DNA from: an uncultured Candidatus Saccharibacteria bacterium
Lineage (GTDB): Bacteria; Patescibacteriota; Minisyncoccia; Phycocordibacterales; UBA2100
DNA: 64,000 nt
NCBI GenBank assembly: GCA_964623775.1
Contig: CAZUVH010000003.1
Coordinates: 79,400 to 143,399 of the forward strand
Reading direction: 5' to 3'
Shown here: positions 1 through 64,000 of the stretch, piece after piece
How positions within the stretch are numbered: position 1 is the stretch's first letter
Layout of the letters: each line of letters starts with the position of its first letter
The notes under the pieces: generated by a model
Told to the model about the DNA's origin: nothing
The model's input: the letters and a program-made list of their open reading frames with translations, nothing else
The model's database searches: none
Translations under genes and position numbers: made by a program

Positions 1-631
1 GAAAGCCGCGCTTTCGTTCAGGAACTATCAGCTCTCATGCGAGGCGTTCTCGCGCGGCGAGATCCAGATGGTCGAGTCCAACGGCGGCCTCATGCGTTGC
101 GGCTGGGTCCCGCTCCGGTATCACCGGCGCACGCCGCTTCTGGTGAAATACGCCAGATGGCAGTCGTGCATCACGCACATGCACCCGCTCTCGCAGGCGG
201 CATGTATTGCGTACTCAGTGCTCGTATCGCAGGTTCTCGACGGACTCCCGGTACCGGTGGCATGGGAAGCGACGAAGGAAGTCCTTCGTAAACCCGTCTA
301 TGCCAAGATCCCCGGGCTCGAGACGATCCTGAGTGTGAAGACCGAGAGACCGACGGACGCTGAGATCTGGCCGAACACCGGCGCCGCCGTACTTTCCTTC
401 CGAGTCGCGCTTTGGGCATCGCTCACAGCTACGGATTTTCGGGATGGAATTACAAAGTGCACCGTCGTCGGCGGCGACACTGATACCTACGCGGCCATCG
501 CGGGGGGAATTCTCGGAGCGCGTTTTGGCGTGCAGGGAATCCCTGAAGACTGGCTGAACGGGCTGCAGGGTCGCCAGGTTGTCGAGAGACTCGTTCGAAA
601 GGTCTACAAGATCACTCATCCTCTCTCCTAA
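1..631 (+). CDS. ADP-ribosylglycohydrolase family protein (C-terminal part; 5' end lies outside window)
   Basis: Frame continues open from the window edge. C-terminal motif TVVGGDTDTYAAIAGGILGARFGVQGIPEDW is typical of the DraG/ADP-ribosylglycohydrolase family. Confidence 0.7.
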   Translation, partial: KAALSFRNYQLSCEAFSRGEIQMVESNGGLMRCGWVPLRYHRRTPLLVKYARWQSCITHMHPLSQAACIAYSVLVSQVLDGLPVPVAWEATKEVLRKPVYAKIPGLETILSVKTERPTDAEIWPNTGAAVLSFRVALWASLTATDFRDGITKCTVVGGDTDTYAAIAGGILGARFGVQGIPEDWLNGLQGRQVVERLVRKVYKITHPLS

Positions 632-717
632 AAGTTGAGCTGCGGCCGCGTATCGCGCGCCGCAGCCAACATCTTTTCCATAAAGCGCCCAAAGGTTGGA
701 CGCTTTTAGAAAAGTCC

Positions 718-733
718 TGCCTGCCGGCAGGCA
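718..733. promoter_or_regulatory. perfect 16-bp palindrome TGCCTGCCGGCAGGCA about 38 bp upstream of nadE start
   Basis: Read directly. Exact reverse-complement symmetry. Function unknown; could be an operator or a hairpin. Confidence 0.3.
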
Positions 734-770
734 TGGTCTTTGATATATGAAGAGAATACAGGAGAAACAC

Positions 771-2648
771 ATGCCCAAGTCCAAACTCGACTTCAAAATG
801 GCTGTCGGACAGATCGACACGACCGATGAAATAGAAGCTCGTCTCTCGAAGATGGTCGCATGCATTGACCGGGCTCGTAAGGGCGGAGCCAAGATGATCG
901 TTTTTCCGGAGATGGCAACTGCAAAAAAGTATCTGTGGGGCGACGATTGGGAATACGACTCGTTTATTCGCGAGATTACCGATGCGAACGAAAAAATTCG
1001 CGAAGCGTCAAAAGGGATTATTTGTATTTGGGGCTCGGTCCGTGCGGACTGGGATCGCATTGGCGAGGATGGCAGAGTGCGTAAGTACAATGCCGTACTC
1101 ATCGCGCAGGATGGCCATTGGGTCACCAACGGCCGTTTGAACGGTTGGATGCCCAAGACGAATCTGCCCGAGTACCGATTCTTCGACGATAAACGGCACT
1201 TCTATCCGGCGGCGAAGCTTGCTGCTGAATTGGAAGAGACACTCTTCTCGTTCCTCCGTCCGTTCCCCGTCACGATCGATGGTGAAAAGCTCTCGATCGG
1301 TCTCACGGTCTGTGAAGACATCTGGGAAGACGAATACGACGTCAAGCCGGCTCAGTGGTACGGGAAGAAAGGCGTCGACCTGCTCATCTGCGTATCTCAG
1401 TCGCCGTGGACCGTCGACAAATGGAAGGCTCGCGACAAGATGCTCCAGAGGCGCGCGAAAGACGTGATGTGCCCGATCCTTTATGTGAATTCGGTCGGCT
1501 TGCAGAACAATGCTAAGAATCTCGTCTGGTTCGACGGCGGCTCATGCTTCATGGGCGCAGATGGAAAAATGAAGTGGACGGCACCAAGCAATCGTGAAGA
1601 TCTCTCGATCTTCTTCCCATCAGCCGTCATCCAGAAGCCCAATGTGCTCCGGCACGTGGAAGGTATCAAGGAAAAATACGACGCGACGATTGCAGCGATG
1701 ATCGAATTCTACAAAGGCTACAAGCGGGTGATCATCGGCCTCTCCGGCGGCATCGACTCGGCGGTAGCGCTCGCAATGCACGTGAAGGCGCTCGGCGCTG
1801 AGCGCGTGCTCGCGGTCAATATGCCCACGAAGTTCAACTCATGGACGACGAGGTCGCTCGCTGAAAAGTGCGCGAAAAATTTCGGCGTCGAGTACAGAGT
1901 CGTCTCGGTACAAGAGAAGTTCGAAGCTTCGCTGCGACAAGTGGCAGAAGCGGGCTATTCGAATCCGAGCGATTTCGATTGTCAAAACGAACAGGCACGG
2001 CTTCGGGGCAGTACGCTCGCATTTATTGCGGCCAACGAGGCCACAAAGCTCGGCGGTCGCACGGGATTTACCTGCAACGGCAATAAGACTGAGGTCGCGC
2101 TCAACTACTTCACACTCTACGGCGACGGCGCGGGATGCTCAGCATTCCTCGCTGGCTATTGGAAAGGTGAAGTGTACGAGCTTGCTCATCACATCAACGG
2201 ACTCGCTGGACGAGATATGATTCCGCGAGGAATTATCGACATCGTGCCGTCGGCTGAACTCTCCGCGACGCAGAACGTGGACGAAGGCAAAGGTGACCCG
2301 ATCTTCTATCCGTTTCACGACAAGCTTCTCAAAGCGTTTCTTGTGCCACGATGGGATCCGGAAGTCATTATCCGACTCGCGATCCAGGGTACGCTTGAGG
2401 AAAAGCTCGGATGTGCGTCGGGTACTATCAAGAAGTATTTCCCGTCGCGTCAGCATCTCATTGTGAGTATTGAGTGGGCATGGCGCGAGTTCGCATACGC
2501 TGGTAAGCGGCATATGCTGCCGCCTGCATTCGTTACGGATCGTCGAGAGTTCGGATTTGATTACCGTCAGACGATCGACAGCGCGCACTTTACAAAACGG
2601 TACCAAGATCTTCTCTTCCAGTATTTGTTCCAACAAGTACTGGCGTAG
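771..2648 (+). CDS. nadE: glutamine-dependent NAD+ synthetase (N-terminal nitrilase/CN-hydrolase domain fused to NAD synthetase domain)
   Basis: SGGIDS P-loop (GLSGGIDSAVALAMH) in the C-terminal half. N-terminal CN-hydrolase-like region. AGGAG sits 7 nt before the ATG at 771; the in-frame ATG at 747 is an alternative start. Confidence 0.9.
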   Translation: MPKSKLDFKMAVGQIDTTDEIEARLSKMVACIDRARKGGAKMIVFPEMATAKKYLWGDDWEYDSFIREITDANEKIREASKGIICIWGSVRADWDRIGEDGRVRKYNAVLIAQDGHWVTNGRLNGWMPKTNLPEYRFFDDKRHFYPAAKLAAELEETLFSFLRPFPVTIDGEKLSIGLTVCEDIWEDEYDVKPAQWYGKKGVDLLICVSQSPWTVDKWKARDKMLQRRAKDVMCPILYVNSVGLQNNAKNLVWFDGGSCFMGADGKMKWTAPSNREDLSIFFPSAVIQKPNVLRHVEGIKEKYDATIAAMIEFYKGYKRVIIGLSGGIDSAVALAMHVKALGAERVLAVNMPTKFNSWTTRSLAEKCAKNFGVEYRVVSVQEKFEASLRQVAEAGYSNPSDFDCQNEQARLRGSTLAFIAANEATKLGGRTGFTCNGNKTEVALNYFTLYGDGAGCSAFLAGYWKGEVYELAHHINGLAGRDMIPRGIIDIVPSAELSATQNVDEGKGDPIFYPFHDKLLKAFLVPRWDPEVIIRLAIQGTLEEKLGCASGTIKKYFPSRQHLIVSIEWAWREFAYAGKRHMLPPAFVTDRREFGFDYRQTIDSAHFTKRYQDLLFQYLFQQVLA

Positions 2649-2665
2649 TTCTCTTCAATCTTTGC

Positions 2666-2691
2666 GGAGTGGTGTATTCTCACACCACTCC
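2666..2691. promoter_or_regulatory. inverted repeat GGAGTGGTGT-ATTCTC-ACACCACTCC between nadE and pncB
   Basis: 10-bp arms with no following T-run. The core GTGTAT..ACAC loosely resembles the TAGTGTA..TACACTA sites. Could be an operator variant or an RNA hairpin. Confidence 0.3.
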
Positions 2692-2759
2692 GCATCTACA
2701 TAAGGCATCTAATACATTGGGTGTCTTTAAAGAATTGTTCTTTGAGAGGAGAAGAAAAA

Positions 2760-4126
2760 TGACCGACTTCGTAGGACGCGTATTGCGACCCGAGCGACCG
2801 GATTGGATCGTCAGATCCCTGCTCGACGTCGACTTCTATAAATTCACGATGGGATATTTTATCTGGAAATTCCATCGTGGCGTTAATGTGAAATTCCGGC
2901 TCATCAATCGCAACACCGCGCTTCCGCTCGCAAAACTGGTCGATGAGAACGAGTTGCGTCATCAGCTCGATCATGTACGGACGCTCAAGTTCGGACTGAC
3001 CAATCTTTCATACTTGAGAGGTATGAGAGTCTATGGCGACGTGATGTTCTCTGAAGATTACTATGCATTTCTTGAGAATATGCGCATGACGCCGTACGTG
3101 CTCGAGAGGGTTGGCGATCAATACGAGCTCACATTCGAGGGCCCATGGGAAGTCGTCACATTTTGGGAGACGATAGCGCTTGCGATCGTTTGCGAGCTCT
3201 TGTACCGCAAGCTCATGAGCACGATGACCAAGGCGGAGCTCTCCGCGCTCTATGGTGCAGCGTTTGATCACCTTTATGAGAAACTCGCGACGCTCAAGCT
3301 CCGGTCCGGCATCAGATTTGCCGATTTCAGCCAAAGGCGACGTCACAGCTTCCTTTGGCAGCAGTCCGCGATCGAAATGGCGCAGGAAGTCATGGAGTCT
3401 CAATTCACGGGTACAAGCAATACGTGGATGGCATTCAACCGGGACTTGGTGCCTATCGGTACTAACGCACACGAGCTGCCGATGGTCATGACTGCACTCG
3501 CACCGACGGATCGCGCAAAGAAAACGGCTCAATATCAAGTATTGCGAGAGTGGGGGAAGCTCTTCCCGCACAACGCATTGCGTATCGTGCTCCCCGATAC
3601 ATACGGCAGTGCGCAGTTCTGGCGCGATATGCCGGTAGATCTAGCACACGAGGTCGCGCATACATGGCGCGGTGAGCGTGAGGATTCGGGCGATCCCGTG
3701 AAAGGCGCTCGGGCGTACGTACATTGGCTTATGTCAAAAGGTGTGAGTCATAAAGACATCAAAGCCAACAAGATCGTGATTCCATCCGATGGCCTCGACG
3801 TTGATTCAATGTATCGAATCGATCATGAACTTGACGGTCTTATTGGGCATCCGTTCGGTTGGGGTACCAACTTCGCCAACGGATTCGCAGGATGTCATCC
3901 GCGCGGAGCCGACAGGGCGATTGTGGACGGAGTGGGACTCGACCTGACGTACGATCAGCTCTTCCGCGGCCACTCGATCGTGGTGAAGGTGGAGAGCGCC
4001 AACGGCTACGGAGCTGTGAAGCTTTCTAACAACATCAAGAAAGCGACTGGTCGGCCGGAAGACATCGCTCGCTACATCAAGATCTTCGGCAGCGAAGGTC
4101 AGGTGTCGCAAGACGTATCGGTCTGA
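2760..4126 (+). CDS. pncB: nicotinate phosphoribosyltransferase
   Basis: N-terminal LLDVDFYKFTM matches the PncB LLDTD.YK.TM signature. GAGGAG RBS before the ATG at 2760. About 455 aa. Confidence 0.85.
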
Positions 4127-4140
4127 TCTTTCTTCAAAAC

Positions 4141-4181
4141 AAAAGCCCCTGGCGAATTTTCGCCAGGGGCATTCTCTTTTT
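4141..4181. terminator. bidirectional rho-independent terminator between pncB and nadM
   Basis: GCCCCTGGCG-AATTTT-CGCCAGGGGC stem flanked by an A-run on one side and a T-run on the other. Confidence 0.7.
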
Positions 4182-4183
4182 CA

Positions 4184-5107
4184 TTACTTACGCTGATTGT
4201 CCCATCGCTCGATCAGGCGCTTGACGAGCGGCTGATGCCACGGGACGAACATCGATTCCAATTCGTCTCGCTCGAACCACCGTGCTCCTTTGGCGTCGTC
4301 GCCGGGAGTGAGGGCACCATCACGATGTTTTGTCACGAAAAGGGAAGAGTAGATCTTGTCCTTTGACTTGCGGTAACGCGGATCGTCGATACGGATTCTC
4401 TTGCCGAGCTGCGTGTAGTCGTCGCTCGTGACGATATCCGGCAATTCTTCACTGCGTTCGCGCCGCGCCGCGTCTTCGTCGTTCTCGTCCTTTTCCGCGT
4501 CGACGAAACCGCCCGGTAGCGAATAAAGACCATCAAACCAACGCTTGCTTATGCCCACGACGCGCTGGCTGAGATCATTCACAATCGCGATGTCTGCCGC
4601 AGAATATGCGACCGCCGGCCGTGTCTGCTCGTGATGAATGATAGCTTCACGTGCTGTCATGTTGGCGGAATGCATGATCGATTTACGCAGATCGGTGCCG
4701 CTAACGTCCGAGACTGGTTCGATGTACTGGACAGCGTATTTCCCAGACTCTTTGTAGGCATCTAGAAAGCTCTCGCGAGAGCCGATCATCGTGACCTGCC
4801 GACTCTCGCCGTATTTTGAGCCCACGAGCTCATCGAGCCAATTGCTCCAGCGGTTGTGTGAGAACGGATGATCGCGAAGTCGCTCGATCTCGATATTCAT
4901 ATCCGGAAATCTCTCTTCCACCATCAGTCTCCGCTCTTGGAAGGTGAGGGGATCGCGGTCGGTCCGTAGTCCTCCATGATCGCCAAGCACGATCATGAGT
5001 TCGTCGCACTGCTCTTGCGCACTGCGCACGAGATGTAGGTGGCCTGGATGGAGGTCCGGGACTTGGAATCTGGCGACGATTACGCCGAGCTTTGGACGGA
5101 CAGTCAT
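4184..5107 (-). CDS. nadM: bifunctional NMN adenylyltransferase / Nudix ADP-ribose pyrophosphatase
   Basis: N-terminal cytidylyltransferase H-x-G-H motif (HPGH). C-terminal Nudix box with GG, E and REExEE-like residues. GAGGAGAAG RBS before the ATG at 5107. Start trimmed from the ORF-track start at 5185. Confidence 0.85.
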   Translation of the reverse strand: MTVRPKLGVIVARFQVPDLHPGHLHLVRSAQEQCDELMIVLGDHGGLRTDRDPLTFQERRLMVEERFPDMNIEIERLRDHPFSHNRWSNWLDELVGSKYGESRQVTMIGSRESFLDAYKESGKYAVQYIEPVSDVSGTDLRKSIMHSANMTAREAIIHHEQTRPAVAYSAADIAIVNDLSQRVVGISKRWFDGLYSLPGGFVDAEKDENDEDAARRERSEELPDIVTSDDYTQLGKRIRIDDPRYRKSKDKIYSSLFVTKHRDGALTPGDDAKGARWFERDELESMFVPWHQPLVKRLIERWDNQRK

Positions 5108-5194
5108 GACACTTCTCCTCTGTATTCGTAAAGATCTTTCTGCGGGCTGCATAATGTCACATTTCGTTTTTTTCTCAACGCACACTGCTTCTAA

Positions 5195-5213
5195 TAGTGT
5201 AGTATATACACTA
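5195..5213. promoter_or_regulatory. 19-bp palindrome TAGTGTA-GTATA-TACACTA, candidate NrtR operator upstream of nadM
   Basis: Perfect 7-bp inverted arms. Shares the TAGTGTA/TACACTA arms with the site at 7041. Lies about 88 bp upstream of the nadM start in the nadM/membrane-protein divergent region. Confidence 0.55.
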
Positions 5214-5441
5214 AGTATAGCAAGTCAACCCCGTCAGAAATAGCCCGCCCCGCAGACCCTTCAGGCGCGCCAGCGCGGGCGCGATTTCTAACGCGGTCAA
5301 ACAAAAAGACCAGGGAGTTGCTATTCGTCGGGCTTGATCACGTAACAATTTTATAGGGTGTCAATATCGACAATTTCTTTTTTTCTCATTATAGTCTCGC
5401 CTGGACTAAAGAGTTGAAACTGATCGAAAGGAGATCAAATC

Positions 5442-6236
5442 GTGGAAACATTGTTTGCTGGCGGAATTCTCGGCTTTTTTGCCGGCCTTGTCCTCTTCCT
5501 CGGGTGGTGGGCGTGGCCGCTACTGCTCCTGATGTGCGCTTTCGGAGTCTGCTTTAGCGTGGGCTTTGGCGTGTTCCCGCAGCGCAAGATTATGGCGACC
5601 ATCTTCCTCGTGCCATCAATGCTGCTTTTCTACCATCTCGTCGGCTGGGGATTGGTCGAGTTCTTCCTCAATCACTGGCGGACTTTGCTCTGGGTTATCG
5701 GCGGCCATCTCTTGATCGGCGGCGCATGGTGCATATTCGGGCGCTGGAATTTGAAGCATATGCGATTCAGCGGCAAAGCGAAGAAGGCCTTCGAGGATTT
5801 CGTAAAATCGTGGAAGAGCAAGATTTGCGAAGCGGACGATCCGAATCACTGGACGTCTGAACTTTCGCGCCTCGGGTACGCACCACCCGCCGGCGAGGGC
5901 TCGGGAAAAGAGCGATATTCCCGTGTCTCGGAAGCTGCAAAAACCAATGCAAACGATAAGCGGACAGCAGCGATTGCATTGCTCGCCAACAATGAGCTCC
6001 CGAAGGAGCTGGAAGCTCAGTGGGATGAGAATGAGTACTCTCACATGCCTCGCGCTTCTGAGCACAAGCTGGAGATTGCGTACTGGATCTTCGCTTGGCC
6101 TATCGACATTCCCGTCTGGATCGTCACTGATCTGGCCTGGGACTTTATCGAGGGTGTGATCAGATGGTTTGGCGGTGTGTTCTCGTGGGTTGCCAGCTGG
6201 CACTACAGGGATATGGATCCTCGCTACATCAAGTAA
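5442..6236 (+). CDS. hypothetical integral membrane protein
   Basis: GTG start preceded by AAGGAG. Several hydrophobic helices. No recognisable family. Confidence 0.5.
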   Translation: METLFAGGILGFFAGLVLFLGWWAWPLLLLMCAFGVCFSVGFGVFPQRKIMATIFLVPSMLLFYHLVGWGLVEFFLNHWRTLLWVIGGHLLIGGAWCIFGRWNLKHMRFSGKAKKAFEDFVKSWKSKICEADDPNHWTSELSRLGYAPPAGEGSGKERYSRVSEAAKTNANDKRTAAIALLANNELPKELEAQWDENEYSHMPRASEHKLEIAYWIFAWPIDIPVWIVTDLAWDFIEGVIRWFGGVFSWVASWHYRDMDPRYIK

Positions 6237-6245
6237 GTTCTACAA

Positions 6246-6279
6246 AGACCTCCGCTTTCGCGGAGGTCTTTTCTTTTTA
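6246..6279. terminator. bidirectional terminator
   Basis: AGACCTCCGC-TTTC-GCGGAGGTCT followed by TTTTCTTTTT. Confidence 0.65.
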
Positions 6280-6282
6280 TAT

Positions 6283-6969
6283 TTAGAGCACCTCTATTTC
6301 AGAAACTTTGTTTGAGGCGAAGCTGTAGAGCTGCGCCGGGCGGAAGCGGCCGCCACTTTTCTTGTGGGGGAGCTTTTTCAAAATCTTGAGCTTGAGAATT
6401 TTCTTGCGGAAATTGCGTTTATCGAGGTCGGTAGAGGTAAGGCACTCATACGCTTTTTCGAGATCAGTGAGCGTGAATTCGTGTGGCATGAGCTTATTGA
6501 TGAGTGTCGTGTAGTGCACGCGCGATCGCAGACGCTGAAGTGCCAAGGCGAGGATCTCGTCGTGATCGTACGCGAGGTTCTTTGCAGATTTTACCGGTAC
6601 CCACTTTGCACCATGCGAATCGCTCTGCTCTTTTTCGTCGAGCTTTTCCCACGGCACGAGCGCGAGGTAGGCGACAGCAACGACGCGTCCGCGGGGATCG
6701 CGTTCGATATGACTAAACGTATAGAGTTGTTCGATATAGATTTTCTTCGCGTCGATCCCGCTTTTTTCCTCGAGATGTCGCACGGCTGCCTGCTCGGCAG
6801 TCTCGTGGGGGAGGAGGAGCCCGCCCGGCAATCCAGGGACATTTTTAAAATGGGGTGGGCGATCGACGTTGATGAGGCGGACGTGCAGTACGCCTTCCTT
6901 GATCGTAAAGAGGGCCGTGTCTGCGGCCAATACTGCAAAGCGCAGATGCGGACTCGGGTCTTTTGCCAT
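6283..6969 (-). CDS. nrtR: NrtR-type regulator (Nudix-related transcriptional regulator of NAD metabolism)
   Basis: N-terminal Nudix-like domain plus a basic C-terminal region with winged-helix character. It sits among its classical targets: nadM, pncB, nadE, pnuC and nadR. Confidence 0.8.
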   Translation of the reverse strand: MAKDPSPHLRFAVLAADTALFTIKEGVLHVRLINVDRPPHFKNVPGLPGGLLLPHETAEQAAVRHLEEKSGIDAKKIYIEQLYTFSHIERDPRGRVVAVAYLALVPWEKLDEKEQSDSHGAKWVPVKSAKNLAYDHDEILALALQRLRSRVHYTTLINKLMPHEFTLTDLEKAYECLTSTDLDKRNFRKKILKLKILKKLPHKKSGGRFRPAQLYSFASNKVSEIEVL

Positions 6970-7040
6970 AGATGATTAATGGTAGCACTTTTGCAGTAAT
7001 TGTCAATAGTACACTTATTCACACAGTACTTGCATTTATT

Positions 7041-7066
7041 TAGTGTATGAAATACACTAAGTGTAT
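7041..7066. promoter_or_regulatory. two overlapping palindromes sharing AGTGTAT/ATACACT half-sites; candidate NrtR operator at pnuC
   Basis: TAGTGTAT-GAA-ATACACTA (7041-7059) and ATACACT-A-AGTGTAT (7052-7066) were read directly. The array overlaps the annotated pnuC ATG and the nrtR/pnuC divergent promoter region. Confidence 0.55.
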
Positions 7067-7772
7067 GAAACACATTATCTCGCGGCTCGCAGGTAGCTGG
7101 GAAGCCCACAAAGAAGGGCTCCTCGTAGCTGGTGCGATGTTCGCGGTGACCGTCGTGTATGAGACGATAACCGCACATTTTGTAGCGGATTACTCGCTTA
7201 ATATGTATGAATTCGTCGGGACGTGGTCGGGGCTCGTATGTGTATGGCTTTCACGCACACGCAATATATTGTGCTGGCCCTGGGGGATCGTGAGCTGTAT
7301 TTCGCTTGGATTCTTTTTCGCACAGATCGGTCTGCCAGGGCAACAGTGGCTCAACTGGGTGTACTTTACGGCGGTGCAATTGTGGGCGTGGCCGTACTGG
7401 GCATTTGGAGGCGAGCACTACGATGAGCTGCCGGTCACGAGGCTCTCATGGCTCGAAAGATTTCTCACTCTCGCGATGATTGCCGCCGGCACGGCTGTCG
7501 TATTCGCGCTCATCGGATACTTCTCGCCGGGATCGTTCTATCCGGTCCTCGATTCGCTCGTGGTCGCCTCGAGTGTCGTTGCACAATTCCTGCTCGGCCG
7601 CAAAAAAATCGAAAGCTGGATTCTGTGGCTCGGGCCCGTCAACATGCTCTCCATTTTCCTCTTTTTCTCGGCCGGTGCGTACACCCTGACGGCGCTTTAC
7701 ATCGCATTCTTTATACACGCGGCATTTGCGATCCGATCATGGCAGGCGGTTGAGGTAAAAACCGCATCATAG
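7047..7772 (+). CDS. pnuC: nicotinamide riboside transporter PnuC
   Basis: About 7 TM helices with a Trp-rich pattern (WPWG, WAWPYW) typical of PnuC. NAD-regulon context. Alternative start at 7065 (MKHII). Confidence 0.75.
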   Translation: MKYTKCMKHIISRLAGSWEAHKEGLLVAGAMFAVTVVYETITAHFVADYSLNMYEFVGTWSGLVCVWLSRTRNILCWPWGIVSCISLGFFFAQIGLPGQQWLNWVYFTAVQLWAWPYWAFGGEHYDELPVTRLSWLERFLTLAMIAAGTAVVFALIGYFSPGSFYPVLDSLVVASSVVAQFLLGRKKIESWILWLGPVNMLSIFLFFSAGAYTLTALYIAFFIHAAFAIRSWQAVEVKTAS

Positions 7773-7774
7773 GT

Positions 7775-8758
7775 ATGTACGGGCGCGGACTCGTCGTCGG
7801 CAAATTCTACCCACCGCATCGCGGGCACAAATATTTGATCGATGCTGCGCTCTCGCAATGCGAAAGTGTCACCGTCCTCGTTCTTTCGGAAAGTAATCAG
7901 TCGATTTCAGGAGACCTGCGATCTGCGTGGCTCAAGACGATCCACCCGACGGCTGACATACGACATATCGCGGACACTCCGATCGGCGAAGATGATTCTG
8001 CGGGGTGGGCAAAATTTACGATCGATTACCTCGGGTATGTTCCCGACGCGGTCTTCACATCTGAAGAGTATGGGCATGCATATGCACTCTTCATGGGCAC
8101 GAAGCATGTACTCGTAGACAAGGATCGTCTCGTCGTGCCGATTTCCGGTACGAAAGTGCGCTCGAATCCTCTACGACATTTTGAATTTCTCGAGCCATGT
8201 GTACGGAAGTATTTTGTGAAGCGCATTGCCATCGTGGGTGCCGAATCCACAGGCACGACGACGCTCGCAAAAGATCTGGCAGCTCACTACAAGACTGTCT
8301 GGGCCCCTGAATTCGGTCGGATGTATTCCGAAGGGAAACTATTTGCCGACAAAAATGCCGCATGGCGCAGTGAAGAGTTTGAGATCATCGCCCGTGCGCA
8401 AAATGATCTTGAAGACGCGCTCGCCGAGTCGTGCAACGGGCTCCTCATCTGTGATACCGACGCCTTTGCGACCGGTATTTGGCATGAGCGCTACATGGGG
8501 CGACGTTCTCCACGGGTGGAGCAGATCGCTGAGGCACATGTGCACGATCTCTACATCGTGACCGGTGATGAGATTCCGTTTGAGCAAGATGGCACACGCG
8601 ATGGCGAGCATATCCGGCATTGGATGCACGAAAGATTTCTCGAACGGCTAAAAGAAGATCATAAACCCCACATTATTGTTCGCGGCAATCGCGAGGTGCG
8701 CCTACAAAAGGCGATCGAGGCGATTGCGACCCGCTCTATGCACGCGACCGCTTCATGA
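7775..8758 (+). CDS. nadR: NadR-like bifunctional NMN adenylyltransferase / ribosylnicotinamide kinase (no N-terminal HTH)
   Basis: GKFYPPHRGH nucleotidyltransferase motif at the N-terminus. Walker A (GAESTGTTT) in the C-terminal kinase domain. Confidence 0.8.
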   Translation: MYGRGLVVGKFYPPHRGHKYLIDAALSQCESVTVLVLSESNQSISGDLRSAWLKTIHPTADIRHIADTPIGEDDSAGWAKFTIDYLGYVPDAVFTSEEYGHAYALFMGTKHVLVDKDRLVVPISGTKVRSNPLRHFEFLEPCVRKYFVKRIAIVGAESTGTTTLAKDLAAHYKTVWAPEFGRMYSEGKLFADKNAAWRSEEFEIIARAQNDLEDALAESCNGLLICDTDAFATGIWHERYMGRRSPRVEQIAEAHVHDLYIVTGDEIPFEQDGTRDGEHIRHWMHERFLERLKEDHKPHIIVRGNREVRLQKAIEAIATRSMHATAS

Positions 8759-8969
8759 GAAGTACACTTGACTTATGTACAATACTCATGTTGTATTGAG
8801 AGGTTGTATTGAACTCTCCGTGACTTTCAACCAACGTGCCTAGTCGCCCCCTTACTCGAAGAGCCCTGTTTCATGATCTAGCTATCGAAATAGCTATGTC
8901 AGCACACAAAACTGCATCACACAAACGACACGCAAGAGCGAGAGCATTTTCTACTTACCGAGGCAGGTA

Positions 8970-9929
8970 ATGTTGACGTTATTTGATGTGGGGGCCCGTG
9001 CCCGTGCCCGTGCCCGTGCCCGTGCCCGTGATCCCATTTTCTTGGTCAAGTGGGTGGGCACAGCTCTGCGCGCGGCGAGCATGATGACACTCCTCATTGT
9101 CGTCTATGTAGTAGGCGCACCATTTTTTGCTGTCGCAGTACTCGCGCTCTTTCTGCTCGTTCTCACGCATATGACAGTAAGGCCTATATACGAAAGTATT
9201 AACCAGACCCTCGAATCTCATAAACTTTTTGTATCAAACGTGGCTCATGAGCTTCGCGGTCCGATGTCTGTGATGCAGCTCGACGCGGAAGCTGCGCTCC
9301 ACAATATCTCGCTTGCGCAACTCTCCGATGTTAAATCTAAAGAATTAATCGGAGCAATCAATTCTGACCTGAAAGGTCTCCATCAGATGGCCAACATCAT
9401 CAAGAATCTCTCAATCCTGACCTCCCAACAGTACGGAAGTGAACAACTTGAATTCACAGAAGTAAATCTCAGTGTGCTCCTCTCACGCCTGTGCGCATTC
9501 GTTGAGAAGGAATATGCATACGACAAATCCATTCATATCAAAGCAGAGAGCAAAACTCCGGTGTACATACTGGGTAATGAATCAGCGCTCGAGCAAATGA
9601 TCATGAATCTTTTGAAGAATGCCGTGCACTACAGCGCGGATGGCACAGGCATTGTCGCAACCACTCACCAGCATGAGAGAGGGGTGTCGCTCTCGATCAG
9701 GGATCACGGATTTGGAATATCTGAATACGATTTACCGCATATACTCGATCCCTTCTATAGAGCGCGGCATTCGCGTGCCGCGACAAATACGGAGAGCGGT
9801 AGCGGGCTTGGACTAGCGATCGTCGCTGCGCTTGCCAAGCAGCACAAGGCGACCGTGACCATCGCGAGCGTGCTCAAGAAGGGTACGACAGTAACGCTTA
9901 ATTTCCCCCTAATGGCGCAAACCGCATGA
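8970..9929 (+). CDS. membrane-anchored sensor histidine kinase
   Basis: H-box HELRGPM, N-box NLLKNAVHYS and G-box GSGLGLAIV are present. Hydrophobic N-terminal segment. True start is uncertain: 8970 or the MM codons near 9076. Confidence 0.8.
   Translation: MLTLFDVGARARARARARARDPIFLVKWVGTALRAASMMTLLIVVYVVGAPFFAVAVLALFLLVLTHMTVRPIYESINQTLESHKLFVSNVAHELRGPMSVMQLDAEAALHNISLAQLSDVKSKELIGAINSDLKGLHQMANIIKNLSILTSQQYGSEQLEFTEVNLSVLLSRLCAFVEKEYAYDKSIHIKAESKTPVYILGNESALEQMIMNLLKNAVHYSADGTGIVATTHQHERGVSLSIRDHGFGISEYDLPHILDPFYRARHSRAATNTESGSGLGLAIVAALAKQHKATVTIASVLKKGTTVTLNFPLMAQTA
8994..9030 (+). repeat. hexanucleotide tandem repeat (CCCGTG)x6 encoding (Ala-Arg)6
   Basis: Read directly. Six perfect units are in frame with the HK ORF if the 8970 start is used; otherwise they fall in its 5' leader. 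Confidence 0.9.
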
Positions 9930-9933
9930 TACT

Positions 9934-10560
9934 ATGATGATACAAATGAAAAACGAAAAGGGTGTTGAGGTAAACGTCGCGGACGAGATGTGGGCGACGG
10001 CGTGGACGTACATTCGTACCGTCGTAGATACGGCGCGTGAGCCTTTTTTAATACTCAACCGCGATCTTCGAGTGGTCGCAGCCAACAGCTGCTTCTTCCG
10101 GACATTCGAGGTCAGTGAAAAAGAGACAGAAGGAAAGCTCATCTACCAGCTCGGAGATGGTCAATGGGATATTCCAAAACTGAAGAAGTTACTCGAAGAG
10201 ATCATCCCCAAAGACTCTTTTTTCAAGGATTACGAGGTGGATCATGAATTTCCCTCGATCGGGCGCAAGATCATGGTCCTCAATGCACGACAACTCTTCT
10301 ACAAGTCCGAAGCGACCAATATCGAGCCCTTGCCTCCGCTCGTACTCCTTGCGATGGAAGACGTGACCGATCGTCGGATGATCGCCGAGAAACTCGCCGA
10401 ATACGCCCAAAGGATTGAATCAAGTATCGGTCTAAAGATGCAAAATTTGGACGCTCGGGTGGCTGAGCTGACACGATTACACCAAGTCATTATCGACAGG
10501 GATGCGCAGGTGACGGCACTGACCGCTGAAATCGTGGATCTAAAAAAGAAGCTCGCGTAA
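9934..10560 (+). CDS. PAS-domain protein with C-terminal coiled coil
   Basis: PAS-like core (LILNRDLRVVAANSCFFRTF...GK). Heptad-like C-terminus. Immediately downstream of the HK. Confidence 0.6.
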   Translation: MMIQMKNEKGVEVNVADEMWATAWTYIRTVVDTAREPFLILNRDLRVVAANSCFFRTFEVSEKETEGKLIYQLGDGQWDIPKLKKLLEEIIPKDSFFKDYEVDHEFPSIGRKIMVLNARQLFYKSEATNIEPLPPLVLLAMEDVTDRRMIAEKLAEYAQRIESSIGLKMQNLDARVAELTRLHQVIIDRDAQVTALTAEIVDLKKKLA

Positions 10561-10666
10561 CATTTTACGAGAGAGTGTGCTTCAGCGCGCGCGAAGATCG
10601 CGCCGGCGAACGACTCCGTATTGAATGCGGAATGAAAAAGCCGCCCTCATCATGAAGGCGGCGAGT

Positions 10667-11239
10667 CTATTTGCAGTCAACGTCTTGCACGACGAGCGGA
10701 CGCGACCGTGCCGCCGCGATCTGCCAGTTGTCGAAATACCGCTTTGCAAAGCGCGGATCATTCTTGACGAGGTTTACGTTCTCCGCGTTTTTCTCAGCAG
10801 ATTTCGTAAAGTTGAGACTCCCAAGGACTACGTGTTTGCGGTCAATGATGAACACTTTGTTGTGAGCGATCTTCACTTTGTAATCCACAAGGACCGGAAT
10901 TCCTTCTTTCACATTGCACGATCCGGCCGGATATCGCTCCGATTCGTTGGTCTTGTCGAGGATCACGCGCACAACTATTCCGTGCTTGTTGGCGTACGAC
11001 ACAGCGTCGATGAACTCTTCGCGTGTATATCCGTAGGCCTGTACCAAGAGCTCGGATTTTGCAAGCTTGATCGCGTCGACCACGAATTTCGTGCAGTCCT
11101 CTTGCGGCTCAAAACACTCGGATAATTCGCCCGTGATGGGCGACGCCGAATGCGTGTTTTTGCCGATATGAGGTATCCAGAGACCGACTGCTATGCCGAC
11201 TACAAAAGCGGCAATAACGGACAGTACTTTCGCTCTCAT
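10667..11239 (-). CDS. phospholipase D-family (Nuc-like) nuclease/phosphodiesterase, secreted or membrane-anchored
   Basis: Single HKD motif (HNKVFIIDRKHVVLGSLNFT). N-terminal signal/anchor helix. Confidence 0.7.
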   Translation of the reverse strand: MRAKVLSVIAAFVVGIAVGLWIPHIGKNTHSASPITGELSECFEPQEDCTKFVVDAIKLAKSELLVQAYGYTREEFIDAVSYANKHGIVVRVILDKTNESERYPAGSCNVKEGIPVLVDYKVKIAHNKVFIIDRKHVVLGSLNFTKSAEKNAENVNLVKNDPRFAKRYFDNWQIAAARSRPLVVQDVDCK

Positions 11240-11407
11240 GGGCGCGATTCCTGTGTTGATTTCCGATCGATACTATACAATCTTTTGTCAAAAAAAGCAA
11301 AGAAGAATATTGACCAGTTCACTTTATTATGTTATACAAATTGTCGGATTAAACAGGTCTTTGACTCAAAGATCACACCCAATACTGAGGAAATCAGGAG
11401 AGGTACG

Positions 11408-12739
11408 ATGCGCATATCGCAGCAACAAGGGGACTTGATGGCAAAAGCCATCCTCATCCTTATCGGTGCTGTTGTCCTCGCGGACATCGGCTCTCTCGCA
11501 TACGTTGTTGCTCACGGCCTGGTAGGAAAGCTTTGGAAGGTGGTTTGGAGCAATTTCGAGTTTCCTATCGTTCTCGGGATCCTTGCACTCATCGGTTTTT
11601 ACTGGAAGTTCAAGTATCCGGAAGACTTCACGTTTGGCGAGCTGGCGGTCTATATCGTCGCCTTGCCGATCGTTGCGTTTCCGTTTGCTGCCATATTCTA
11701 CTTCTTCGCGACAGATCTACACGACAGGGAGATTTGGAATGGCCGCGTACAAGTGGCCACGTACGAGGAGAAGTGGACAGAATTAGTCACGTATACCGAG
11801 CAGGAGTGCACAGGAAGCGGGAAAGACCAGGTGTGCACGACTGTCACCAAGACACGGCATGATTATCATCCACCAAAATGGTACATCACGACCAGCAACG
11901 ATGAGACCATCAGCGTCTCGTCGCACGAGTATAGGGCGAGTGCCGAACGTTTTGGTAGCGAGGTGTTTAAGCGTCTCTATCGCGCAAATCAGGTAAGCTT
12001 TGGCGACGGTAATATGTACTATGCGGAATGGAAAGGGCAATCGACAACGATTATCCCGACCGCAGTGGAGCATCCGTTCGTCAACTACCTGCGTGCCTCC
12101 AATTCCATCACCAAGATCAACGGTGTTGCCGCTTCGTACAAAGAGCTGCTGTTGCCATATCCTCGCGTGCATGGAGGACGTTATGGCTATATCGAGATCG
12201 ATCGCGTCCTTTCCTCTGGAGTGAGTATTCCGGAAGACTGGAGGCGGAAGGTGAGTGACGGCCTCAGTGTCGCGCTTACGACACTCGGCTCTCAAAAGCA
12301 GGTCAATATCCTTGTATATGTGACGAGCGCAGACATCAACTTCTTCTACGCGCTCAAGGAACACTGGACCGACGGTAAGAAAAACGACGTCATCGTCGTT
12401 GTTGGTTCGCGTGACGGCAGTTCGATCGATTGGGTACAGGTGCAAGCCTGGACCAAGATCGAATTGTTCAAGATGCAGCTCTCGGATTCCATCCGTGAGC
12501 TGAAGACTCTCAGCGGCAACGCAGAGAGGTTTGTGGAGACGATCGTCACGCATGTGGCACGGGCTCCCGACACGGGCGGTTTCCAGCGAATGCCGATGGC
12601 AGAGCTGGAATATCTGCTCGTGGAAATCAAGCTGCCGTGGTGGGCCTCGATCCTTGTGGTCGTGCTCAACATGGTGGTTGTCACTCCCATCATCTTTCTA
12701 CTCTTGAACAACTCGCTGCGCCGCCAAAGGAGGGCGTAA
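11408..12739 (+). CDS. hypothetical membrane protein (N-terminal 4 TM, soluble middle, C-terminal TM)
   Basis: GGAGAGG RBS before the ATG at 11408. The upstream part of the long ORF-track frame is probably not translated. No family recognised. Confidence 0.5.
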   Translation: MRISQQQGDLMAKAILILIGAVVLADIGSLAYVVAHGLVGKLWKVVWSNFEFPIVLGILALIGFYWKFKYPEDFTFGELAVYIVALPIVAFPFAAIFYFFATDLHDREIWNGRVQVATYEEKWTELVTYTEQECTGSGKDQVCTTVTKTRHDYHPPKWYITTSNDETISVSSHEYRASAERFGSEVFKRLYRANQVSFGDGNMYYAEWKGQSTTIIPTAVEHPFVNYLRASNSITKINGVAASYKELLLPYPRVHGGRYGYIEIDRVLSSGVSIPEDWRRKVSDGLSVALTTLGSQKQVNILVYVTSADINFFYALKEHWTDGKKNDVIVVVGSRDGSSIDWVQVQAWTKIELFKMQLSDSIRELKTLSGNAERFVETIVTHVARAPDTGGFQRMPMAELEYLLVEIKLPWWASILVVVLNMVVVTPIIFLLLNNSLRRQRRA

Positions 12740-12742
12740 GAC

Positions 12743-13312
12743 ATGACCTGGAAGACTGGAATTATCGCTGCTGTCGTCGCTGTGATTGTGGGCGTCGGCC
12801 TGTACTGTCTCTCGACGACCAACTCGTTCAAGACGCAGGAGCGCGCAATTGCTGCTGCCTACGATGCCAACAAGGCGACCCTCGACAAGGTCTCTCAGAC
12901 CATCGAAGGAAGCGGGCTCGCCGCCGACAAGTACGGCGACCTCGTGAAGGATGCGCTTAAGGTCGCGATGAGCGGCCGTTACGGGCCCGACGGCTCAAGG
13001 GCCGCAATGCAGTGGATCAAGGAGACGATGCCGAACATCGATCCGAGCATCTTCAACAAGCTGCAGCAGGTGATCGAGGCCAACTATGCTCAGTGGAGTG
13101 CCGCTCAGATCTCGCTTCGTGATCGCGTACGGGTGTATGAGACCGACGTTGACGTCGCTCCGAGTGGTTGGGTGGCCGGCGTCTTCGGCTATCCGCGTGC
13201 TGGCTTCGACATCGAGACCTACAAGACCATGATCGTGACGTCGGAAACGTCCGATGCGTTCCGGACGAAGACGATGAAGGGCGTTAAGGGCCTCATCGGT
13301 AAGCCGCAGTAA
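12743..13312 (+). CDS. hypothetical membrane-anchored protein (LemA-like topology, not confirmed)
   Basis: Start 4 nt after the upstream stop, so translationally coupled. N-terminal TM. Lacks the LemA QRRxDLIPNLV motif. Confidence 0.5.
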   Translation: MTWKTGIIAAVVAVIVGVGLYCLSTTNSFKTQERAIAAAYDANKATLDKVSQTIEGSGLAADKYGDLVKDALKVAMSGRYGPDGSRAAMQWIKETMPNIDPSIFNKLQQVIEANYAQWSAAQISLRDRVRVYETDVDVAPSGWVAGVFGYPRAGFDIETYKTMIVTSETSDAFRTKTMKGVKGLIGKPQ

Positions 13313-13338
13313 ATAGAGCGGCTTATCTACAAAAAAAA

Positions 13339-13376
13339 GCGCCTCGCGACAGTTGTCGCGAGGCGTTCTCTTTTTT
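13339..13376. terminator. bidirectional terminator
   Basis: GCGCCTCGCGAC-AGTT-GTCGCGAGGCG with an A-run upstream and a T-run downstream. Confidence 0.7.
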
Positions 13377-13389
13377 GGTGGTAGAGATT

Positions 13390-14841
13390 TCAGCTGACGC
13401 GGAAATTTTTGAACTGCCAGGGATCTGACTGATCGGTGTCTTCGGGGAAAAGGCCGTCGCGACCTTTGAGCGGATTCCAGTCGGTGTACTCACCATACAT
13501 GCGGCCCATGTAGGGCGTGATGAGTTCCATCATGCGTTCGTGATCGAGATCCTCGGCCTCGACGATACCTGCGCGCGGATTTTCGATCGCCCATACCATT
13601 GCACCCATGATTCCAGCGGTCACTTGGAGGCCCGTGGCATTTTGATACGGCGCAAGCTTGCGCGCCTCTTCGATCGTGAGCTGCGATCCATACCAATACG
13701 CATTTTTCTCGTGACCCATGAGGAGGACACCGAGCTCATCCATACCTGAGACGATCTCATCGAGCAGGATCTTCTGCTCACCCTGCAACTGTCGGTCTTT
13801 GCCAAAGGCCTCGTCGAGTGAGAGCACGGCCGCATCGCATGGTCGGTATGCGTAGTGCACGGTCGGACGATAGAGAAGGTGATCGTTTTCTTTGTATGTC
13901 AGATATTCCGAGATCGAGATAGATTCGTTGTGCGTGACGAGGCGGCCATGGAAATTTTTCTGAGCAGGAGTCCAGGTGCGTACTTTGATGTCGGCGCCCG
14001 GCTTCTCAATATATATAGGTGAGTCGCGATGCTCGAAGTGACGTTTTGCATCTGTGGGGAAGTGACGCTCATGCGTGCCCCAGCCAAGCTCCGAAGGCTG
14101 TGTCACGCCCTCGGAGTGAAATCCATAAACAGACCACGTGTTTTCAAATCGGCCGATTTTCTTCGGCGTGCCGGCGACCTGTGTATCGTATTCGGCGATG
14201 TGGATGGTCTTGATACTGAGGTCACGTGCAAGCCTGGCCCACTCCCATTGATTGGAGGGCTTGCCGCGATCCCAACCCATGTCGCGCACGAGGTTCATGA
14301 TCGCGGCCTTGAGGAAATGAGAAACGATCCCCGGATTTGCGCCGTGCGCGACCACTGCGGTTGGTCCTTGATTCCCGTTTTTTAGCTGAAGAGCGCTCTC
14401 GCGTAATCCGAAATTTGAGCGCTGGGTGAAGGTGAGGGTGGGGTCTTCGTAGCCGCCCATCCAGGGCTCGATGCATGTATCGAGGTAGAGCGTGCCACGA
14501 TCCTGGCAGAATTTGATGAGTGCGATCGAGGAGACATCGACGGAGACATTGAGGAGAAATCCGCCTTCTCCCAAGAGTGGCTCCAATACAGTGCGGAAAT
14601 TCTGCGGGCCGAGCGGCTCCACCACATAATTCACACCCTCATTTCGCGCGATCGCTTCACCGCGATTGTCGCCGGTGACGATCGTGATATCGCGCGGAGA
14701 GATATCGAGATGACGTAAGATGAGCGGCAAGACACCCTGACCGATAGAGCCGAAGCCCACGATGACGAGTTTGCCGGGGACCTTTGCGTGGACCTTGCCC
14801 TTTGAGGTCACATGATGCACGTGAATTTTTATTTCCGCCAT
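13390..14841 (-). CDS. hss: homospermidine synthase
   Basis: About 480 aa. N-terminal Rossmann GFGSIGQG. Overall resemblance to bacterial HSS, e.g. the IVGFGSIG..LPLI start. Confidence 0.8.
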   Translation of the reverse strand: MAEIKIHVHHVTSKGKVHAKVPGKLVIVGFGSIGQGVLPLILRHLDISPRDITIVTGDNRGEAIARNEGVNYVVEPLGPQNFRTVLEPLLGEGGFLLNVSVDVSSIALIKFCQDRGTLYLDTCIEPWMGGYEDPTLTFTQRSNFGLRESALQLKNGNQGPTAVVAHGANPGIVSHFLKAAIMNLVRDMGWDRGKPSNQWEWARLARDLSIKTIHIAEYDTQVAGTPKKIGRFENTWSVYGFHSEGVTQPSELGWGTHERHFPTDAKRHFEHRDSPIYIEKPGADIKVRTWTPAQKNFHGRLVTHNESISISEYLTYKENDHLLYRPTVHYAYRPCDAAVLSLDEAFGKDRQLQGEQKILLDEIVSGMDELGVLLMGHEKNAYWYGSQLTIEEARKLAPYQNATGLQVTAGIMGAMVWAIENPRAGIVEAEDLDHERMMELITPYMGRMYGEYTDWNPLKGRDGLFPEDTDQSDPWQFKNFRVS

Positions 14842-14946
14842 TTATATATAAGAGTAGCAGATGATCTATATTTTTTTTTAAAAAAGCGTCATAGAGTGGA
14901 TATCCGCGATTGACATTACGGTGCGCGGATTCGATGATTAATAGAA

Positions 14947-16188
14947 ATGGCATATACGAAACCGAATGTTCTTATCGCGGGTGCTTCCGGCGGCGTAGCC
15001 AACGCGCTTCTCCATCACTTCACTGTCGATCGTGATCTTTACGGTACGGTTGTCCTTTTGGATCGCAATAAGAAAGTTCTCGAGGACATGTACATCGATC
15101 ACGGGCGTTTATCGTACGAATTTGTAGAGATGGATCTCAAATTCCCTGAGGGCGAGGCAGAGTACATCAGTCTTCTCAAAGAAAAGAACATTCAGATCGT
15201 GGTAGACATCACCGACATGGACACCATGGGCTTCCTTGAGGCGACCGACAAGGCGGGTGTTACGTATTTCAATACGGGAATGAACGACGACAATGTCTAC
15301 TGCGCCGAGCTTGTGATCGGTCTTTCCGAGAAGCGGGAGCAGTACACCCATGCGCCGCATATCGTGTCGTGCGGCATGAATCCGGGTGTTGTAAACAACT
15401 GGGTAGAGCACGGCATCAAAAAATTCGGTCTTCCGGAGGAGATTGTCCATTTCGAATACGACACTTCGAAAATCTCAAAAGAGTGGCATCCGATGATGAC
15501 GTGGTCTATCCACGAATTCCTCGTCGAGAGTGTCTGGGATTCATCGGGCTACATGCTCGGGCGTGGCCGAGATAAAGTGCGCGAGCTCTTGCCCAACGCG
15601 CTCATGAATCGCGAGAATATGCGAGACATCCTCGAGCCGATCATGCACCTACAATCGTATCCGGAGGGCATGATCGTCATCCACGACGAGAACGTCAGCC
15701 TCTCCCAAAAATACGACATCCCCTCGAAATTCTTGTACGCGATCCACCCGAAGACGACGGAGAGACTCATTCGGCTTTACACGGAGAAAGGAACCGTCGC
15801 TGTCGAAGATCTTGAATTGGGGGACAATACCAATGAAGTCTTGGACGGCGCCGACAGCATCGGTGTCATGCTCCGGTATAAGGACAGGCGAGTGTACTAT
15901 TTCAACACGATCTCAAGCGTCGCGGTCATCGGGACGAATGCCACGTATACACAGGTGGTGATCGGTATCATGTCGGGGCTCCACGCGCTTCTCAATGATC
16001 CGCTGAAGCCGGGAGTGCATTTCCCGGAGGAGCTTTACCACACGAGTTATCGTCACTTTATGTTCGACAACATGCGCGTGCAGGAATTCGTATTCGACAA
16101 GCAAGAGAGTGGCCACCTCAAGCTCACGTCATTCGATCCCATGATAAAGACAAGTCGAAAGGGATATGTACACGATTACATCATCTAA
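14947..16188 (+). CDS. saccharopine dehydrogenase-family NAD(P)-binding protein (HSS/carboxyspermidine-dehydrogenase-like paralog)
   Basis: N-terminal VLIAGASGGVANAL Rossmann. Size and architecture fit the Sacchrp_dh family. Divergent from hss. Confidence 0.7.
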   Translation: MAYTKPNVLIAGASGGVANALLHHFTVDRDLYGTVVLLDRNKKVLEDMYIDHGRLSYEFVEMDLKFPEGEAEYISLLKEKNIQIVVDITDMDTMGFLEATDKAGVTYFNTGMNDDNVYCAELVIGLSEKREQYTHAPHIVSCGMNPGVVNNWVEHGIKKFGLPEEIVHFEYDTSKISKEWHPMMTWSIHEFLVESVWDSSGYMLGRGRDKVRELLPNALMNRENMRDILEPIMHLQSYPEGMIVIHDENVSLSQKYDIPSKFLYAIHPKTTERLIRLYTEKGTVAVEDLELGDNTNEVLDGADSIGVMLRYKDRRVYYFNTISSVAVIGTNATYTQVVIGIMSGLHALLNDPLKPGVHFPEELYHTSYRHFMFDNMRVQEFVFDKQESGHLKLTSFDPMIKTSRKGYVHDYII

Positions 16189-16225
16189 TGTCCGCTTGAT
16201 CATTTAAAATAAAACCATCATTACT

Positions 16226-16426
16226 ATGCAAACGGGAACAGTTATTCGGCTTACCGACAAAGGCTTTGGCTTTATCAAAGTCGAAGGTATGGAAAAAGAT
16301 CTCTTTTTCCATGCGAGCGAACTTTTGGAAATTCCGTTCAACACGCTCCGCGAAGGAGACGTGCTCTCATTTGAAGTCGCCGACACCCCAAAAGGTAAGA
16401 GCGCGGTCAAAATCAGTCGCGCCTAA
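16226..16426 (+). CDS. cold-shock protein (CspA family)
   Basis: 66 aa. RNP1-like motif KGFGFI and RNP2-like FFHAS. Confidence 0.9.
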   Translation: MQTGTVIRLTDKGFGFIKVEGMEKDLFFHASELLEIPFNTLREGDVLSFEVADTPKGKSAVKISRA

Positions 16427-16434
16427 AGAAAAAA

Positions 16435-16457
16435 GACGCCCTACACGGGCGTCTTTT
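16435..16457. terminator. terminator after csp
   Basis: GACGCCC-loop-GGGCGTC followed by TTTTAATCTCTTTTT. Confidence 0.6.
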
Positions 16458-16785
16458 AATCTCTTTTTGACAAACAGAACTCCGTTACGTCCAGGAGCAT
16501 GAGATCGTTGAGATTGCCAGCATCTTCAACAATCTCTTTAATGTGTTTCTTTTTTCGCGACGCTTCGTCCAAATCTGTAAACAAAAGCGGGACGAAGTGT
16601 TCCGTGCCGCAGCACACCGAAGGTACGTCATTAATGACCAGGTGGACGCGACGTCCGCGCGTGATACTGATTGCAAACTCACCTTGGCCGTGAATCGTTT
16701 TGCACTTTTCGCAAATGGCCTCGTACCTATCAGGTAGTGGTACTACAGCAATGATGCCGATTGGTTTGGCTCTACGTTTACTCAT
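16456..16785 (-). CDS. small Cys-containing protein, paralog 1 (C-x2-C ... CC pattern)
   Basis: AGGAGAG RBS before the start. Alignable to the adjacent ORF. Confidence 0.5.
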   Translation of the reverse strand: MSKRRAKPIGIIAVVPLPDRYEAICEKCKTIHGQGEFAISITRGRRVHLVINDVPSVCCGTEHFVPLLFTDLDEASRKKKHIKEIVEDAGNLNDLMLLDVTEFCLSKRD

Positions 16786-16794
16786 AAGGCTCTC

Positions 16795-17121
16795 CTAGTG
16801 TCTGGTCTGGATATGTGGGAGTAGCTGCAGCTCATAACTACCTGTGTGCCCGTCTCGCGACATCGTGTCCATGATTTCGCGCCGCGCCTTCTCCGCGCTC
16901 TTTTCGTCGTCAAAACCGAGTGGCACCGTGATCTCTCCGACGCAGCACCATGCGCTTACGTCGCTGAGAAAAATGTACTTTTCCGTATCGTCGATAAGTA
17001 TGATCGAATATGAGGTCCGATGCACTATTTTCTGACAATGTGGGCAGTGCGTTGTGATTTCTTCCTGGTCGGAATGTATGAGGCGGATTTTAACCGCGCG
17101 CTTCCTAAGGCCATCTCCCAT
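16795..17121 (-). CDS. small Cys-containing protein, paralog 2
   Basis: AAGGAGG lies 6 nt before the internal ATG at 17121, which is preferred over the ORF-track start at 17142. CPHC...CC arrangement like paralog 1. Confidence 0.5.
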   Translation of the reverse strand: MGDGLRKRAVKIRLIHSDQEEITTHCPHCQKIVHRTSYSIILIDDTEKYIFLSDVSAWCCVGEITVPLGFDDEKSAEKARREIMDTMSRDGHTGSYELQLLPHIQTRH

Positions 17122-17229
17122 TAGCGCCTCCTTGGAATCCATTTGTTCTTACATCTTTGTAGCACCGTTTCGCAACTTCGCAATAAATCCCAAGACACCT
17201 GGCCTCAGTATCGCTTCATTAAGAGTGGT

Positions 17230-17326
17230 GGTATAGTATTCGCCGGGATGGGATGTGCCCGGATGTACGGCACGTCACAATCTCCAGGCCGGATTCGCTC
17301 ACGCGAATCCGGCCAACTTTTTTAAA
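17230..17326 (+). ncRNA. candidate small RNA or attenuator leader ending in an intrinsic terminator, upstream of sbmA
   Basis: Extended -10-like TGGTATAGT near 17232. Structured region. Strong terminator GGCCGGATTCGC-TCAC-GCGAATCCGGCC plus TTTTTT at 17287-17325 with no + strand CDS upstream. Confidence 0.2.
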
Positions 17327-17400
17327 TGATTGCATAGAGCGCGCAGAGCATCTACACTCGGTGGCAGTTCATACTCCCACAACAAAAGAAGGGCAGTACG

Positions 17401-18393
17401 ATGTTCAAGGCATTCTTTGCTTCGCCTAAATGGGCCATATGGGCATACGGCGGAGGAGTCTTTCTTCTCGCCTCGCTCTACACGCAGGTGCAGATAACAG
17501 TGATGATCAATGAGTGGTATAAGGATTTCTACAACATCCTCCAAAAACCACTTGATCATTCGATCGATGAATTCTGGGCGAGCATCTGGTATTTCTTTGT
17601 GCTGGCGATGCCATATGTGGCACTTGCCACGCTAACCGGATACTTCACGCGTCTGTATGCATTTCGTTGGCGGCAGGCGATCACATTCGATTACCTCCCG
17701 CGTTGGCGGAATGTAAAACATGAGATAGAGGGCGCGAGCCAACGTATCCAAGAAGATGCAGCGCGCTTCGGGAAGATCGTCGAATCGCTCGGACTACAGG
17801 TCGTGCGTGCGATCATGACACTCATCGCGTTTGTCCCAGTTCTCAGTACGCTCTCGCGGAACATACGCATCGAGTGGGTCGAGAACAACATCGGACACAT
17901 CGATTCGTCACTTGTATGGGTCGCTCTTGCCGTCTCGCTCGGCAGTATGGGTGTATCGTGGATCGTCGGCGGGAAGTTGCCCGGTCTGGAATACAACAAT
18001 CAGCGTGTCGAGGCGGCATTCCGTAAAGAGCTTGTATATGGTGAGGACGACAAGGAAAATCGTGCCTCAATGGCAGTACTTGTGGAGCTCTTTACCGGTA
18101 TCAAGATCAATTATCATCGACTGTTCCTTCATTACGGCTATTTCGACATGTGGGTCAATCTGTACGACCAATGCATGACGATCGTTCCGTATGTTATTGC
18201 GGCGCCAAATCTCTTTACTGGTGCGATCTCCCTCGGCGTCCTGATGCAGGTGTCCAACGCGTTTTCCCGGGTGCACAATAGCTTTACGATCTTCACTCAC
18301 AATTGGACTACGATCACTGAGCTGCGCAGCATCTTCAAGCGGCTAAACGAGTTCGAAAGAAATCTCGACCGGCATACGGCGCGAGCAAACTGA
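17401..18393 (+). CDS. sbmA: SbmA/BacA-family peptide transporter
   Basis: Multiple blocks match E. coli SbmA: WY..FYN.LQ, FRWR, HEIEGASQRIQEDAARF, AIMTLIAFVPVL, KLPGLEYNNQRVEAAFRKELVYGEDD. Confidence 0.85.
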   Translation: MFKAFFASPKWAIWAYGGGVFLLASLYTQVQITVMINEWYKDFYNILQKPLDHSIDEFWASIWYFFVLAMPYVALATLTGYFTRLYAFRWRQAITFDYLPRWRNVKHEIEGASQRIQEDAARFGKIVESLGLQVVRAIMTLIAFVPVLSTLSRNIRIEWVENNIGHIDSSLVWVALAVSLGSMGVSWIVGGKLPGLEYNNQRVEAAFRKELVYGEDDKENRASMAVLVELFTGIKINYHRLFLHYGYFDMWVNLYDQCMTIVPYVIAAPNLFTGAISLGVLMQVSNAFSRVHNSFTIFTHNWTTITELRSIFKRLNEFERNLDRHTARAN

Positions 18394-18408
18394 TTCGTGC
18401 CAGTAACA

Positions 18409-18436
18409 CACCCCGACACGCGTCGGGGTGTTTTTT
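18409..18436 (+). terminator. rho-independent terminator after sbmA
   Basis: CACCCCGAC-ACGC-GTCGGGGTG followed by TTTTTTG. Confidence 0.7.
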
Positions 18437-18499
18437 GACATTCTGGAAAAATGTTGTAGTATGTCCCTAGAACAGGGTTGTCTTGAAAAGGAGAAAGTA

Positions 18500-19336
18500 A
18501 TGCTCAAATTGAGCCAGCCGACTGCAGATCTCTTCGTGCCCAGCGGGATACCGCTTGGTGCGGCACTGAGTCGCACGACGTGCCTCGGGGTCGGGGCACA
18601 TCCGGATGATCTTGAATTCTGGATGTACTATCCGATCCTGAAGTCTTACGGCGATGCGAGTCGGTGGTTTACCGGCGTCACGGTGACGAATGGAGCGGGC
18701 TCTGTGCGCAGTGGCGCGTTCAAAGACTTCACTGACGATCAAATGATCGCAGAGAGGCGAAAAGAGCAATGTGCGGCTGCGCGGATCGGGAAATACAAAG
18801 CGATGCTGCAGCTCGATCACCCATCCAGCGCCGTGAAGGATCGTACCGACATGAGTGTCGTGGATGATCTCGAAGCAATACTGCGTGCAACCACGCCGCG
18901 CGACCTTTATACGCACGACATTTTCGACAGGCATGACACGCATCGCGGCGTCCTCTTCAAAGTTATCGAAGCGTGTCGTCGCCTTCCCATGGAGGCGCGG
19001 CCAAAGAGATTGATAGGCTGCGAAGGGTGGGGTTCTCTCGACTGGCTCGTCAAAGGCGACAAGCTCATCATGGACATCAGTGGCAGTGAGGATCTTGCTC
19101 ACGACCTGATCAGTCAATTTCCAAGCCAGGCTGGCAAGGATTATGTGACCGCGGTGGAAGGGCGGCGGCGCGCAAATGCGACGCTTCTCGACGGCCACGT
19201 GCTCGATACGGCGACCAGTGTGATCTTTGGACTAGACATGACTGATCTCATCAATGAGAAGGATCTCCATCCGTATAAGCTCGGGGAGCGATACATGCGA
19301 GCATTCTACGAAGAGAAAATGAATCAGTTAGCGTAG
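18500..19336 (+). CDS. PIG-L/LmbE-family N-acetylglucosaminyl deacetylase
   Basis: GAHPDDLEF (AHPDDE-like metal-binding motif) near the N-terminus. AAGGAG RBS before the ATG at 18500. Confidence 0.65.
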   Translation: MLKLSQPTADLFVPSGIPLGAALSRTTCLGVGAHPDDLEFWMYYPILKSYGDASRWFTGVTVTNGAGSVRSGAFKDFTDDQMIAERRKEQCAAARIGKYKAMLQLDHPSSAVKDRTDMSVVDDLEAILRATTPRDLYTHDIFDRHDTHRGVLFKVIEACRRLPMEARPKRLIGCEGWGSLDWLVKGDKLIMDISGSEDLAHDLISQFPSQAGKDYVTAVEGRRRANATLLDGHVLDTATSVIFGLDMTDLINEKDLHPYKLGERYMRAFYEEKMNQLA

Positions 19337-19375
19337 TAAAAAAAGCGCGTGCAGCTCACTGCACGCGCATTTCAT
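19337..19375. terminator. bidirectional terminator between the PIG-L gene and nagB
   Basis: GCGCGTGCAG-CTCA-CTGCACGCGC flanked by an A-run and a T-run. Confidence 0.65.
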
Positions 19376-20100
19376 TTGCCTACCGCGGCCTTATCGGCGA
19401 TCACGAGAGTATCGGGATGCTGGCGCAGATAGGAGGCGGGGAATTGGGCGCTGATCTCACCGCTTATGAGCCGCTCGAGCTGCGGCGCTTTGTGAGCGCC
19501 GTTGACCAGCATGATGATCTTCTTCGCTCCCAAGATGTCTTCCATACCGAGCGTCATGCCGTACGAGACCGCGGGCGAGTCTTTGAGCATCGGATGATGA
19601 CGCGTACTTTCCGCTAGATTGGCGACGTGCGGCCTCGGCTCCAGTTTTCCTGCAGGTTCGTTCATACCAATGTGACCATTGGCACCAAGCCCCAGTACAC
19701 AGATATCGATCACACCGAGATTATCAAGCGTATTTTTTATGCGCGTACACTCCGATATCGGATTGGCAGGATTACTTTCAAAACTTAGATAGTGCTTGTC
19801 GGGGATATCGAGCGGCCATATCACGTGTTTGTTGAGATACGTCTCGCACGTACCCGGATCGTCAATCGGGATTCCGCCCCATTCGTCGAGCTTCACGGCG
19901 ATCATTTTGTTGGTCCTGAATTCTCCCGCGCGATATTTTTCGGCAAGCATTTCATACATACGTGTCGGCGTCCCTCCTGTTGCAAATGCGATGACAATAT
20001 GTGGTTTCTCGGCGATGGCGTCCGCGATTATGCGACACGCCTCTGCACTCATTGCTTCGTAGTCATCAGTTATGGTCATCCGAAAGCCAGGTGTACTCAT
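19372..20100 (-). CDS. nagB: glucosamine-6-phosphate deaminase
   Basis: NagB/6-phosphogluconolactonase fold motifs (FATGGTP, GLGANGHIGMNEP). Confidence 0.85.
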   Translation of the reverse strand: MSTPGFRMTITDDYEAMSAEACRIIADAIAEKPHIVIAFATGGTPTRMYEMLAEKYRAGEFRTNKMIAVKLDEWGGIPIDDPGTCETYLNKHVIWPLDIPDKHYLSFESNPANPISECTRIKNTLDNLGVIDICVLGLGANGHIGMNEPAGKLEPRPHVANLAESTRHHPMLKDSPAVSYGMTLGMEDILGAKKIIMLVNGAHKAPQLERLISGEISAQFPASYLRQHPDTLVIADKAAVGK

Positions 20101-20135
20101 GGTGTAATGATACCCCCTGCGTTACAATTTAAAAG

Positions 20136-20672
20136 ATGACACAACTGCCCATAACCATAGGAATCGTCATTGCGCTCCTCGCCCTTTTTCTCATTTTCAT
20201 TACCGCACTCAAATACGCGATCCACAACAATTTCATGCGCACGCGCGTGATCATGACCGCCTTCTTTCTTTTTATTGTATGCACGCTTAGTTTCTCTTTC
20301 TGGCCATACGCCGCCGCCACGTTTCCATACAGTATTCCCGCATTTATCGTCGGTCTGACACTTGGGTATCTAATAGGCGTGCGGACTGCGCAGCAGAAGC
20401 TCCGTGCACATGGAGTCGAGCACTATATGGAGCACTTCGCGCACATTCACTCGCATGATTTTAAGAATTTGACGTGGTGGAGTGTAGTCAACTTCTACTC
20501 GGTCATGGGTGGACTCATTCTCATCAATTTCGTCGGCTTCAGCACCGTATTTCACAGCGGCTCAGAAACATGGGCGATCACGACGAGCGTCGTAGGGGCG
20601 CTTCTCTTGGGAAGTATTGTTCCGTATCTCGCGCACTTGTGGTCCGTCAAAGCAACGAACCGCGCCAATTGA
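20136..20672 (+). CDS. hypothetical membrane protein
   Basis: Hydrophobic helices. 3' end overlaps convergent cyoE by about 26 nt. Confidence 0.45.
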   Translation: MTQLPITIGIVIALLALFLIFITALKYAIHNNFMRTRVIMTAFFLFIVCTLSFSFWPYAAATFPYSIPAFIVGLTLGYLIGVRTAQQKLRAHGVEHYMEHFAHIHSHDFKNLTWWSVVNFYSVMGGLILINFVGFSTVFHSGSETWAITTSVVGALLLGSIVPYLAHLWSVKATNRAN

Positions 20673-21507
20673 TGATGAGGAGGATCGCGACTGAGAAGAT
20701 AACGAAGAGCGAGTAGAAGAACATCCTGCGAGCCCACTTTTTTTCATCCGAAGCCCAAAAGCCCCAAAGCGCATAGACGAGCCAGAGAAGCGACATGATC
20801 GTCATGACGATGCCGTAGAGATATCCGGTCAATCCTATTTGCGTCGGCACCGGCGAGAGTACCGCGAACGCGCATGCAAACATCACGATCTGCAGCTTCG
20901 TCTGATAGGTGCCTATTCTCGCCGGCATTATAGGAATTTTGGCAGCGCGATACTCATCCAGTCGGTAGATAGCGATTGCGAAAAAATGCACCATTTGCCA
21001 GAAAAAAAGTATCGCAAAAAGCGCGAGCGCCCCTTTGTCGAGTACGCCGGTCACTGCCGCGTATCCAGCGACTGGTGGCATCGCTCCGGCCACTGCGCCG
21101 ATATGGGTCGAGAATACCGTAACTCTCTTCGAGTAGCTGTACGCATAGACGTATGTAAAGAATCCAAGGAATGCGACAGCGATCGTGAGCACATTCGTGT
21201 GTGCATAGAGCGCGAGTACGCCAAGGATGAGGAGTGAGGATGCGAATTTGAGTGCGCTCGTCGGAGGGATCACTGCCTTAACAAGTTCACGATCTTTCGT
21301 ACGTGCCATAAGGCCGTCGATATCGCGGTCGATGTAATTGTTGTAGACACACGCCGAAGCGACGACGAGTGACATGCCGATCGTGACCGAGAGAAATGTG
21401 GCGATATCTATGGAGCCGCGAGACGCGACGAAAAATCCTGCGACCACCAGCAAGACATTGCCGTAAATCATGCCCGGCTTCGTGAGGTTGTAGTAGAGCT
21501 TGATCAT
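20647..21507 (-). CDS. cyoE: protoheme IX farnesyltransferase (heme O synthase)
   Basis: UbiA-family motif NNYIDRDIDGLMARTKDR. GGAGG RBS. Last gene of the cyo operon. Confidence 0.9.
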   Translation of the reverse strand: MIKLYYNLTKPGMIYGNVLLVVAGFFVASRGSIDIATFLSVTIGMSLVVASACVYNNYIDRDIDGLMARTKDRELVKAVIPPTSALKFASSLLILGVLALYAHTNVLTIAVAFLGFFTYVYAYSYSKRVTVFSTHIGAVAGAMPPVAGYAAVTGVLDKGALALFAILFFWQMVHFFAIAIYRLDEYRAAKIPIMPARIGTYQTKLQIVMFACAFAVLSPVPTQIGLTGYLYGIVMTIMSLLWLVYALWGFWASDEKKWARRMFFYSLFVIFSVAILLIINWRGSLL

Positions 21508-21508
21508 G

Positions 21509-21895
21509 CTAGGCCTCCGTCTGCGGCGTAACTATGCCGTCCTCAAAAGGTTCTGGCATATTACCATGCTGCAGATTTTGCATGATCCAGAGAGTTCCCG
21601 CGACAAGGATGGTGACGACAACGAGCGCAAAGGCGAGCGCCGTCTGATTCCAGTGCCCCTTTGATTTACCTCCATGGAGGAAAAAGAATATCTGCACGAA
21701 GAGCTGGACGAGCGCGCATACAAGAAGTGAGCTGTAGAGGACCGTCTGCGAGAAAAGCGTATGTGACCAGACGGTATGCGCGTACACGAGCGCAAATGCG
21801 GCAAGAGTCAGCAAGATCGAAAGCGCAAAACCGACCACATAGGACGAAACGGTTGCTTCTCGTGCGGTTTGTTCGTGTGGGTTATGAGTACTCAT
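21509..21895 (-). CDS. cyoD: cytochrome o ubiquinol oxidase subunit IV
   Basis: About 128 aa with 3 TM. The ATG overlaps the cyoC stop (ATGA). The longer ORF-track frame to 22120 is rejected because it overlaps cyoC. Confidence 0.8.
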   Translation of the reverse strand: MSTHNPHEQTAREATVSSYVVGFALSILLTLAAFALVYAHTVWSHTLFSQTVLYSSLLVCALVQLFVQIFFFLHGGKSKGHWNQTALAFALVVVTILVAGTLWIMQNLQHGNMPEPFEDGIVTPQTEA

Positions 21896-22461
21896 ATCGT
21901 GGGCCACAAAAAGACGAAGGTGAAGATGAATATCCAGATGATGTCGAGGAAGTGCCAAAAGAGGCTCATACACATGAGTTTTGTCAGTGTGCTTTCCGTA
22001 AATCCGCGCAGGTATACGTGGGCGGTGCACACGAGCATCCAGATCGAACCCAGGAATACATGGAAGCCGTGCGTGCCGACGAGCGCGAAGAACGACGAGA
22101 GAAATGCGCTCTCTCGCCAACTATGGCCCTCTGTTAGAAAGGTGTTGAATTCGTTGAGCTCCATTCCCAAAAATGCGAGGCCCAGTAAGAGCGTGATTGC
22201 GAGGCCAGCGATCGTAAGATTTCGCTTTTTCGCGTATGCCGCGAGCACGGCAAGTCCTACGGTGAAGCTCGAGGTGAGGAGAAGCAGTGTTTCGACAAAG
22301 ACATAGGGGAGCGAAAAAAGTTCTTGGGGTAAGGGAGAACCGAACGTAGCCGTATGCAAGACGGCATACGCGGCAAAAAGTCCTGCAAAGAGGACACAGT
22401 CGCTCATGAGGTAGATCCAAAAGCCGAATACGACGCGGTCAGTGTTTTGCTGATGGATCAT
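21892..22461 (-). CDS. cyoC: cytochrome o ubiquinol oxidase subunit III
   Basis: Heme-copper oxidase subunit III family by sequence pattern and operon position. Confidence 0.9.
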
Positions 22462-24401
22462 AGATATTTTTTCTCGAGAGCGGCAACCTCGTGCGCCGGT
22501 ATAGTGTATTCGACCTCCTCTTCAAATGAGCGGACGATCAGTGTGATCGGGATCAGGATAAAGCCGAGTATTGCGAGCCACCAGATGTGCCATACGATCC
22601 CAAAACCCAAGGCAAAACTGCATGCTCCGATAATGAGACCGATTGATGTATTTTTCGGCATATGGATATCCTCGAACACCTCCGGTGTTTTGAGGGAGCC
22701 TTCTTTAATCATGAGGTACGCATCTCGTCCATGCACGTGCGGGATCGTTGCGAAGTTGTACGTGGGGACAGGCGTGTGCGTAGACCATTCGAGCGTGCGG
22801 CCGTTCCACGGATCGTGTGTCATGTTGTGCTTACGTTGGATCACGCTCACTATTACCTGTATTACCTGCAGTAAGAGCGCAACCGCGATGACACATGCAC
22901 CGATTCCAGCGAGCACCAGGAGGGAGTACCACTCGCTCGATTGCTCAATATTGTAGAGGCGGCGCGTCATACCCATGATGCCGAGTGCGTAGAGCGGTAT
23001 AAACGCGAGTATGAAGCCGACGATCCAAGTCCAGAATGCCCATGTGCCGAGAGTCTCGTTGAGCGTGAATCCCATCACCTTGGGGAACCAGTACGTAAAT
23101 CCCGCAAAAAAGCCAAAGAGCACCCCGCCGATGATCACGTTGTGGAAGTGCGCCACGAGGAAGAGGCTGTTGTGCACCTGGAAGTCGATCCCCGGTATCG
23201 CGAGCAAGACGCCCGTCATCCCGCCGAGCGTGAAAGTAAATACGAATCCCATAAACCACAGCATCGGCGTTGTGAAGATGATTCGGCCGCGGAACATTGT
23301 GAAGAGCCAGTTGAAAATTTTGACACCGGTCGGGATCGCGATCGCCATCGTCGCGATACCAAAAAAGGCATTTACATTAGCGCCGGCGCCCATTGTAAAG
23401 AAGTGGTGCGCCCATACGATGTACGACAAAAAGGTGATGACGACCGTCGCCGCGACCATCGATGTGTAGCCAAACAATTTTTTTTGCGAGAAGACGGGCA
23501 CGATCTCCGAGAAAATGCCGAATGCGGGCAAAATGAGGATGTATACCTCGGGGTGTCCCCAGGCCCAAATGAGATTCACATACATCATCGCGTTGCCGCC
23601 CAGATCGGTGGTGAAAAAATGCATGCCAAGCGTGCGATCGAGCGAGAGCATGGCGAGCGTGACGGTGAGAATAGGGAAGGTAAAGAGGACGAGAATCATA
23701 CTCGCGAGCGACGTCCAGCAGAAAATCGGCATGCGCATCATCGTCATGCCGGGAGCGCGCATCTTGATGATCGTCACGATGAAATTTACGGCCGATATAA
23801 GCGAGCCCGCGCCCGCGATCTGTATCGCCCATATATAATAATCGACGCCGACACCTGGCGAGAATTCCAGTTCGGAAAGCGGCGGATACGCGAGCCACCC
23901 CGTGGCGGCAAATTCACCAGCAACGAGGGAGAAATTGAGCAACATTGCCCCGGCGACAGTAAGCCAGAGGCTCATCGCGTTGAGGAGGGGGAACGCCACA
24001 TCGCGCGCGCCGATTTGGAGCGGCACGATGAAATTGATAAAGCCAAACACGAACGGCATCGCGACGAAAAGGATCATAATGACGCCGTGCGCGGTGAATA
24101 TCTGTGCGAAGTGATCGGGCGAGAGGAATCCCACACTGTCGCCGACCGAGAGGGCTTGCTGGGCGCGCATCATAAGTGCGTCGATCGCGCCGCGCGTGAT
24201 CATGACGATCGCGAGTACGATATACATGACACCGATTTTCTTTGGATCAAGCGACGTCAGCCACTCCCGCCAGAGCCATGTCCATCGCCTGAAATATGTG
24301 AGGAGCAAGACGACGGCGAGCATGCCTAAGACGACGGAAAGTTGCCCGAATGTCTCGATGGGGCCGTGAATGAAATCCTCGATGGTAAGTATTCCCAGCA
24401 T
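22458..24401 (-). CDS. cyoB: cytochrome o ubiquinol oxidase subunit I
   Basis: Heme-copper oxidase subunit I signatures ([14 protein letters not shown] and the His ligands). 647 aa. Confidence 0.95.
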
Positions 24402-24403
24402 GG

Positions 24404-25291
24404 TTACATTTTATGCATGTCAGCCCCGGGCTGATCGGCCTCGGGCTGAAATTTCGCTATGATCGTATTAAACATTTCGCGGTCCACTGCTCCATAATAG
24501 ATGACCTTGGCGACCGATGGTGCCGCAAGCGCGGGATACGTATCTGTATTCAATAGATAGGGAGATTGTCGCACTTCCTCTGTCCAGCGATCGAAATCTT
24601 CCTGCGAGAGGGCGTGAGCCTTGAACCGCATTCGAGAAAAACCGTCGCCGCTGTAATTGGCCCCCGTGCCGTCGAAGATGCCGATTTCATCGGCGACGAG
24701 ATGGAGTTTCGTCTGCATGCCTGTCATAGCGTAGATTTGTCCGCCGAGCTGAGGGATCCAAAATGAATTCATCGGAGCATCGGCAGTGATCGAAAAGGCG
24801 AGTTGCCGGTCGACCGGAAACCTGGCCTCGTTTACCGAAGCGATGCCGTACTCGGGATAGATAAAAAGCCATTTCCAATCCAATGCCACAGCCTGAATTT
24901 TCACGGGCTGACCTTCCATCGAGAGGGGTTTATGCGGATCAAGCTCGTGCGTGCTGATCCATGTAAGCGCGCCGAGCACGAGTATGATCTCAAAGGGAAT
25001 TGCCCACCAGATGAGCTCGTCCACTTTTGCGTGCTCCCAATTGGGCATGTAGACGGCTTTGGTATTACTCGCTCGGTAGCGCCATGCGAAAAAAGCGGCG
25101 AGGATGAATACCGGTATTGCGACGACGAGCATGAGAAGTGTCGCGTATATAAGAAGGCTGCCTTCTTGTGCCGCAATCAGTCCTTTGGTCTCAAGGAGCG
25201 CAAGCGTCTTGCCGGAAAGCAGGTACCAAAAGATTCCCGCGATACCGAAGGAGACGAAAAGCGAAAGAGTTATTTTGTAATATGTCTTCAT
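24404..25291 (-). CDS. cyoA: cytochrome o ubiquinol oxidase subunit II
   Basis: Subunit II fold without a CuA site. Lipoprotein-like N-terminus. Start uncertain between 25291 and 25306. Confidence 0.85.
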
Positions 25292-25359
25292 GGTTGAAGT
25301 ACACAATCACTATAGCAGTATTAAAAAGAGAGAGCCGACCAAAATGGTCGGCTCTGTGT

Positions 25360-25887
25360 TTATTCCACAACGTCATCGGTGGGCTTATCGCTGCGTCGTA
25401 AATGAAAGCGCTCAATCAGATTTCCTCCGGCATCGCGCGCTTTTCCGGCTGCAGCACCCGCTCGCTCTTTCACGTCTTGAATGGCTGCGGGAGCTCGCTC
25501 TTTGGCCGCGTTGATATTTTCACCGATCTTTTCTTTCGCCGCGTCATACTTCTGACCGGCCTTCTCCTTGGCGGCTGTCGCCCGATCAGCGAGGTCGTCC
25601 TTGATGTCGCCAGCCTTTTCGCGCACGCTGCCCGCGGCATCCTTCATGACTGCCTTCGTCTCTGCACCGATCTCCTTCGCTTTTTCGACGCCGCCCCTGA
25701 AAGGAGCGGCGATCATGTGAGTTGCGGTTCGCATGATCGTGCCGCCGTAAAAATAGGTGAGACCGCCGAACACGAGCGCGGCGATTGTGGTGAGTGCAAT
25801 GTACCGAAGCCACCTGACGCCTTCATTCGCGAATGCCCGCGCACTCTCTTGCTTCACTTGCTGCCAGAAACTCTTTTCCTCGTTCAT
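25360..25887 (-). CDS. membrane-anchored protein with repeated KEKAG/AAKE amphipathic repeats (YtxH/LEA-like)
   Basis: GGGAGAA RBS before the ATG at 25887. One TM, then a low-complexity repeat region. Confidence 0.5.
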   Translation of the reverse strand: MNEEKSFWQQVKQESARAFANEGVRWLRYIALTTIAALVFGGLTYFYGGTIMRTATHMIAAPFRGGVEKAKEIGAETKAVMKDAAGSVREKAGDIKDDLADRATAAKEKAGQKYDAAKEKIGENINAAKERAPAAIQDVKERAGAAAGKARDAGGNLIERFHLRRSDKPTDDVVE

Positions 25888-25986
25888 TGCGATTCTCCCG
25901 TTGTGAAATCTGGTCGAGATAATGACAGAAATCCATTCGTAAGTCAAATCTACGGGTCTGAAATTTAGCATGTATACTGGACTCGC

Positions 25987-26373
25987 ATGAACCCAGCGAA
26001 GAAAGTAATCATTATCGAAGATGACGAGAGGCTCGTAACGGTGCTCAAAGATCTTCTCGAAAAGGCGGGTCTGACCGTCCTCCAAGCGCTCGATGGAAAA
26101 AGCGGCCTCGATATGACACTCAAGGAGCGACCGGATCTAATTCTTCTCGATCTGCAATTACCTGTCTTGAGCGGAATGGATTATCTGAAAGCATTGCGAG
26201 AAGACGCGTGGGGTAAGAATGCGGTCGTTGTCGCATTTACAAACGTGCAGACAGAAGAATCGCTCACTGCGGCGCGAGCGCTCGGCGTGAAGGAATACAT
26301 AATGAAATCAAATTGGAGTGTCAAAGAGGCGCTCGATCGCGCACTCACGTTTATTGATACCAAACTCGCTTAG
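25987..26373 (+). CDS. stand-alone response-regulator receiver domain (CheY-like)
   Basis: Acidic pocket (IEDDE), phospho-acceptor in LILLDLQLP, and T/K positions. No output domain. Confidence 0.8.
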   Translation: MNPAKKVIIIEDDERLVTVLKDLLEKAGLTVLQALDGKSGLDMTLKERPDLILLDLQLPVLSGMDYLKALREDAWGKNAVVVAFTNVQTEESLTAARALGVKEYIMKSNWSVKEALDRALTFIDTKLA

Positions 26374-26444
26374 CCCCGCTTCTTCATAGACAAAAACGGG
26401 TAGGCTTGGTAAGGTGCTTCGCGGAAAATGCATGAAAAAAGGAG

Positions 26445-27008
26445 ATGGTGGTGAAAGCGACTGAACAAGAGTTCCAACAAGCGAGAAAAACCTGGGCGCT
26501 TGCTACGATCACGTATGAGGATTTCGTGGTGGCGGCGACAGTGGCCACCAGGCAAGTGGTCAACAAAAAAGTAGCAATGGAATGTCGTAGGCTGCTGAAA
26601 GGGCTTGTGCCAGCTGGGCTCTACGAACACTGGAAGAGTAAGGAAGGTGCTGCGAAGTTTTATGTAGTTGATCACGTGAACTTCGAGGTTAATGTTCACT
26701 ATCCAACGGTCTCGTATGCCTCATTGTACGGTGAACTGGCTGGTGAGTTCGATTCGAGGCACCTTCATCATAAGGAGCATCCGGAAGTCCAAGCCTTCGA
26801 AAAGGAAGACTATGGATTTTTGACGCCGATTGACCGTTTAGATGATCCGGAATATCCATATCGCGGTCCGCGCTTTCGTCTTGTGGAAAAACTTTCGCCC
26901 AAAGAAATAGCTGTTCTGCTCGATTACGTCGGTGAGCTGTCTGCTATAAAGCGCACTGACAAATTCCTACTGCGCGTGGGTAAAGCGATCAAAAGACCGT
27001 TGGTCTAA
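26445..27008 (+). CDS. hypothetical protein
   Basis: AAGGAG RBS. No family recognised. Confidence 0.4.
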   Translation: MVVKATEQEFQQARKTWALATITYEDFVVAATVATRQVVNKKVAMECRRLLKGLVPAGLYEHWKSKEGAAKFYVVDHVNFEVNVHYPTVSYASLYGELAGEFDSRHLHHKEHPEVQAFEKEDYGFLTPIDRLDDPEYPYRGPRFRLVEKLSPKEIAVLLDYVGELSAIKRTDKFLLRVGKAIKRPLV

Positions 27009-27018
27009 AAAGAACTCT

Positions 27019-27047
27019 AAACCCCGGACTTCCGGGGTTATTTTTTA
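27019..27047 (+). terminator. rho-independent terminator
   Basis: AACCCCGGA-CTT-CCGGGGTT followed by ATTTTTT. Confidence 0.7.
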
Positions 27048-27068
27048 AAAAAGTGGTAGCATAAGCGG

Positions 27069-27320
27069 ATGGAACAAAGAAAAGAATTTGGACTACGTAG
27101 ACCTCTAGAAGCTCAGATGCCAAAAAATGAGGCGCGTACTTTCGAGGAGAATCTCCCGAGGTATCAGAAGTTGGCCGAGACTGACGTCACAATGGAATCG
27201 CTACTGTTGCGTCGCAAAGAAATGTTGCTTTTTCAAGAGAGGGGGGAGGATCGTAAAGAACTGGAGCGCAACGAAGCGGAGATTGTCGAGTACTACAATT
27301 CGTCGCGCAATAACGGCTAA
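27069..27320 (+). CDS. hypothetical small charged/coiled-coil protein
   Basis: ORF only. Confidence 0.35.
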   Translation: MEQRKEFGLRRPLEAQMPKNEARTFEENLPRYQKLAETDVTMESLLLRRKEMLLFQERGEDRKELERNEAEIVEYYNSSRNNG

Positions 27321-27707
27321 CTATTTTTCTTTTGGCGCCTTTTCGCCAAAGAAGCACGCTTCGATGTTGTTGCCATCGAAGTCGTGGACGAATGCTGCGT
27401 AATAGTCGTCACTGTAGTCGGTGCGGAATCCGGGTCCGCCGTTATCGCTCGCGTCCTCGCTGAGTGCTGTCGCGTGGAATTCCTCGACCGCTTTTTTGCT
27501 TTTGCCCAAGATCGCTACGTGGATCGGAGACATCTCGCTCTTTTGCACGATCCAAATGCTCGTATGTCCGCCCTCCATAAAGCCAGTTGAATCTTCTAAC
27601 TCGTACTTTGCCTTATACCCAAGTGGCGTCAGGATCGCTGCATACAATCTCTTCGCTTTTGCATGATCCTTCACTGGAATACTTACGTGTTCGATCATAT
27701 GTATCAA
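27321..27707 (-). CDS. VOC/glyoxalase-family protein
   Basis: βαβββ module pattern with a conserved His/Glu arrangement. Confidence 0.65.
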   Translation of the reverse strand: MIHMIEHVSIPVKDHAKAKRLYAAILTPLGYKAKYELEDSTGFMEGGHTSIWIVQKSEMSPIHVAILGKSKKAVEEFHATALSEDASDNGGPGFRTDYSDDYYAAFVHDFDGNNIEACFFGEKAPKEK

Positions 27708-27754
27708 TATACTGTATCGCCCATTATGAAATAATGAAGATAGATTTGCAGTTA

Positions 27755-27771
27755 ATACCCCCAGGGGGTAT
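27755..27771. promoter_or_regulatory. CsoR-type operator: perfect palindrome ATACCCCCAGGGGGTAT overlapping a TATAAT -10
   Basis: Read directly. A GC-rich palindrome of the TACCC..GGGTA type is characteristic of CsoR-family operators. It sits 10 bp upstream of the csoR-like ATG. Confidence 0.65.
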
Positions 27772-27780
27772 AATGCAAAA

Positions 27781-28053
27781 ATGAAATCGGAAATTAAAAA
27801 GAAGGTGATACGCCGTCTGCAGATCGCTCAAGGCCAAATGAGGGGTCTCATGCAAATGGTAGAAGAAGAAAAATATTGCGTCGACATCATTACGCAATCA
27901 AGCGCAATAAAGGAGGCGCTTTCTGGTGTGGAGCACCTCATGCTTGAAAACCACCTCGCTACCCACGTGCTTCAGCAAATGAAAGGAGGAAATGAAAAAA
28001 AGGCCGTCGGCGAGATTCTCAAGGTGTATAAACTTTCACGAAGAAAAAAATAG
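27781..28053 (+). CDS. csoR: CsoR/RcnR-family metal-sensing transcriptional repressor
   Basis: 90 aa, all α-helical. RLxIAQGQMRGLMQMVEEEKYCVDIITQ motif with Cys, then H..H. Heads the copper-gene cluster. Confidence 0.75.
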   Translation: MKSEIKKKVIRRLQIAQGQMRGLMQMVEEEKYCVDIITQSSAIKEALSGVEHLMLENHLATHVLQQMKGGNEKKAVGEILKVYKLSRRKK

Positions 28054-28054
28054 T

Positions 28055-28807
28055 ATGAATTGGAAAATTGCAACTTCCGTGTTGGGGGTCCTCGCGGTGA
28101 TCGGGACTTTTGGCTATGCGAACATAAGAACTCAGGATACGAACGTGTCCGCCAAATTCGCGGATCCGGGCGAGGAACAGCTCACCGTATCGCCGCAAGA
28201 GGCGCGGAGTTCTGTTTTGATTGATCGTGCGGTCTTCGCGACAGGTGGATTTGTTGTCGTGCGCGGGAGCGATGGCAAACGGCTCGGCCAGATCATCGAA
28301 ATAAGTACGTACCTTGAGGCGGGCATATATGAAAACATCACTATCAGCCTCGGCGAGTTTTACACCTATAAACAAGGTGACCAGTTGATCGCGATGATCT
28401 ATCAGGACGATGGTGACACTCTGTTTTCCGAACTTGACCAGCTCTCAAGCAGCGATACGGCCGTTTTCGTGAAAACTGGAGAAACGGTGCCCGCTGCCAC
28501 ATTCGATGAACAGGTCGCCTCACATAGTGGTACAGGAATGGAAACGGTCCGTTATACGAAGGGCGGATTTCAACCGACAAGACTCATCGTGCCGGTGGGC
28601 ACAATGGTGGAGTTCATAAATCAAAGCGACAAGCAAATGTGGGTCGCGTCCAGCAAACACCCTTCACATGAGCTTCTGCCGACGTTTGATCAATTTAAGG
28701 GAGTTGGCGCGGGCGAAAACTACATGTATACGTTCGACAAAAAAGGTACATGGTCGTATCACGACCACATCAATCCTGCACTCGAAGGAGCAATTATCGT
28801 CGAGTGA
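28055..28807 (+). CDS. secreted cupredoxin-like domain protein
   Basis: Signal anchor. C-terminal about 100 aa has a cupredoxin-like pattern (VGTMVEF.NQSD..H....H......GxxYxYTFxxxGTWxYHDHxNP) without Cys. Confidence 0.55.
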   Translation: MNWKIATSVLGVLAVIGTFGYANIRTQDTNVSAKFADPGEEQLTVSPQEARSSVLIDRAVFATGGFVVVRGSDGKRLGQIIEISTYLEAGIYENITISLGEFYTYKQGDQLIAMIYQDDGDTLFSELDQLSSSDTAVFVKTGETVPAATFDEQVASHSGTGMETVRYTKGGFQPTRLIVPVGTMVEFINQSDKQMWVASSKHPSHELLPTFDQFKGVGAGENYMYTFDKKGTWSYHDHINPALEGAIIVE

Positions 28808-28830
28808 TTACCAAGTATTTAGAAAAATCT

Positions 28831-29046
28831 ATGCATAATGCAGAAAAAAGAATCAGTCTCTTTTCAAGGCCCGTGTGGATCATTATCTCTGCAATCGGTA
28901 TTGTCGGACTCGTGTTCTTGCTCACCGAACACACATCACATGTCTTGATCGCGCTGCCGTATTTGGTCCTTCTCGCGTGCCCTCTGCTGCACATCTTTAT
29001 GCACAAAGGGCATAGTGGACATAGTCACGACAAATCAAAATCTTAA
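28831..29046 (+). CDS. DUF2933-family small membrane protein (His-rich C-terminus)
   Basis: LLACPLLHIFMHKGHSGHSH matches the DUF2933 pattern common in metal-resistance loci. Confidence 0.6.
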   Translation: MHNAEKRISLFSRPVWIIISAIGIVGLVFLLTEHTSHVLIALPYLVLLACPLLHIFMHKGHSGHSHDKSKS

Positions 29047-29278
29047 CGTATGAACGTACGTATCACACGTAAACACGATGCGACCAGGTTTCTATTAGGG
29101 GCAACTGTCTCCATCTGCTCCTTTTTTGGTGGGGTTTTCGTTGATGGGCATGCGGAAGCCGGTCATGTTCAGACTCCTTTTATAATGCATTTGTCCGGAG
29201 AGCACGATGAGTTATTGGATAATCGGCCGACTCAGCGAAAAAAGGAATTGCCAGCGGTTGCCTCAAATATGTAATGCT

Positions 29279-31561
29279 ATGAACAACAGTCATCACAATC
29301 ATCATCATAACCATCGCGGTATGCACGACAGATGCACCAGCGGGTGCTGTGACGCTCACAGGCGTCATCGCGACCACAAAACAAATCAAGGCATGGGCGG
29401 TGATACCGTTTACACCTGTCCGATGCATCCGGAGGTTATCGGGCAGAAAGAGGGCAAGTGCCCTGGCTGTGGTATGGATCTGATACCGGTCTTCGCAAAT
29501 ACTGTCGCGAGCGAACATACAGGACATGATTTTGAAAAAATGAGCCATATGGATCACGAAGCTGCGATGACAAATCCACAGATGGCAAAGAAGATGGAGG
29601 CCGATATGCGCAGAAGATTTTGGATCTCTTTTGTCCTCTCAATCCCGATATTTCTCTATTCTCCCGTGGGGATCAACTTCTTCGGTCTCAATCTCCCGGC
29701 GCCTATCCCTGTGAGCTGGATTCTTTTCATCCTCACGACCCCAATCGTATTTTGGACAGGTTCCATCTTCATTACGGGCACATACTACTCACTTAAAGCT
29801 CGCACACTCAACATGGCAGTCTTGATCGCCACCGGTGTGCTTGCGGCGTATTTATTCAGCGTGTTACTTACACTGATACAGCCGGAAAGCGAAACATTCT
29901 ATGAGGCTGCCGCGCTCCTCGTCACCTTCGTACTCTTCGGTCACTGGATGGAGATGAAGTCGCGTCGTGGCACGTCGGACGCGCTGCGAGCGCTTTTTGA
30001 TCTTGTCCCCCCGAAGGCTATTGTAATTCGGAATGGCAAAGAAATGAGTATTCCGAGCGCGGAAGTAATTCAGGGCGACACCGTTGTGCTTCGTCCCGGC
30101 GACAAGGTACCTGTCGACGGCGAAGTCATTGAGGGCGAGACATCGATCGACGAATCGCTCGTGACGGGCGAATCCATCCCTATTGTTAAAAAGTCTGGTG
30201 ACAAAATAACGGGCGGTTCAGTCAATCTGACAGGCTCGGTAAAATTTAAAGCGATGCAGGTTGGCTCGGAAACAGTACTCGCACAGATCATCAAGATGGT
30301 GGAGACCGCGCAAAACTCCAAAGCGCCAGGCCAACGCATCGCCGATCTATGGGCAGGGCGACTCGTCCTCGTTGCGCTTGGTTCAGGCACAGCGGCGTTC
30401 ATCGGCTGGTACTTCTTCGGTGATGCCGGTCTTTTGACTGCACTCACCTTTGCCGTTTCGACCGTTGTCATTGCCTGTCCGGATGCCTTGGGACTTGCCA
30501 CGCCGACCGCCGTCGCCGTTGGTACCGGCCTTGGTGCGAAGCACAACATTCTCATCAAGGATGCAGCGACACTCGAGAACACTTCAAGGCTCACAGCCAT
30601 CGTGCTCGATAAGACGGGTACCTTGACCGAGGGGAAGCCGAAAGTCACCGAAGTTGTTTCCACCAATTCCTACACTAAAGAGGATGTACTTGCGTACGCT
30701 GCCGCCGTAGAGCGAAGTTCAAATCACCCCATCAGTCTTGCCATTATCGAAGAGGCACAAAAGCGAAATGTGTCGATTGAGAAGAAAGTGGAAAAGTTTG
30801 AATCAATTGGCGGCCATGGTGTGCGCGCCGTTGCGGACGGTAAAGTAATTATTGCCGGAACCGAACGTCTGATGAATCAAAATAATATTGACCTTGCGCC
30901 ACTCAAAAAAGAGATCAATCGGCTACTCGACACGGGAAACACCATAAGCATCGTGGCTATAGAGGGCAAGATCGCGGGCGCTATCGGCGTAGCCGACACT
31001 GTGCGCGAGAGTACGAAGAAAACGATCCAGAAGCTCAAGGAAATGGGACTCGAGGTCGCCATGATTACCGGTGATCACGAGCAGGTAGCCAAAGCCATAT
31101 CCGCCGATCTTGGTATCGACCGCTATTTCGCCCAGGTGCTTCCCGAAGAGAAAGCAAAGTATGTCAAAAAACTTCAAGACGAAGGCAAGTTTGTAGCAAT
31201 GGTCGGCGATGGCATCAACGATGCGCCCGCACTCGCGCAATCGGACATCGGCATCGCTATAGGCGCGGGCACCGATGTCGCTATTGAAACCGGCAATATC
31301 GTCCTGATGAAATCAGACCCATATGACATCGTAGCGGCGCTACGACTCTCAAAAGCAACGGTCACGAAAATGAAGCAAAATCTCTTTTGGGCTGCAATTT
31401 ACAACGTGCTTGCGATTCCCGTCGCGGCTGGTGTCTTTTACACCTCGCTCGGCTGGTCCTTGCGACCCGAGATCGCTGCACTCCTCATGTCCGCGTCATC
31501 AATCATCGTCGCCACGAACGCCGTATTATTAAAACGAGTTGAGCCAAGGCTAAAAGAATAA
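29279..31561 (+). CDS. copA: copper-translocating P1B-type ATPase with His-rich N-terminus and CPxCGM metal-binding motif; TM6 motif is CPD rather than CPC
   Basis: DKTGTLT, TGES-like and GDGINDAP motifs. N-terminal HHNHHHNH plus YTCPMHPE..CPGCGM. TM6 reads IACPDALGLATP. Confidence 0.9.
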   Translation: MNNSHHNHHHNHRGMHDRCTSGCCDAHRRHRDHKTNQGMGGDTVYTCPMHPEVIGQKEGKCPGCGMDLIPVFANTVASEHTGHDFEKMSHMDHEAAMTNPQMAKKMEADMRRRFWISFVLSIPIFLYSPVGINFFGLNLPAPIPVSWILFILTTPIVFWTGSIFITGTYYSLKARTLNMAVLIATGVLAAYLFSVLLTLIQPESETFYEAAALLVTFVLFGHWMEMKSRRGTSDALRALFDLVPPKAIVIRNGKEMSIPSAEVIQGDTVVLRPGDKVPVDGEVIEGETSIDESLVTGESIPIVKKSGDKITGGSVNLTGSVKFKAMQVGSETVLAQIIKMVETAQNSKAPGQRIADLWAGRLVLVALGSGTAAFIGWYFFGDAGLLTALTFAVSTVVIACPDALGLATPTAVAVGTGLGAKHNILIKDAATLENTSRLTAIVLDKTGTLTEGKPKVTEVVSTNSYTKEDVLAYAAAVERSSNHPISLAIIEEAQKRNVSIEKKVEKFESIGGHGVRAVADGKVIIAGTERLMNQNNIDLAPLKKEINRLLDTGNTISIVAIEGKIAGAIGVADTVRESTKKTIQKLKEMGLEVAMITGDHEQVAKAISADLGIDRYFAQVLPEEKAKYVKKLQDEGKFVAMVGDGINDAPALAQSDIGIAIGAGTDVAIETGNIVLMKSDPYDIVAALRLSKATVTKMKQNLFWAAIYNVLAIPVAAGVFYTSLGWSLRPEIAALLMSASSIIVATNAVLLKRVEPRLKE

Positions 31562-31564
31562 ACT

Positions 31565-32212
31565 ATGTGTTTTTCAGCAGCAGCAAGTTTCGCAGCAGGA
31601 GGAGCGCTCAGCGTGGCGGGAGGCTTGACAATTGCACAGGTGAAAAAGAAGACCGAGCTACCATTTGCCAGTATTCCGCTCTTGTTCGGCATCCAGCAGG
31701 TCATTGAAGGAGCAGTGTGGGTTTCTTTTGGTTCCCCAATAGTGAATACCGTGGCCACATACGCATACTCGATGTTTTCTCATGTGCTGTGGCCGGTCTT
31801 AGTCCCAGTCTCTGTTTTTCTGATGGAGACAGAACCAATTCGGAAAAAGATTCTCTCCTTGTTCTCATTTCTTGGTCTGGCAGTTGGTGGTTACCTGCTT
31901 TATTTCATCATTGCAGATCCTGTTACTGCTCATATCGTCAACAACAGTATTGCCTACCATTCTCCGCATTTGTACGCGTATCTCATCATGGCACTTTATC
32001 TCGTGGCGACATGCGGCAGTTGTTTTGTATCAAGTCACAGAATCATAAATCTGTTCGGTGTCGTTCTTCTCGTATCTTTCGCCGTCGCAGCGTGGTTCTA
32101 TACTGAAACATTTTTCTCGGTTTGGTGCTTCTTTGCTGCTATTCTCAGCATCATTGTGTACTGGTACTTCAAAAGAAAACCTGCTGCAGAAAAGCTGGTC
32201 GAAGCAGGCTGA
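31565..32212 (+). CDS. hypothetical membrane protein
   Basis: 6 or so TM helices. Directly follows copA. Confidence 0.45.
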   Translation: MCFSAAASFAAGGALSVAGGLTIAQVKKKTELPFASIPLLFGIQQVIEGAVWVSFGSPIVNTVATYAYSMFSHVLWPVLVPVSVFLMETEPIRKKILSLFSFLGLAVGGYLLYFIIADPVTAHIVNNSIAYHSPHLYAYLIMALYLVATCGSCFVSSHRIINLFGVVLLVSFAVAAWFYTETFFSVWCFFAAILSIIVYWYFKRKPAAEKLVEAG

Positions 32213-32244
32213 TTATTAACTTAGGTGTATTAACTCAAAAAACC

Positions 32245-32496
32245 ATGAACACATTTCGCGCAATTAAAATCGGATTGGCGTGGATAACGAGTACGTATGT
32301 CTTGTGCTACATCATTCTGGGCTTAATACCGGCTTCGCGACCATCGCTCTTGCCGTACATTCTGCATCTCAACGTCGGGCCGGTTGAGAATATCTTCACG
32401 CTTGGGAACTTTGTCGTCGGTCTCGTTCTCTGGAATGTTATCGTAGGAGCTGGTATTTGGTGGGTTGGGTTTCTTGGTAAATATATTAAAAACTAA
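32245..32496 (+). CDS. small hypothetical membrane protein
   Basis: Internal ATG of the ORF-track frame. 2 TM. Confidence 0.35.
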   Translation: MNTFRAIKIGLAWITSTYVLCYIILGLIPASRPSLLPYILHLNVGPVENIFTLGNFVVGLVLWNVIVGAGIWWVGFLGKYIKN

Positions 32497-32506
32497 TCAC
32501 AGAAAT

Positions 32507-32725
32507 ATGAAATTCTCAAAAGTAATGCACGTTAGTAGTGTTGTTGCCGGATTCGCCGGAGTCATCTCGTTCCTTATTGCAGTCTTCGGGAACGCTGAGA
32601 GCGTATTCGGTATTACGAAGGCCGACACTCTTGCATGTGCAGCCATTCTTATACTCATCGCCATTTGGACGCAGATAGCGACCATCCATCACATGATGCT
32701 TGAGAAAAGAAGCGAGCTTATGTAG
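32507..32725 (+). CDS. small hypothetical membrane protein
   Basis: Internal ATG. 2 TM. Confidence 0.35.
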   Translation: MKFSKVMHVSSVVAGFAGVISFLIAVFGNAESVFGITKADTLACAAILILIAIWTQIATIHHMMLEKRSELM

Positions 32726-32763
32726 CTTTTTTTCGCTACAGCACGTTTGTGCACAGATAAACC

Positions 32764-32794
32764 AAAGCCCGCCGCGCGAGACGCGACGGGCTTT
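32764..32794. terminator. hairpin AAAGCCCG-(15 nt)-CGGGCTTT between convergent genes
   Basis: 8-bp GC-rich stem. T-rich flank on the minus-strand side. Confidence 0.5.
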
Positions 32795-32813
32795 GCAGGC
32801 GAGGTCTCACGCT

Positions 32814-32942
32814 TTATTTCTTTGAAATGTGCTGCCAGAGCCAGACACCGAGTAGGCAGAGGTCGATGAAGATGACCACCGCAAAGAGTAAGTGCCAAAT
32901 GCTCCCGCCGCCCATCATTCCATATCCATATTGTCCCATCAT
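32814..32942 (-). CDS. candidate 42-aa membrane micro-protein (MMGQYGYGMMGGGSIWHLLFAVVIFIDLCLLGVWLWQHISKK)
   Basis: Translated by hand. Below the ORF-track size cutoff. Followed on its strand by the 32764-32794 hairpin plus TTTGGTTTAT. Confidence 0.3.
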   Translation of the reverse strand: MMGQYGYGMMGGGSIWHLLFAVVIFIDLCLLGVWLWQHISKK

Positions 32943-33076
32943 AGAAATAGTGTGTTTGATTTGTAATTGACCGCACTTCCAGTATACGACTCTTTTGGGG
33001 TTAAAGAAGCGTCGGATGTTTTTCTGTGTAGTTTTTTGATTCTTGCGTTTGAGGAAGAGAGGAGTAGAGTGAGTGT

Positions 33077-33445
33077 ATGTTTAGTTCTAGAGTGCTCACC
33101 TCATTTCTTCTAGCAATCATGGTGATCATGGCGGTTTTCGGTGTGCCCTTTGCTCTCAGCAATATGCATCATGATGTCGGGTGTCCGTATATGCCAGGCA
33201 CGGATGCGATGTGTCCCGTAGGTTTTCTAGCGCATCTCGGTCATTGGCAGACAGCATTTCTCGGAGTGATCATTAATACCTTTGCGTTCTACATTCTCGC
33301 ACTTGCATTTTTCGGTATTACAGCGTTTGCGCGCCCGCCCGATAGACACTACATACGACTTAGGTCATACGATCGTAGAACGCCACGATCTACTTTGCTC
33401 CAGATACTTTTTGCACGAGGACTCATTCACTCCAAGGCTTTTTAA
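33077..33445 (+). CDS. hypothetical membrane protein with Cys/His/Met cluster (HHDVGCPYMPG..MCPVGFLAHLGHW)
   Basis: ORF and hydrophobicity. Potential metal ligands. Copper-island context. Confidence 0.4.
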   Translation: MFSSRVLTSFLLAIMVIMAVFGVPFALSNMHHDVGCPYMPGTDAMCPVGFLAHLGHWQTAFLGVIINTFAFYILALAFFGITAFARPPDRHYIRLRSYDRRTPRSTLLQILFARGLIHSKAF

Positions 33446-33492
33446 TGCATAGTTTTTGTGCGCGCATTTTTCATGCGCGCCTTTAATCATGT

Positions 33493-34233
33493 TTGTTTCT
33501 CTTAACTATGGAATCAACATCTCAGCAGAAAAATAACTTCTTAACAGTACCTGTCGCGATCGTGATTGCGGGGGTGATCATTGCGATTAGCCTCTTTGTA
33601 GGTATTCGTAGCCGGACGCCAGTAGCTGCAAACCCGCAAGTACCGCAGGCTCCCGCTGGCAATCTCGAAGCGATGGCCCCGATCACTAAAGGAGATCACA
33701 TCCGAGGCAACGCGAATGCACCCATCACGATCGTCGAGTATTCGGATTTCGAGTGCCCTTTTTGTAAGCGCTTCCACGACACGATGAAGCAGGTCATGAG
33801 CGAATTTGGCGCAAGTGACAAGGTCGCATGGGTATACCGCCAGTTTCCGCTCGACGCGCTTCACTCGAAGGCGCGCAAGGAGGCCGTCGCTTCGGAGTGC
33901 GCGGCAGAGCTCGGCGGCAACGACGCATTCTGGAAATTCACCGACCGCTTCTTCGAGCTGACACCATCGAACAATCAAACCGACATTGATACGGTGCTTC
34001 CGCAAATCGCACGTGAAATCGGACTCAATGAGCAGAAATTCTCATCGTGTCTCGGCAGCGGAAAATATGATGCGCATGTGGAAGCCGACGTACAAAATGC
34101 TGGCGCAACGGGCGGCAACGGCACGCCGTGGAGCATTATTGTCGGGAAGAGCGGTAAGAAATATCCAATCAACGGTGCTCAGCCATACGATGCGATAAAA
34201 CAGCTTATCGAAGTTGCTCTGAAGGATAGATAG
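33493..34233 (+). CDS. DsbA-family thiol:disulfide oxidoreductase (membrane-anchored)
   Basis: CPFC active site in a thioredoxin-fold context (EYSDFECPFCKRFH). Confidence 0.75.
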   Translation: MFLLTMESTSQQKNNFLTVPVAIVIAGVIIAISLFVGIRSRTPVAANPQVPQAPAGNLEAMAPITKGDHIRGNANAPITIVEYSDFECPFCKRFHDTMKQVMSEFGASDKVAWVYRQFPLDALHSKARKEAVASECAAELGGNDAFWKFTDRFFELTPSNNQTDIDTVLPQIAREIGLNEQKFSSCLGSGKYDAHVEADVQNAGATGGNGTPWSIIVGKSGKKYPINGAQPYDAIKQLIEVALKDR

Positions 34234-34239
34234 TCGCCC

Positions 34240-34782
34240 ATGAATGCCGCGCGTATCGTCTTCCGAAATTGGAGCCATGCTCTGCTCGCAGGAGCGACCA
34301 GTCTTGCCGTGTTCATGGTCGCCACGTGGTTTCCAAATCTCCGACTAATTATGTCCATCTGGTCGGATTCCTCGGCGACACTTGCGGACAAGATCACGCT
34401 ACCGATCCGACTACTTGAGTCCATTACCACGAATTTCACTGTCCTTTCCGCTTCGTACACAATCGCGATTGCCATTTTGGCCGGCGTCAATGTTGCTTTC
34501 ATCGCTTACATCGTGAGGCGGCAAAAGGAGCGGCTCTCGGCGGCCGGGATGACAGTTGGAATCCTCGGGATTTTTTCTGGCGCGACGGGACTGGGGTGCG
34601 CCGCGTGCGGCTCTCTCATCATATCCTCGCTTCTTGCGACTACGGGCGGCGCGAGCGCCCTCGTACTCTTGCCTTTGCGCGGTGGAGAATTCGGCATTCT
34701 TGGCGTAGGGCTCCTCTTCGCTGCGACATACTCACTCGCAAAACACATTACCAAGCCCGCTTCATGTGAAGTCACCGTGTAG
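34240..34782 (+). CDS. hypothetical membrane protein with intramembrane GCAACGS motif
   Basis: 4 TM. A C-x2-C lies inside a predicted helix. Possible redox partner of the DsbA-like protein; speculative. Confidence 0.45.
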   Translation: MNAARIVFRNWSHALLAGATSLAVFMVATWFPNLRLIMSIWSDSSATLADKITLPIRLLESITTNFTVLSASYTIAIAILAGVNVAFIAYIVRRQKERLSAAGMTVGILGIFSGATGLGCAACGSLIISSLLATTGGASALVLLPLRGGEFGILGVGLLFAATYSLAKHITKPASCEVTV

Positions 34783-34867
34783 TCGTATGAACGACACATC
34801 ACTGCGTGTCTCTCGGACGGCTGCAGCGACGCCGCTGATCACGTAAGCCATTAATTACTCATCACCT

Positions 34868-35290
34868 ATGAAAAAAATCAAAACATCACACATTCTTATG
34901 GGATTCGCAACTATAATATTTGCTGGTCTTGTCCTCAATACATACGTCCAGTCAGGACGTACCGACATTATCGCGAAAAATGGGATGCATTGGCATCCGC
35001 AACTGTCAATGTATGTAAAAGGGGAAAAGATCGAAATTCCACAAAACATCGGCATCGGCCCAGTACATAATCCTATTCATACACATGACGACCTCCCGGC
35101 ATTGCATCTCGAATTTGGGGGTGTTGTACAGCAGAAGGACGTCATGCTCGGAAAGTTCTTCGACGCATGGGGCAAAGACATGCGCTCGTTTGGTTCCAGT
35201 ATGCGTATGACGGTCAATGGCAAGGAAAGTACTGAGTACGAAAATTACATGATGCGCGATGGTGATAAAATCGAGCTACGGTATGACTAA
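34868..35290 (+). CDS. hypothetical exported protein
   Basis: N-terminal anchor. HTHDD motif. No family recognised. Confidence 0.4.
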   Translation: MKKIKTSHILMGFATIIFAGLVLNTYVQSGRTDIIAKNGMHWHPQLSMYVKGEKIEIPQNIGIGPVHNPIHTHDDLPALHLEFGGVVQQKDVMLGKFFDAWGKDMRSFGSSMRMTVNGKESTEYENYMMRDGDKIELRYD

Positions 35291-36821
35291 GAAACAAATT
35301 GCCATCGTCGGCGGGGTGCTCGTGCTCGCGACTATCGCCGCGGCGGTACTGCTCGGATCGACCTCGGCGCAGCGAGCGCCGCAGGTAAAGGCGAATGAAA
35401 TCGTCGAACTAAAAAACGGCGACACGTACATGCTCACTGCGAGCTATATAACGAAAGAGATCGGCGGACGAGAGCAAAAGATGCTTGCATACAACGGCAT
35501 GATTCCTGGCCCAACGATCCGTGTGCAGCAGGGCGCGGAAATCACGGTCGACTTCAAGAACGAGACCGATATGCCCGCACTCCTCCACTCTCATGGTGTG
35601 CGCATGGACTATCGTTTCGACGGTGCGCAGACCTCGCAAGAGGAAATCGAGCCAGGCCAGTCGTTCAGTTACACGCTGAAATTCCCCGATGCCGGTGTGT
35701 ACTGGTATCATCCGCACGCCAATGAAGTGTACGGACAGCCGCTCGGGCTCTATGGCGCGTACGTCGTCATGCCGACCGATGAGGATTACTTCCCACCTGT
35801 AAACCGCGAAGAAGTCGTTTTTCTCTCCGATCTCCTGATGGATGGCGGAAGGATCGCGATAGACAAGAGGGGGGACGACTTCTCTCTCATGGGCCACTTC
35901 GGCAATCTCATGCTCGTGAATGGGCAAGAGAATTATGTGCTTCGTGCAAAAAAAGGTGAGGTTGTACGTCTGTATGTCATCAATGCGGCAAATGTGCGAC
36001 CGTTCAACTTTGCGATCAAGGGAATGAAGATGAAATTGATCGGCGGCGACAGTGGCGCGTACGAGAAAGCGACATGGCAAGAGAGCGTACTCCTCTCTCC
36101 GTCGGAGCGTGCAATCGTCGATGTCATGTTTACGATACCAACGACGATAATCAACGACACTCCGGCAGGTCTCACCGCGCTCGGGTCTGTCGTAATCGAT
36201 CCTGGCCAGGCGGGGACTTCGTACGCCTCACAGTTTGGTCAGCTGCAGGACAGTCGTGTCGTGAAAGACAGCATTGATACGTTTCGCCCGTATTTCAATA
36301 GGGCGCCCGACAGACGCATCGCGCTTACGCTCGATATGGGAATGGGCGGCGGACCTGGCACGCACATGATGCCAAATGGTACCGCGATGAGTAATACCGG
36401 AATGGCTATGGGTGTGCCTACGGGTGGCATTGAGTGGGAGGATGATATGGCGATGATGAATTCGATGTCGAACACCCAGATGGTGCAATGGCACATTGTC
36501 GATCAGGACACCGGCAAGAAAGACATGGATATAGATTGGACTTTCAGCAAAGGCGCGCCCGTTAAAATCCGCATCTTTAATGATCCACAATCGATGCATC
36601 CGATGCAGCACCCGATCCACTTCCACGGGCAGCGCTTCTTGGTGGTCGCGCGGGACGGAGTAGCGCAGACGAATCTCGGATGGAAGGACACGGTGCTCGT
36701 AAAAGCGGGGGAGACTGTCGATATTGTGCTCGATACGACCAATCCAGGAATCTGGATGGCGCACTGCCATATCGCCGAGCACCTCGCGGCGGGCATGATG
36801 TTTGCGTTCAAGGTGCAGTAA
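35283..36821 (+). CDS. multicopper oxidase (CueO/laccase-like) with Met-rich insert
   Basis: Four Cu-ligand motifs: HSHGV, WYHPHA, HPIHFHG, HCHIAEHLAAGM. Met-rich segment MGMGGGPGTHMMPNGTAMSNTGMAMG. Tat/Sec-type N-terminus. Confidence 0.9.
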   Translation: MTKKQIAIVGGVLVLATIAAAVLLGSTSAQRAPQVKANEIVELKNGDTYMLTASYITKEIGGREQKMLAYNGMIPGPTIRVQQGAEITVDFKNETDMPALLHSHGVRMDYRFDGAQTSQEEIEPGQSFSYTLKFPDAGVYWYHPHANEVYGQPLGLYGAYVVMPTDEDYFPPVNREEVVFLSDLLMDGGRIAIDKRGDDFSLMGHFGNLMLVNGQENYVLRAKKGEVVRLYVINAANVRPFNFAIKGMKMKLIGGDSGAYEKATWQESVLLSPSERAIVDVMFTIPTTIINDTPAGLTALGSVVIDPGQAGTSYASQFGQLQDSRVVKDSIDTFRPYFNRAPDRRIALTLDMGMGGGPGTHMMPNGTAMSNTGMAMGVPTGGIEWEDDMAMMNSMSNTQMVQWHIVDQDTGKKDMDIDWTFSKGAPVKIRIFNDPQSMHPMQHPIHFHGQRFLVVARDGVAQTNLGWKDTVLVKAGETVDIVLDTTNPGIWMAHCHIAEHLAAGMMFAFKVQ

Positions 36822-36823
36822 TT

Positions 36824-37628
36824 TCAAATAGGAAAGGGTCCGTCGATTCTCACTTCGTTACCTTCCTTATCGAAATAGTGGATGCGAATGCCTTTTTCTC
36901 CGATCGTTATGAACGAGCACGGCTCTGATGTCCACGAGCCGGAGTTGAAATAGTGCACGCCGTTTTGAGAGCGATGCTCGGCATGATGCGTGTGACCGCA
37001 AAATATATACTGCATTTTGATTTCGGCGGCATACTCCATTGCGCCACTCGCCACAAAGTCGAGTGCGCGGATGTAGCGTTTGGAGCGACTCTTGAGAACT
37101 GCGCACAGGCTGCGACCAAACGTCCCGGATTTTTGAATCAGGTGGTACATGCGCGCGGCAAAGGCACTGAGTTTGCGGTATTTGTGAAAGAAAATATCAA
37201 ATTGATCGCCGTGGATCGCGTGGAATCGCTTGCCGGCGTATTCCCATGAATATTCCTCGGCTACCTGCGCCCCGAGGAAATAGGCGAATACTCTGCCCAG
37301 ATCGTCGTCATGGTTGCCGGTGATCCATATATTATTACAGCCATCTTTTGCGCGATCATTTACATCCTCAAGGAGCGTGAGATGTTCGCGTGGGATGCGG
37401 TGTGGGCGCACGTGCGTCTCGCCCAAGCGTCGGCCTGCCTTGGAATCACGTCCCCGTTGCAGATTTGAATCGTCAAAAAAGTCGCCATTGGCGATGATTT
37501 GCTGAGCCTCAAACCGGCCCAGTGCCACGCGCAATGCGTGCGCATGGAAGAGGGGGGACCCCACGTGCGTATCACTAAAAATGATCGTATGGACGCGCTC
37601 TCGCGGGCTTTCGTGTGACATATACATC
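36824..37628 (-). CDS. calcineurin-like metallophosphoesterase (LpxH-like motif set)
   Basis: DTHVG, GDFFD, GNHD, HGD and GHTH motifs. AGGAGG RBS before ATGTATATG at 37628. Confidence 0.75.
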
Positions 37629-37823
37629 CTCCTGATTTCGGCGTTGGTACCACGGTACCATGAGTCACCTCCCCAGGGAACGGCCGAATGAGGAACTTCA
37701 TTGACACCCCCCACGGGGAGTTGTAAGGTTCGAGCAGAGTGTTTCTTTGACACCCAATTTCACTGAAATCCCTGATCGGAGGGGCAGCCCTTCTTTCGGA
37801 CACTTCCCACACAGGAGCCAGAC

Positions 37824-38480
37824 ATGAGCACAGAGACAACCCCGGTTGTCCGGCTCGGGCAAGTCCGAGCCACGCGGGATCACGACTACCTGCAATTCTT
37901 CTACGCCCTTCTTGCCGTCCTCGCAGTCATGTGCGGACTCGGATGGGGGTGGCAGTCCACCACGTACCTGCAGTACGCGCACAATGCAATCGGCCTTCCG
38001 TTCAGCGTGACATTCGTCGCGCTGCTCACGTACGGCCTTCTCAGTGGTCTTGTGCAGTGCTGGAAGGTCTCGCGTGCTATCAACAAGGTCAAGCATTGCG
38101 CAAGTATCGAGGAACTTCATACGTTCTTCGGTTTCGAGCCCAACTCAAAGGTATCGACCGATTATCTGACCGACGTCGTCGCTGATGATCTTGAGCGCCG
38201 TGTAGACGGTGTTGAATACGTCAAGCGGCTTTCAGTCATGGTCGGATTTTTTGGTACCGTCGTCGGGATCATGATCGTCGTCGGCTCCCTCGAAGGTGTT
38301 CGCTCGGCAGACGATGTCTTTAAGGCACTTCCAGGAATCGCACATGGTCTCAAGATCGCTTTCGGTACGACACTCGTCGGCATTATCGTCGGCGTGATCG
38401 TCGGACAGATGGCGCGCCTTGTGCGTAACGCTGCGATGATGCTGAAGGCTCGCTTGCTTCGCGTGTTGCAGCAGACATGA
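37824..38480 (+). CDS. MotA/TolQ/ExbB-family proton-channel protein
   Basis: 3 TM. Family signature across TM2-TM3: FFGTVVGIM, then 16 aa, then ALPGIAHGLKIAFGTTLVGIIVGVIV. Compare ExbB LFGTVWGIM...VAPGIAEALLATAIGL. AGGAG RBS. Confidence 0.7.
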   Translation: MSTETTPVVRLGQVRATRDHDYLQFFYALLAVLAVMCGLGWGWQSTTYLQYAHNAIGLPFSVTFVALLTYGLLSGLVQCWKVSRAINKVKHCASIEELHTFFGFEPNSKVSTDYLTDVVADDLERRVDGVEYVKRLSVMVGFFGTVVGIMIVVGSLEGVRSADDVFKALPGIAHGLKIAFGTTLVGIIVGVIVGQMARLVRNAAMMLKARLLRVLQQT

Positions 38481-38490
38481 GGGGAAACCG

Positions 38491-39138
38491 ATGAAACGTC
38501 GTAGCTTATTCGGTAGCCAAGCCGACGAGTCAGAGCAGATCGTAGCCAACGATTCGCTCATGAATGCGTTCGGCGCGATCCTCGTGCTCATGATCATTAC
38601 TCTGAGCCTGGTCAACACATCGGGCAAACATGCGGTCAGGGCCTCGGATCCCAGCGGCAACGTGAAATTCGAGATCTACTGGCCCAATGAGCACAACACC
38701 GACGTCGATCTGTGGGCACAAGGTCCGCAGGGCGACCCTGTCGGGTATTCCAACAAAGGCGGAGTGATTCTCAACTTGCTTCGCGACGACCTCGGCAAGA
38801 CGGATCCAAACGATCCGATCAACTACGAGGTGACGATGTCGCGCGGCATCTACTCCGGCAAGCACTGCGCCACCGCGCATCTCTATTCGAATCGCTCCGG
38901 CGTACTACCGATGCATGTGACGGCGACCGTCAAGGTCTCCAAAAGCATCGGCAAATCGGAAAAGGGGGATGAGAAAACCATCCTCTCCACGCAGCTCGAC
39001 CTCACGGAGATCGGTCAGGAACGAAATCTCTTTTGCTTCTGGCTCGACGATAGGGGAGAATTGGTGACAGAGGGAGAGAACAAGCCGTTCACTTCCGATT
39101 TCATCAAGCTTCGTCCGATGACGAGCTCGGCATATTAG
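38491..39138 (+). CDS. ExbD/TolR-like anchored protein with a novel about 170-aa periplasmic domain
   Basis: Short cytoplasmic N-terminus, then a single TM carrying an Asp/Asn (NDSLMNAFGAILVLMIITLSLV) like the ExbD/TolR/MotB plug helix. No OmpA-like or ExbD C-domain motifs were seen. Confidence 0.45.
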   Translation: MKRRSLFGSQADESEQIVANDSLMNAFGAILVLMIITLSLVNTSGKHAVRASDPSGNVKFEIYWPNEHNTDVDLWAQGPQGDPVGYSNKGGVILNLLRDDLGKTDPNDPINYEVTMSRGIYSGKHCATAHLYSNRSGVLPMHVTATVKVSKSIGKSEKGDEKTILSTQLDLTEIGQERNLFCFWLDDRGELVTEGENKPFTSDFIKLRPMTSSAY

Positions 39139-39147
39139 GAGGACCGC

Positions 39148-39783
39148 ATGAACATCTTCCAAAAGATGTGGGCGACATCTGTTGATTTCGTCGGCTCTAT
39201 GCCGTCGAAATTCAATGACCTGCTCGCCATACTGAAGGTCCCCACGATCTTTCTCGGGGGATTTACGGTCAGTGCGCTGATCATTGCGCTCTGTGCAGCG
39301 CTCTTCCTGCTCGCGTTCTATGCGATACAGCGAAAAGGGCTCACGGCGAAATTCATCACCGTCTTCGTACTCCTCTTTGCTGTCCCTGGATTTTTTGTGG
39401 CCATGGTCGAACAGCTCTCTCGTCCGAAAGAGCTTTCGATGCAGTGGCTGCAGCAGCAGGGTGAAAAAGGGATTTCGGTAGATTCGGTGAAAGTCTCTCC
39501 GCCGAGGCGAATCTATATCATGATGGAGCAAGGAGGCGAATCGCGCCTCTACTACATTCCATGGTCTAAGAAAGCTGAGGAGTCGCTCAAAAAGGCGATT
39601 GAGAAACGCAAAGGCCGCGAAGGTAAGGGCGGCGGCGATCTGCGCTTACGCTTCGAGCGATCGCTCGAGGATGAGCCGCAGTTCTACGAAACTCCGTGGC
39701 CCGCCCCGCCTCCCAAGGACGGAGACGGCGACAGGGAGCAGTCACCTCCGCATCGTCCGCTCATTATCGAACGCGACGCGTGA
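39148..39783 (+). CDS. hypothetical membrane protein with Pro-rich acidic C-terminal tail
   Basis: 2-3 TM. C-terminus reads ETPWPAPPPKDGDGDREQSPPHRP. Confidence 0.45.
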   Translation: MNIFQKMWATSVDFVGSMPSKFNDLLAILKVPTIFLGGFTVSALIIALCAALFLLAFYAIQRKGLTAKFITVFVLLFAVPGFFVAMVEQLSRPKELSMQWLQQQGEKGISVDSVKVSPPRRIYIMMEQGGESRLYYIPWSKKAEESLKKAIEKRKGREGKGGGDLRLRFERSLEDEPQFYETPWPAPPPKDGDGDREQSPPHRPLIIERDA

Positions 39784-39896
39784 CTACAAGAGCCATCAGG
39801 AACTTCCTGGTGGCTCTTTTTCTTTGATGTACAGAAGCTTGACGCTATAAAGTATCTAACGTACGGTAATTCCAGGAAAAAGTGAAAGGACATCTC

Positions 39897-40910
39897 ATGT
39901 TTGCGCGATTCGTACTATCCATTGTCTGTACGTTCGCTCTCGCCGCTCCCGCCTTTTCGCAGGTCGCTGAAATGGCTCGCATCGATGCCGGGAGCAAGCA
40001 ATACCTCTTACGGGTGCTCGTAGAATCTCGGGGAAGCATGGGATCAGCTGAGCTTATCAAGACGCCCGAAGGTAAGATTCGCATCCTGACCAATCATCAT
40101 GTCGTTGGTGATGCCAAGGAAGTTTTGGTCCAGTTCCCGAACGAGTTTTGGCAAAAAGTCCCCGTGCTTGGGACCGACTCGCGCGCTGACCTCGCTCTTT
40201 TGGGGACGCCGACGAACCTGCCGCCGTACGCCAAGCCGATCGCGTTTGCCAAGACGCCTGCAAAGGTCGGTGATCAGATATTCGCCATCGGCTATCCGCT
40301 TGGCTCATACAACATCGCGTACGGATTAGTGACGTCTCTGACGACACCTGCCATTCCTGGTCTTCGTGGTATGAGGACTCATCAAGCACCATTGACACAG
40401 GGCAACTCGGGCGGCGCACTCGTGCGCCTCGATGATCGAAGTGATCCGGAGCTCGTGGGTATCAATACCGCCATTAGTGGAGGAGACGGCAACATGAGCT
40501 ACTTTATACCTGCCGCGGTGGCGCAGAACCTTCTGCGTAAGTTGGAGAATGGCGCAGTCGTCCACGCAGTTATGGGCGTCGGTCTTGCCGATGCCACAAA
40601 CGTGAGCCCGACTGCATACACACAGATCACCAACCGACCCTACCCGCCTCCACGCAAGGGAATTATTATCTCCGCGGTCGGAAATGGCTCAAGTGCCGAT
40701 CGCGCCGGCGTAAAGGTCGGGGACATGATTGTTAAGTGTGAGGCAATGAACAGCGGCGTATGGAAGCAGTTGCCCACCGGCAACTCTGCGGAGTTCTCCG
40801 ACGAAGTGTTCTTCAACATCGAGCCCGGCACGCGCGGTCGCCTCACCGTGCTGCGCGGGGACAGAGAGCTCACGCTCGATATCGAATTTGCTGCCGCATC
40901 GCCTTCATAA
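39897..40910 (+). CDS. HtrA/DegP-family periplasmic serine protease with PDZ domain
   Basis: Catalytic triad context: TNHHVV (His), DLALL (Asp), GNSGGAL (Ser). Signal peptide. The ATG at 39897 is preferred over the GTG at 39882. Confidence 0.8.
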   Translation: MFARFVLSIVCTFALAAPAFSQVAEMARIDAGSKQYLLRVLVESRGSMGSAELIKTPEGKIRILTNHHVVGDAKEVLVQFPNEFWQKVPVLGTDSRADLALLGTPTNLPPYAKPIAFAKTPAKVGDQIFAIGYPLGSYNIAYGLVTSLTTPAIPGLRGMRTHQAPLTQGNSGGALVRLDDRSDPELVGINTAISGGDGNMSYFIPAAVAQNLLRKLENGAVVHAVMGVGLADATNVSPTAYTQITNRPYPPPRKGIIISAVGNGSSADRAGVKVGDMIVKCEAMNSGVWKQLPTGNSAEFSDEVFFNIEPGTRGRLTVLRGDRELTLDIEFAAASPS

Positions 40911-40926
40911 CGGCACAGAAAAATTC

Positions 40927-40961
40927 ACCCCGACCTGATCAGGTCGGGGTGATCTTTTTTG
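40927..40961 (+). terminator. strong rho-independent terminator after the protease gene
   Basis: CACCCCGACCTGATCAGGTCGGGGTG followed by ATCTTTTTTG. Confidence 0.8.
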
Positions 40962-41292
40962 AAAGAGCTGTTATGTCCAAAGTGCAGCGTATGCCTGGAG
41001 TCCTCCGAGATAGCCAATGCTGAATGCAATGAGTGCTATCACTGTGAGTAAGAACGCGTCAAAAAATCTAAAACCATATAATTCTGTTACGAGTTCATTT
41101 TTTTGACTGCCAGCATCTCGGTATTTGTACGTCTGCATTCGCTTTCTCCGACAGTTGCCGCATCTCTGCCGCCATTGTGCCGGTGAAGTATGTGGAGAGT
41201 ATGAACCTAAATCGGAGATTACATCGCGAGTTGCATCTCGATGCTAGGCACTTGTCCACATGGTATAAAGACGGGAGCAAAAGGAGTCAGCG

Positions 41293-41601
41293 ATGAAGTA
41301 TTCAAAATGCACCGGCAAAGAACCGGAGTGCCCCGTCGTGAAAGTGGAGAATCCGGATGGAAGCAGTAGCCGTTCTTGTGCTCGCTGCGGACTCTCGTAC
41401 AAAAGAATACGGTGCACCGCGTGTGCCGGAGTTTCAGGTCGTTTCAAGCCTCTCTGTCATGAATGTCACGGTGTCGGCTATATCGAGATAAAGATCTTGC
41501 CGACAAACTGCAACGCCGAGCAGCCGAATTGCCCGGTCTTCTTCGATCCAAGTGTCGGCGGTTGGGAATGCAAGCGCTGCGGTGCGAGCGGTCCCTGTTG
41601 A
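41293..41601 (+). CDS. small Cys-rich protein with DnaJ-type CxxCxGxG zinc-finger repeats
   Basis: CTACAGVSG and CHECHGVG repeats plus further CxxC pairs. Confidence 0.5.
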   Translation: MKYSKCTGKEPECPVVKVENPDGSSSRSCARCGLSYKRIRCTACAGVSGRFKPLCHECHGVGYIEIKILPTNCNAEQPNCPVFFDPSVGGWECKRCGASGPC

Positions 41602-41619
41602 ATACAGATCGACCATGTA

Positions 41620-41650
41620 AAAATCCCGCCATCCAAGAGCGGGATTTTAT
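41620..41650. terminator. bidirectional terminator
   Basis: AAAATCCCGC-(loop)-GCGGGATTTT. Confidence 0.6.
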
Positions 41651-41663
41651 CATTGCATGGTTG

Positions 41664-41912
41664 TCAGTGGAGCTTGGGACCGCTGTCTTTGCGAAAGACG
41701 GCCAGTTTGAGCTTTTCTACATCGCCGCGCGCGTCTTTGACGGCAACAATCGCAACGGTAAAACCGAGCGCCTCAATCTCTTTGATCAACGATCCAATCT
41801 CTTTCTGGAGAGCATCCGACGGCTTTTCCAAATTCACCTCAAATTTCTTCGTGAGTCTTCGCGCGAGCTCGTGCACACGCTCGGGAACATTTCCAAACAA
41901 TTGTTCACTCAT
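41664..41912 (-). CDS. small hypothetical protein (82 aa)
   Basis: GGAG RBS 6 nt upstream. Terminator downstream. Confidence 0.45.
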   Translation of the reverse strand: MSEQLFGNVPERVHELARRLTKKFEVNLEKPSDALQKEIGSLIKEIEALGFTVAIVAVKDARGDVEKLKLAVFRKDSGPKLH

Positions 41913-42024
41913 TACGATCTCCGTTGTGCTGTTTCAACGATAGCATAAAACAGGTAGTTGAATACAGAGGAGTTCCGATGTATGGTTTTGCCAGAAGAGA
42001 TACACTCAAGAAAGCGAGGAAACG

Positions 42025-42657
42025 ATGGCTCGAGTGTGGACTTTCATCCTCATTGTCAGTGCGTTTATGCTCCAATCCTCCCATGCGCAGCAGGGAGTAC
42101 AGCCTTCCGGGCTGGCACAGCAGTATGCGCAGCAAAAGCAGGCTCCAAGGCCGGCACGAAAGACGCCGCAGTCGCTCGATGACTGGTTTACGGTGCTCGA
42201 AATCGCACCTGATCAAGAGAGCGCCAAGCTCGCCGAGCAGAATATCTTGCGGATGTGGCTCGACACGAATAGTCCGACAACCGGCATCCTGATGTCTCGC
42301 GTGCAAGAAATGCTCAACCCCAAGCACGGCGGAGCGTATAGCGATGAAGTATTCAAGGTATTGGACGCTATCGTCAATACGAATCCCGAATATTTTCAGG
42401 CACGAGCACTTCGAGCACAACTGTATTTCCAGAAGGGCGATATCGGCGAAGCGCTGATCGATATGCGATTCGTGCTGACCCGCGAGCCGAGGCACTTCCC
42501 GGTGCTTACCGGGCTCGGCGTGATCCTGCAGCAAGTGGGTGAAGATAGAAAGGCGCTCGAAATATACCGCCGTGTCATGAAGATCAATCCGCACATGGAA
42601 AAAGTCCCCGATCTCATCAAACAATTGGAGATCCCGGTCGAAGGGCGCGATATCTGA
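42025..42657 (+). CDS. secreted TPR-repeat protein
   Basis: Signal peptide, then TPR-like helical repeats. Confidence 0.6.
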   Translation: MARVWTFILIVSAFMLQSSHAQQGVQPSGLAQQYAQQKQAPRPARKTPQSLDDWFTVLEIAPDQESAKLAEQNILRMWLDTNSPTTGILMSRVQEMLNPKHGGAYSDEVFKVLDAIVNTNPEYFQARALRAQLYFQKGDIGEALIDMRFVLTREPRHFPVLTGLGVILQQVGEDRKALEIYRRVMKINPHMEKVPDLIKQLEIPVEGRDI

Positions 42658-42669
42658 TACTTTTGTTCA

Positions 42670-42708
42670 AAAACCCCTCACACGATCGCGTGTGAGGGGT
42701 TATTTTTG
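42670..42708. terminator. bidirectional terminator between the TPR gene and ctpA
   Basis: ACCCCTCACACG-ATCG-CGTGTGAGGGGT followed by TATTTTTG. Confidence 0.7.
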
Positions 42709-42718
42709 TGCAATAAAA

Positions 42719-44032
42719 TCATTGAGTGCGAAGAAGTCGAAGGGCTTCTTGCAGTGCCTTGTCGTCGGCAGCGTTCGGCGGGACGTACGCCTGCGAGCCG
42801 CTCTGTTCTTCGTCGCCAGTTTTGAGATGGCCTTTCAAGGACGCTTCGCCCTTGCTGCTCGTTTTGCCCTTTAGCTCCTCGGGCTCGTCTTGCAGTACTT
42901 CGACGTCGGGCACGATGCCTTTTGCCTGAATCGTCTTTCCCGACGGGGTGTAGTACCGCGCGGTCGTCAGACGCAAGGCGCCATTTTCACCGCGAAGTCC
43001 GAGCGGTATGATCGTTTGTACCGATCCTTTACCAAATGAACGCGAGCCGACAATGGTCGCGCGCCTATGATCCTGCAGCGCTCCGGCGACGATCTCTGAT
43101 GCGGAGGCTGAGCCGCCGTTGATGAGGACCATGATCGGCTTTCCTTTGGTGAGGTCGCCTATGACGGGCGAATGTCGCATGGAGCCGCGATCGGCTTGCG
43201 CGCGGCCGACATCGTTGGGATTCCGACCACGGGTCGAAACGATCTCGCCGCGCTCGAGGAACGCATCGGACACGGTGACCGCCTCGTCGAGGAGTCCACC
43301 GGGATTGTTGCGCAGATCGATGATGTAGCCCTTGAGCTTTTTCCCGATCAGTGCCGACTGCTTACTGATCTCTTTCTTGAGACCTTCCGTCGTCTGTTCG
43401 TTGAACACCGTGATACGGATATACGCGACATCATCTTCGACACGTCCTCTTACCGAGCGGACTGTCACGACGGCTCGCGTGAGCGACATGTCGACCGGAT
43501 CTCCCTGTCCCTTGCGCACGACCTTCAATTTGATAGCCGTATTCGGTGGACCGCGCATCTTTTCGACAGCCTGATTGAGGCTCATGCCTTTCACATCGAC
43601 GTCGTCGATCTGAATGATGAGATCATTGGCCATAATGCCGGCTTTCGAGGCGGGCGTATCGTCGATAGGGGTGATCACCTTGATCACGCCATCCTCCATC
43701 GTGACTTCGATGCCGAGGCCGCCGAATTCGCCGCGAGTCGATTGCTGCATGTCGGAGAAATCTCGCGCGCTCATATAGCTTGAGTGCGGATCGAGACCAC
43801 TGAGCATGCCCCTGATCGCATCTTCGATCAGCTTGGTGTCATCGGGCTTCTCGACGTAGCTGTTGCGGATCTGCTCGAATACGTCGCCGAGCAGATTGAG
43901 CTTCCGGTAGACTTCGGAACTTTCCGGACTGGCAATTGCTTGTGGGAAACCCCACCTGTGTTCGATTGAAATGCCGAAAAGTGCGATCGAACAGGTAGCG
44001 CCGAAAAGTAGACCAGCGACTGTCTTACGCAT
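42719..44032 (-). CDS. ctpA: carboxyl-terminal processing protease (S41 family, PDZ domain)
   Basis: S41 Ser/Lys dyad context (GGSASASE...K). PDZ segment. N-terminal signal anchor. Confidence 0.85.
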   Translation of the reverse strand: MRKTVAGLLFGATCSIALFGISIEHRWGFPQAIASPESSEVYRKLNLLGDVFEQIRNSYVEKPDDTKLIEDAIRGMLSGLDPHSSYMSARDFSDMQQSTRGEFGGLGIEVTMEDGVIKVITPIDDTPASKAGIMANDLIIQIDDVDVKGMSLNQAVEKMRGPPNTAIKLKVVRKGQGDPVDMSLTRAVVTVRSVRGRVEDDVAYIRITVFNEQTTEGLKKEISKQSALIGKKLKGYIIDLRNNPGGLLDEAVTVSDAFLERGEIVSTRGRNPNDVGRAQADRGSMRHSPVIGDLTKGKPIMVLINGGSASASEIVAGALQDHRRATIVGSRSFGKGSVQTIIPLGLRGENGALRLTTARYYTPSGKTIQAKGIVPDVEVLQDEPEELKGKTSSKGEASLKGHLKTGDEEQSGSQAYVPPNAADDKALQEALRLLRTQ

Positions 44033-44151
44033 GCGACCCTCCTTGGGCCTCGTGTGTTGCCACTATTGGCTGAGTAGACAATATCAGAGGCGCTTGTACT
44101 CGTAAACCTGCCGTGTCACAGGCTGTTGTCGGTTCAAGAGCGTCCTATTTT

Positions 44152-45195
44152 TTAAAAAACCGGCTCGGTCTTTTTCTTTTTGAATACGTACTTCTCAAGT
44201 GACAATGCATCGTACCCGTGGAAGAGGAGAGAGATCGCAACACCAAAGAGGATGCCGTGCGGCCAGATCAACTCTTTGAAATAGATGAGTGACAATGTGA
44301 GCCAGAACGCGAGGAAAATGAGAGTCCAGCGGATTGCAATGCCGAGGACGAGTAGAACACCGCACAAGAATTCAATAATGAGCGCTCCCAAGACCACAAA
44401 GAGCGGGTCGAAAGGAAAGTATCGTGTGAGATCGTACTGCGTGACGACATCGAGTGCGAGCTGGCTGTGTAGGTATTTTGCGTACACCGAAGCGTAGAGG
44501 ACGCCCCACCCGAGGCTGATGCGGAGGATCGGAAAGGCATACGGGCGCAGTCGCATCGTCAGCTTACTGATCGCCCTGCCTACCTCGATACCCTTGTGTG
44601 AATCCACTGACCAGAGGCCACCGCCGAGAATTGTGATGAGCGCTGCCGCGCCGAAAAAATCTGTATATGTCAGGATGTAGGTGCCGAAAGTCGCGAGCGC
44701 AAGCGCGTAGAGCGCGAGCATACCGAGTCCGACGACACGAGTCGCAATGCCGAGCACCGCCAGGATGCCCAGCAGCCCGATCACAATCTGCACGAGAGAC
44801 GCAGCCTCACCAAAAGCCTTTGAGAGGAAAAGCTCAGATCCGTACAAATTACCGCTGATTGCAAATGCAATGAAGCACAAGCCGACGGTGATACGCACAA
44901 TCGGGAGAGCATATTTTTTGAGCTTAAAAAGGAACGGATCGAGCTGTCGCTCAAAAAGGTGAAAAGCGGAAGCCGCGAGTGCCGTACTGAATATGACGAA
45001 CGTAAGAATCCCCCAAAACATAAAAGTGAATTCGTTGCCATGGTATGCGCTAAACGGATTCGGAGATGGCATGGCCATTGCTACCTCGACGGTGGCAGGG
45101 TCGAGCACATAGACTTCGTGCGCCGAGGTAATTACGGGTATCAGCGCAGCGAAAAACGTTGCGATGGAGATGGGAGCATGACGAAAGATCCGCAT
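44152..45195 (-). CDS. hypothetical polytopic membrane protein (DoxX-like?)
   Basis: About 10 TM. Weak DoxX-like character. Confidence 0.5.
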   Translation of the reverse strand: MRIFRHAPISIATFFAALIPVITSAHEVYVLDPATVEVAMAMPSPNPFSAYHGNEFTFMFWGILTFVIFSTALAASAFHLFERQLDPFLFKLKKYALPIVRITVGLCFIAFAISGNLYGSELFLSKAFGEAASLVQIVIGLLGILAVLGIATRVVGLGMLALYALALATFGTYILTYTDFFGAAALITILGGGLWSVDSHKGIEVGRAISKLTMRLRPYAFPILRISLGWGVLYASVYAKYLHSQLALDVVTQYDLTRYFPFDPLFVVLGALIIEFLCGVLLVLGIAIRWTLIFLAFWLTLSLIYFKELIWPHGILFGVAISLLFHGYDALSLEKYVFKKKKTEPVF

Positions 45196-45263
45196 ACCAT
45201 GAATGTATCACTGCAATAAAAAAAATATACGGCAGTCGGTGGACATTTCTGTCCGACCGACGT

Positions 45264-45665
45264 TCACCCCATTGGTACAGGCTGCAGCATGCCGACACGA
45301 TTTCCTTCAGTATCTTTGATCATAACGAATGTACCGATACCGGGGATGTCCATGGGCTCGCCGTCCACCATGCCGCCACCCGCCTTCACCTTCTCCATGT
45401 GTTCTTTGATGTTGTCGACCGAGATGACGACGTGCGTAGATGTCCCGCCACCCTGACCTTTTTCATACAAGCCCCCGTTGATCCTGCCGGCCTCTTTAAT
45501 CATCCCTTTATCGTCGGTCACATCAGTCTGCACAAGCATGTAATTGCCCATCTCGGCACCAAATTTTTGCGCATTCCATCCAAAAGTCTTTGAATAAAAA
45601 TCAGCCGCACGATCTCTGTCTTCGTATGGCATTTCGAAATGCACGACCGGATTCATGTTGCTCAT
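45264..45665 (-). CDS. VOC/glyoxalase/bleomycin-resistance family protein
   Basis: Paired βαβββ modules. Conserved H/E metal-site positions. Confidence 0.7.
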   Translation of the reverse strand: MSNMNPVVHFEMPYEDRDRAADFYSKTFGWNAQKFGAEMGNYMLVQTDVTDDKGMIKEAGRINGGLYEKGQGGGTSTHVVISVDNIKEHMEKVKAGGGMVDGEPMDIPGIGTFVMIKDTEGNRVGMLQPVPMG

Positions 45666-45794
45666 ATCAATAAAATGTACACTTTTTGAATTGGGTAATG
45701 ATGAAGATTATATCGCGCCATCTTCAAAAAATATTTGCAATACATACCAAATATGGTATAATGTAATAAGTATCCACAACGAGGAATTCTCCTA

Positions 45795-46211
45795 ATGATC
45801 ATCAAGCCCGTGAAGCCCGCTTCGGGTCTCGCCATTCGCAACGCATTTCAATATGCGACACTCGGCATGCTGGGGGACAAGCGTTATACCAAGAGCCACG
45901 AAGAGCCGCGCGGACAAATGATTTACGACTTCTCGAGCAAGAGAAAGGCAAAGGAAAAAAAGCCGCTCATAACACCTGACACAGGAGATTCGGTACGCAT
46001 CAGTAATGCAGCCGGTAAGACCGTCCGCATTTCACTCGTACCGCTTCGCGACAACAAGCTGTACAAGCAATTCCAAATTCTTGCCGTGGGTGTCTCGCGG
46101 GAATTCGAGTACACAAAGCTCGAAGCGTTCGGGAGCGAGCTCGATGAACTGATCGCGCTCATGAACAAACGTTTGTCGATGTGGGGAAAAGACTCAAGCG
46201 AAGCCGCCTAG
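45795..46211 (+). CDS. hypothetical protein
   Basis: Extended -10 TGGTATAAT upstream. No family recognised. Confidence 0.4.
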   Translation: MIIKPVKPASGLAIRNAFQYATLGMLGDKRYTKSHEEPRGQMIYDFSSKRKAKEKKPLITPDTGDSVRISNAAGKTVRISLVPLRDNKLYKQFQILAVGVSREFEYTKLEAFGSELDELIALMNKRLSMWGKDSSEAA

Positions 46212-46220
46212 TTCTTTCAA

Positions 46221-46251
46221 GACCGCTCAGCAATGGGCGGTCTTTTCTTTT
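46221..46251 (+). terminator. terminator GACCGC-loop-GCGGTC plus TTTTCTTTT; a second hairpin at about 46263-46285 serves the convergent gene
   Basis: Read directly. Confidence 0.55.
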
Positions 46252-46300
46252 GCAAAGAAAAAGTCCCGCATCGCAGATGCGGGACGTGATTGAGGCTGGT

Positions 46301-46783
46301 TCAGAGAAAGGAGTATGCCTTTGTCTGCCGCCGTTCACCAGTGGGGATTTCTTTCTGATGTTTCCGAATGAACTCGCACTTGATGTTTTCGTGTGCCAGA
46401 CGTAACTCGGCCTCGGAGCGTTTTGGTCCAGTAAGCGCGCTGGCGATGACTGCAAACGCCTGCGCTTCCAGAGCTGCACCGTGTCCGGTCAGGCGAGTAT
46501 CGTCTCCCTTCTGCTGCGCTATTTCGACCACCTTGCAGTCATTTGCTGCAAAACGTTCGAATGCGACGATAAAAGCTGATGCCGACAGGTCGCTGAGATT
46601 GTTTACGAATCGCACGAAATTGACCGCGGCTTCAGTGCCGATATCCTTCTTGATGCCGCTGTAGAACATCTCGAGCAGTGGTGAGTTGAGGTCGCTTTGC
46701 GTCGGACCGCGGCCAGCGTAGTAGCCGCTGTCCATGACGAAGCGTCCCTTGGTCCAATCATGCACTTTGCGAAGATTAAGCAT
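46301..46783 (-). CDS. hypothetical protein
   Basis: ORF with a downstream hairpin. No family recognised. Confidence 0.4.
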   Translation of the reverse strand: MLNLRKVHDWTKGRFVMDSGYYAGRGPTQSDLNSPLLEMFYSGIKKDIGTEAAVNFVRFVNNLSDLSASAFIVAFERFAANDCKVVEIAQQKGDDTRLTGHGAALEAQAFAVIASALTGPKRSEAELRLAHENIKCEFIRKHQKEIPTGERRQTKAYSFL

Positions 46784-47024
46784 TTCTTGATCCTTTCTGT
46801 CGGAGGCCGAGATTACTTAGTGAACGAGGAAATATATGCCAGATGCGATCACGATTGCGACCGCCGCGACGAAGTAGGGGAAGTTGATCGCTCGTTGCGT
46901 ATCATTTGCCCCGAAGAGTTGGTAGAACCGTTTGAACCGGTCCATCACTGATCTCCCTGGTTGTCTAAAATTATTTAATCATAAAACAAGGGAAAGTCAA
47001 ACGCCCCTCGTAAGGGGCGTTTTC

Positions 47025-47843
47025 CTAATCACCGTAGGCCTTTTTAAGGAGATCGGTGATCGGATTCTCTGTCCAGGCGGATGTCACGAAATTGTGGTGG
47101 AGGAATGTGCCCTCGACTTTTATAACCACGATCATGCCCGGGAGGAGGCGCTGAGGGGGCTCTCGCTCGATCGGCACCTTTTCTTCTCGAAGAGCATTCT
47201 CAAATTCTCGTACACGTCGCTGCGTCGTCTCGGTGTGCGCAGTCACAAAATATCCTTGTCGACGCTTTGCGACACGAATCGCATATTCGAAAAAGATTTC
47301 CTGCGATCCGTAATGCGCATCGAGTAGCACGACACCGTCCAATACCGCATGGCTGTGCGAAATCACCATCTTTGTCGGCCAGTGACCGGCGCTGTACCCG
47401 ATGAGCACGATTCGCGCATCCGCAAATTTTTTTGGCGACGTGTTGAGCGTCTTTGCAAATACAACGGAGGCATCGTTCAAGAATTTCTTGAATGCGCCCT
47501 TGTCTGCAAACGGCACGCCGTGTTTCTTTTTGATCGGATACGGCATAAGGGGTGCGACCACGACCGCGTTCACCTGAGCGTCGGCGATCTGCTGCGCTAT
47601 GCGCTGTCTCTCGAGCATCGCCTCGAATGATTCGAATGGACGAAGACCGTGGAAATAGACGACAACAGTGATTCTTTTTTCCAAATCGAGATCGCGCGAA
47701 ATACCGAAAAAGACATCCGCACCCTTTGGCGCACTCTGCAGGGGTTGTATCAATGTGATCGGTGGGTCGGTCTCTTCCGCTCTTGCATTGGTCATCGCGA
47801 TCACGAATGCGAACGCGAATACAATCGATCGCACTATTCGCAT
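47025..47843 (-). CDS. secreted alpha/beta-hydrolase-like protein (GYSAG nucleophile-elbow-like)
   Basis: Signal peptide. GYSAGH motif. Last gene of the HK operon. Hairpin GCCCCTCGTAAGGGGC after the stop. Confidence 0.5.
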   Translation of the reverse strand: MRIVRSIVFAFAFVIAMTNARAEETDPPITLIQPLQSAPKGADVFFGISRDLDLEKRITVVVYFHGLRPFESFEAMLERQRIAQQIADAQVNAVVVAPLMPYPIKKKHGVPFADKGAFKKFLNDASVVFAKTLNTSPKKFADARIVLIGYSAGHWPTKMVISHSHAVLDGVVLLDAHYGSQEIFFEYAIRVAKRRQGYFVTAHTETTQRRVREFENALREEKVPIEREPPQRLLPGMIVVIKVEGTFLHHNFVTSAWTENPITDLLKKAYGD

Positions 47844-47918
47844 GAGAGATCTCCTTTCTCTCTCTACACTATTGCAACGATCACAGAGAGTGCAAGTCCA
47901 CGTAGCACCCTAATGTGA

Positions 47919-49940
47919 TCACTCTTCTCTCTTGAGTGGGAGGTGAATAGTAATAGTGGTGCCCGTGTGGGCGGTACTCTTGGCGCTGACGGTTCCGCCA
48001 TGCGATTCGATGATGCGCTTGGTGATCGCGAGGCCGAGCCCGCTGCCGCGGACATCCTCGCGCGGCTTTTGTGCGCGGTAGAAACGCTCAAAGATGTGAT
48101 CGATATCGCTCTCAGGTATCCCAATGCCGGTATCACTGATCGAAAGCGTCGCGCGCGTGCCATCTTTCTCAAGTGAGAACGTAATCGCCTTCTCGCCCTG
48201 CGGGCGCATGTATTTTACGGCGTTACTCGCGATATTCATGATCGCTTCGCGGATCTGCTGAGCATCTCCGCTGATGACAACGTGTGGGGTGATCGAGCTG
48301 TGTACACGTATGTCGCGCGAGGTCGCTATGACGGAGATCTCTTCCGCAATTTCTTCGAAAACATGGCTCAGATCGAATGGAGTGTGCGAGGTAGGGGCCC
48401 CGTGCTCAAGCTTGGCAAGTTTGAGGAGATCGTACGTAAATGCGGAGAGACTCGCGAGCGATTTTTCAAACGTGCGGATTTCTACATCGTCTGGCATTGC
48501 CCGTTTGAGTCGCTCAATCTTTGTCTGGAAAATGGCGAGCGGCGTCTGCAGATTGTGCGAGATATCAACCATCATTTGCTTCTGATTTTCTTGGGCGAGG
48601 CGTAGCTCTTGTGTCCGCATCGTGACTTTGTCTTCCAAATCGGCGGCGTGCCTCCTCACCTCGTCGTAGAGTCGTGCTCGCTCGAATGCGATCGCAGCCT
48701 GGTTGGAAAATGTATCGATGAGGCGCCGGTCGACTGCCGTGTACGGATCACCGGAGCGCTTGTCTCCGAGTACCACTTCACCCGACTGGCGTATTGAAAT
48801 TGATTGAGGGTGGAAGACCTCTTCGAGGATTTCCCTGGTCCTGTATTCCATGGCACCGAATTCGACATTGCGATGAAGCGCTTCGCTGAGCGCATGGAGC
48901 GTCTTGCCGTAATCGTACTCATCTTTAAAAAAGATCTTACTCGTCACTTTTCTGAAATACCGCTCAATGAAGGGGACACCGAAAATGCCAAGCACGGTCG
49001 TCACCCCGGCGCTGAAGAAAATGGAGCGTGGGCTCGTGCCGAAAATAAATCCGACGACCATGACGAGGCTGATATAGACACTGATAATGAGCGCGAGGAG
49101 CGCCGTATATATCAACCCGCGCTGAATGATGACGCGTATATCCATCAATTCGTGCCGAATGATCGCGTAGGCAGCTGCCGCGAAAAATACAATCGAGCTC
49201 ATTGGACCTACCAGGTTGAATGTTGAATTGCCTGCGAGTGCGGGAAGTAAGACGTCACTCATAAGTGTGCATGCGATAAAAATCCCCAAGCCAAGCATCA
49301 GATACTTTAACTGTAAGCGCGTTTTCTTATCGGCGTGTATATAGCTGAGAATTAAGAGCGCTGAGCTCCAAATGATGTAGATTCCAAGACCGAGACCGTA
49401 CCATATCAAAAGCGGGCCAATCACGGGACTGATGTTTCCATCCGGTTCGATAACCATATTTTGAACCAGTAGACCGGAGGGAATGATGAAAAGTGCAGCC
49501 ACGACAAAAGGAATATATATGTACCACTGCATCATGCGCGTTTTTTCTTTACGTGCGGGGAAGGTTTGCGCAAACAAAAATAATCCGAGCACAAGAATGA
49601 GCCCTCCGTAATGGATGCATTTATCGAAGAGAAAATTCCCTGTGATGCTGAGGAGTGCGATCCCTGCAACAAAGAGTGTCGCCCCGCTTGTTAGGACAAA
49701 GAAGGATCGATTGATCGAATTGCGCGGACTTTTATAGAGGACATACCCCCCAACAGCAGCGATGCCGAGAGCCAGCAAAAGTAGGCCGTAATTATTGGCG
49801 GCAGTAGAGACGGTAAGCATGAATGCACTGATAATAACAAATGACCCGATCGAAATCTCGATCGGGTCACTTTCATGCGAGTGACAGGATTTTACGCGCT
49901 TTTTTCGCAAGCACGTTTTCAATTTGCTCAAGCTGTACAA
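47919..49940 (-). CDS. sensor histidine kinase with large polytopic N-terminal membrane domain
   Basis: H-box HNLQTPLAIF. HATPase N/G boxes (NAVKYM, GLGLAI). More than 6 TM helices at the N-terminus. The start may lie downstream of 49940. Confidence 0.85.
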   Translation of the reverse strand: MYSLSKLKTCLRKKRVKSCHSHESDPIEISIGSFVIISAFMLTVSTAANNYGLLLLALGIAAVGGYVLYKSPRNSINRSFFVLTSGATLFVAGIALLSITGNFLFDKCIHYGGLILVLGLFLFAQTFPARKEKTRMMQWYIYIPFVVAALFIIPSGLLVQNMVIEPDGNISPVIGPLLIWYGLGLGIYIIWSSALLILSYIHADKKTRLQLKYLMLGLGIFIACTLMSDVLLPALAGNSTFNLVGPMSSIVFFAAAAYAIIRHELMDIRVIIQRGLIYTALLALIISVYISLVMVVGFIFGTSPRSIFFSAGVTTVLGIFGVPFIERYFRKVTSKIFFKDEYDYGKTLHALSEALHRNVEFGAMEYRTREILEEVFHPQSISIRQSGEVVLGDKRSGDPYTAVDRRLIDTFSNQAAIAFERARLYDEVRRHAADLEDKVTMRTQELRLAQENQKQMMVDISHNLQTPLAIFQTKIERLKRAMPDDVEIRTFEKSLASLSAFTYDLLKLAKLEHGAPTSHTPFDLSHVFEEIAEEISVIATSRDIRVHSSITPHVVISGDAQQIREAIMNIASNAVKYMRPQGEKAITFSLEKDGTRATLSISDTGIGIPESDIDHIFERFYRAQKPREDVRGSGLGLAITKRIIESHGGTVSAKSTAHTGTTITIHLPLKREE

Positions 49941-50445
49941 GATACGGTCTCATGTCGCCGCGAGCATAATACTCCCTACAGGATTCATCGACCGCGATGA
50001 TATCGAGAGCGTAATCGATGTCCCAAAAAGCGATACCTAGGCGCATTACGTGACGATGGACATCGTTATTATGCTCCACCAATCCGTACAACTTCCCTTT
50101 AGAAAGTGCATACACGGTAGCGGCGTATATCGCCAGCGCCCCAGCTTGCGGTGAGATTGATGCCCATCGACCGTACTGCATCCCATTATCGGTCGTGAGT
50201 CCCAAAGGAAACGATTGTTTTTCCAATCGGTATATTCGCTCCAATGCGAGCTTTCCGTCGGCGCCAGGCCACTCGACACCTATGCACGCGACGACAGTGC
50301 AATCTTTCTCGACGACAGCGTATACGTCGGCAATTGGCGGCACTGTGTTGTATGTCGACATATACACTTTATCGACGAACGACCTCACGGCCGCCTTGTC
50401 AGGAGGGGATTCCGCGTAACGTGCAGTAAAACGTTTACTACTCAT
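49873..50445 (-). CDS. hypothetical protein co-transcribed with the ThiF-like enzyme (possible acyltransferase fold; unassigned)
   Basis: ORF. Overlaps the thiF-like stop by 8 nt with the 50445 start. Alternative start at 50517. Confidence 0.45.
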   Translation of the reverse strand: MSSKRFTARYAESPPDKAAVRSFVDKVYMSTYNTVPPIADVYAVVEKDCTVVACIGVEWPGADGKLALERIYRLEKQSFPLGLTTDNGMQYGRWASISPQAGALAIYAATVYALSKGKLYGLVEHNNDVHRHVMRLGIAFWDIDYALDIIAVDESCREYYARGDMRPYLVQLEQIENVLAKKARKILSLA

Positions 50446-51433
50446 GAGCGCACTCTTTTCTCTCCACCGCCTTCGCACAATGGAAGCCTGCATCAAAATA
50501 AAGATACCCGGGTGCACGAACGGGCCTCACTAGATTACGAACGATGGGGGACGCCCGCAAAAGATGAAAAAGCACATGATCGGCCAGAAAGCCGCTCGCC
50601 ATCGGTGGATTCGTACTCACGATCGTTGCACGGTTTTCCTCGAACAATCTCTTTTTTGCCACCTCGACATTGCTGTATGCAGCCGTGTCGGTCGTGTATT
50701 CGGGTAATTCAGGCACAAGACCTGTCAGCACCTTGCGCATGACCAGGTGCACCTCCTGGGGCGATGCCGTTCGCGACTGAATTCGTTCCTGAAGATTTCT
50801 TGCTTCCGGGTATGTGAGGTTTAAAAGTTGTTCCATCGTGTATCCGTCCGGCTCGAAGCAGAAGAGCCGCGTGCCAAATCCCACGGTGTTGCAATTAAGG
50901 ACGGTTATACCGAATGCGCGTGCTTTTTGATGTAGCAGAATCCGTGCACCGACCGCCCAGAATTCGATCTCATCGCAGACGATATCGCATCCTTGCAGAA
51001 AGGACGCGGCCGTGCGTTCGTTAATACCTTGTGGATATACAACGAGCGTCGTGTCATCGCTAACGGCGCGCACCATTTTTGCTGTCTCGAATGCTTTCGA
51101 TTTTCCAACAGTGTTGCGACCGGCGGCATATTGTCGATTGATATTCGACACGTCGAATTCTTCGCAGTCGGCGATACGCACTTCACCAACACCGAGGCGC
51201 ACGAATATAGAGGCGAGGAGTCCGCCCATGCCGCCGCAGCCAGCAATGCCGACGACAGCACCGCGCAACATCTCTTGTTCCTCTCGTGTGATCCACCCAA
51301 TATTGCGATCAGTGCGCTCCGCGTAGTAATCTCGGTCAGCCCTCCGTGGCAGCAGACGATAGACCGTATCGCGGTCGACTTTCCTGGGAAGAATTTTGCA
51401 TTCAACGACTGGAAGCCCATGACCTTGCATCAT
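50438..51433 (-). CDS. ThiF/MoeB/HesA-family E1-like adenylyltransferase
   Basis: Rossmann GIAGCGGMGG about 60 aa from the N-terminus. E1-like nucleotide-binding core. AGGAG RBS. Confidence 0.8.
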   Translation of the reverse strand: MMQGHGLPVVECKILPRKVDRDTVYRLLPRRADRDYYAERTDRNIGWITREEQEMLRGAVVGIAGCGGMGGLLASIFVRLGVGEVRIADCEEFDVSNINRQYAAGRNTVGKSKAFETAKMVRAVSDDTTLVVYPQGINERTAASFLQGCDIVCDEIEFWAVGARILLHQKARAFGITVLNCNTVGFGTRLFCFEPDGYTMEQLLNLTYPEARNLQERIQSRTASPQEVHLVMRKVLTGLVPELPEYTTDTAAYSNVEVAKKRLFEENRATIVSTNPPMASGFLADHVLFHLLRASPIVRNLVRPVRAPGYLYFDAGFHCAKAVERKECAHE

Positions 51434-51554
51434 TTGATTTCTCCTGTATAGGTTATGTAAAGAACGACTACTCTCACAATCGTAAATGCACGTCGATTGT
51501 CGATAGGTGAAATAAAAATAAATATCTGCTGAAAATCGGATAAATTATTTATGA

Positions 51555-51590
51555 GATAAAAATAAAGCGCCCCGCAAAACGGGGCGCTTT
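51555..51590 (-). terminator. terminator after the methyltransferase gene, followed by about 130 bp of AT-rich promoter region
   Basis: GCGCCCCG-CAAAA-CGGGGCGC with TTTATTTTTATC on the minus strand. Confidence 0.7.
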
Positions 51591-51592
51591 GA

Positions 51593-52300
51593 TCACATTT
51601 TTTTGGCAACTACTGTCAGTGCATACGGCTCGTGCACAAATTTCTCCATAAAGGCACGCAGTGCGGGATTATTGGTTGCTTTGATTATGGCATCGATCTC
51701 TTCTCTCGTGCACTTTGATGCTGATAGGCTCGCCACGCAAAATCCGCTTTTTGTCATGAGTTCGCAAACAGTCTCCTGCTGCTCGGGGTAAAGAATGAAT
51801 TCTTCTCCCAAGAGCGAGAGAGAAAGCCGCTCAGGAGTCTCCGGCTTCGCATACCAACACGTAAATACGACGGTGCCGCCGATGCGAAGGATGCGATATT
51901 TCTCGGCGAGTACCTGCAGCTTCTCCTTTCGAGGCACATAATCGATCGAAAAATACGAGACGACTGCATCGAAGGATTGCCCCAGGAAGGGGAGATGGAG
52001 CATTGATGCGTTGCGTACATCGAGTCCGCGGCTACAGGCACGTGCGACATACGCGCGCGAGATATCCACACCCACCGTATCCGCACCCCGAGAATTCATT
52101 ATGGTCATGAGCCTTCCTGAGCCGCATCCGACATCAAGTATGCGCTTTCCCTGTATCGACCCCATCGAGTCCTCGAGTGACTCGACCATATGTGGGTACG
52201 CGATCCGCGTGTTGAACAAATCTGTCTCCGTATCGTACCGTTCGCCCGCGCGATTGTACGAACGCCGCACTCTTTTGAGAATCGTTCCAATGGTCTCCAC
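51593..52300 (-). CDS. class I SAM-dependent methyltransferase
   Basis: Motif I ILDVGCGSGRL. A GTG start at 52300 preceded by GGAGGAGG is preferred over the TTG at 52324. Confidence 0.8.
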   Translation of the reverse strand: METIGTILKRVRRSYNRAGERYDTETDLFNTRIAYPHMVESLEDSMGSIQGKRILDVGCGSGRLMTIMNSRGADTVGVDISRAYVARACSRGLDVRNASMLHLPFLGQSFDAVVSYFSIDYVPRKEKLQVLAEKYRILRIGGTVVFTCWYAKPETPERLSLSLLGEEFILYPEQQETVCELMTKSGFCVASLSASKCTREEIDAIIKATNNPALRAFMEKFVHEPYALTVVAKKM

Positions 52301-52404
52301 GAGACACCTCCTCCGTTTTTGCAATGATCAACTACTTATAAAAGAATCGCACGAAAAAGATCAAATATTGCTCAATTAAAAATAATATCGGGATAGACAA
52401 ACGT

Positions 52405-53073
52405 TCAAACCCCGATCTTGTAGCCTCTTCCGGGTACAGTCTGTATCAGCCTGTTTTTGCCGATATCCCCGATTTTTTTGCGTAAGCTCAAAATATGAGA
52501 CTCGATGGTGTTGGAGAAAATATCGACACTCATATCCCACACATGCTCAAGTATCATTCCTCGCGAAAGTACGGTGCCTTCGTTTTTCATGAGGTAACGA
52601 AGCAGCATAAATTCTTTTCGTGTCAGGTTTAGTTCCTGATTTTTCCGAGTGACAATGCATCGCTTCGTATCGAGCGTCAGGTCACCGGATTGCAATACCT
52701 CTTCCTCGATCCCCTGGGGTCTGCGCAAAAGTGCCCGCACTCGGGCAAATAATTCGACGAGTGCAAACGGTTTCGTCAGGTAGTCATCGGCCCCGGCATT
52801 GAGCAGATCGGCTTTCTGCACCGTGTCCGCTTTTACGGAGAGTATGAGAATGGGAGTTGTTTTACCACTCGATCGGATCTCGCGGCATACCTCAAGACCA
52901 CCCTTTTTGGGGAGGACATTGTCCAGAATAATGAGGTCATAGTCGTTGATCTGGGCTTGGTAGAGCCCTTTTTCACCATCTTCGACGACATCCACGGCAA
53001 AATACTCCGCCTCGAGGGAATCCCTCAGGAAGTCGGAAATGTGCTTTTCATCCTCTACGATCAGTATACGCAT
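52405..53073 (-). CDS. OmpR-family two-component response regulator
   Basis: Receiver domain (LIVEDE...DLIILD) plus a C-terminal winged-helix DNA-binding domain. Confidence 0.9.
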   Translation of the reverse strand: MRILIVEDEKHISDFLRDSLEAEYFAVDVVEDGEKGLYQAQINDYDLIILDNVLPKKGGLEVCREIRSSGKTTPILILSVKADTVQKADLLNAGADDYLTKPFALVELFARVRALLRRPQGIEEEVLQSGDLTLDTKRCIVTRKNQELNLTRKEFMLLRYLMKNEGTVLSRGMILEHVWDMSVDIFSNTIESHILSLRKKIGDIGKNRLIQTVPGRGYKIGV

Positions 53074-53144
53074 ACCCCTTTATATATCCTTTATCTTCAC
53101 TTTATCAAAATTTGAATGCAAATAAGGTATTTTCCTAGAACGAC

Positions 53145-53522
53145 ATGAACAATACCAAAAAGGTCCTGATCGTCGAGCACGACATTGCGTTTCGGAATAT
53201 TCTGAAAGGTAATTTGAGTCAATTGGGATTTATGGTGCACGATGAAGAAAATTGCGACACAGGTCTCACCACTGCATTGCGCGAACATCCGGATCTTATC
53301 ACGCTCGATGTGGATATGCCTGGAAAAAGCGGGATCACATTGCTCAAAAATCTGCGGAGCGACGAGTGGGGAAAAGGGGTCCACGTAATTCTTCTCGCAG
53401 GAGCGGACGAGATCAAATTTCTCGCCGAGTCACTTGGGAATGCGACATATGAGTATGTCACGAAAAACGAGCAGGCAATTCAAGCAATCGTAGATACCGT
53501 AAAAAGGAAACTCCTCAACTAA
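53145..53522 (+). CDS. stand-alone response-regulator receiver domain (paralog of the 25987 gene)
   Basis: LIVEHD, DLITLDVDMPGKSG. Shares an SDEWGKG / EDAWGKN segment with the 25987 protein. Confidence 0.8.
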   Translation: MNNTKKVLIVEHDIAFRNILKGNLSQLGFMVHDEENCDTGLTTALREHPDLITLDVDMPGKSGITLLKNLRSDEWGKGVHVILLAGADEIKFLAESLGNATYEYVTKNEQAIQAIVDTVKRKLLN

Positions 53523-53589
53523 AAATTGCTGAGACTAATTTAAAAAAGCCGCCTCTCAAGGGCGGCTTTTGAAGTTTGAAAATGCAACG

Positions 53590-53808
53590 CTATTCGGCGT
53601 AAATGCGGGATTCACCCTCGTCGCCGTAACTGAAATCGAAATAAATCATGTCGATACCACCGACCATCTCGACACCTGTGCCGACCAGGATGGCGTACTT
53701 TGCACAAACTGAAGAGTTGAGCAGGGTCTTGCGGGCGAGCTTGAGACTCTCTGGTGGGAGGTCGACCCTTGACTCGATCACGAGGTCAAACTCATCTGCG
53801 TCACTCAT
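53590..53808 (-). CDS. small hypothetical protein (72 aa)
   Basis: GGAGGAA RBS before the ATG at 53808. Confidence 0.35.
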   Translation of the reverse strand: MSDADEFDLVIESRVDLPPESLKLARKTLLNSSVCAKYAILVGTGVEMVGGIDMIYFDFSYGDEGESRIYAE

Positions 53809-53944
53809 TGGATTCCTCCGTACATTGCTATTGTTTTGTACCAGTAAACATAATACAACTTTAAAAACTAAAGTCAAGTTGTCAGTATATTCTTTTTACT
53901 GTTTAGTAGCGAACAGATAAGTCCTTTGAAAAGAAAGGTACGAC

Positions 53945-55156
53945 ATGCTCGACCTCAAAAAATCGTATGCCCGCTCGCTGCAGCCGGGCGTGCTGCATTT
54001 TGCGGCGCACAGCCATCATCTGCGCCCCGATATTACCCGGGACGCGACGATGCAATGCTGGGACGACGCAGCGCGAATGCTCGACAGGAAGTGGGGGTAC
54101 ATTTTTGGTACGGTAATCCCCGAGGCGCAGAAGAATGTAGCAGAGCTTCTTGGTGTCGGTAGGCCGGAAAACATCGCGTTTGCCGGCAATACGCACGAAT
54201 TCGTGGCGCGCATCTTGAGCGCGTTTAATCCGACGAGAGAGAAGCCGCTGCGTGTCCTTACGACCGACAGCGAATTCAACAGCTTCACCCGCCAAATGGC
54301 GCGGACAGCTGAAAATCCTCATGTGCATGTGACAAAGGTTCCTGTGAGTCCGCGCCACACGTTTGCACAACGCCTCATGACGCTCACGAATACCGTGAAT
54401 TTCGATCTCATCTTCTTCAGTCAGGTGTTTTACAACTCCGGCTTTCGAATACCGGATGATGAGATGGAGATTATCGTCGACGGGATCTCACAGTCGATAT
54501 TGTCTTCCAATGCGGTGATCGTGATCGACGGCTACCATGGCTTTTGCGCGGTGCCGACATCGCTGAAGGCGATCGAGGATCGTGTCTTCTATCTCGCGGG
54601 CGGATACAAATACGCTCAGTGGGGTGAAGGTGCATGCTTTCTGTATGTGCCTCCGGCCTGTACGCTCAGGCCGGAAAATACCGGATGGTTTGCGAGTTTC
54701 GGCACTCTCGAGAAGGGGTCGCAGTCGTCGAATCTCGTATCCTACAGCGACGATGCGTTCCGATTCTGGGGCGCGACATTCGATCCGGCAGGCTTGTACC
54801 GTCTGAATGCGGTCTGCGACTGGATGCGCGAGAAAAAGATTACCGCGCAAGAGCGTTGGTATCACGTGCTCACCCTGCAATCGCACTTTCTCCAGTCTGG
54901 AGTGAAATCTAGATATTTTGAGCTATCAAAACTCGTCACGCCACTACCGCGGGCGCAGCGCGGGAATTTTCTGAGCTTCGACCAAGGGGATGAGGGGAGC
55001 GCTTCTACACTCGTCGAGAAGCTCGCAGTGCGCGGAGTGATCGTGGATTCTCGCGGGCCTCTGATTCGCATTGGCTTCGGCATCTATCACGACCTCAGTG
55101 ATGTTGATCAGCTCATCAAAACCATCGAATCGTTGGAGGCAGAGTATGTACGCTAA
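53945..55156 (+). CDS. kynU: kynureninase (PLP-dependent, aminotransferase class V fold)
   Basis: GGYKYAQWGEGA matches the kynureninase PLP-lysine block (C)TYKYLNGGPG. WFASFG resembles WFGH. C-terminal RGVIVDSRGPLIRIGF resembles RGVIGDYREPRIMRFGF. Confidence 0.75.
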   Translation: MLDLKKSYARSLQPGVLHFAAHSHHLRPDITRDATMQCWDDAARMLDRKWGYIFGTVIPEAQKNVAELLGVGRPENIAFAGNTHEFVARILSAFNPTREKPLRVLTTDSEFNSFTRQMARTAENPHVHVTKVPVSPRHTFAQRLMTLTNTVNFDLIFFSQVFYNSGFRIPDDEMEIIVDGISQSILSSNAVIVIDGYHGFCAVPTSLKAIEDRVFYLAGGYKYAQWGEGACFLYVPPACTLRPENTGWFASFGTLEKGSQSSNLVSYSDDAFRFWGATFDPAGLYRLNAVCDWMREKKITAQERWYHVLTLQSHFLQSGVKSRYFELSKLVTPLPRAQRGNFLSFDQGDEGSASTLVEKLAVRGVIVDSRGPLIRIGFGIYHDLSDVDQLIKTIESLEAEYVR

Positions 55157-56234
55157 TGCGGTGACACCGCTCGGGTTTCTCTCGATCAATCCGCGGCTAA
55201 AAGTGGAGGGAGTCGGGCGAGTTTCCAGACTCGCGCGACAATTGCCGAGTCTTATCGCTGCGGGAAGCGATGTATTGCGCAAGGAGCTTATTGCGCTGCC
55301 GTTTCTTGCGAACGTACCTGCAGTAGATGCGGGGCGGCTGCGTGCGCTCATGCGAGATTATCATTATCTCCAGAGCGCATACGTGCACGCCGAGCCAGGA
55401 GTCACGAAGATTCCAGCCACACTTGCTGTGCCATCGTTCTTGGTCGCGCAAGTGCTCGGGCAAAAACCGATACTCTCGTATGCTTCGGTTGTCTTGGAAA
55501 ACTGGGAGTTTGAGTGCGAAGGCATCACAAACCTCGGTATCCGACCGATCGTCACTTTTACGGGGACTGAAGACGAAAAAGGCTTCATCCTCGCGCATGT
55601 GCGCATCGAAGAGAAGGCGGGCGACGCGCTCCATACGCTTCCGTTGTTGTTCGACGATGTGCGACAGCGACGTGAAGACGAGGTGCGTGAAAGGCTCATG
55701 CACATGGCGCAGACGATAGCTGCTGCTCGCGTGCTCTTTAGGGCTATTACCAAGCTCTGCGATCCGCGCGTGTACTTCGATCGTATACGGCCGTGGATGT
55801 ACGGATTCAAGGGTGTCGTCTACGAAGGCGTGCCCGAGTATCAGAATCTTCCGCAATCGTTTATCGGAGCGAGTGGAGCGCAGAGCTCCGTCTTGCCGGC
55901 ACTCGACGCGGCACTCGGTATTTGCCACGACAGTAGTTATTGCTCGGCCTATGTCGAGAAATTGCGACTGTACATGCCGCCTGGTCACAGACGTTTTATC
56001 GAAGGGTCGGAGAATGCACCTTCCTTGCGGAAATTTGTGCTCGAATCAGGTAGTGCTGATTTGAGACATGCGTACAATGCCGCAGTCGAAAGTCTGCGCG
56101 CATTTCGTGTCGCTCACACTGGGTTTGCGACTCGCTATATCGGAATGTATGGCAAGGTACGTGGCACGGGAGATACGCATTACCAGGAACTTTTCGAGCA
56201 GTACGAAAAGGACACTGAAGCAGCATTGCTCTAG
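55146..56234 (+). CDS. indoleamine 2,3-dioxygenase (IDO) homolog
   Basis: Blocks align to eukaryotic IDO: VYEGV....GASGAQSS (GGSAGQSS), LRLYMPPGHRRFI (MRRYMPPAHRNFL), SLRKFVLESGSADLRHAYNAAVESL ([25 protein letters not shown]). GGAGG RBS. Confidence 0.8.
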   Translation: MYANAVTPLGFLSINPRLKVEGVGRVSRLARQLPSLIAAGSDVLRKELIALPFLANVPAVDAGRLRALMRDYHYLQSAYVHAEPGVTKIPATLAVPSFLVAQVLGQKPILSYASVVLENWEFECEGITNLGIRPIVTFTGTEDEKGFILAHVRIEEKAGDALHTLPLLFDDVRQRREDEVRERLMHMAQTIAAARVLFRAITKLCDPRVYFDRIRPWMYGFKGVVYEGVPEYQNLPQSFIGASGAQSSVLPALDAALGICHDSSYCSAYVEKLRLYMPPGHRRFIEGSENAPSLRKFVLESGSADLRHAYNAAVESLRAFRVAHTGFATRYIGMYGKVRGTGDTHYQELFEQYEKDTEAALL

Positions 56235-56239
56235 ATCAA

Positions 56240-56278
56240 AAAATAAACCACCCTGGTGTCAGGGTGGTTTTCTTTTTT
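56240..56278. terminator. bidirectional terminator
   Basis: AAACCACCCT-GGTGTC-AGGGTGGTTT followed by TCTTTTTT. Confidence 0.7.
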
Positions 56279-56292
56279 ACCTTCTCGATTGC

Positions 56293-56790
56293 TCAAGACT
56301 TGTCGTTATTTTCGGGAGTGATGTGCTCCGATGAGTCGAGATTGGGGCCCACATGAAAGGCGCGACCAAATCCTTCGACATACCTTCCATGCATCGGCGT
56401 AAGGCGGAAAAGTGTGAAGTCCGCAAGCGATCTGATCTCGGGGAATCTACTACCAAATTTCTTCTCAAAGAGTCCCATTACCTTGATCCACACCGCGCAC
56501 TCTCGCGGTACATCTGTGACATCACAACGACATGTGTAGCGCCTGCGCGCAAAAACGTTGGGCGAATTACTTTCGTCGTCGATAAACATAATGCTCGCTT
56601 TTTGGGTCGCGAGTAGATCGCGTGTGTGAGCCGAGAGGGAGCTCGTGTAGATATAATACGAACCCTCATGCTTCACGAATGGAGCGTAGCTTGATGTCGG
56701 CCATTCGTCTTCGCCAACAGTCGCGAGCTCAAGAGTCTTTCTTGTCGCGACGAATGCCGCTGCGCGTTGCTCTGGTGTCTTCTTCATCAC
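56293..56790 (-). CDS. pyridoxamine 5'-phosphate oxidase-like FMN-binding split-barrel protein
   Basis: PNPOx-like N-terminal pattern and size. Family-level call only. Confidence 0.6.
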   Translation of the reverse strand: MMKKTPEQRAAAFVATRKTLELATVGEDEWPTSSYAPFVKHEGSYYIYTSSLSAHTRDLLATQKASIMFIDDESNSPNVFARRRYTCRCDVTDVPRECAVWIKVMGLFEKKFGSRFPEIRSLADFTLFRLTPMHGRYVEGFGRAFHVGPNLDSSEHITPENNDKS

Positions 56791-56880
56791 ATACTCCTGT
56801 TTTTGCTGATGAAACTATAGCGCAATTCGTTGTCCGCACAATACAAAAAGCAGCTCCGAAAATTCGGAGCTGCTGTGAGG

Positions 56881-57078
56881 TCAATGTGCCTCGATGGTTT
56901 TGTCCAAGTGCTCGACGGTCTTGTCGCCACAAAGGGTCGCCTCGAAGGTCTTGATCTGGTCGAACCAGAGCGTAATCGACACCTGTCGGCATCCGTTGGG
57001 TGTCTCCTTCACCTTTGTCTGCGCGGTGAAGGGAGTGACAATTATAACTAGAGCTAGAATTGCGACGATGGCCGTCAT
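56881..57078 (-). CDS. small secreted hypothetical protein
   Basis: Internal ATG with a signal-peptide-like N-terminus (MTAIVAILALVIIVTPFTAQ). Confidence 0.35.
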   Translation of the reverse strand: MTAIVAILALVIIVTPFTAQTKVKETPNGCRQVSITLWFDQIKTFEATLCGDKTVEHLDKTIEAH

Positions 57079-57202
57079 CGATCTCTCCTTGAGTCTGCCT
57101 TTGAAGCTTGTATCACGCAGTGCATGTATTGTCGAGAAAGGAGTTTTCCACAAAACGATAATTATTTATTGACAAACGATAAATCGTTGCTAAGATGGAA
57201 AA

Positions 57203-57664
57203 ATGAAACAAGGATCAACAGTGTTCTTGAAGGCGGTAATTTATTTAATAGGCCTCGTCGTTGCGGGCATCTGCGTAATCATTGGAGGGGTAAGTATTTC
57301 GGGAAATGCTGGGGTATACCTTCCTGTTTTGATGGTTCTTCTTTTGACCGCGATTCCTTTTTCCTTCGGACTCTACCAGGGGCTGCTTCTCCTCACGTAT
57401 ATAGAAAAAGGGAAGTCATTCTCGGATTCCTCTGTAAGGGCGATACAGAATATTAAATACTCCGCCTTCGCAGTGAGCGCGCTCTACGCTGCTGCAATGC
57501 CATTCATTATTTACGCTGCGGAAAAAGATGACGCGCCGGGCGCTGTGGCGATCGGATTGGTCATCTGCTTCGCATTTCTCGTGACGGGAGTATTTGCGGC
57601 AGTTCTTCAGAAACTCCTCGAAAATGGTATGGAGATAAAATCGGAAAACGAGCTCACGATCTAA
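57203..57664 (+). CDS. DUF2975-family membrane protein
   Basis: 4 TM. Immediately precedes a YozG-type XRE regulator, the classic pairing. Confidence 0.6.
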   Translation: MKQGSTVFLKAVIYLIGLVVAGICVIIGGVSISGNAGVYLPVLMVLLLTAIPFSFGLYQGLLLLTYIEKGKSFSDSSVRAIQNIKYSAFAVSALYAAAMPFIIYAAEKDDAPGAVAIGLVICFAFLVTGVFAAVLQKLLENGMEIKSENELTI

Positions 57665-57668
57665 ATGT

Positions 57669-57872
57669 ATGGCAATCAATATCAACATAGACGTGATGCT
57701 TGCCAAGCGGAAGATGAGCGTGACCGAGCTCACGGAGAAAGTGGGCATCACAATGGCGAACATCTCTATCCTCAAGAACGGAAAAGCGCGAGCGATCCGA
57801 TTCTCCACCCTTGAGGCGATCTGCAAGGCCCTGGATTGTCAGCCCGGCGACTTAATAGAATTTAAAAAGTGA
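57669..57872 (+). CDS. XRE-family HTH transcriptional regulator (YozG-like)
   Basis: 67 aa. HTH core MSVTELTEKVGITMANISILKNGK. Confidence 0.8.
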   Translation: MAININIDVMLAKRKMSVTELTEKVGITMANISILKNGKARAIRFSTLEAICKALDCQPGDLIEFKK

Positions 57873-57873
57873 C

Positions 57874-58461
57874 GTGTACAAATCCAAGAGGCGACACCTC
57901 TTGGACAAAACATACAAAATGCATATGAATCGCAATCTAAAAAACGTCGCACTTGTCATTATCATCACTGGCGTTTTTATCGTGGTCCGCTTTGTCGCCA
58001 CCACGATCCATTATGGCTGCCATCGCGAAATGCTCGTCAATGTAGACGGGGGGGACGATTGCCCGCCACCGTTTTGGGCAGTGGGTCAGCTCGGCTTCTA
58101 CGCAACCGGTGGCTCATTCAATCCGCTCTGGAACCGCGATACGAGTACGGTACGTAAAGTAAGCTGGATTATCGAGAATTCGGATTTCAAAATTTCCGAG
58201 CAGAAGATCGCGGCCGACGTCACGACCTACGACGGTAAGACCACGCGCTACGATCTCGGCACTGCGCGCGGATGTACCAGTGACACTAAGAGCAGACTGG
58301 AGAGCGGCGCGATCGTGATCGGTCGCGTGACATGCACCTTTGCAGAATCCGATACCACATTCGTCGCCTCCGGCCCACACGGAAACTTCCGTATCGAGCG
58401 TTACGACGTGTCAGCCAAAGATGGCAGTATCGCGACGACTACGTTAGTACAAATTAAATAA
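57874..58461 (+). CDS. hypothetical membrane-anchored protein
   Basis: ORF only. Confidence 0.4.
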   Translation: MYKSKRRHLLDKTYKMHMNRNLKNVALVIIITGVFIVVRFVATTIHYGCHREMLVNVDGGDDCPPPFWAVGQLGFYATGGSFNPLWNRDTSTVRKVSWIIENSDFKISEQKIAADVTTYDGKTTRYDLGTARGCTSDTKSRLESGAIVIGRVTCTFAESDTTFVASGPHGNFRIERYDVSAKDGSIATTTLVQIK

Positions 58462-58466
58462 CCACT

Positions 58467-58790
58467 ATGACAACAAATCCTTTCTACAACGCAATTCTCG
58501 CGATCGCATACATCGTCGTCTTGGTGACGGGCATCAATTTCTTCGCGACGAGCATGGAAGGTGTCGTGCAAGAAACGATCTTGCTACCGATGGGTGCCCT
58601 TGGGATCCTCGTACTCTCCGTGGCACTCATGGGCTACCTCTTCTTCTACCAGCCGCTTCTCCTGATCCTCGACGGCAAGCGTGAAGAGGGGACCAAGCTC
58701 TTCCTCAAGACCGTTGGCGCATTCGCCATAGCCACAGCCCTCGTTATCCTCACCGCCCTCTTCGTTGGTGGACTGATCTCGGGTCTCTGA
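58467..58790 (+). CDS. hypothetical membrane protein
   Basis: 3 TM helices. Confidence 0.4.
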   Translation: MTTNPFYNAILAIAYIVVLVTGINFFATSMEGVVQETILLPMGALGILVLSVALMGYLFFYQPLLLILDGKREEGTKLFLKTVGAFAIATALVILTALFVGGLISGL

Positions 58791-58838
58791 CGTTGTATTA
58801 CAAAAATTGAGGCCGGCGCTCTAGGTGAGCGTCGGCCT

Positions 58839-59339
58839 TTATCGTTTGTTGGGTACAAGATCTGCAAGAACCTCGTCCCATGATTGCACTCGTCGCACAT
58901 GCGGCAAATGCTTTGAGTACCGCTGCACCTCTCGCTCCTGGGGATTGAAGAGGTAGCGATGCGGCACGATCCCGTCGAGATGGCCAAGCACCTCAAGCTT
59001 GTCGTCGATGAAGTGCGTGATCTGCAATTCCTTGCAAATCCCCGCCTTTTCGTGACGTTCCAGGCAGAAGTGGATGCTGCCCCGAGAGACACGTGTCAGA
59101 TCGTAGAATTGATGATGATCGAGCCAGCGCAGACTTTTGGCCTGCACCTTCGGTCCGCATTTCGACACCACGTACACTCGACTTTGGAAGCGATTCTCCA
59201 CCAGTGCACGAATGACCGTAAAGGCATTCGGCGACTGGGTTGTGCGGAGGTAGTTGTCGCTAAAGAACGATGTGTCCGTATTGTCGTTGGCCCGATCGAT
59301 GATGACACCACCGATGTCGATACCAAGTACTTCCGTCAA
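58839..59339 (-). CDS. HAD-superfamily phosphatase/5'-nucleotidase-like protein
   Basis: N-terminal DIGGV (DxDx[TV]) motif. C-terminal FIDD. TTG start preceded by AAGGAG. Confidence 0.5.
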   Translation of the reverse strand: MTEVLGIDIGGVIIDRANDNTDTSFFSDNYLRTTQSPNAFTVIRALVENRFQSRVYVVSKCGPKVQAKSLRWLDHHQFYDLTRVSRGSIHFCLERHEKAGICKELQITHFIDDKLEVLGHLDGIVPHRYLFNPQEREVQRYSKHLPHVRRVQSWDEVLADLVPNKR

Positions 59340-59531
59340 TGAATTTCTCCTTTTGTTTGCGGTTGCACTGCCGATTTTTTATCACGTTTTTATATATTCG
59401 TCAATGACCCGCGATCTTGCACGGCACGGCCGCTTTGAGTCCAAAAGAAAACCGCCCTTTAAAGAGGACGGTTCGGAACTGGCGAAATCGGGAAATCTGT
59501 AGATAATGTGCGGCAGCAATAGGAGGATCCT

Positions 59532-59693
59532 ATGCGTGAGAAGGCGCTCCCCAAGAGTATTACCGATCTTCTGGCTACGAAGCCGTGGGATCATGAGATC
59601 AAGGAGTCGCAAGAGGAGATGGATCTCAATATCAAGCGTGCGAAGAAGAGGCTCTCCGAGCCGCGCTTTCGCAGCGATCCCTCCGAGCTCTAA
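59532..59693 (+). CDS. candidate 53-aa charged protein (MREKALPKSITDLL...)
   Basis: Below the ORF-track cutoff. Perfect AGGAGG sits 5 nt before the ATG. Confidence 0.35.
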   Translation: MREKALPKSITDLLATKPWDHEIKESQEEMDLNIKRAKKRLSEPRFRSDPSEL

Positions 59694-59763
59694 AGTTTTT
59701 TACCAAAATCGCCTGCTCATGCAGGCGATTTTCTTACGATGCAATAAAATTCGCTCCTCGATA

Positions 59764-60135
59764 CTACATCCCGACCAGCACTTTGAAGCCGCCGTAAGAG
59801 AAACGCTTCATATCGAAGGGCATTTTCATCTGATCTTCGGTGTATTTCTTTGCAAAGTACGCCATAACCTTTTTATTCACGCTGTCGCGGTGTGCACGCG
59901 ATTTGAAAGTGATAAAAGAAAACCACACCGCCTCGCCCGGCTTCACTTTCGCCATTTTGGGGAAGGTAAAGGTGACCCACTCGGGCTTTGCGTCATCAAT
60001 GATGCACTCTTTATAATCGAGTGCGCCAAATTTCGTCCACACCTTGAGCGCCTCGCTGGCCATCTTTTTATACTCAGCTGTCTTCTTTTTTGGGATCGGA
60101 ATCACGAATCCGTCGACATATGCCCCTTTTTTCAT
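59764..60135 (-). CDS. DUF1428-family protein
   Basis: N-terminal AYVDGFVIPIPKKK is typical of DUF1428. Confidence 0.65.
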   Translation of the reverse strand: MKKGAYVDGFVIPIPKKKTAEYKKMASEALKVWTKFGALDYKECIIDDAKPEWVTFTFPKMAKVKPGEAVWFSFITFKSRAHRDSVNKKVMAYFAKKYTEDQMKMPFDMKRFSYGGFKVLVGM

Positions 60136-60204
60136 ATTTTGAATGAATTATTTTTATATCGCTATTCTAAAGCAACCATTATTGCATAAACTATGAAGAC
60201 GAAG

Positions 60205-60236
60205 TAAAAGCCGCAGCGATCGCTGCGGCTTTTGAT
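60205..60236. terminator. hairpin terminator
   Basis: AAAGCCGCAGCG-ATCG-CTGCGGCTTT. Confidence 0.6.
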
Positions 60237-60457
60237 TAGTGGGAAATGACAGGCTTCTCGGACCTATAGAGAGTCACCTCTGCACTCGCGGTGATCTCAC
60301 CTGTTTCCTTACTGATCTTCAGACCGAGTTCCCGAATGACGATAAATCCCAACTTTTCGATCTCGGCCTGAATCACATTCGCTTCGGCCATCCTGTCCTC
60401 CTGCGGAGGCTCAGCAATACATTTCTGAAGCTTTTCTTGGAGTTGGACCGCAAGCAT
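60236..60457 (-). CDS. candidate small protein (about 73 aa), the C-terminal part of the ORF-track frame
   Basis: The 5' half of the frame overlaps the upstream gene and is rejected. Terminator follows the stop. Confidence 0.3.
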   Translation of the reverse strand: MLAVQLQEKLQKCIAEPPQEDRMAEANVIQAEIEKLGFIVIRELGLKISKETGEITASAEVTLYRSEKPVISH

Positions 60458-60629
60458 TTTTGCGCGCTCGTCCGTACTCTTCTGAATACCCACGGAATCC
60501 TCCCGGGTGTTGGTGCCACTCTGAAGATACCACTTTGGATTCAAAAAGAAAACCCGCCATGGTCCAGAGGACGATGGCGGGAAGTTTTTTGCTCGTTCGC
60601 ACGGGAAAGATCTTTGTTGACGCTGCGAG

Positions 60630-62057
60630 CTACGGAGCCTTTTCAATGCGGAGATTCGGAAAGATTGCCTTGCCGAGCGCCACCATGCTCTCGTCTTCCT
60701 CAGACTTCGGCTGATACGTGCCGGAATTGCCGGAGAGCCTGATGATGCCGTCGGCATCTTTCCAGCACTCTCCCGCCCAAACCACGTACTGTTGCGTCTT
60801 GTCGACCTCGCAATCCCCGTAAGGCGACCACAGGTATCCGGACATGAGTACGTGTTTTGAAAGCACCCAGTCCACCAATTTTGATCCTACGGTGATACGC
60901 GCAATGATCACTCGCACGGTCGGATTATTGCCAGGCGAGAGAGGTGGGGAACGCACGACCACCATATTGTATTTGTTGCGCGATCCTGCTTGTGTGCGAA
61001 GCATGTCATAGATATCGCGCTCGCTCACCGTCGCTATTTCGTGGTACGTAGATGCGCCCAGGATCTTTCGTATGAGCCATATAACCGGTCGCGAGAAGAG
61101 CAGATTCTTCTTGAGTATTGTGGAAATGCTCGGATTTTTTTGCGGAAATGGCCGCAATGCCCGTGCAAAATATTCATCCACATTCACACGATCGACAAGT
61201 CCTTCGAAAAGCGCATGTGGCCCCCACAACTGCCGCAGTGCCTGACCAGCGGCAGGAGCCGCTGTGACCCGGATACGGATATCCTTGCAATAGGGCCGAT
61301 TATGCGGAAGGGCAGGAGCGATCTGTTCTCTCTTATACGGCACGCGGGATCTGAACTTCGGTATCGCATCGACGATCCGTGACACCACAGGCAGTTTTTT
61401 GAAATGTCGCCACGGTGCCGTGAATCCCGCGAATATGACGTGGCGCATGTAGTCTTCCATGCTGTAGCGCGTGGTGCGTATCACTTCAAATTGCACAGGC
61501 GTGCCCTTGTAGCAGAGGCCATGTGCGAGAAGCGTTGTCATCAGTTGGTGAGGGAATGTGATCGAGGCGAGCCGTTTTCCGCCGGAGGTGAAACCGGCAG
61601 CGCTCATGACACGCATGGTGCCATTGACGCACGTTCGGAATTTCCTGCCCTGGAATTTTTGCATTCCCTTGCGCAAGCCCACAATCGCTTCAGCTGGCGG
61701 GTCTACCAATCGGATCCAAATACCTGATTGCACGATCGATCCTGAATCGCGCGTGATGTCTGCTATCTCCGCAGCTTTTCGCCACACGGAATACGCCGCG
61801 AATTTCTGATATCCGTCGCAATCGGTTTTTGGGACGACGAGGGCCGTGTTGGGCTTTCCAAACACAAGGAATGTTTCTGCACAACCGCTGAACACATCTT
61901 CGACGCGAGCAGTTGTGTATTCGCCAATCTCGCGCTCGCGCACATCGGCATCGATCACCCGTCTGACTACGGATCCAAAAAGCAGCTCGGGGCGGTACTC
62001 GAACCGTCGCGCATAAGCACCCTCGGTCTGAGAGCTCTTCAGGCTCAGCATTTGCAT
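60630..62057 (-). CDS. hypothetical 475-aa protein downstream of the ECF sigma/anti-sigma pair
   Basis: Long ORF with coherent composition. No family recognised. Confidence 0.6.
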   Translation of the reverse strand: MQMLSLKSSQTEGAYARRFEYRPELLFGSVVRRVIDADVREREIGEYTTARVEDVFSGCAETFLVFGKPNTALVVPKTDCDGYQKFAAYSVWRKAAEIADITRDSGSIVQSGIWIRLVDPPAEAIVGLRKGMQKFQGRKFRTCVNGTMRVMSAAGFTSGGKRLASITFPHQLMTTLLAHGLCYKGTPVQFEVIRTTRYSMEDYMRHVIFAGFTAPWRHFKKLPVVSRIVDAIPKFRSRVPYKREQIAPALPHNRPYCKDIRIRVTAAPAAGQALRQLWGPHALFEGLVDRVNVDEYFARALRPFPQKNPSISTILKKNLLFSRPVIWLIRKILGASTYHEIATVSERDIYDMLRTQAGSRNKYNMVVVRSPPLSPGNNPTVRVIIARITVGSKLVDWVLSKHVLMSGYLWSPYGDCEVDKTQQYVVWAGECWKDADGIIRLSGNSGTYQPKSEEDESMVALGKAIFPNLRIEKAP

Positions 62058-62200
62058 CTTGTTCCTCTTCAGTTCTTACCTTATTTTGTCCTAGCCTATA
62101 ATGCAACAAATTAAACAAAAGTCAATTTTACGTATAGGTAGCACCTGGCAGCGAAAGAGCCCGGGAAGAACCCGGGCCCGTGCGGTTAGCGGACCAGTGT

Positions 62201-63631
62201 CTACATGACGGGCGGTGGGGGCGCGTCGAGGAGTTCGGATACGAGTGGGATGAGAATCATCTTGGGGTAGTACTGTTCGCCGGCCGGAGCTTTGGTCACC
62301 GGGAACATGAGCGCCGGGACGTAGAGCTCCTGCGACTCGTTGCCTTTGTAATTGTAGGTGTGCATGAGCACTTTTTGTGGAGTGCCGACCTCGATCTCCA
62401 CTTTGTTGATCGTGATGCCGTCACTCGGCTGTGGCTGCCACGCATGTATGCCGCCCTTCCCGAGTATCGCAAGAATCTTGTCGCTGCTCGCTTCCAATGT
62501 GTACGTGGAGCTCGTGAATGTCTGTGAATTGAGACCGTTGACCGACATCACACGCTTGTCGATGACGCTCACACCTACCTGGAGGCCATGCGGGTATCCG
62601 CCGTCTTCGTAGACCGCTGAGCCGGCGATCTTGAGCGGGAAGGTGACGGTGACCTGCTCAGGCGCGGGCATGCTTGCGGCGTCTTCGGCCGTGATGCCTA
62701 TGGGAGCGTCGTACTTTTGCACGATCGGGTCGCCGAAATTCGCGCGACTGATGTTGTGATCGGAGAGGAACGATTCTGCGATCTGGATAATTTCATCATC
62801 CGAAGGCATTTGGCTCATTGGGACCTGGCGCGGCGGACCGTCTTTGTAATTGAGGCTCGGCCACTCGGTGTAATTTGGATTGATGCTGATCGTGCCCTCG
62901 TCAAAACTTACGTTGATGGAATATCCGTATGGCTTGTCTTCCACAAGCTCGAAGCTGCGCACGCGTGCGCTTGAGTATGCGCCGAGGTCAACGAGGCCAA
63001 AGTTGAATTTGCGTAGCTGCGATGCGATCTGTCCGCTGCTCTTTTGATTCTTCACGCGGTTGTAGACGTCGCCTGCACCCGAGAGGTCGAGCGGCTCGCC
63101 CTTGTAGACGTAGCTGTATATCGTGATCGGTCCTGGCGGGAGCATCATTTTCATATCAGCCGTGCCGCCGCCCATGCCGGCAGGGGCTGTAGCGTAATTG
63201 CCGGTGGCGCTATCTTCAGCCACCATCGGCATCGAGCTCGAGCGCGTCTCAGGTGATCCGCCCAGGCCTGGCTGTTGCGCCGTGAGCGTGCCGTAGGCTC
63301 CGGAGCCAAGGCGTTGAATCTCCTGATTCATGGCAAATATCTGACCGCCGCTTTGGCCTTGCGAGGCTGTGTAGATGAAGGGGAGTGCGAGCAGCACCGC
63401 GAGCACCGGCACTACGTATCGCAGATCAAAGAGGTATCGCGAGAGCGGCGACGGGGTAGGAGCGCCGAGAAGCCGCGCTCGGAGACTCTGCACGAATGCT
63501 TCATCGATACGGGAGTCCGGCTTTTTGGCCACAAATTCCGCTATGAGCGTGCGTATCTCGCTCTCGTGCGCCGCGAATCCAGGGTCGAGCTGCAGGAGTT
63601 CTTGTACGATTTCTTCGATGTTGTTTTTCAT
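62201..63631 (-). CDS. anti-sigma factor (N-terminal cytoplasmic domain, single TM, large extracytoplasmic domain)
   Basis: Start 6 nt after the sigma-factor stop. Topology is about 60-aa N-domain, TM (VVPVLAVLLALPFIY), then a 380-aa external domain. Confidence 0.65.
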   Translation of the reverse strand: MKNNIEEIVQELLQLDPGFAAHESEIRTLIAEFVAKKPDSRIDEAFVQSLRARLLGAPTPSPLSRYLFDLRYVVPVLAVLLALPFIYTASQGQSGGQIFAMNQEIQRLGSGAYGTLTAQQPGLGGSPETRSSSMPMVAEDSATGNYATAPAGMGGGTADMKMMLPPGPITIYSYVYKGEPLDLSGAGDVYNRVKNQKSSGQIASQLRKFNFGLVDLGAYSSARVRSFELVEDKPYGYSINVSFDEGTISINPNYTEWPSLNYKDGPPRQVPMSQMPSDDEIIQIAESFLSDHNISRANFGDPIVQKYDAPIGITAEDAASMPAPEQVTVTFPLKIAGSAVYEDGGYPHGLQVGVSVIDKRVMSVNGLNSQTFTSSTYTLEASSDKILAILGKGGIHAWQPQPSDGITINKVEIEVGTPQKVLMHTYNYKGNESQELYVPALMFPVTKAPAGEQYYPKMILIPLVSELLDAPPPPVM

Positions 63632-63636
63632 AGTAA

Positions 63637-64000
63637 TTAATTGATCGTTATTAATAAGAGCGCAAAGACCCCTGCCGGCACCATCTCACGCAGTTGCGCG
63701 ATCGCGCGAGAGTAAATCATTTTGCTATTTCCTTCCGACTTTCCCACGATCTCTGCAATTTCTTTGTATGAAAGTCCTTGCCAGAGTCTCAGTATGAGAA
63801 TGTCGCGCTTTGTGGAATCAAGCTTGCTGAGATGTTTTTGCACTTCGAGGAGTGCACGCTTGACATCGGCATCGCGCACAAGATCGTCGTCGGTCGTGAG
63901 ATCCCATATGTCGTCAATATCTTGCGTGGGTCTTGACCTGCGATAGTGATCGATAACGGCGTTGTGCGCGATACCGTAGAGCCATGAGCGAAACGAGCGG
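63637..64000 (-). CDS. ECF (sigma-70 family) RNA polymerase sigma factor, 3' portion; 5' end outside window
   Basis: Hand translation runs off the window edge. Region 2 reads SFRSWLYGIAHNAVIDHYRR. Region 4 HTH reads LWQGLSYKEIAEIVGKSEGNSKMIYSRA. Confidence 0.85.
   Translation of the reverse strand, partial: RSFRSWLYGIAHNAVIDHYRRSRPTQDIDDIWDLTTDDDLVRDADVKRALLEVQKHLSKLDSTKRDILILRLWQGLSYKEIAEIVGKSEGNSKMIYSRAIAQLREMVPAGVFALLLITIN

Follow-up and report, generated by a model that had tools for sequence, protein, structure and literature searches.

Kurnasov et al. 2003 are said to have described a bacterial kynA-kynB-kynU pathway to anthranilate in Pseudomonas, the Bacillus cereus group and Ralstonia. 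The chemistry proposed for the locus analysed here is the same, and in both cases the genes for the dioxygenase and the kynureninase are clustered. The present locus differs in having an indoleamine 2,3-dioxygenase (IDO) in place of a tryptophan 2,3-dioxygenase (TDO) encoded by kynA, a divergent kynureninase-type enzyme, and no linked KynB-type formamidase. Its IDO shares both its Pfam family and its two-domain haem fold with human IDO1 and IDO2 (PDB 2D0T, 5WMW, 6CXU, 9UYY), but it is prokaryotic, its gene shares an operon with that of a PLP hydrolase, and it is ∼40 residues shorter, the N-terminus and the JK loop both being reduced in length.

IDOs are already known from bacteria, if uncommon there, and the one described here is another prokaryotic member. 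As relayed in PMC4217691, the enzymes of Gemmatimonas aurantiaca and Streptomyces scabiei are efficient (Yuasa, Ushigoe and Ball 2011, Gene 485:22), and several recombinant bacterial IDOs turn over tryptophan very slowly, with very low activity for those of Erythrobacter litoralis and Neptuniibacter caesariensis (Yuasa et al. 2011). Thus, membership of the family is no guarantee of efficient tryptophan dioxygenation. The Gemmatimonadota and proteobacterial IDOs among the loci that we compared (L011 and L010) are only ∼31% identical to ours and, unlike it, are without a PLP partner.

The stretch of DNA that we analysed, here called the window, is 64,000 nucleotides long. The locus comprises two genes on its forward strand: gene 1 (53945..55156, 403 aa), encoding a PLP enzyme with the class-V fold that falls in a divergent family of kynureninase type, and gene 2 (55146..56234, 362 aa), encoding the IDO homolog. 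Both open reading frames lie where the initial annotation had placed them, the second ending at 56234(+). The ATG of the IDO gene (55146-55148) is situated inside the end of gene 1, whose TAA stop codon occupies 55154-55156, giving an overlap of 11 nt; reading the sequence directly, we find a Shine-Dalgarno GGAGG at 55135..55139 (+), within the 3' end of gene 1, with the ATG 6 nt further on. Overlap and ribosome-binding site together bear out the translational coupling that had been claimed for the pair. Gene calls made independently on two further assemblies of this organism give the same start, ATG 55146.

Downstream, between the IDO stop codon and that of a convergent HutZ-like gene, lies a bidirectional intrinsic terminator (56245..56278, both strands) with an 11-bp stem and T-runs on either strand, and hence the transcription unit ends after two genes. 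On the upstream side, a consensus scan gives TTGCTA-18-CATAAT (53825..53854, +; 9/12 matches) as a weak candidate for a sigma-70-like promoter, the number of promoter-like sites in the region being not above the shuffled expectation. Scans of the window for Rfam families and tRNAs returned no matches. The GC content of the operon (54.9%) is no outlier against the window mean of 52.0% (sd 2.1), and thus gives no signal of recent horizontal transfer.

That gene 2 encodes an IDO, and not KynA, had been proposed from motifs shared with the eukaryotic enzymes. All of these are present: GASGAQSS (residues 241-248, 55866-55889, +), corresponding to human GGSAGQSS (261-268), YMPPGHRRF (residues 276-284, 55971-55997, +) and FVLESGSADLRHAYN (residues 297-311, 56034-56078, +). 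The assignment itself holds. The protein matches the Pfam IDO family (PF01231) with an E-value of 7.2e-65 and a score of 219.8 bits, where 26 would suffice, its residues 28-337 aligning with model positions 33-362 of 412, and has no match to the Pfam Trp_dioxygenase family; a tblastn search of the window with a TDO protein likewise gave no match. Human IDO1 aligns with an E-value of 6e-38 at an identity of ∼28-29%, a similarity far above what chance would give.

The initial annotation would have been undone by loss of the proximal haem ligand or by a model unlike a haem protein, and neither was found. H324 (56115-56117) aligns with human H346 and is invariant in alignments of 18 and of 29 sequences; across the latter, the same holds for R215, F147 and the GTG motif in the JK loop. 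Among the remaining catalytic and pocket residues, R215, F147, Y112 and Y210/F211 stand for human R231, F163, Y126 and F226/F227, D254 and R321 for D274 and R343, and the JK-loop GTGDT for GTGGT. The position of human Ser167 is taken by His151, which is why the S167H mutant structure 6CXU is the best sequence match. The AF2 model of gene 2 (pLDDT 90.7) has an IDO1-like haem fold, superposing on human IDO1 with a TM-score of 0.93 and an rmsd of 1.9 A, and the top 50 PDB matches returned by Foldseek are all IDO1 or IDO2 (TM 0.90-0.93). As judged from its sequence and model, gene 2 is thus a full member of the IDO family with a predicted two-domain all-helical haem fold. It would be expected to bind haem b and, with O2, to convert L-Trp to N-formylkynurenine.

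Gene 1 had been called a kynureninase, which stands as to type of enzyme and fails as to the canonical protein. In Pfam it matches Aminotran_5 (7e-9) and the kynureninase C-terminal domain KYNU_C (PF22580; 2e-7, 31.3 bits where the cutoff is 27), a domain also carried, in precomputed annotations, by most of its homologs. Against the NCBIfam equivalog model for kynureninase (EC 3.7.1.3), TIGR01814, residues 63-396 align with positions 73-397 of 400, but the score is 29.9 bits where the cutoff is 246.4; we have therefore filed gene 1 under a kynureninase-type family rather than as canonical KynU. A profile of this family finds its best PDB match, over the full length, in the kynureninase of P. 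fluorescens (1qz9, E 8.5e-33), the next non-kynureninase being the cystine lyase C-DES (9e-20). In a Foldseek search the same structure comes first, though PvdN and SufS follow by a narrow margin. By profile and by fold, then, 1QZ9 is the nearest solved relative of gene 1, at an identity of ∼20%. The PLP lysine is K222 (54608-54610), and the counterparts of the active-site residues, S23, W50, F111, D195, Y221, K222, W248, R273, T278 and R375, are all invariant in 28 homologs. In the profile alignment K222, Y221, D195, F111 and R375 correspond to P. fluorescens K227, Y226, D201, F129 and R375 (in turn the Schiff-base Lys, the Tyr preceding it, the Asp at PLP-N1, the stacking Phe and the Arg for the substrate carboxylate), and W64, W256 and T282 of that enzyme are also conserved in the family, whereas its Asp132 aligns with a Phe. 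The active-site loop of gene 1 (251-278) was modelled with low confidence.

The family to which gene 1 belongs contains more than 7000 proteins, inconsistently named as cysteine desulfurase or kynureninase. This raises the question of whether gene 1 could be a cysteine desulfurase or selenocysteine lyase whose adjacency to an IDO has no functional meaning. About half of the homolog names at JGI read 'selenocysteine lyase/cysteine desulfurase', the NCBIfam model CsdA scores 34 bits, about equal to the kynureninase score, and the predicted fold is near those of SufS and NifS. In desulfurases, the catalytic Cys is carried on a loop of the C-terminal domain, ∼120-140 residues after the PLP Lys. 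No alignment column past residue 239 of gene 1, the region where such a nucleophile is expected, has Cys in at least 30% of the 28 homologs; gene 1 is thus without the desulfurase nucleophile. Given also that the profile search prefers kynureninase by 13 orders of magnitude, that KYNU_C exceeds its Pfam threshold, and that the neighbours of the family include kynA and, in the nearest clade, IDO, we consider a desulfurase hardly credible. Gene 1 is best regarded, on its sequence, as a member of a large, divergent, kynA-linked family of kynureninase type, and its residues and context suggest that it may convert L-kynurenine to anthranilate and L-alanine.

The genomic context of the family is informative. 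In 53 of 80 sampled metagenomic loci a member of the gene 1 family adjoins kynA; in 46 of the 80, kynA is directly upstream on the same strand with a gap of 0-66 bp, and the other 7 have a different arrangement. None of the 80 contains an IDO. These TDO-linked PLP enzymes (for example P0082 in L007, and L012-L091) are 43-53% identical to gene 1, keep the same invariant residues and likewise form a two-gene module, but their partner is kynA, usually upstream, where that of the window's clade is IDO, usually downstream. IDO adjoins the PLP gene in six independent loci. The order PLP-IDO recurs in L003, L009, L092/93 and L094/95, while L096 is IDO-PLP, and the IDOs encoded there share only 38-49% identity with that of the window. 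The IDO-linked PLP enzymes form one clade nested within the TDO-linked ones, which fits our reading that IDO has displaced TDO in the small clade to which the window belongs.

The view that bacterial IDOs are uncommon also agrees with our data, given their absence from the sampled loci of the PLP family and a total of 2105 IDO cluster representatives out of 1.84 billion. A profile search of genome contigs with a narrow IDO alignment found only two distant IDOs and missed the window's own genome. Several neighbours of the pair were considered as further parts of the system and set aside. The HutZ-like gene is not adjacent in L009, L092/93, L094 or L096, and we treat it as a neighbour only, not as a haem-linked part. 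The nearby response regulators and kinase are not kept beside the pair in other lineages, and were rejected as operon regulators. In L009 and L092/93 a patatin-like hydrolase lies upstream of the pair; considered as a candidate formamidase, it has no homolog in the window, and nothing in the window resembles the 95-aa membrane protein found 3' of the pair in L009 and L092, where the two copies are homologous to one another.

Our preferred reading, to which we assign a probability of about 0.75, is that the two-gene operon serves the anthranilate branch of the kynurenine pathway, with IDO replacing TDO. What the data show is that both proteins belong to their families, that the catalytic residues are conserved, and what the predicted folds, the layout of the operon and the conserved pairing of the genes are; the actual substrates and activities, the removal of the formyl group and the physiological role are here what we infer. 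IDO would open L-tryptophan by adding O2 across its C2-C3 bond, which yields N-formylkynurenine, deformylation would then yield L-kynurenine, and the PLP enzyme would hydrolyse this to anthranilate and L-alanine. The likely yield would be alanine (and from it pyruvate and nitrogen) together with formate, leaving anthranilate as the end product, and the host would probably be a Parcubacteria (CPR) bacterium able to use O2: the named homologs of one gene point to Parcubacteria, and the window contains an O2-using quinol oxidase operon. The neighbours of the TDO-PLP module, among them an AMP-ligase, an acyl-CoA dehydrogenase, an enoyl-CoA hydratase and RidA, fit aromatic-acid catabolism downstream of anthranilate.

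It is important to note that several points speak against this reading. The first is that no candidate formamidase, whether cyclase-type or of another family, is present in the operon, among the 61 window ORFs scanned, or among the conserved neighbours of the gene 1 family. The second is the standing of gene 1 itself, which lies far under the TIGR01814 cutoff and whose fold, taken alone, resembles kynureninase only marginally more than it does PvdN or SufS. In addition, no reductase or cytochrome b5 partner for the IDO was seen, and the very low tryptophan turnover of several bacterial IDOs, noted above, counts against the reading as well.

The initial annotation had left it open whether tryptophan would be routed to anthranilate or to NAD, citing the NAD locus at the window's left end; our results favour the former branch and give no support to the latter. 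Were the pair an entry to de novo NAD synthesis, by way of 3-hydroxykynurenine and quinolinate, one would look to this locus, which holds NadE, NAPRTase, an NMN adenylyltransferase-like gene (NadM-Nudix-like), PnuC, NrtR and a NadR-like gene. All of these are genes of salvage, uptake or regulation, and they lie ∼45 kb from the operon; the locus is a salvage island unrelated to the IDO operon. The Pfam scans of window ORFs turned up no KMO, HAAO or NadC, in keeping with the earlier remark that the window shows neither a kynurenine formamidase nor the genes of de novo NAD synthesis. In gene 1, moreover, W50 and A277-T278 match W64 and G281-T282 of the P. fluorescens enzyme, and not H102 and S332-N333 of the human one, positions which we take, from work of the Phillips laboratory, to separate enzymes of kynurenine type from those of 3-hydroxykynurenine type. 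In related loci, the genes conserved nearby are of CoA-ligase and beta-oxidation-like kinds, and NAD genes are not among them. Thus, while routes from kynurenine to NAD do occur in bacteria (PMC4217691), we consider one here very improbable, and since the NAD locus serves salvage only and the window is without KMO, HAAO and NadC, anthranilate rather than NAD is the likely end product.

A further possibility is that the operon, rather than serving bulk catabolism, is there to produce or eliminate one particular molecule of indole or kynurenine type. Kynurenine or anthranilate might be a signal or building block, D-Trp or 5-hydroxy-Trp might be oxidised, or an episymbiont might deplete the tryptophan of its host cell. 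IDOs accept a wider range of substrates than TDOs (PMC4217691), and a stand-alone two-step stub that leads into no visible further pathway would be strange in a host that is probably a reduced, salvage-dependent CPR bacterium, the window containing no anthranilate-consuming genes. Nevertheless, gene 2 conserves the Arg with which IDO1 binds the carboxylate of tryptophan, as well as its pocket residues. The PLP partner requires an alpha-amino-acid substrate and keeps the carboxylate-binding Arg of kynureninase, members of that PLP family ordinarily have the Trp-specific TDO as their partner, and no biosynthetic genes (NRPS, PKS or PqsA-like) are conserved beside the PLP-IDO pair. We therefore regard a role of this kind as fairly unlikely. 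Less probable again, and put forward as speculation, is that in this Parcubacteria (CPR) clade a eukaryote-like IDO has taken the place of TDO in a widespread two-gene module that needs no formamidase, in which the divergent kynureninase acts directly on N-formylkynurenine and the purpose is the stripping of tryptophan from a host cell, or kynurenine-type signals, rather than nutrition; if true, this would be a microbial parallel to the IDO-mediated depletion of tryptophan in animals.

The operon represents a rare version of a pathway already known, and not a new kind of system. Its interest lies in what it says about the families and the host. Our literature searches for IDO or kynureninase in Parcubacteria or Patescibacteria found nothing relevant, and the locus extends the range of IDO to a probable member of the candidate phyla radiation. 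It offers a clean natural case of non-orthologous displacement, IDO for TDO within a conserved operon, and this displacement is evidence from context that the IDO clade concerned acts on tryptophan, a point that is doubtful for several bacterial IDOs. Gene context likewise indicates that in many uncultured bacteria the kynureninase that accompanies kynA comes from this large and apparently uncharacterised PLP family. Finally, an O2-dependent haem enzyme found in a probable CPR genome together with a quinol oxidase operon, and with a HutZ-like haem protein too, bears on the question of how aerobic some of the reduced organisms of the CPR may be.

The two open reading frames of the initial annotation are both present on the forward strand: gene 1, encoding a class-V PLP enzyme of 403 residues (53945-55156, with its TAA at 55154-55156), and gene 2, encoding an IDO of 362 residues (55146-56234). 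A mechanical ORF list starts gene 2 with TTG at 55071; the true start is instead the ATG at 55146, since it is preceded by GGAGG (55135-55139) and the same 362-residue protein is called independently by gene callers on L001 and L002, other assemblies of the same organism. This ATG lies 11 nt inside the end of gene 1, so the pair was rightly described as translationally coupled. Given the terminator-like hairpin after the IDO gene (56245-56270; 11-bp stem, T-runs on both strands), the transcription unit comprises exactly these two genes, with a weak promoter-like site upstream of gene 1 (53825-53854). The hairpin lies between the IDO stop and that of a convergent gene, 56293-56790(-), and forms a bidirectional terminator common to both. 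The product of the convergent gene is of the HutZ/HugZ-like split-barrel type (TIGR04110 at 1.6e-38, short of that model's cutoff; PNPOx_N match). A haem-handling protein here adjoins a haem enzyme, and the genome around them may be unable to make haem itself; no such gene was seen beside the pair in the related loci L009, L092/93, L094 and L096.

Gene 2 is a genuine IDO and not TDO, the kynA product that usually opens tryptophan in bacteria, as had been claimed from its motifs, which we located at residues 241-248, 276-284 and 297-311. It matches Pfam PF01231 with 219.8 bits (E 7.2e-65) and does not match the TDO family PF03301, and its closest solved structures are human IDO1 (E 6e-38) and IDO2. 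In alignments, using human IDO1 numbering, H324 corresponds to the proximal haem ligand H346, R215 to R231, F147 to F163, Y112 to Y126, Y210/F211 to F226/F227, GASGAQSS to G261-S268, D254 to D274, R321 to R343 and GTGDT to the JK-loop GTGGT. H324, R215, F147 and the JK-loop GTG are invariant in 29 homologs with identities down to ∼30%. The position of human Ser167 is occupied by His151, which is almost invariant in microbial homologs, and because of this residue the S167H mutant structure 6CXU is the best sequence match. The AlphaFold model (pLDDT 90.7) superposes on human IDO1 with a TM-score of 0.93 and an rmsd of 1.9 Å, and its best 50 matches are all IDO1 or IDO2 chains. A non-haem model or a missing proximal histidine, which the initial annotation named as outcomes that would speak against an IDO, is therefore not what we find.

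The naming of gene 1 as a kynureninase holds in part: it is kynureninase-like by sequence, yet no canonical KynU. Searched alone, the sequence matches Aminotran_5 (7e-9), KYNU_C (2e-7, barely over the Pfam cutoff) and Pseudomonas fluorescens kynureninase (Pf; 1qz9, 9e-6), while against the NCBIfam kynureninase equivalog TIGR01814 it scores 29.9 bits where the cutoff is 246.4, similar to CsdA and PvdN. It belongs to a family of more than 7000 proteins (at ∼50% identity) that sources name either "selenocysteine lyase/cysteine desulfurase" or "kynureninase". A profile built from 23 members finds 1qz9 over its full length (E 8.5e-33), followed by the cystine lyase C-DES (9e-20), with human kynureninase at 2e-18. 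Aligned in this way, the family-invariant residues S23, W50, F111, D195, Y221-K222, W248, R273, T278 and R375 pair with Pf S36, W64, F129, D201, Y226-K227, W256, R277, T282 and R375. Among these, Pf K227 forms the Schiff base, D201 contacts the pyridine nitrogen and R375 the substrate carboxylate; Pf W64 and G281-T282 stand where the human enzyme, which prefers 3-hydroxykynurenine, has H102 and S332-N333. Because the matched positions include W64 and T282, the family looks like the kynurenine-type rather than the 3-hydroxykynurenine-type enzyme. The AF2 model (pLDDT 87.5) has 1qz9 as its best Foldseek match, with a narrow lead over PvdN and SufS/NifS. As for a desulfurase, the nucleophile for such a role is absent, since gene-1 homologs have no conserved cysteine after residue 239.

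What the pair probably does is decided by its gene context. In L007, a 3.6-Mb genome, a 51%-identical homolog of gene 1 directly follows a PF03301 gene with no gap. (The same genome carries a second, very divergent paralog, 11623-12810(-), with 20% identity, Aminotran_5 and weak KYNU_C, adjoining an amino-acid permease and an AMP-binding enzyme.) We sampled 80 metagenomic loci of the gene-1 family (L012-L091) and searched them with the L007 TDO and the window IDO. In 46 of the 80, a same-strand kynA immediately precedes the family member (gap 0-66 bp), and in 7 it is arranged otherwise; it is absent from 20 with sufficient upstream sequence, and 7 were too short to judge. None of the 80 has an IDO. 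The PLP proteins nearest to gene 1 (56-62% identity) do adjoin IDO genes (L003, L009, L092/93, L094/95), and in L096 a 38%-identical IDO sits upstream of the PLP gene, in the usual place of kynA. A neighbour-joining tree, built without bootstrap, places the IDO-linked PLP proteins in one clade nested among the TDO-linked ones. The simplest reading is a single displacement of TDO by IDO within a conserved two-gene module of tryptophan opening and kynureninase. More distant IDOs, in one MAG each from Spechtbacteria, Gemmatimonadota and a proteobacterium and in a soil contig, have no PLP partner. One proteobacterial MAG (L010, 3493-6891(+)) encodes a 749-aa protein whose IDO-like N-terminal part is fused to a cytochrome b5 domain, directly followed by a complete second IDO; mammalian IDO1 is known to be reduced by cytochrome b5, so the arrangement may be an IDO system that reduces itself.

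Where does the pathway lead? The initial annotation, with the NAD locus at the left end of the window in view, suggested a route from tryptophan via kynurenine to anthranilate or NAD. That locus, a compact island (68-8758), is one of salvage and regulation, encoding ADP-ribosylglycohydrolase, glutamine-dependent NadE, NAPRTase, a NadM-like cytidylyltransferase-Nudix protein, the NrtR regulator, a PnuC transporter and a NadR-like kinase, and no de novo NAD gene. Since, in addition, KMO, HAAO, NadC and NadA/B did not turn up in a Pfam scan that covered 61 ORFs of the window, the NAD branch is unsupported and the anthranilate branch, which is textbook biochemistry, is favoured. Frequent neighbours of the TDO-PLP modules (AMP-dependent ligase at 11 loci, SDR at 10, acyl-CoA dehydrogenase and RidA at 9 each, enoyl-CoA hydratase at 8) suggest CoA-dependent catabolism of an aromatic acid, anthranilate, downstream in those other lineages; none of these neighbours, nor a TDO, occurs in the window.

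The main gap is the formamidase step, the same scan having found no KynB-type enzyme, in agreement with the initial annotation. Deformylation may be encoded elsewhere, performed by an unspecific hydrolase, or bypassed by a PLP enzyme accepting N-formylkynurenine. In L009 (5751-6830) and L092 (476-1567), a patatin-like hydrolase gene (57% identical between the two) precedes the PLP-IDO pair on the same strand, and could be a formamidase candidate in that sub-lineage; a conserved 95-aa membrane protein follows the pair (9445-9735 and 4126-4413; 41% identical). No homolog of either is encoded in the window. In L004 (8001-9925) and L005 (2286-4210), the 3' end of a more distant IDO gene (38% identity) overlaps a convergent alpha/beta-hydrolase gene, a further possible formamidase partner. 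That the module is formamidase-free and deployed by an episymbiont against its host strikes us as improbable.

The host is probably a Parcubacteria-type CPR bacterium. Named homologs of the window NadE (46-58% identity) come only from such lineages (Paceibacterota, Parcubacteria, Kaiserbacteria, Nomurabacteria), one locus of the IDO clade derives from a 0.1-µm groundwater fraction, and a 37%-identical IDO occurs in a Spechtbacteria MAG. The window also encodes OmpR-type regulators and a PrgI-family protein. Many of its ORFs of 150-530 aa (for example 11150-12739, 60630-62057 and 62201-63631) lack a Pfam match, and scans of all 64 kb found neither tRNA genes nor an Rfam family at the gathering threshold. 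A complete cyo-type haem-copper quinol oxidase operon (20647-25306(-); haem O synthase of the UbiA family, subunits IV, III and I, and subunit II with a COX_ARM motif) makes O2-dependent chemistry plausible. Parcubacteria are generally described as fermentative, and such an oxidase is unusual there. A copper-handling neighbourhood (27992-36821) encodes a DUF7282/cupredoxin-like protein, a CopA-type P-type ATPase with an HMBD domain, a DsbA-like thioredoxin, a three-domain multicopper oxidase and DUF6629, also found near the PLP-IDO pair of L009. Two response-regulator genes separate the operon from a cluster at 49873-52324(-) of a PRK08223-like ThiF-family adenylyltransferase, a SAM methyltransferase and a 214-aa protein weakly resembling thermostable hemolysin.

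Bacterial IDOs were described by Yuasa, Ushigoe and Ball in 2011 at the latest; as summarised in PMC4217691, some (Gemmatimonas, Streptomyces scabiei) are efficient and some barely active. The literature searched contained no paper on either enzyme, IDO or kynureninase, from Parcubacteria or Patescibacteria. Among 1.84 billion cluster representatives the IDO family has 2105, and the clade of the window IDO has only 3 at >43% identity. Novelty is limited. It lies in an IDO clade that is small and deeply branching, in its probable CPR host, and in the operonic pairing of IDO with a divergent kynureninase-type family that is elsewhere the partner of TDO.
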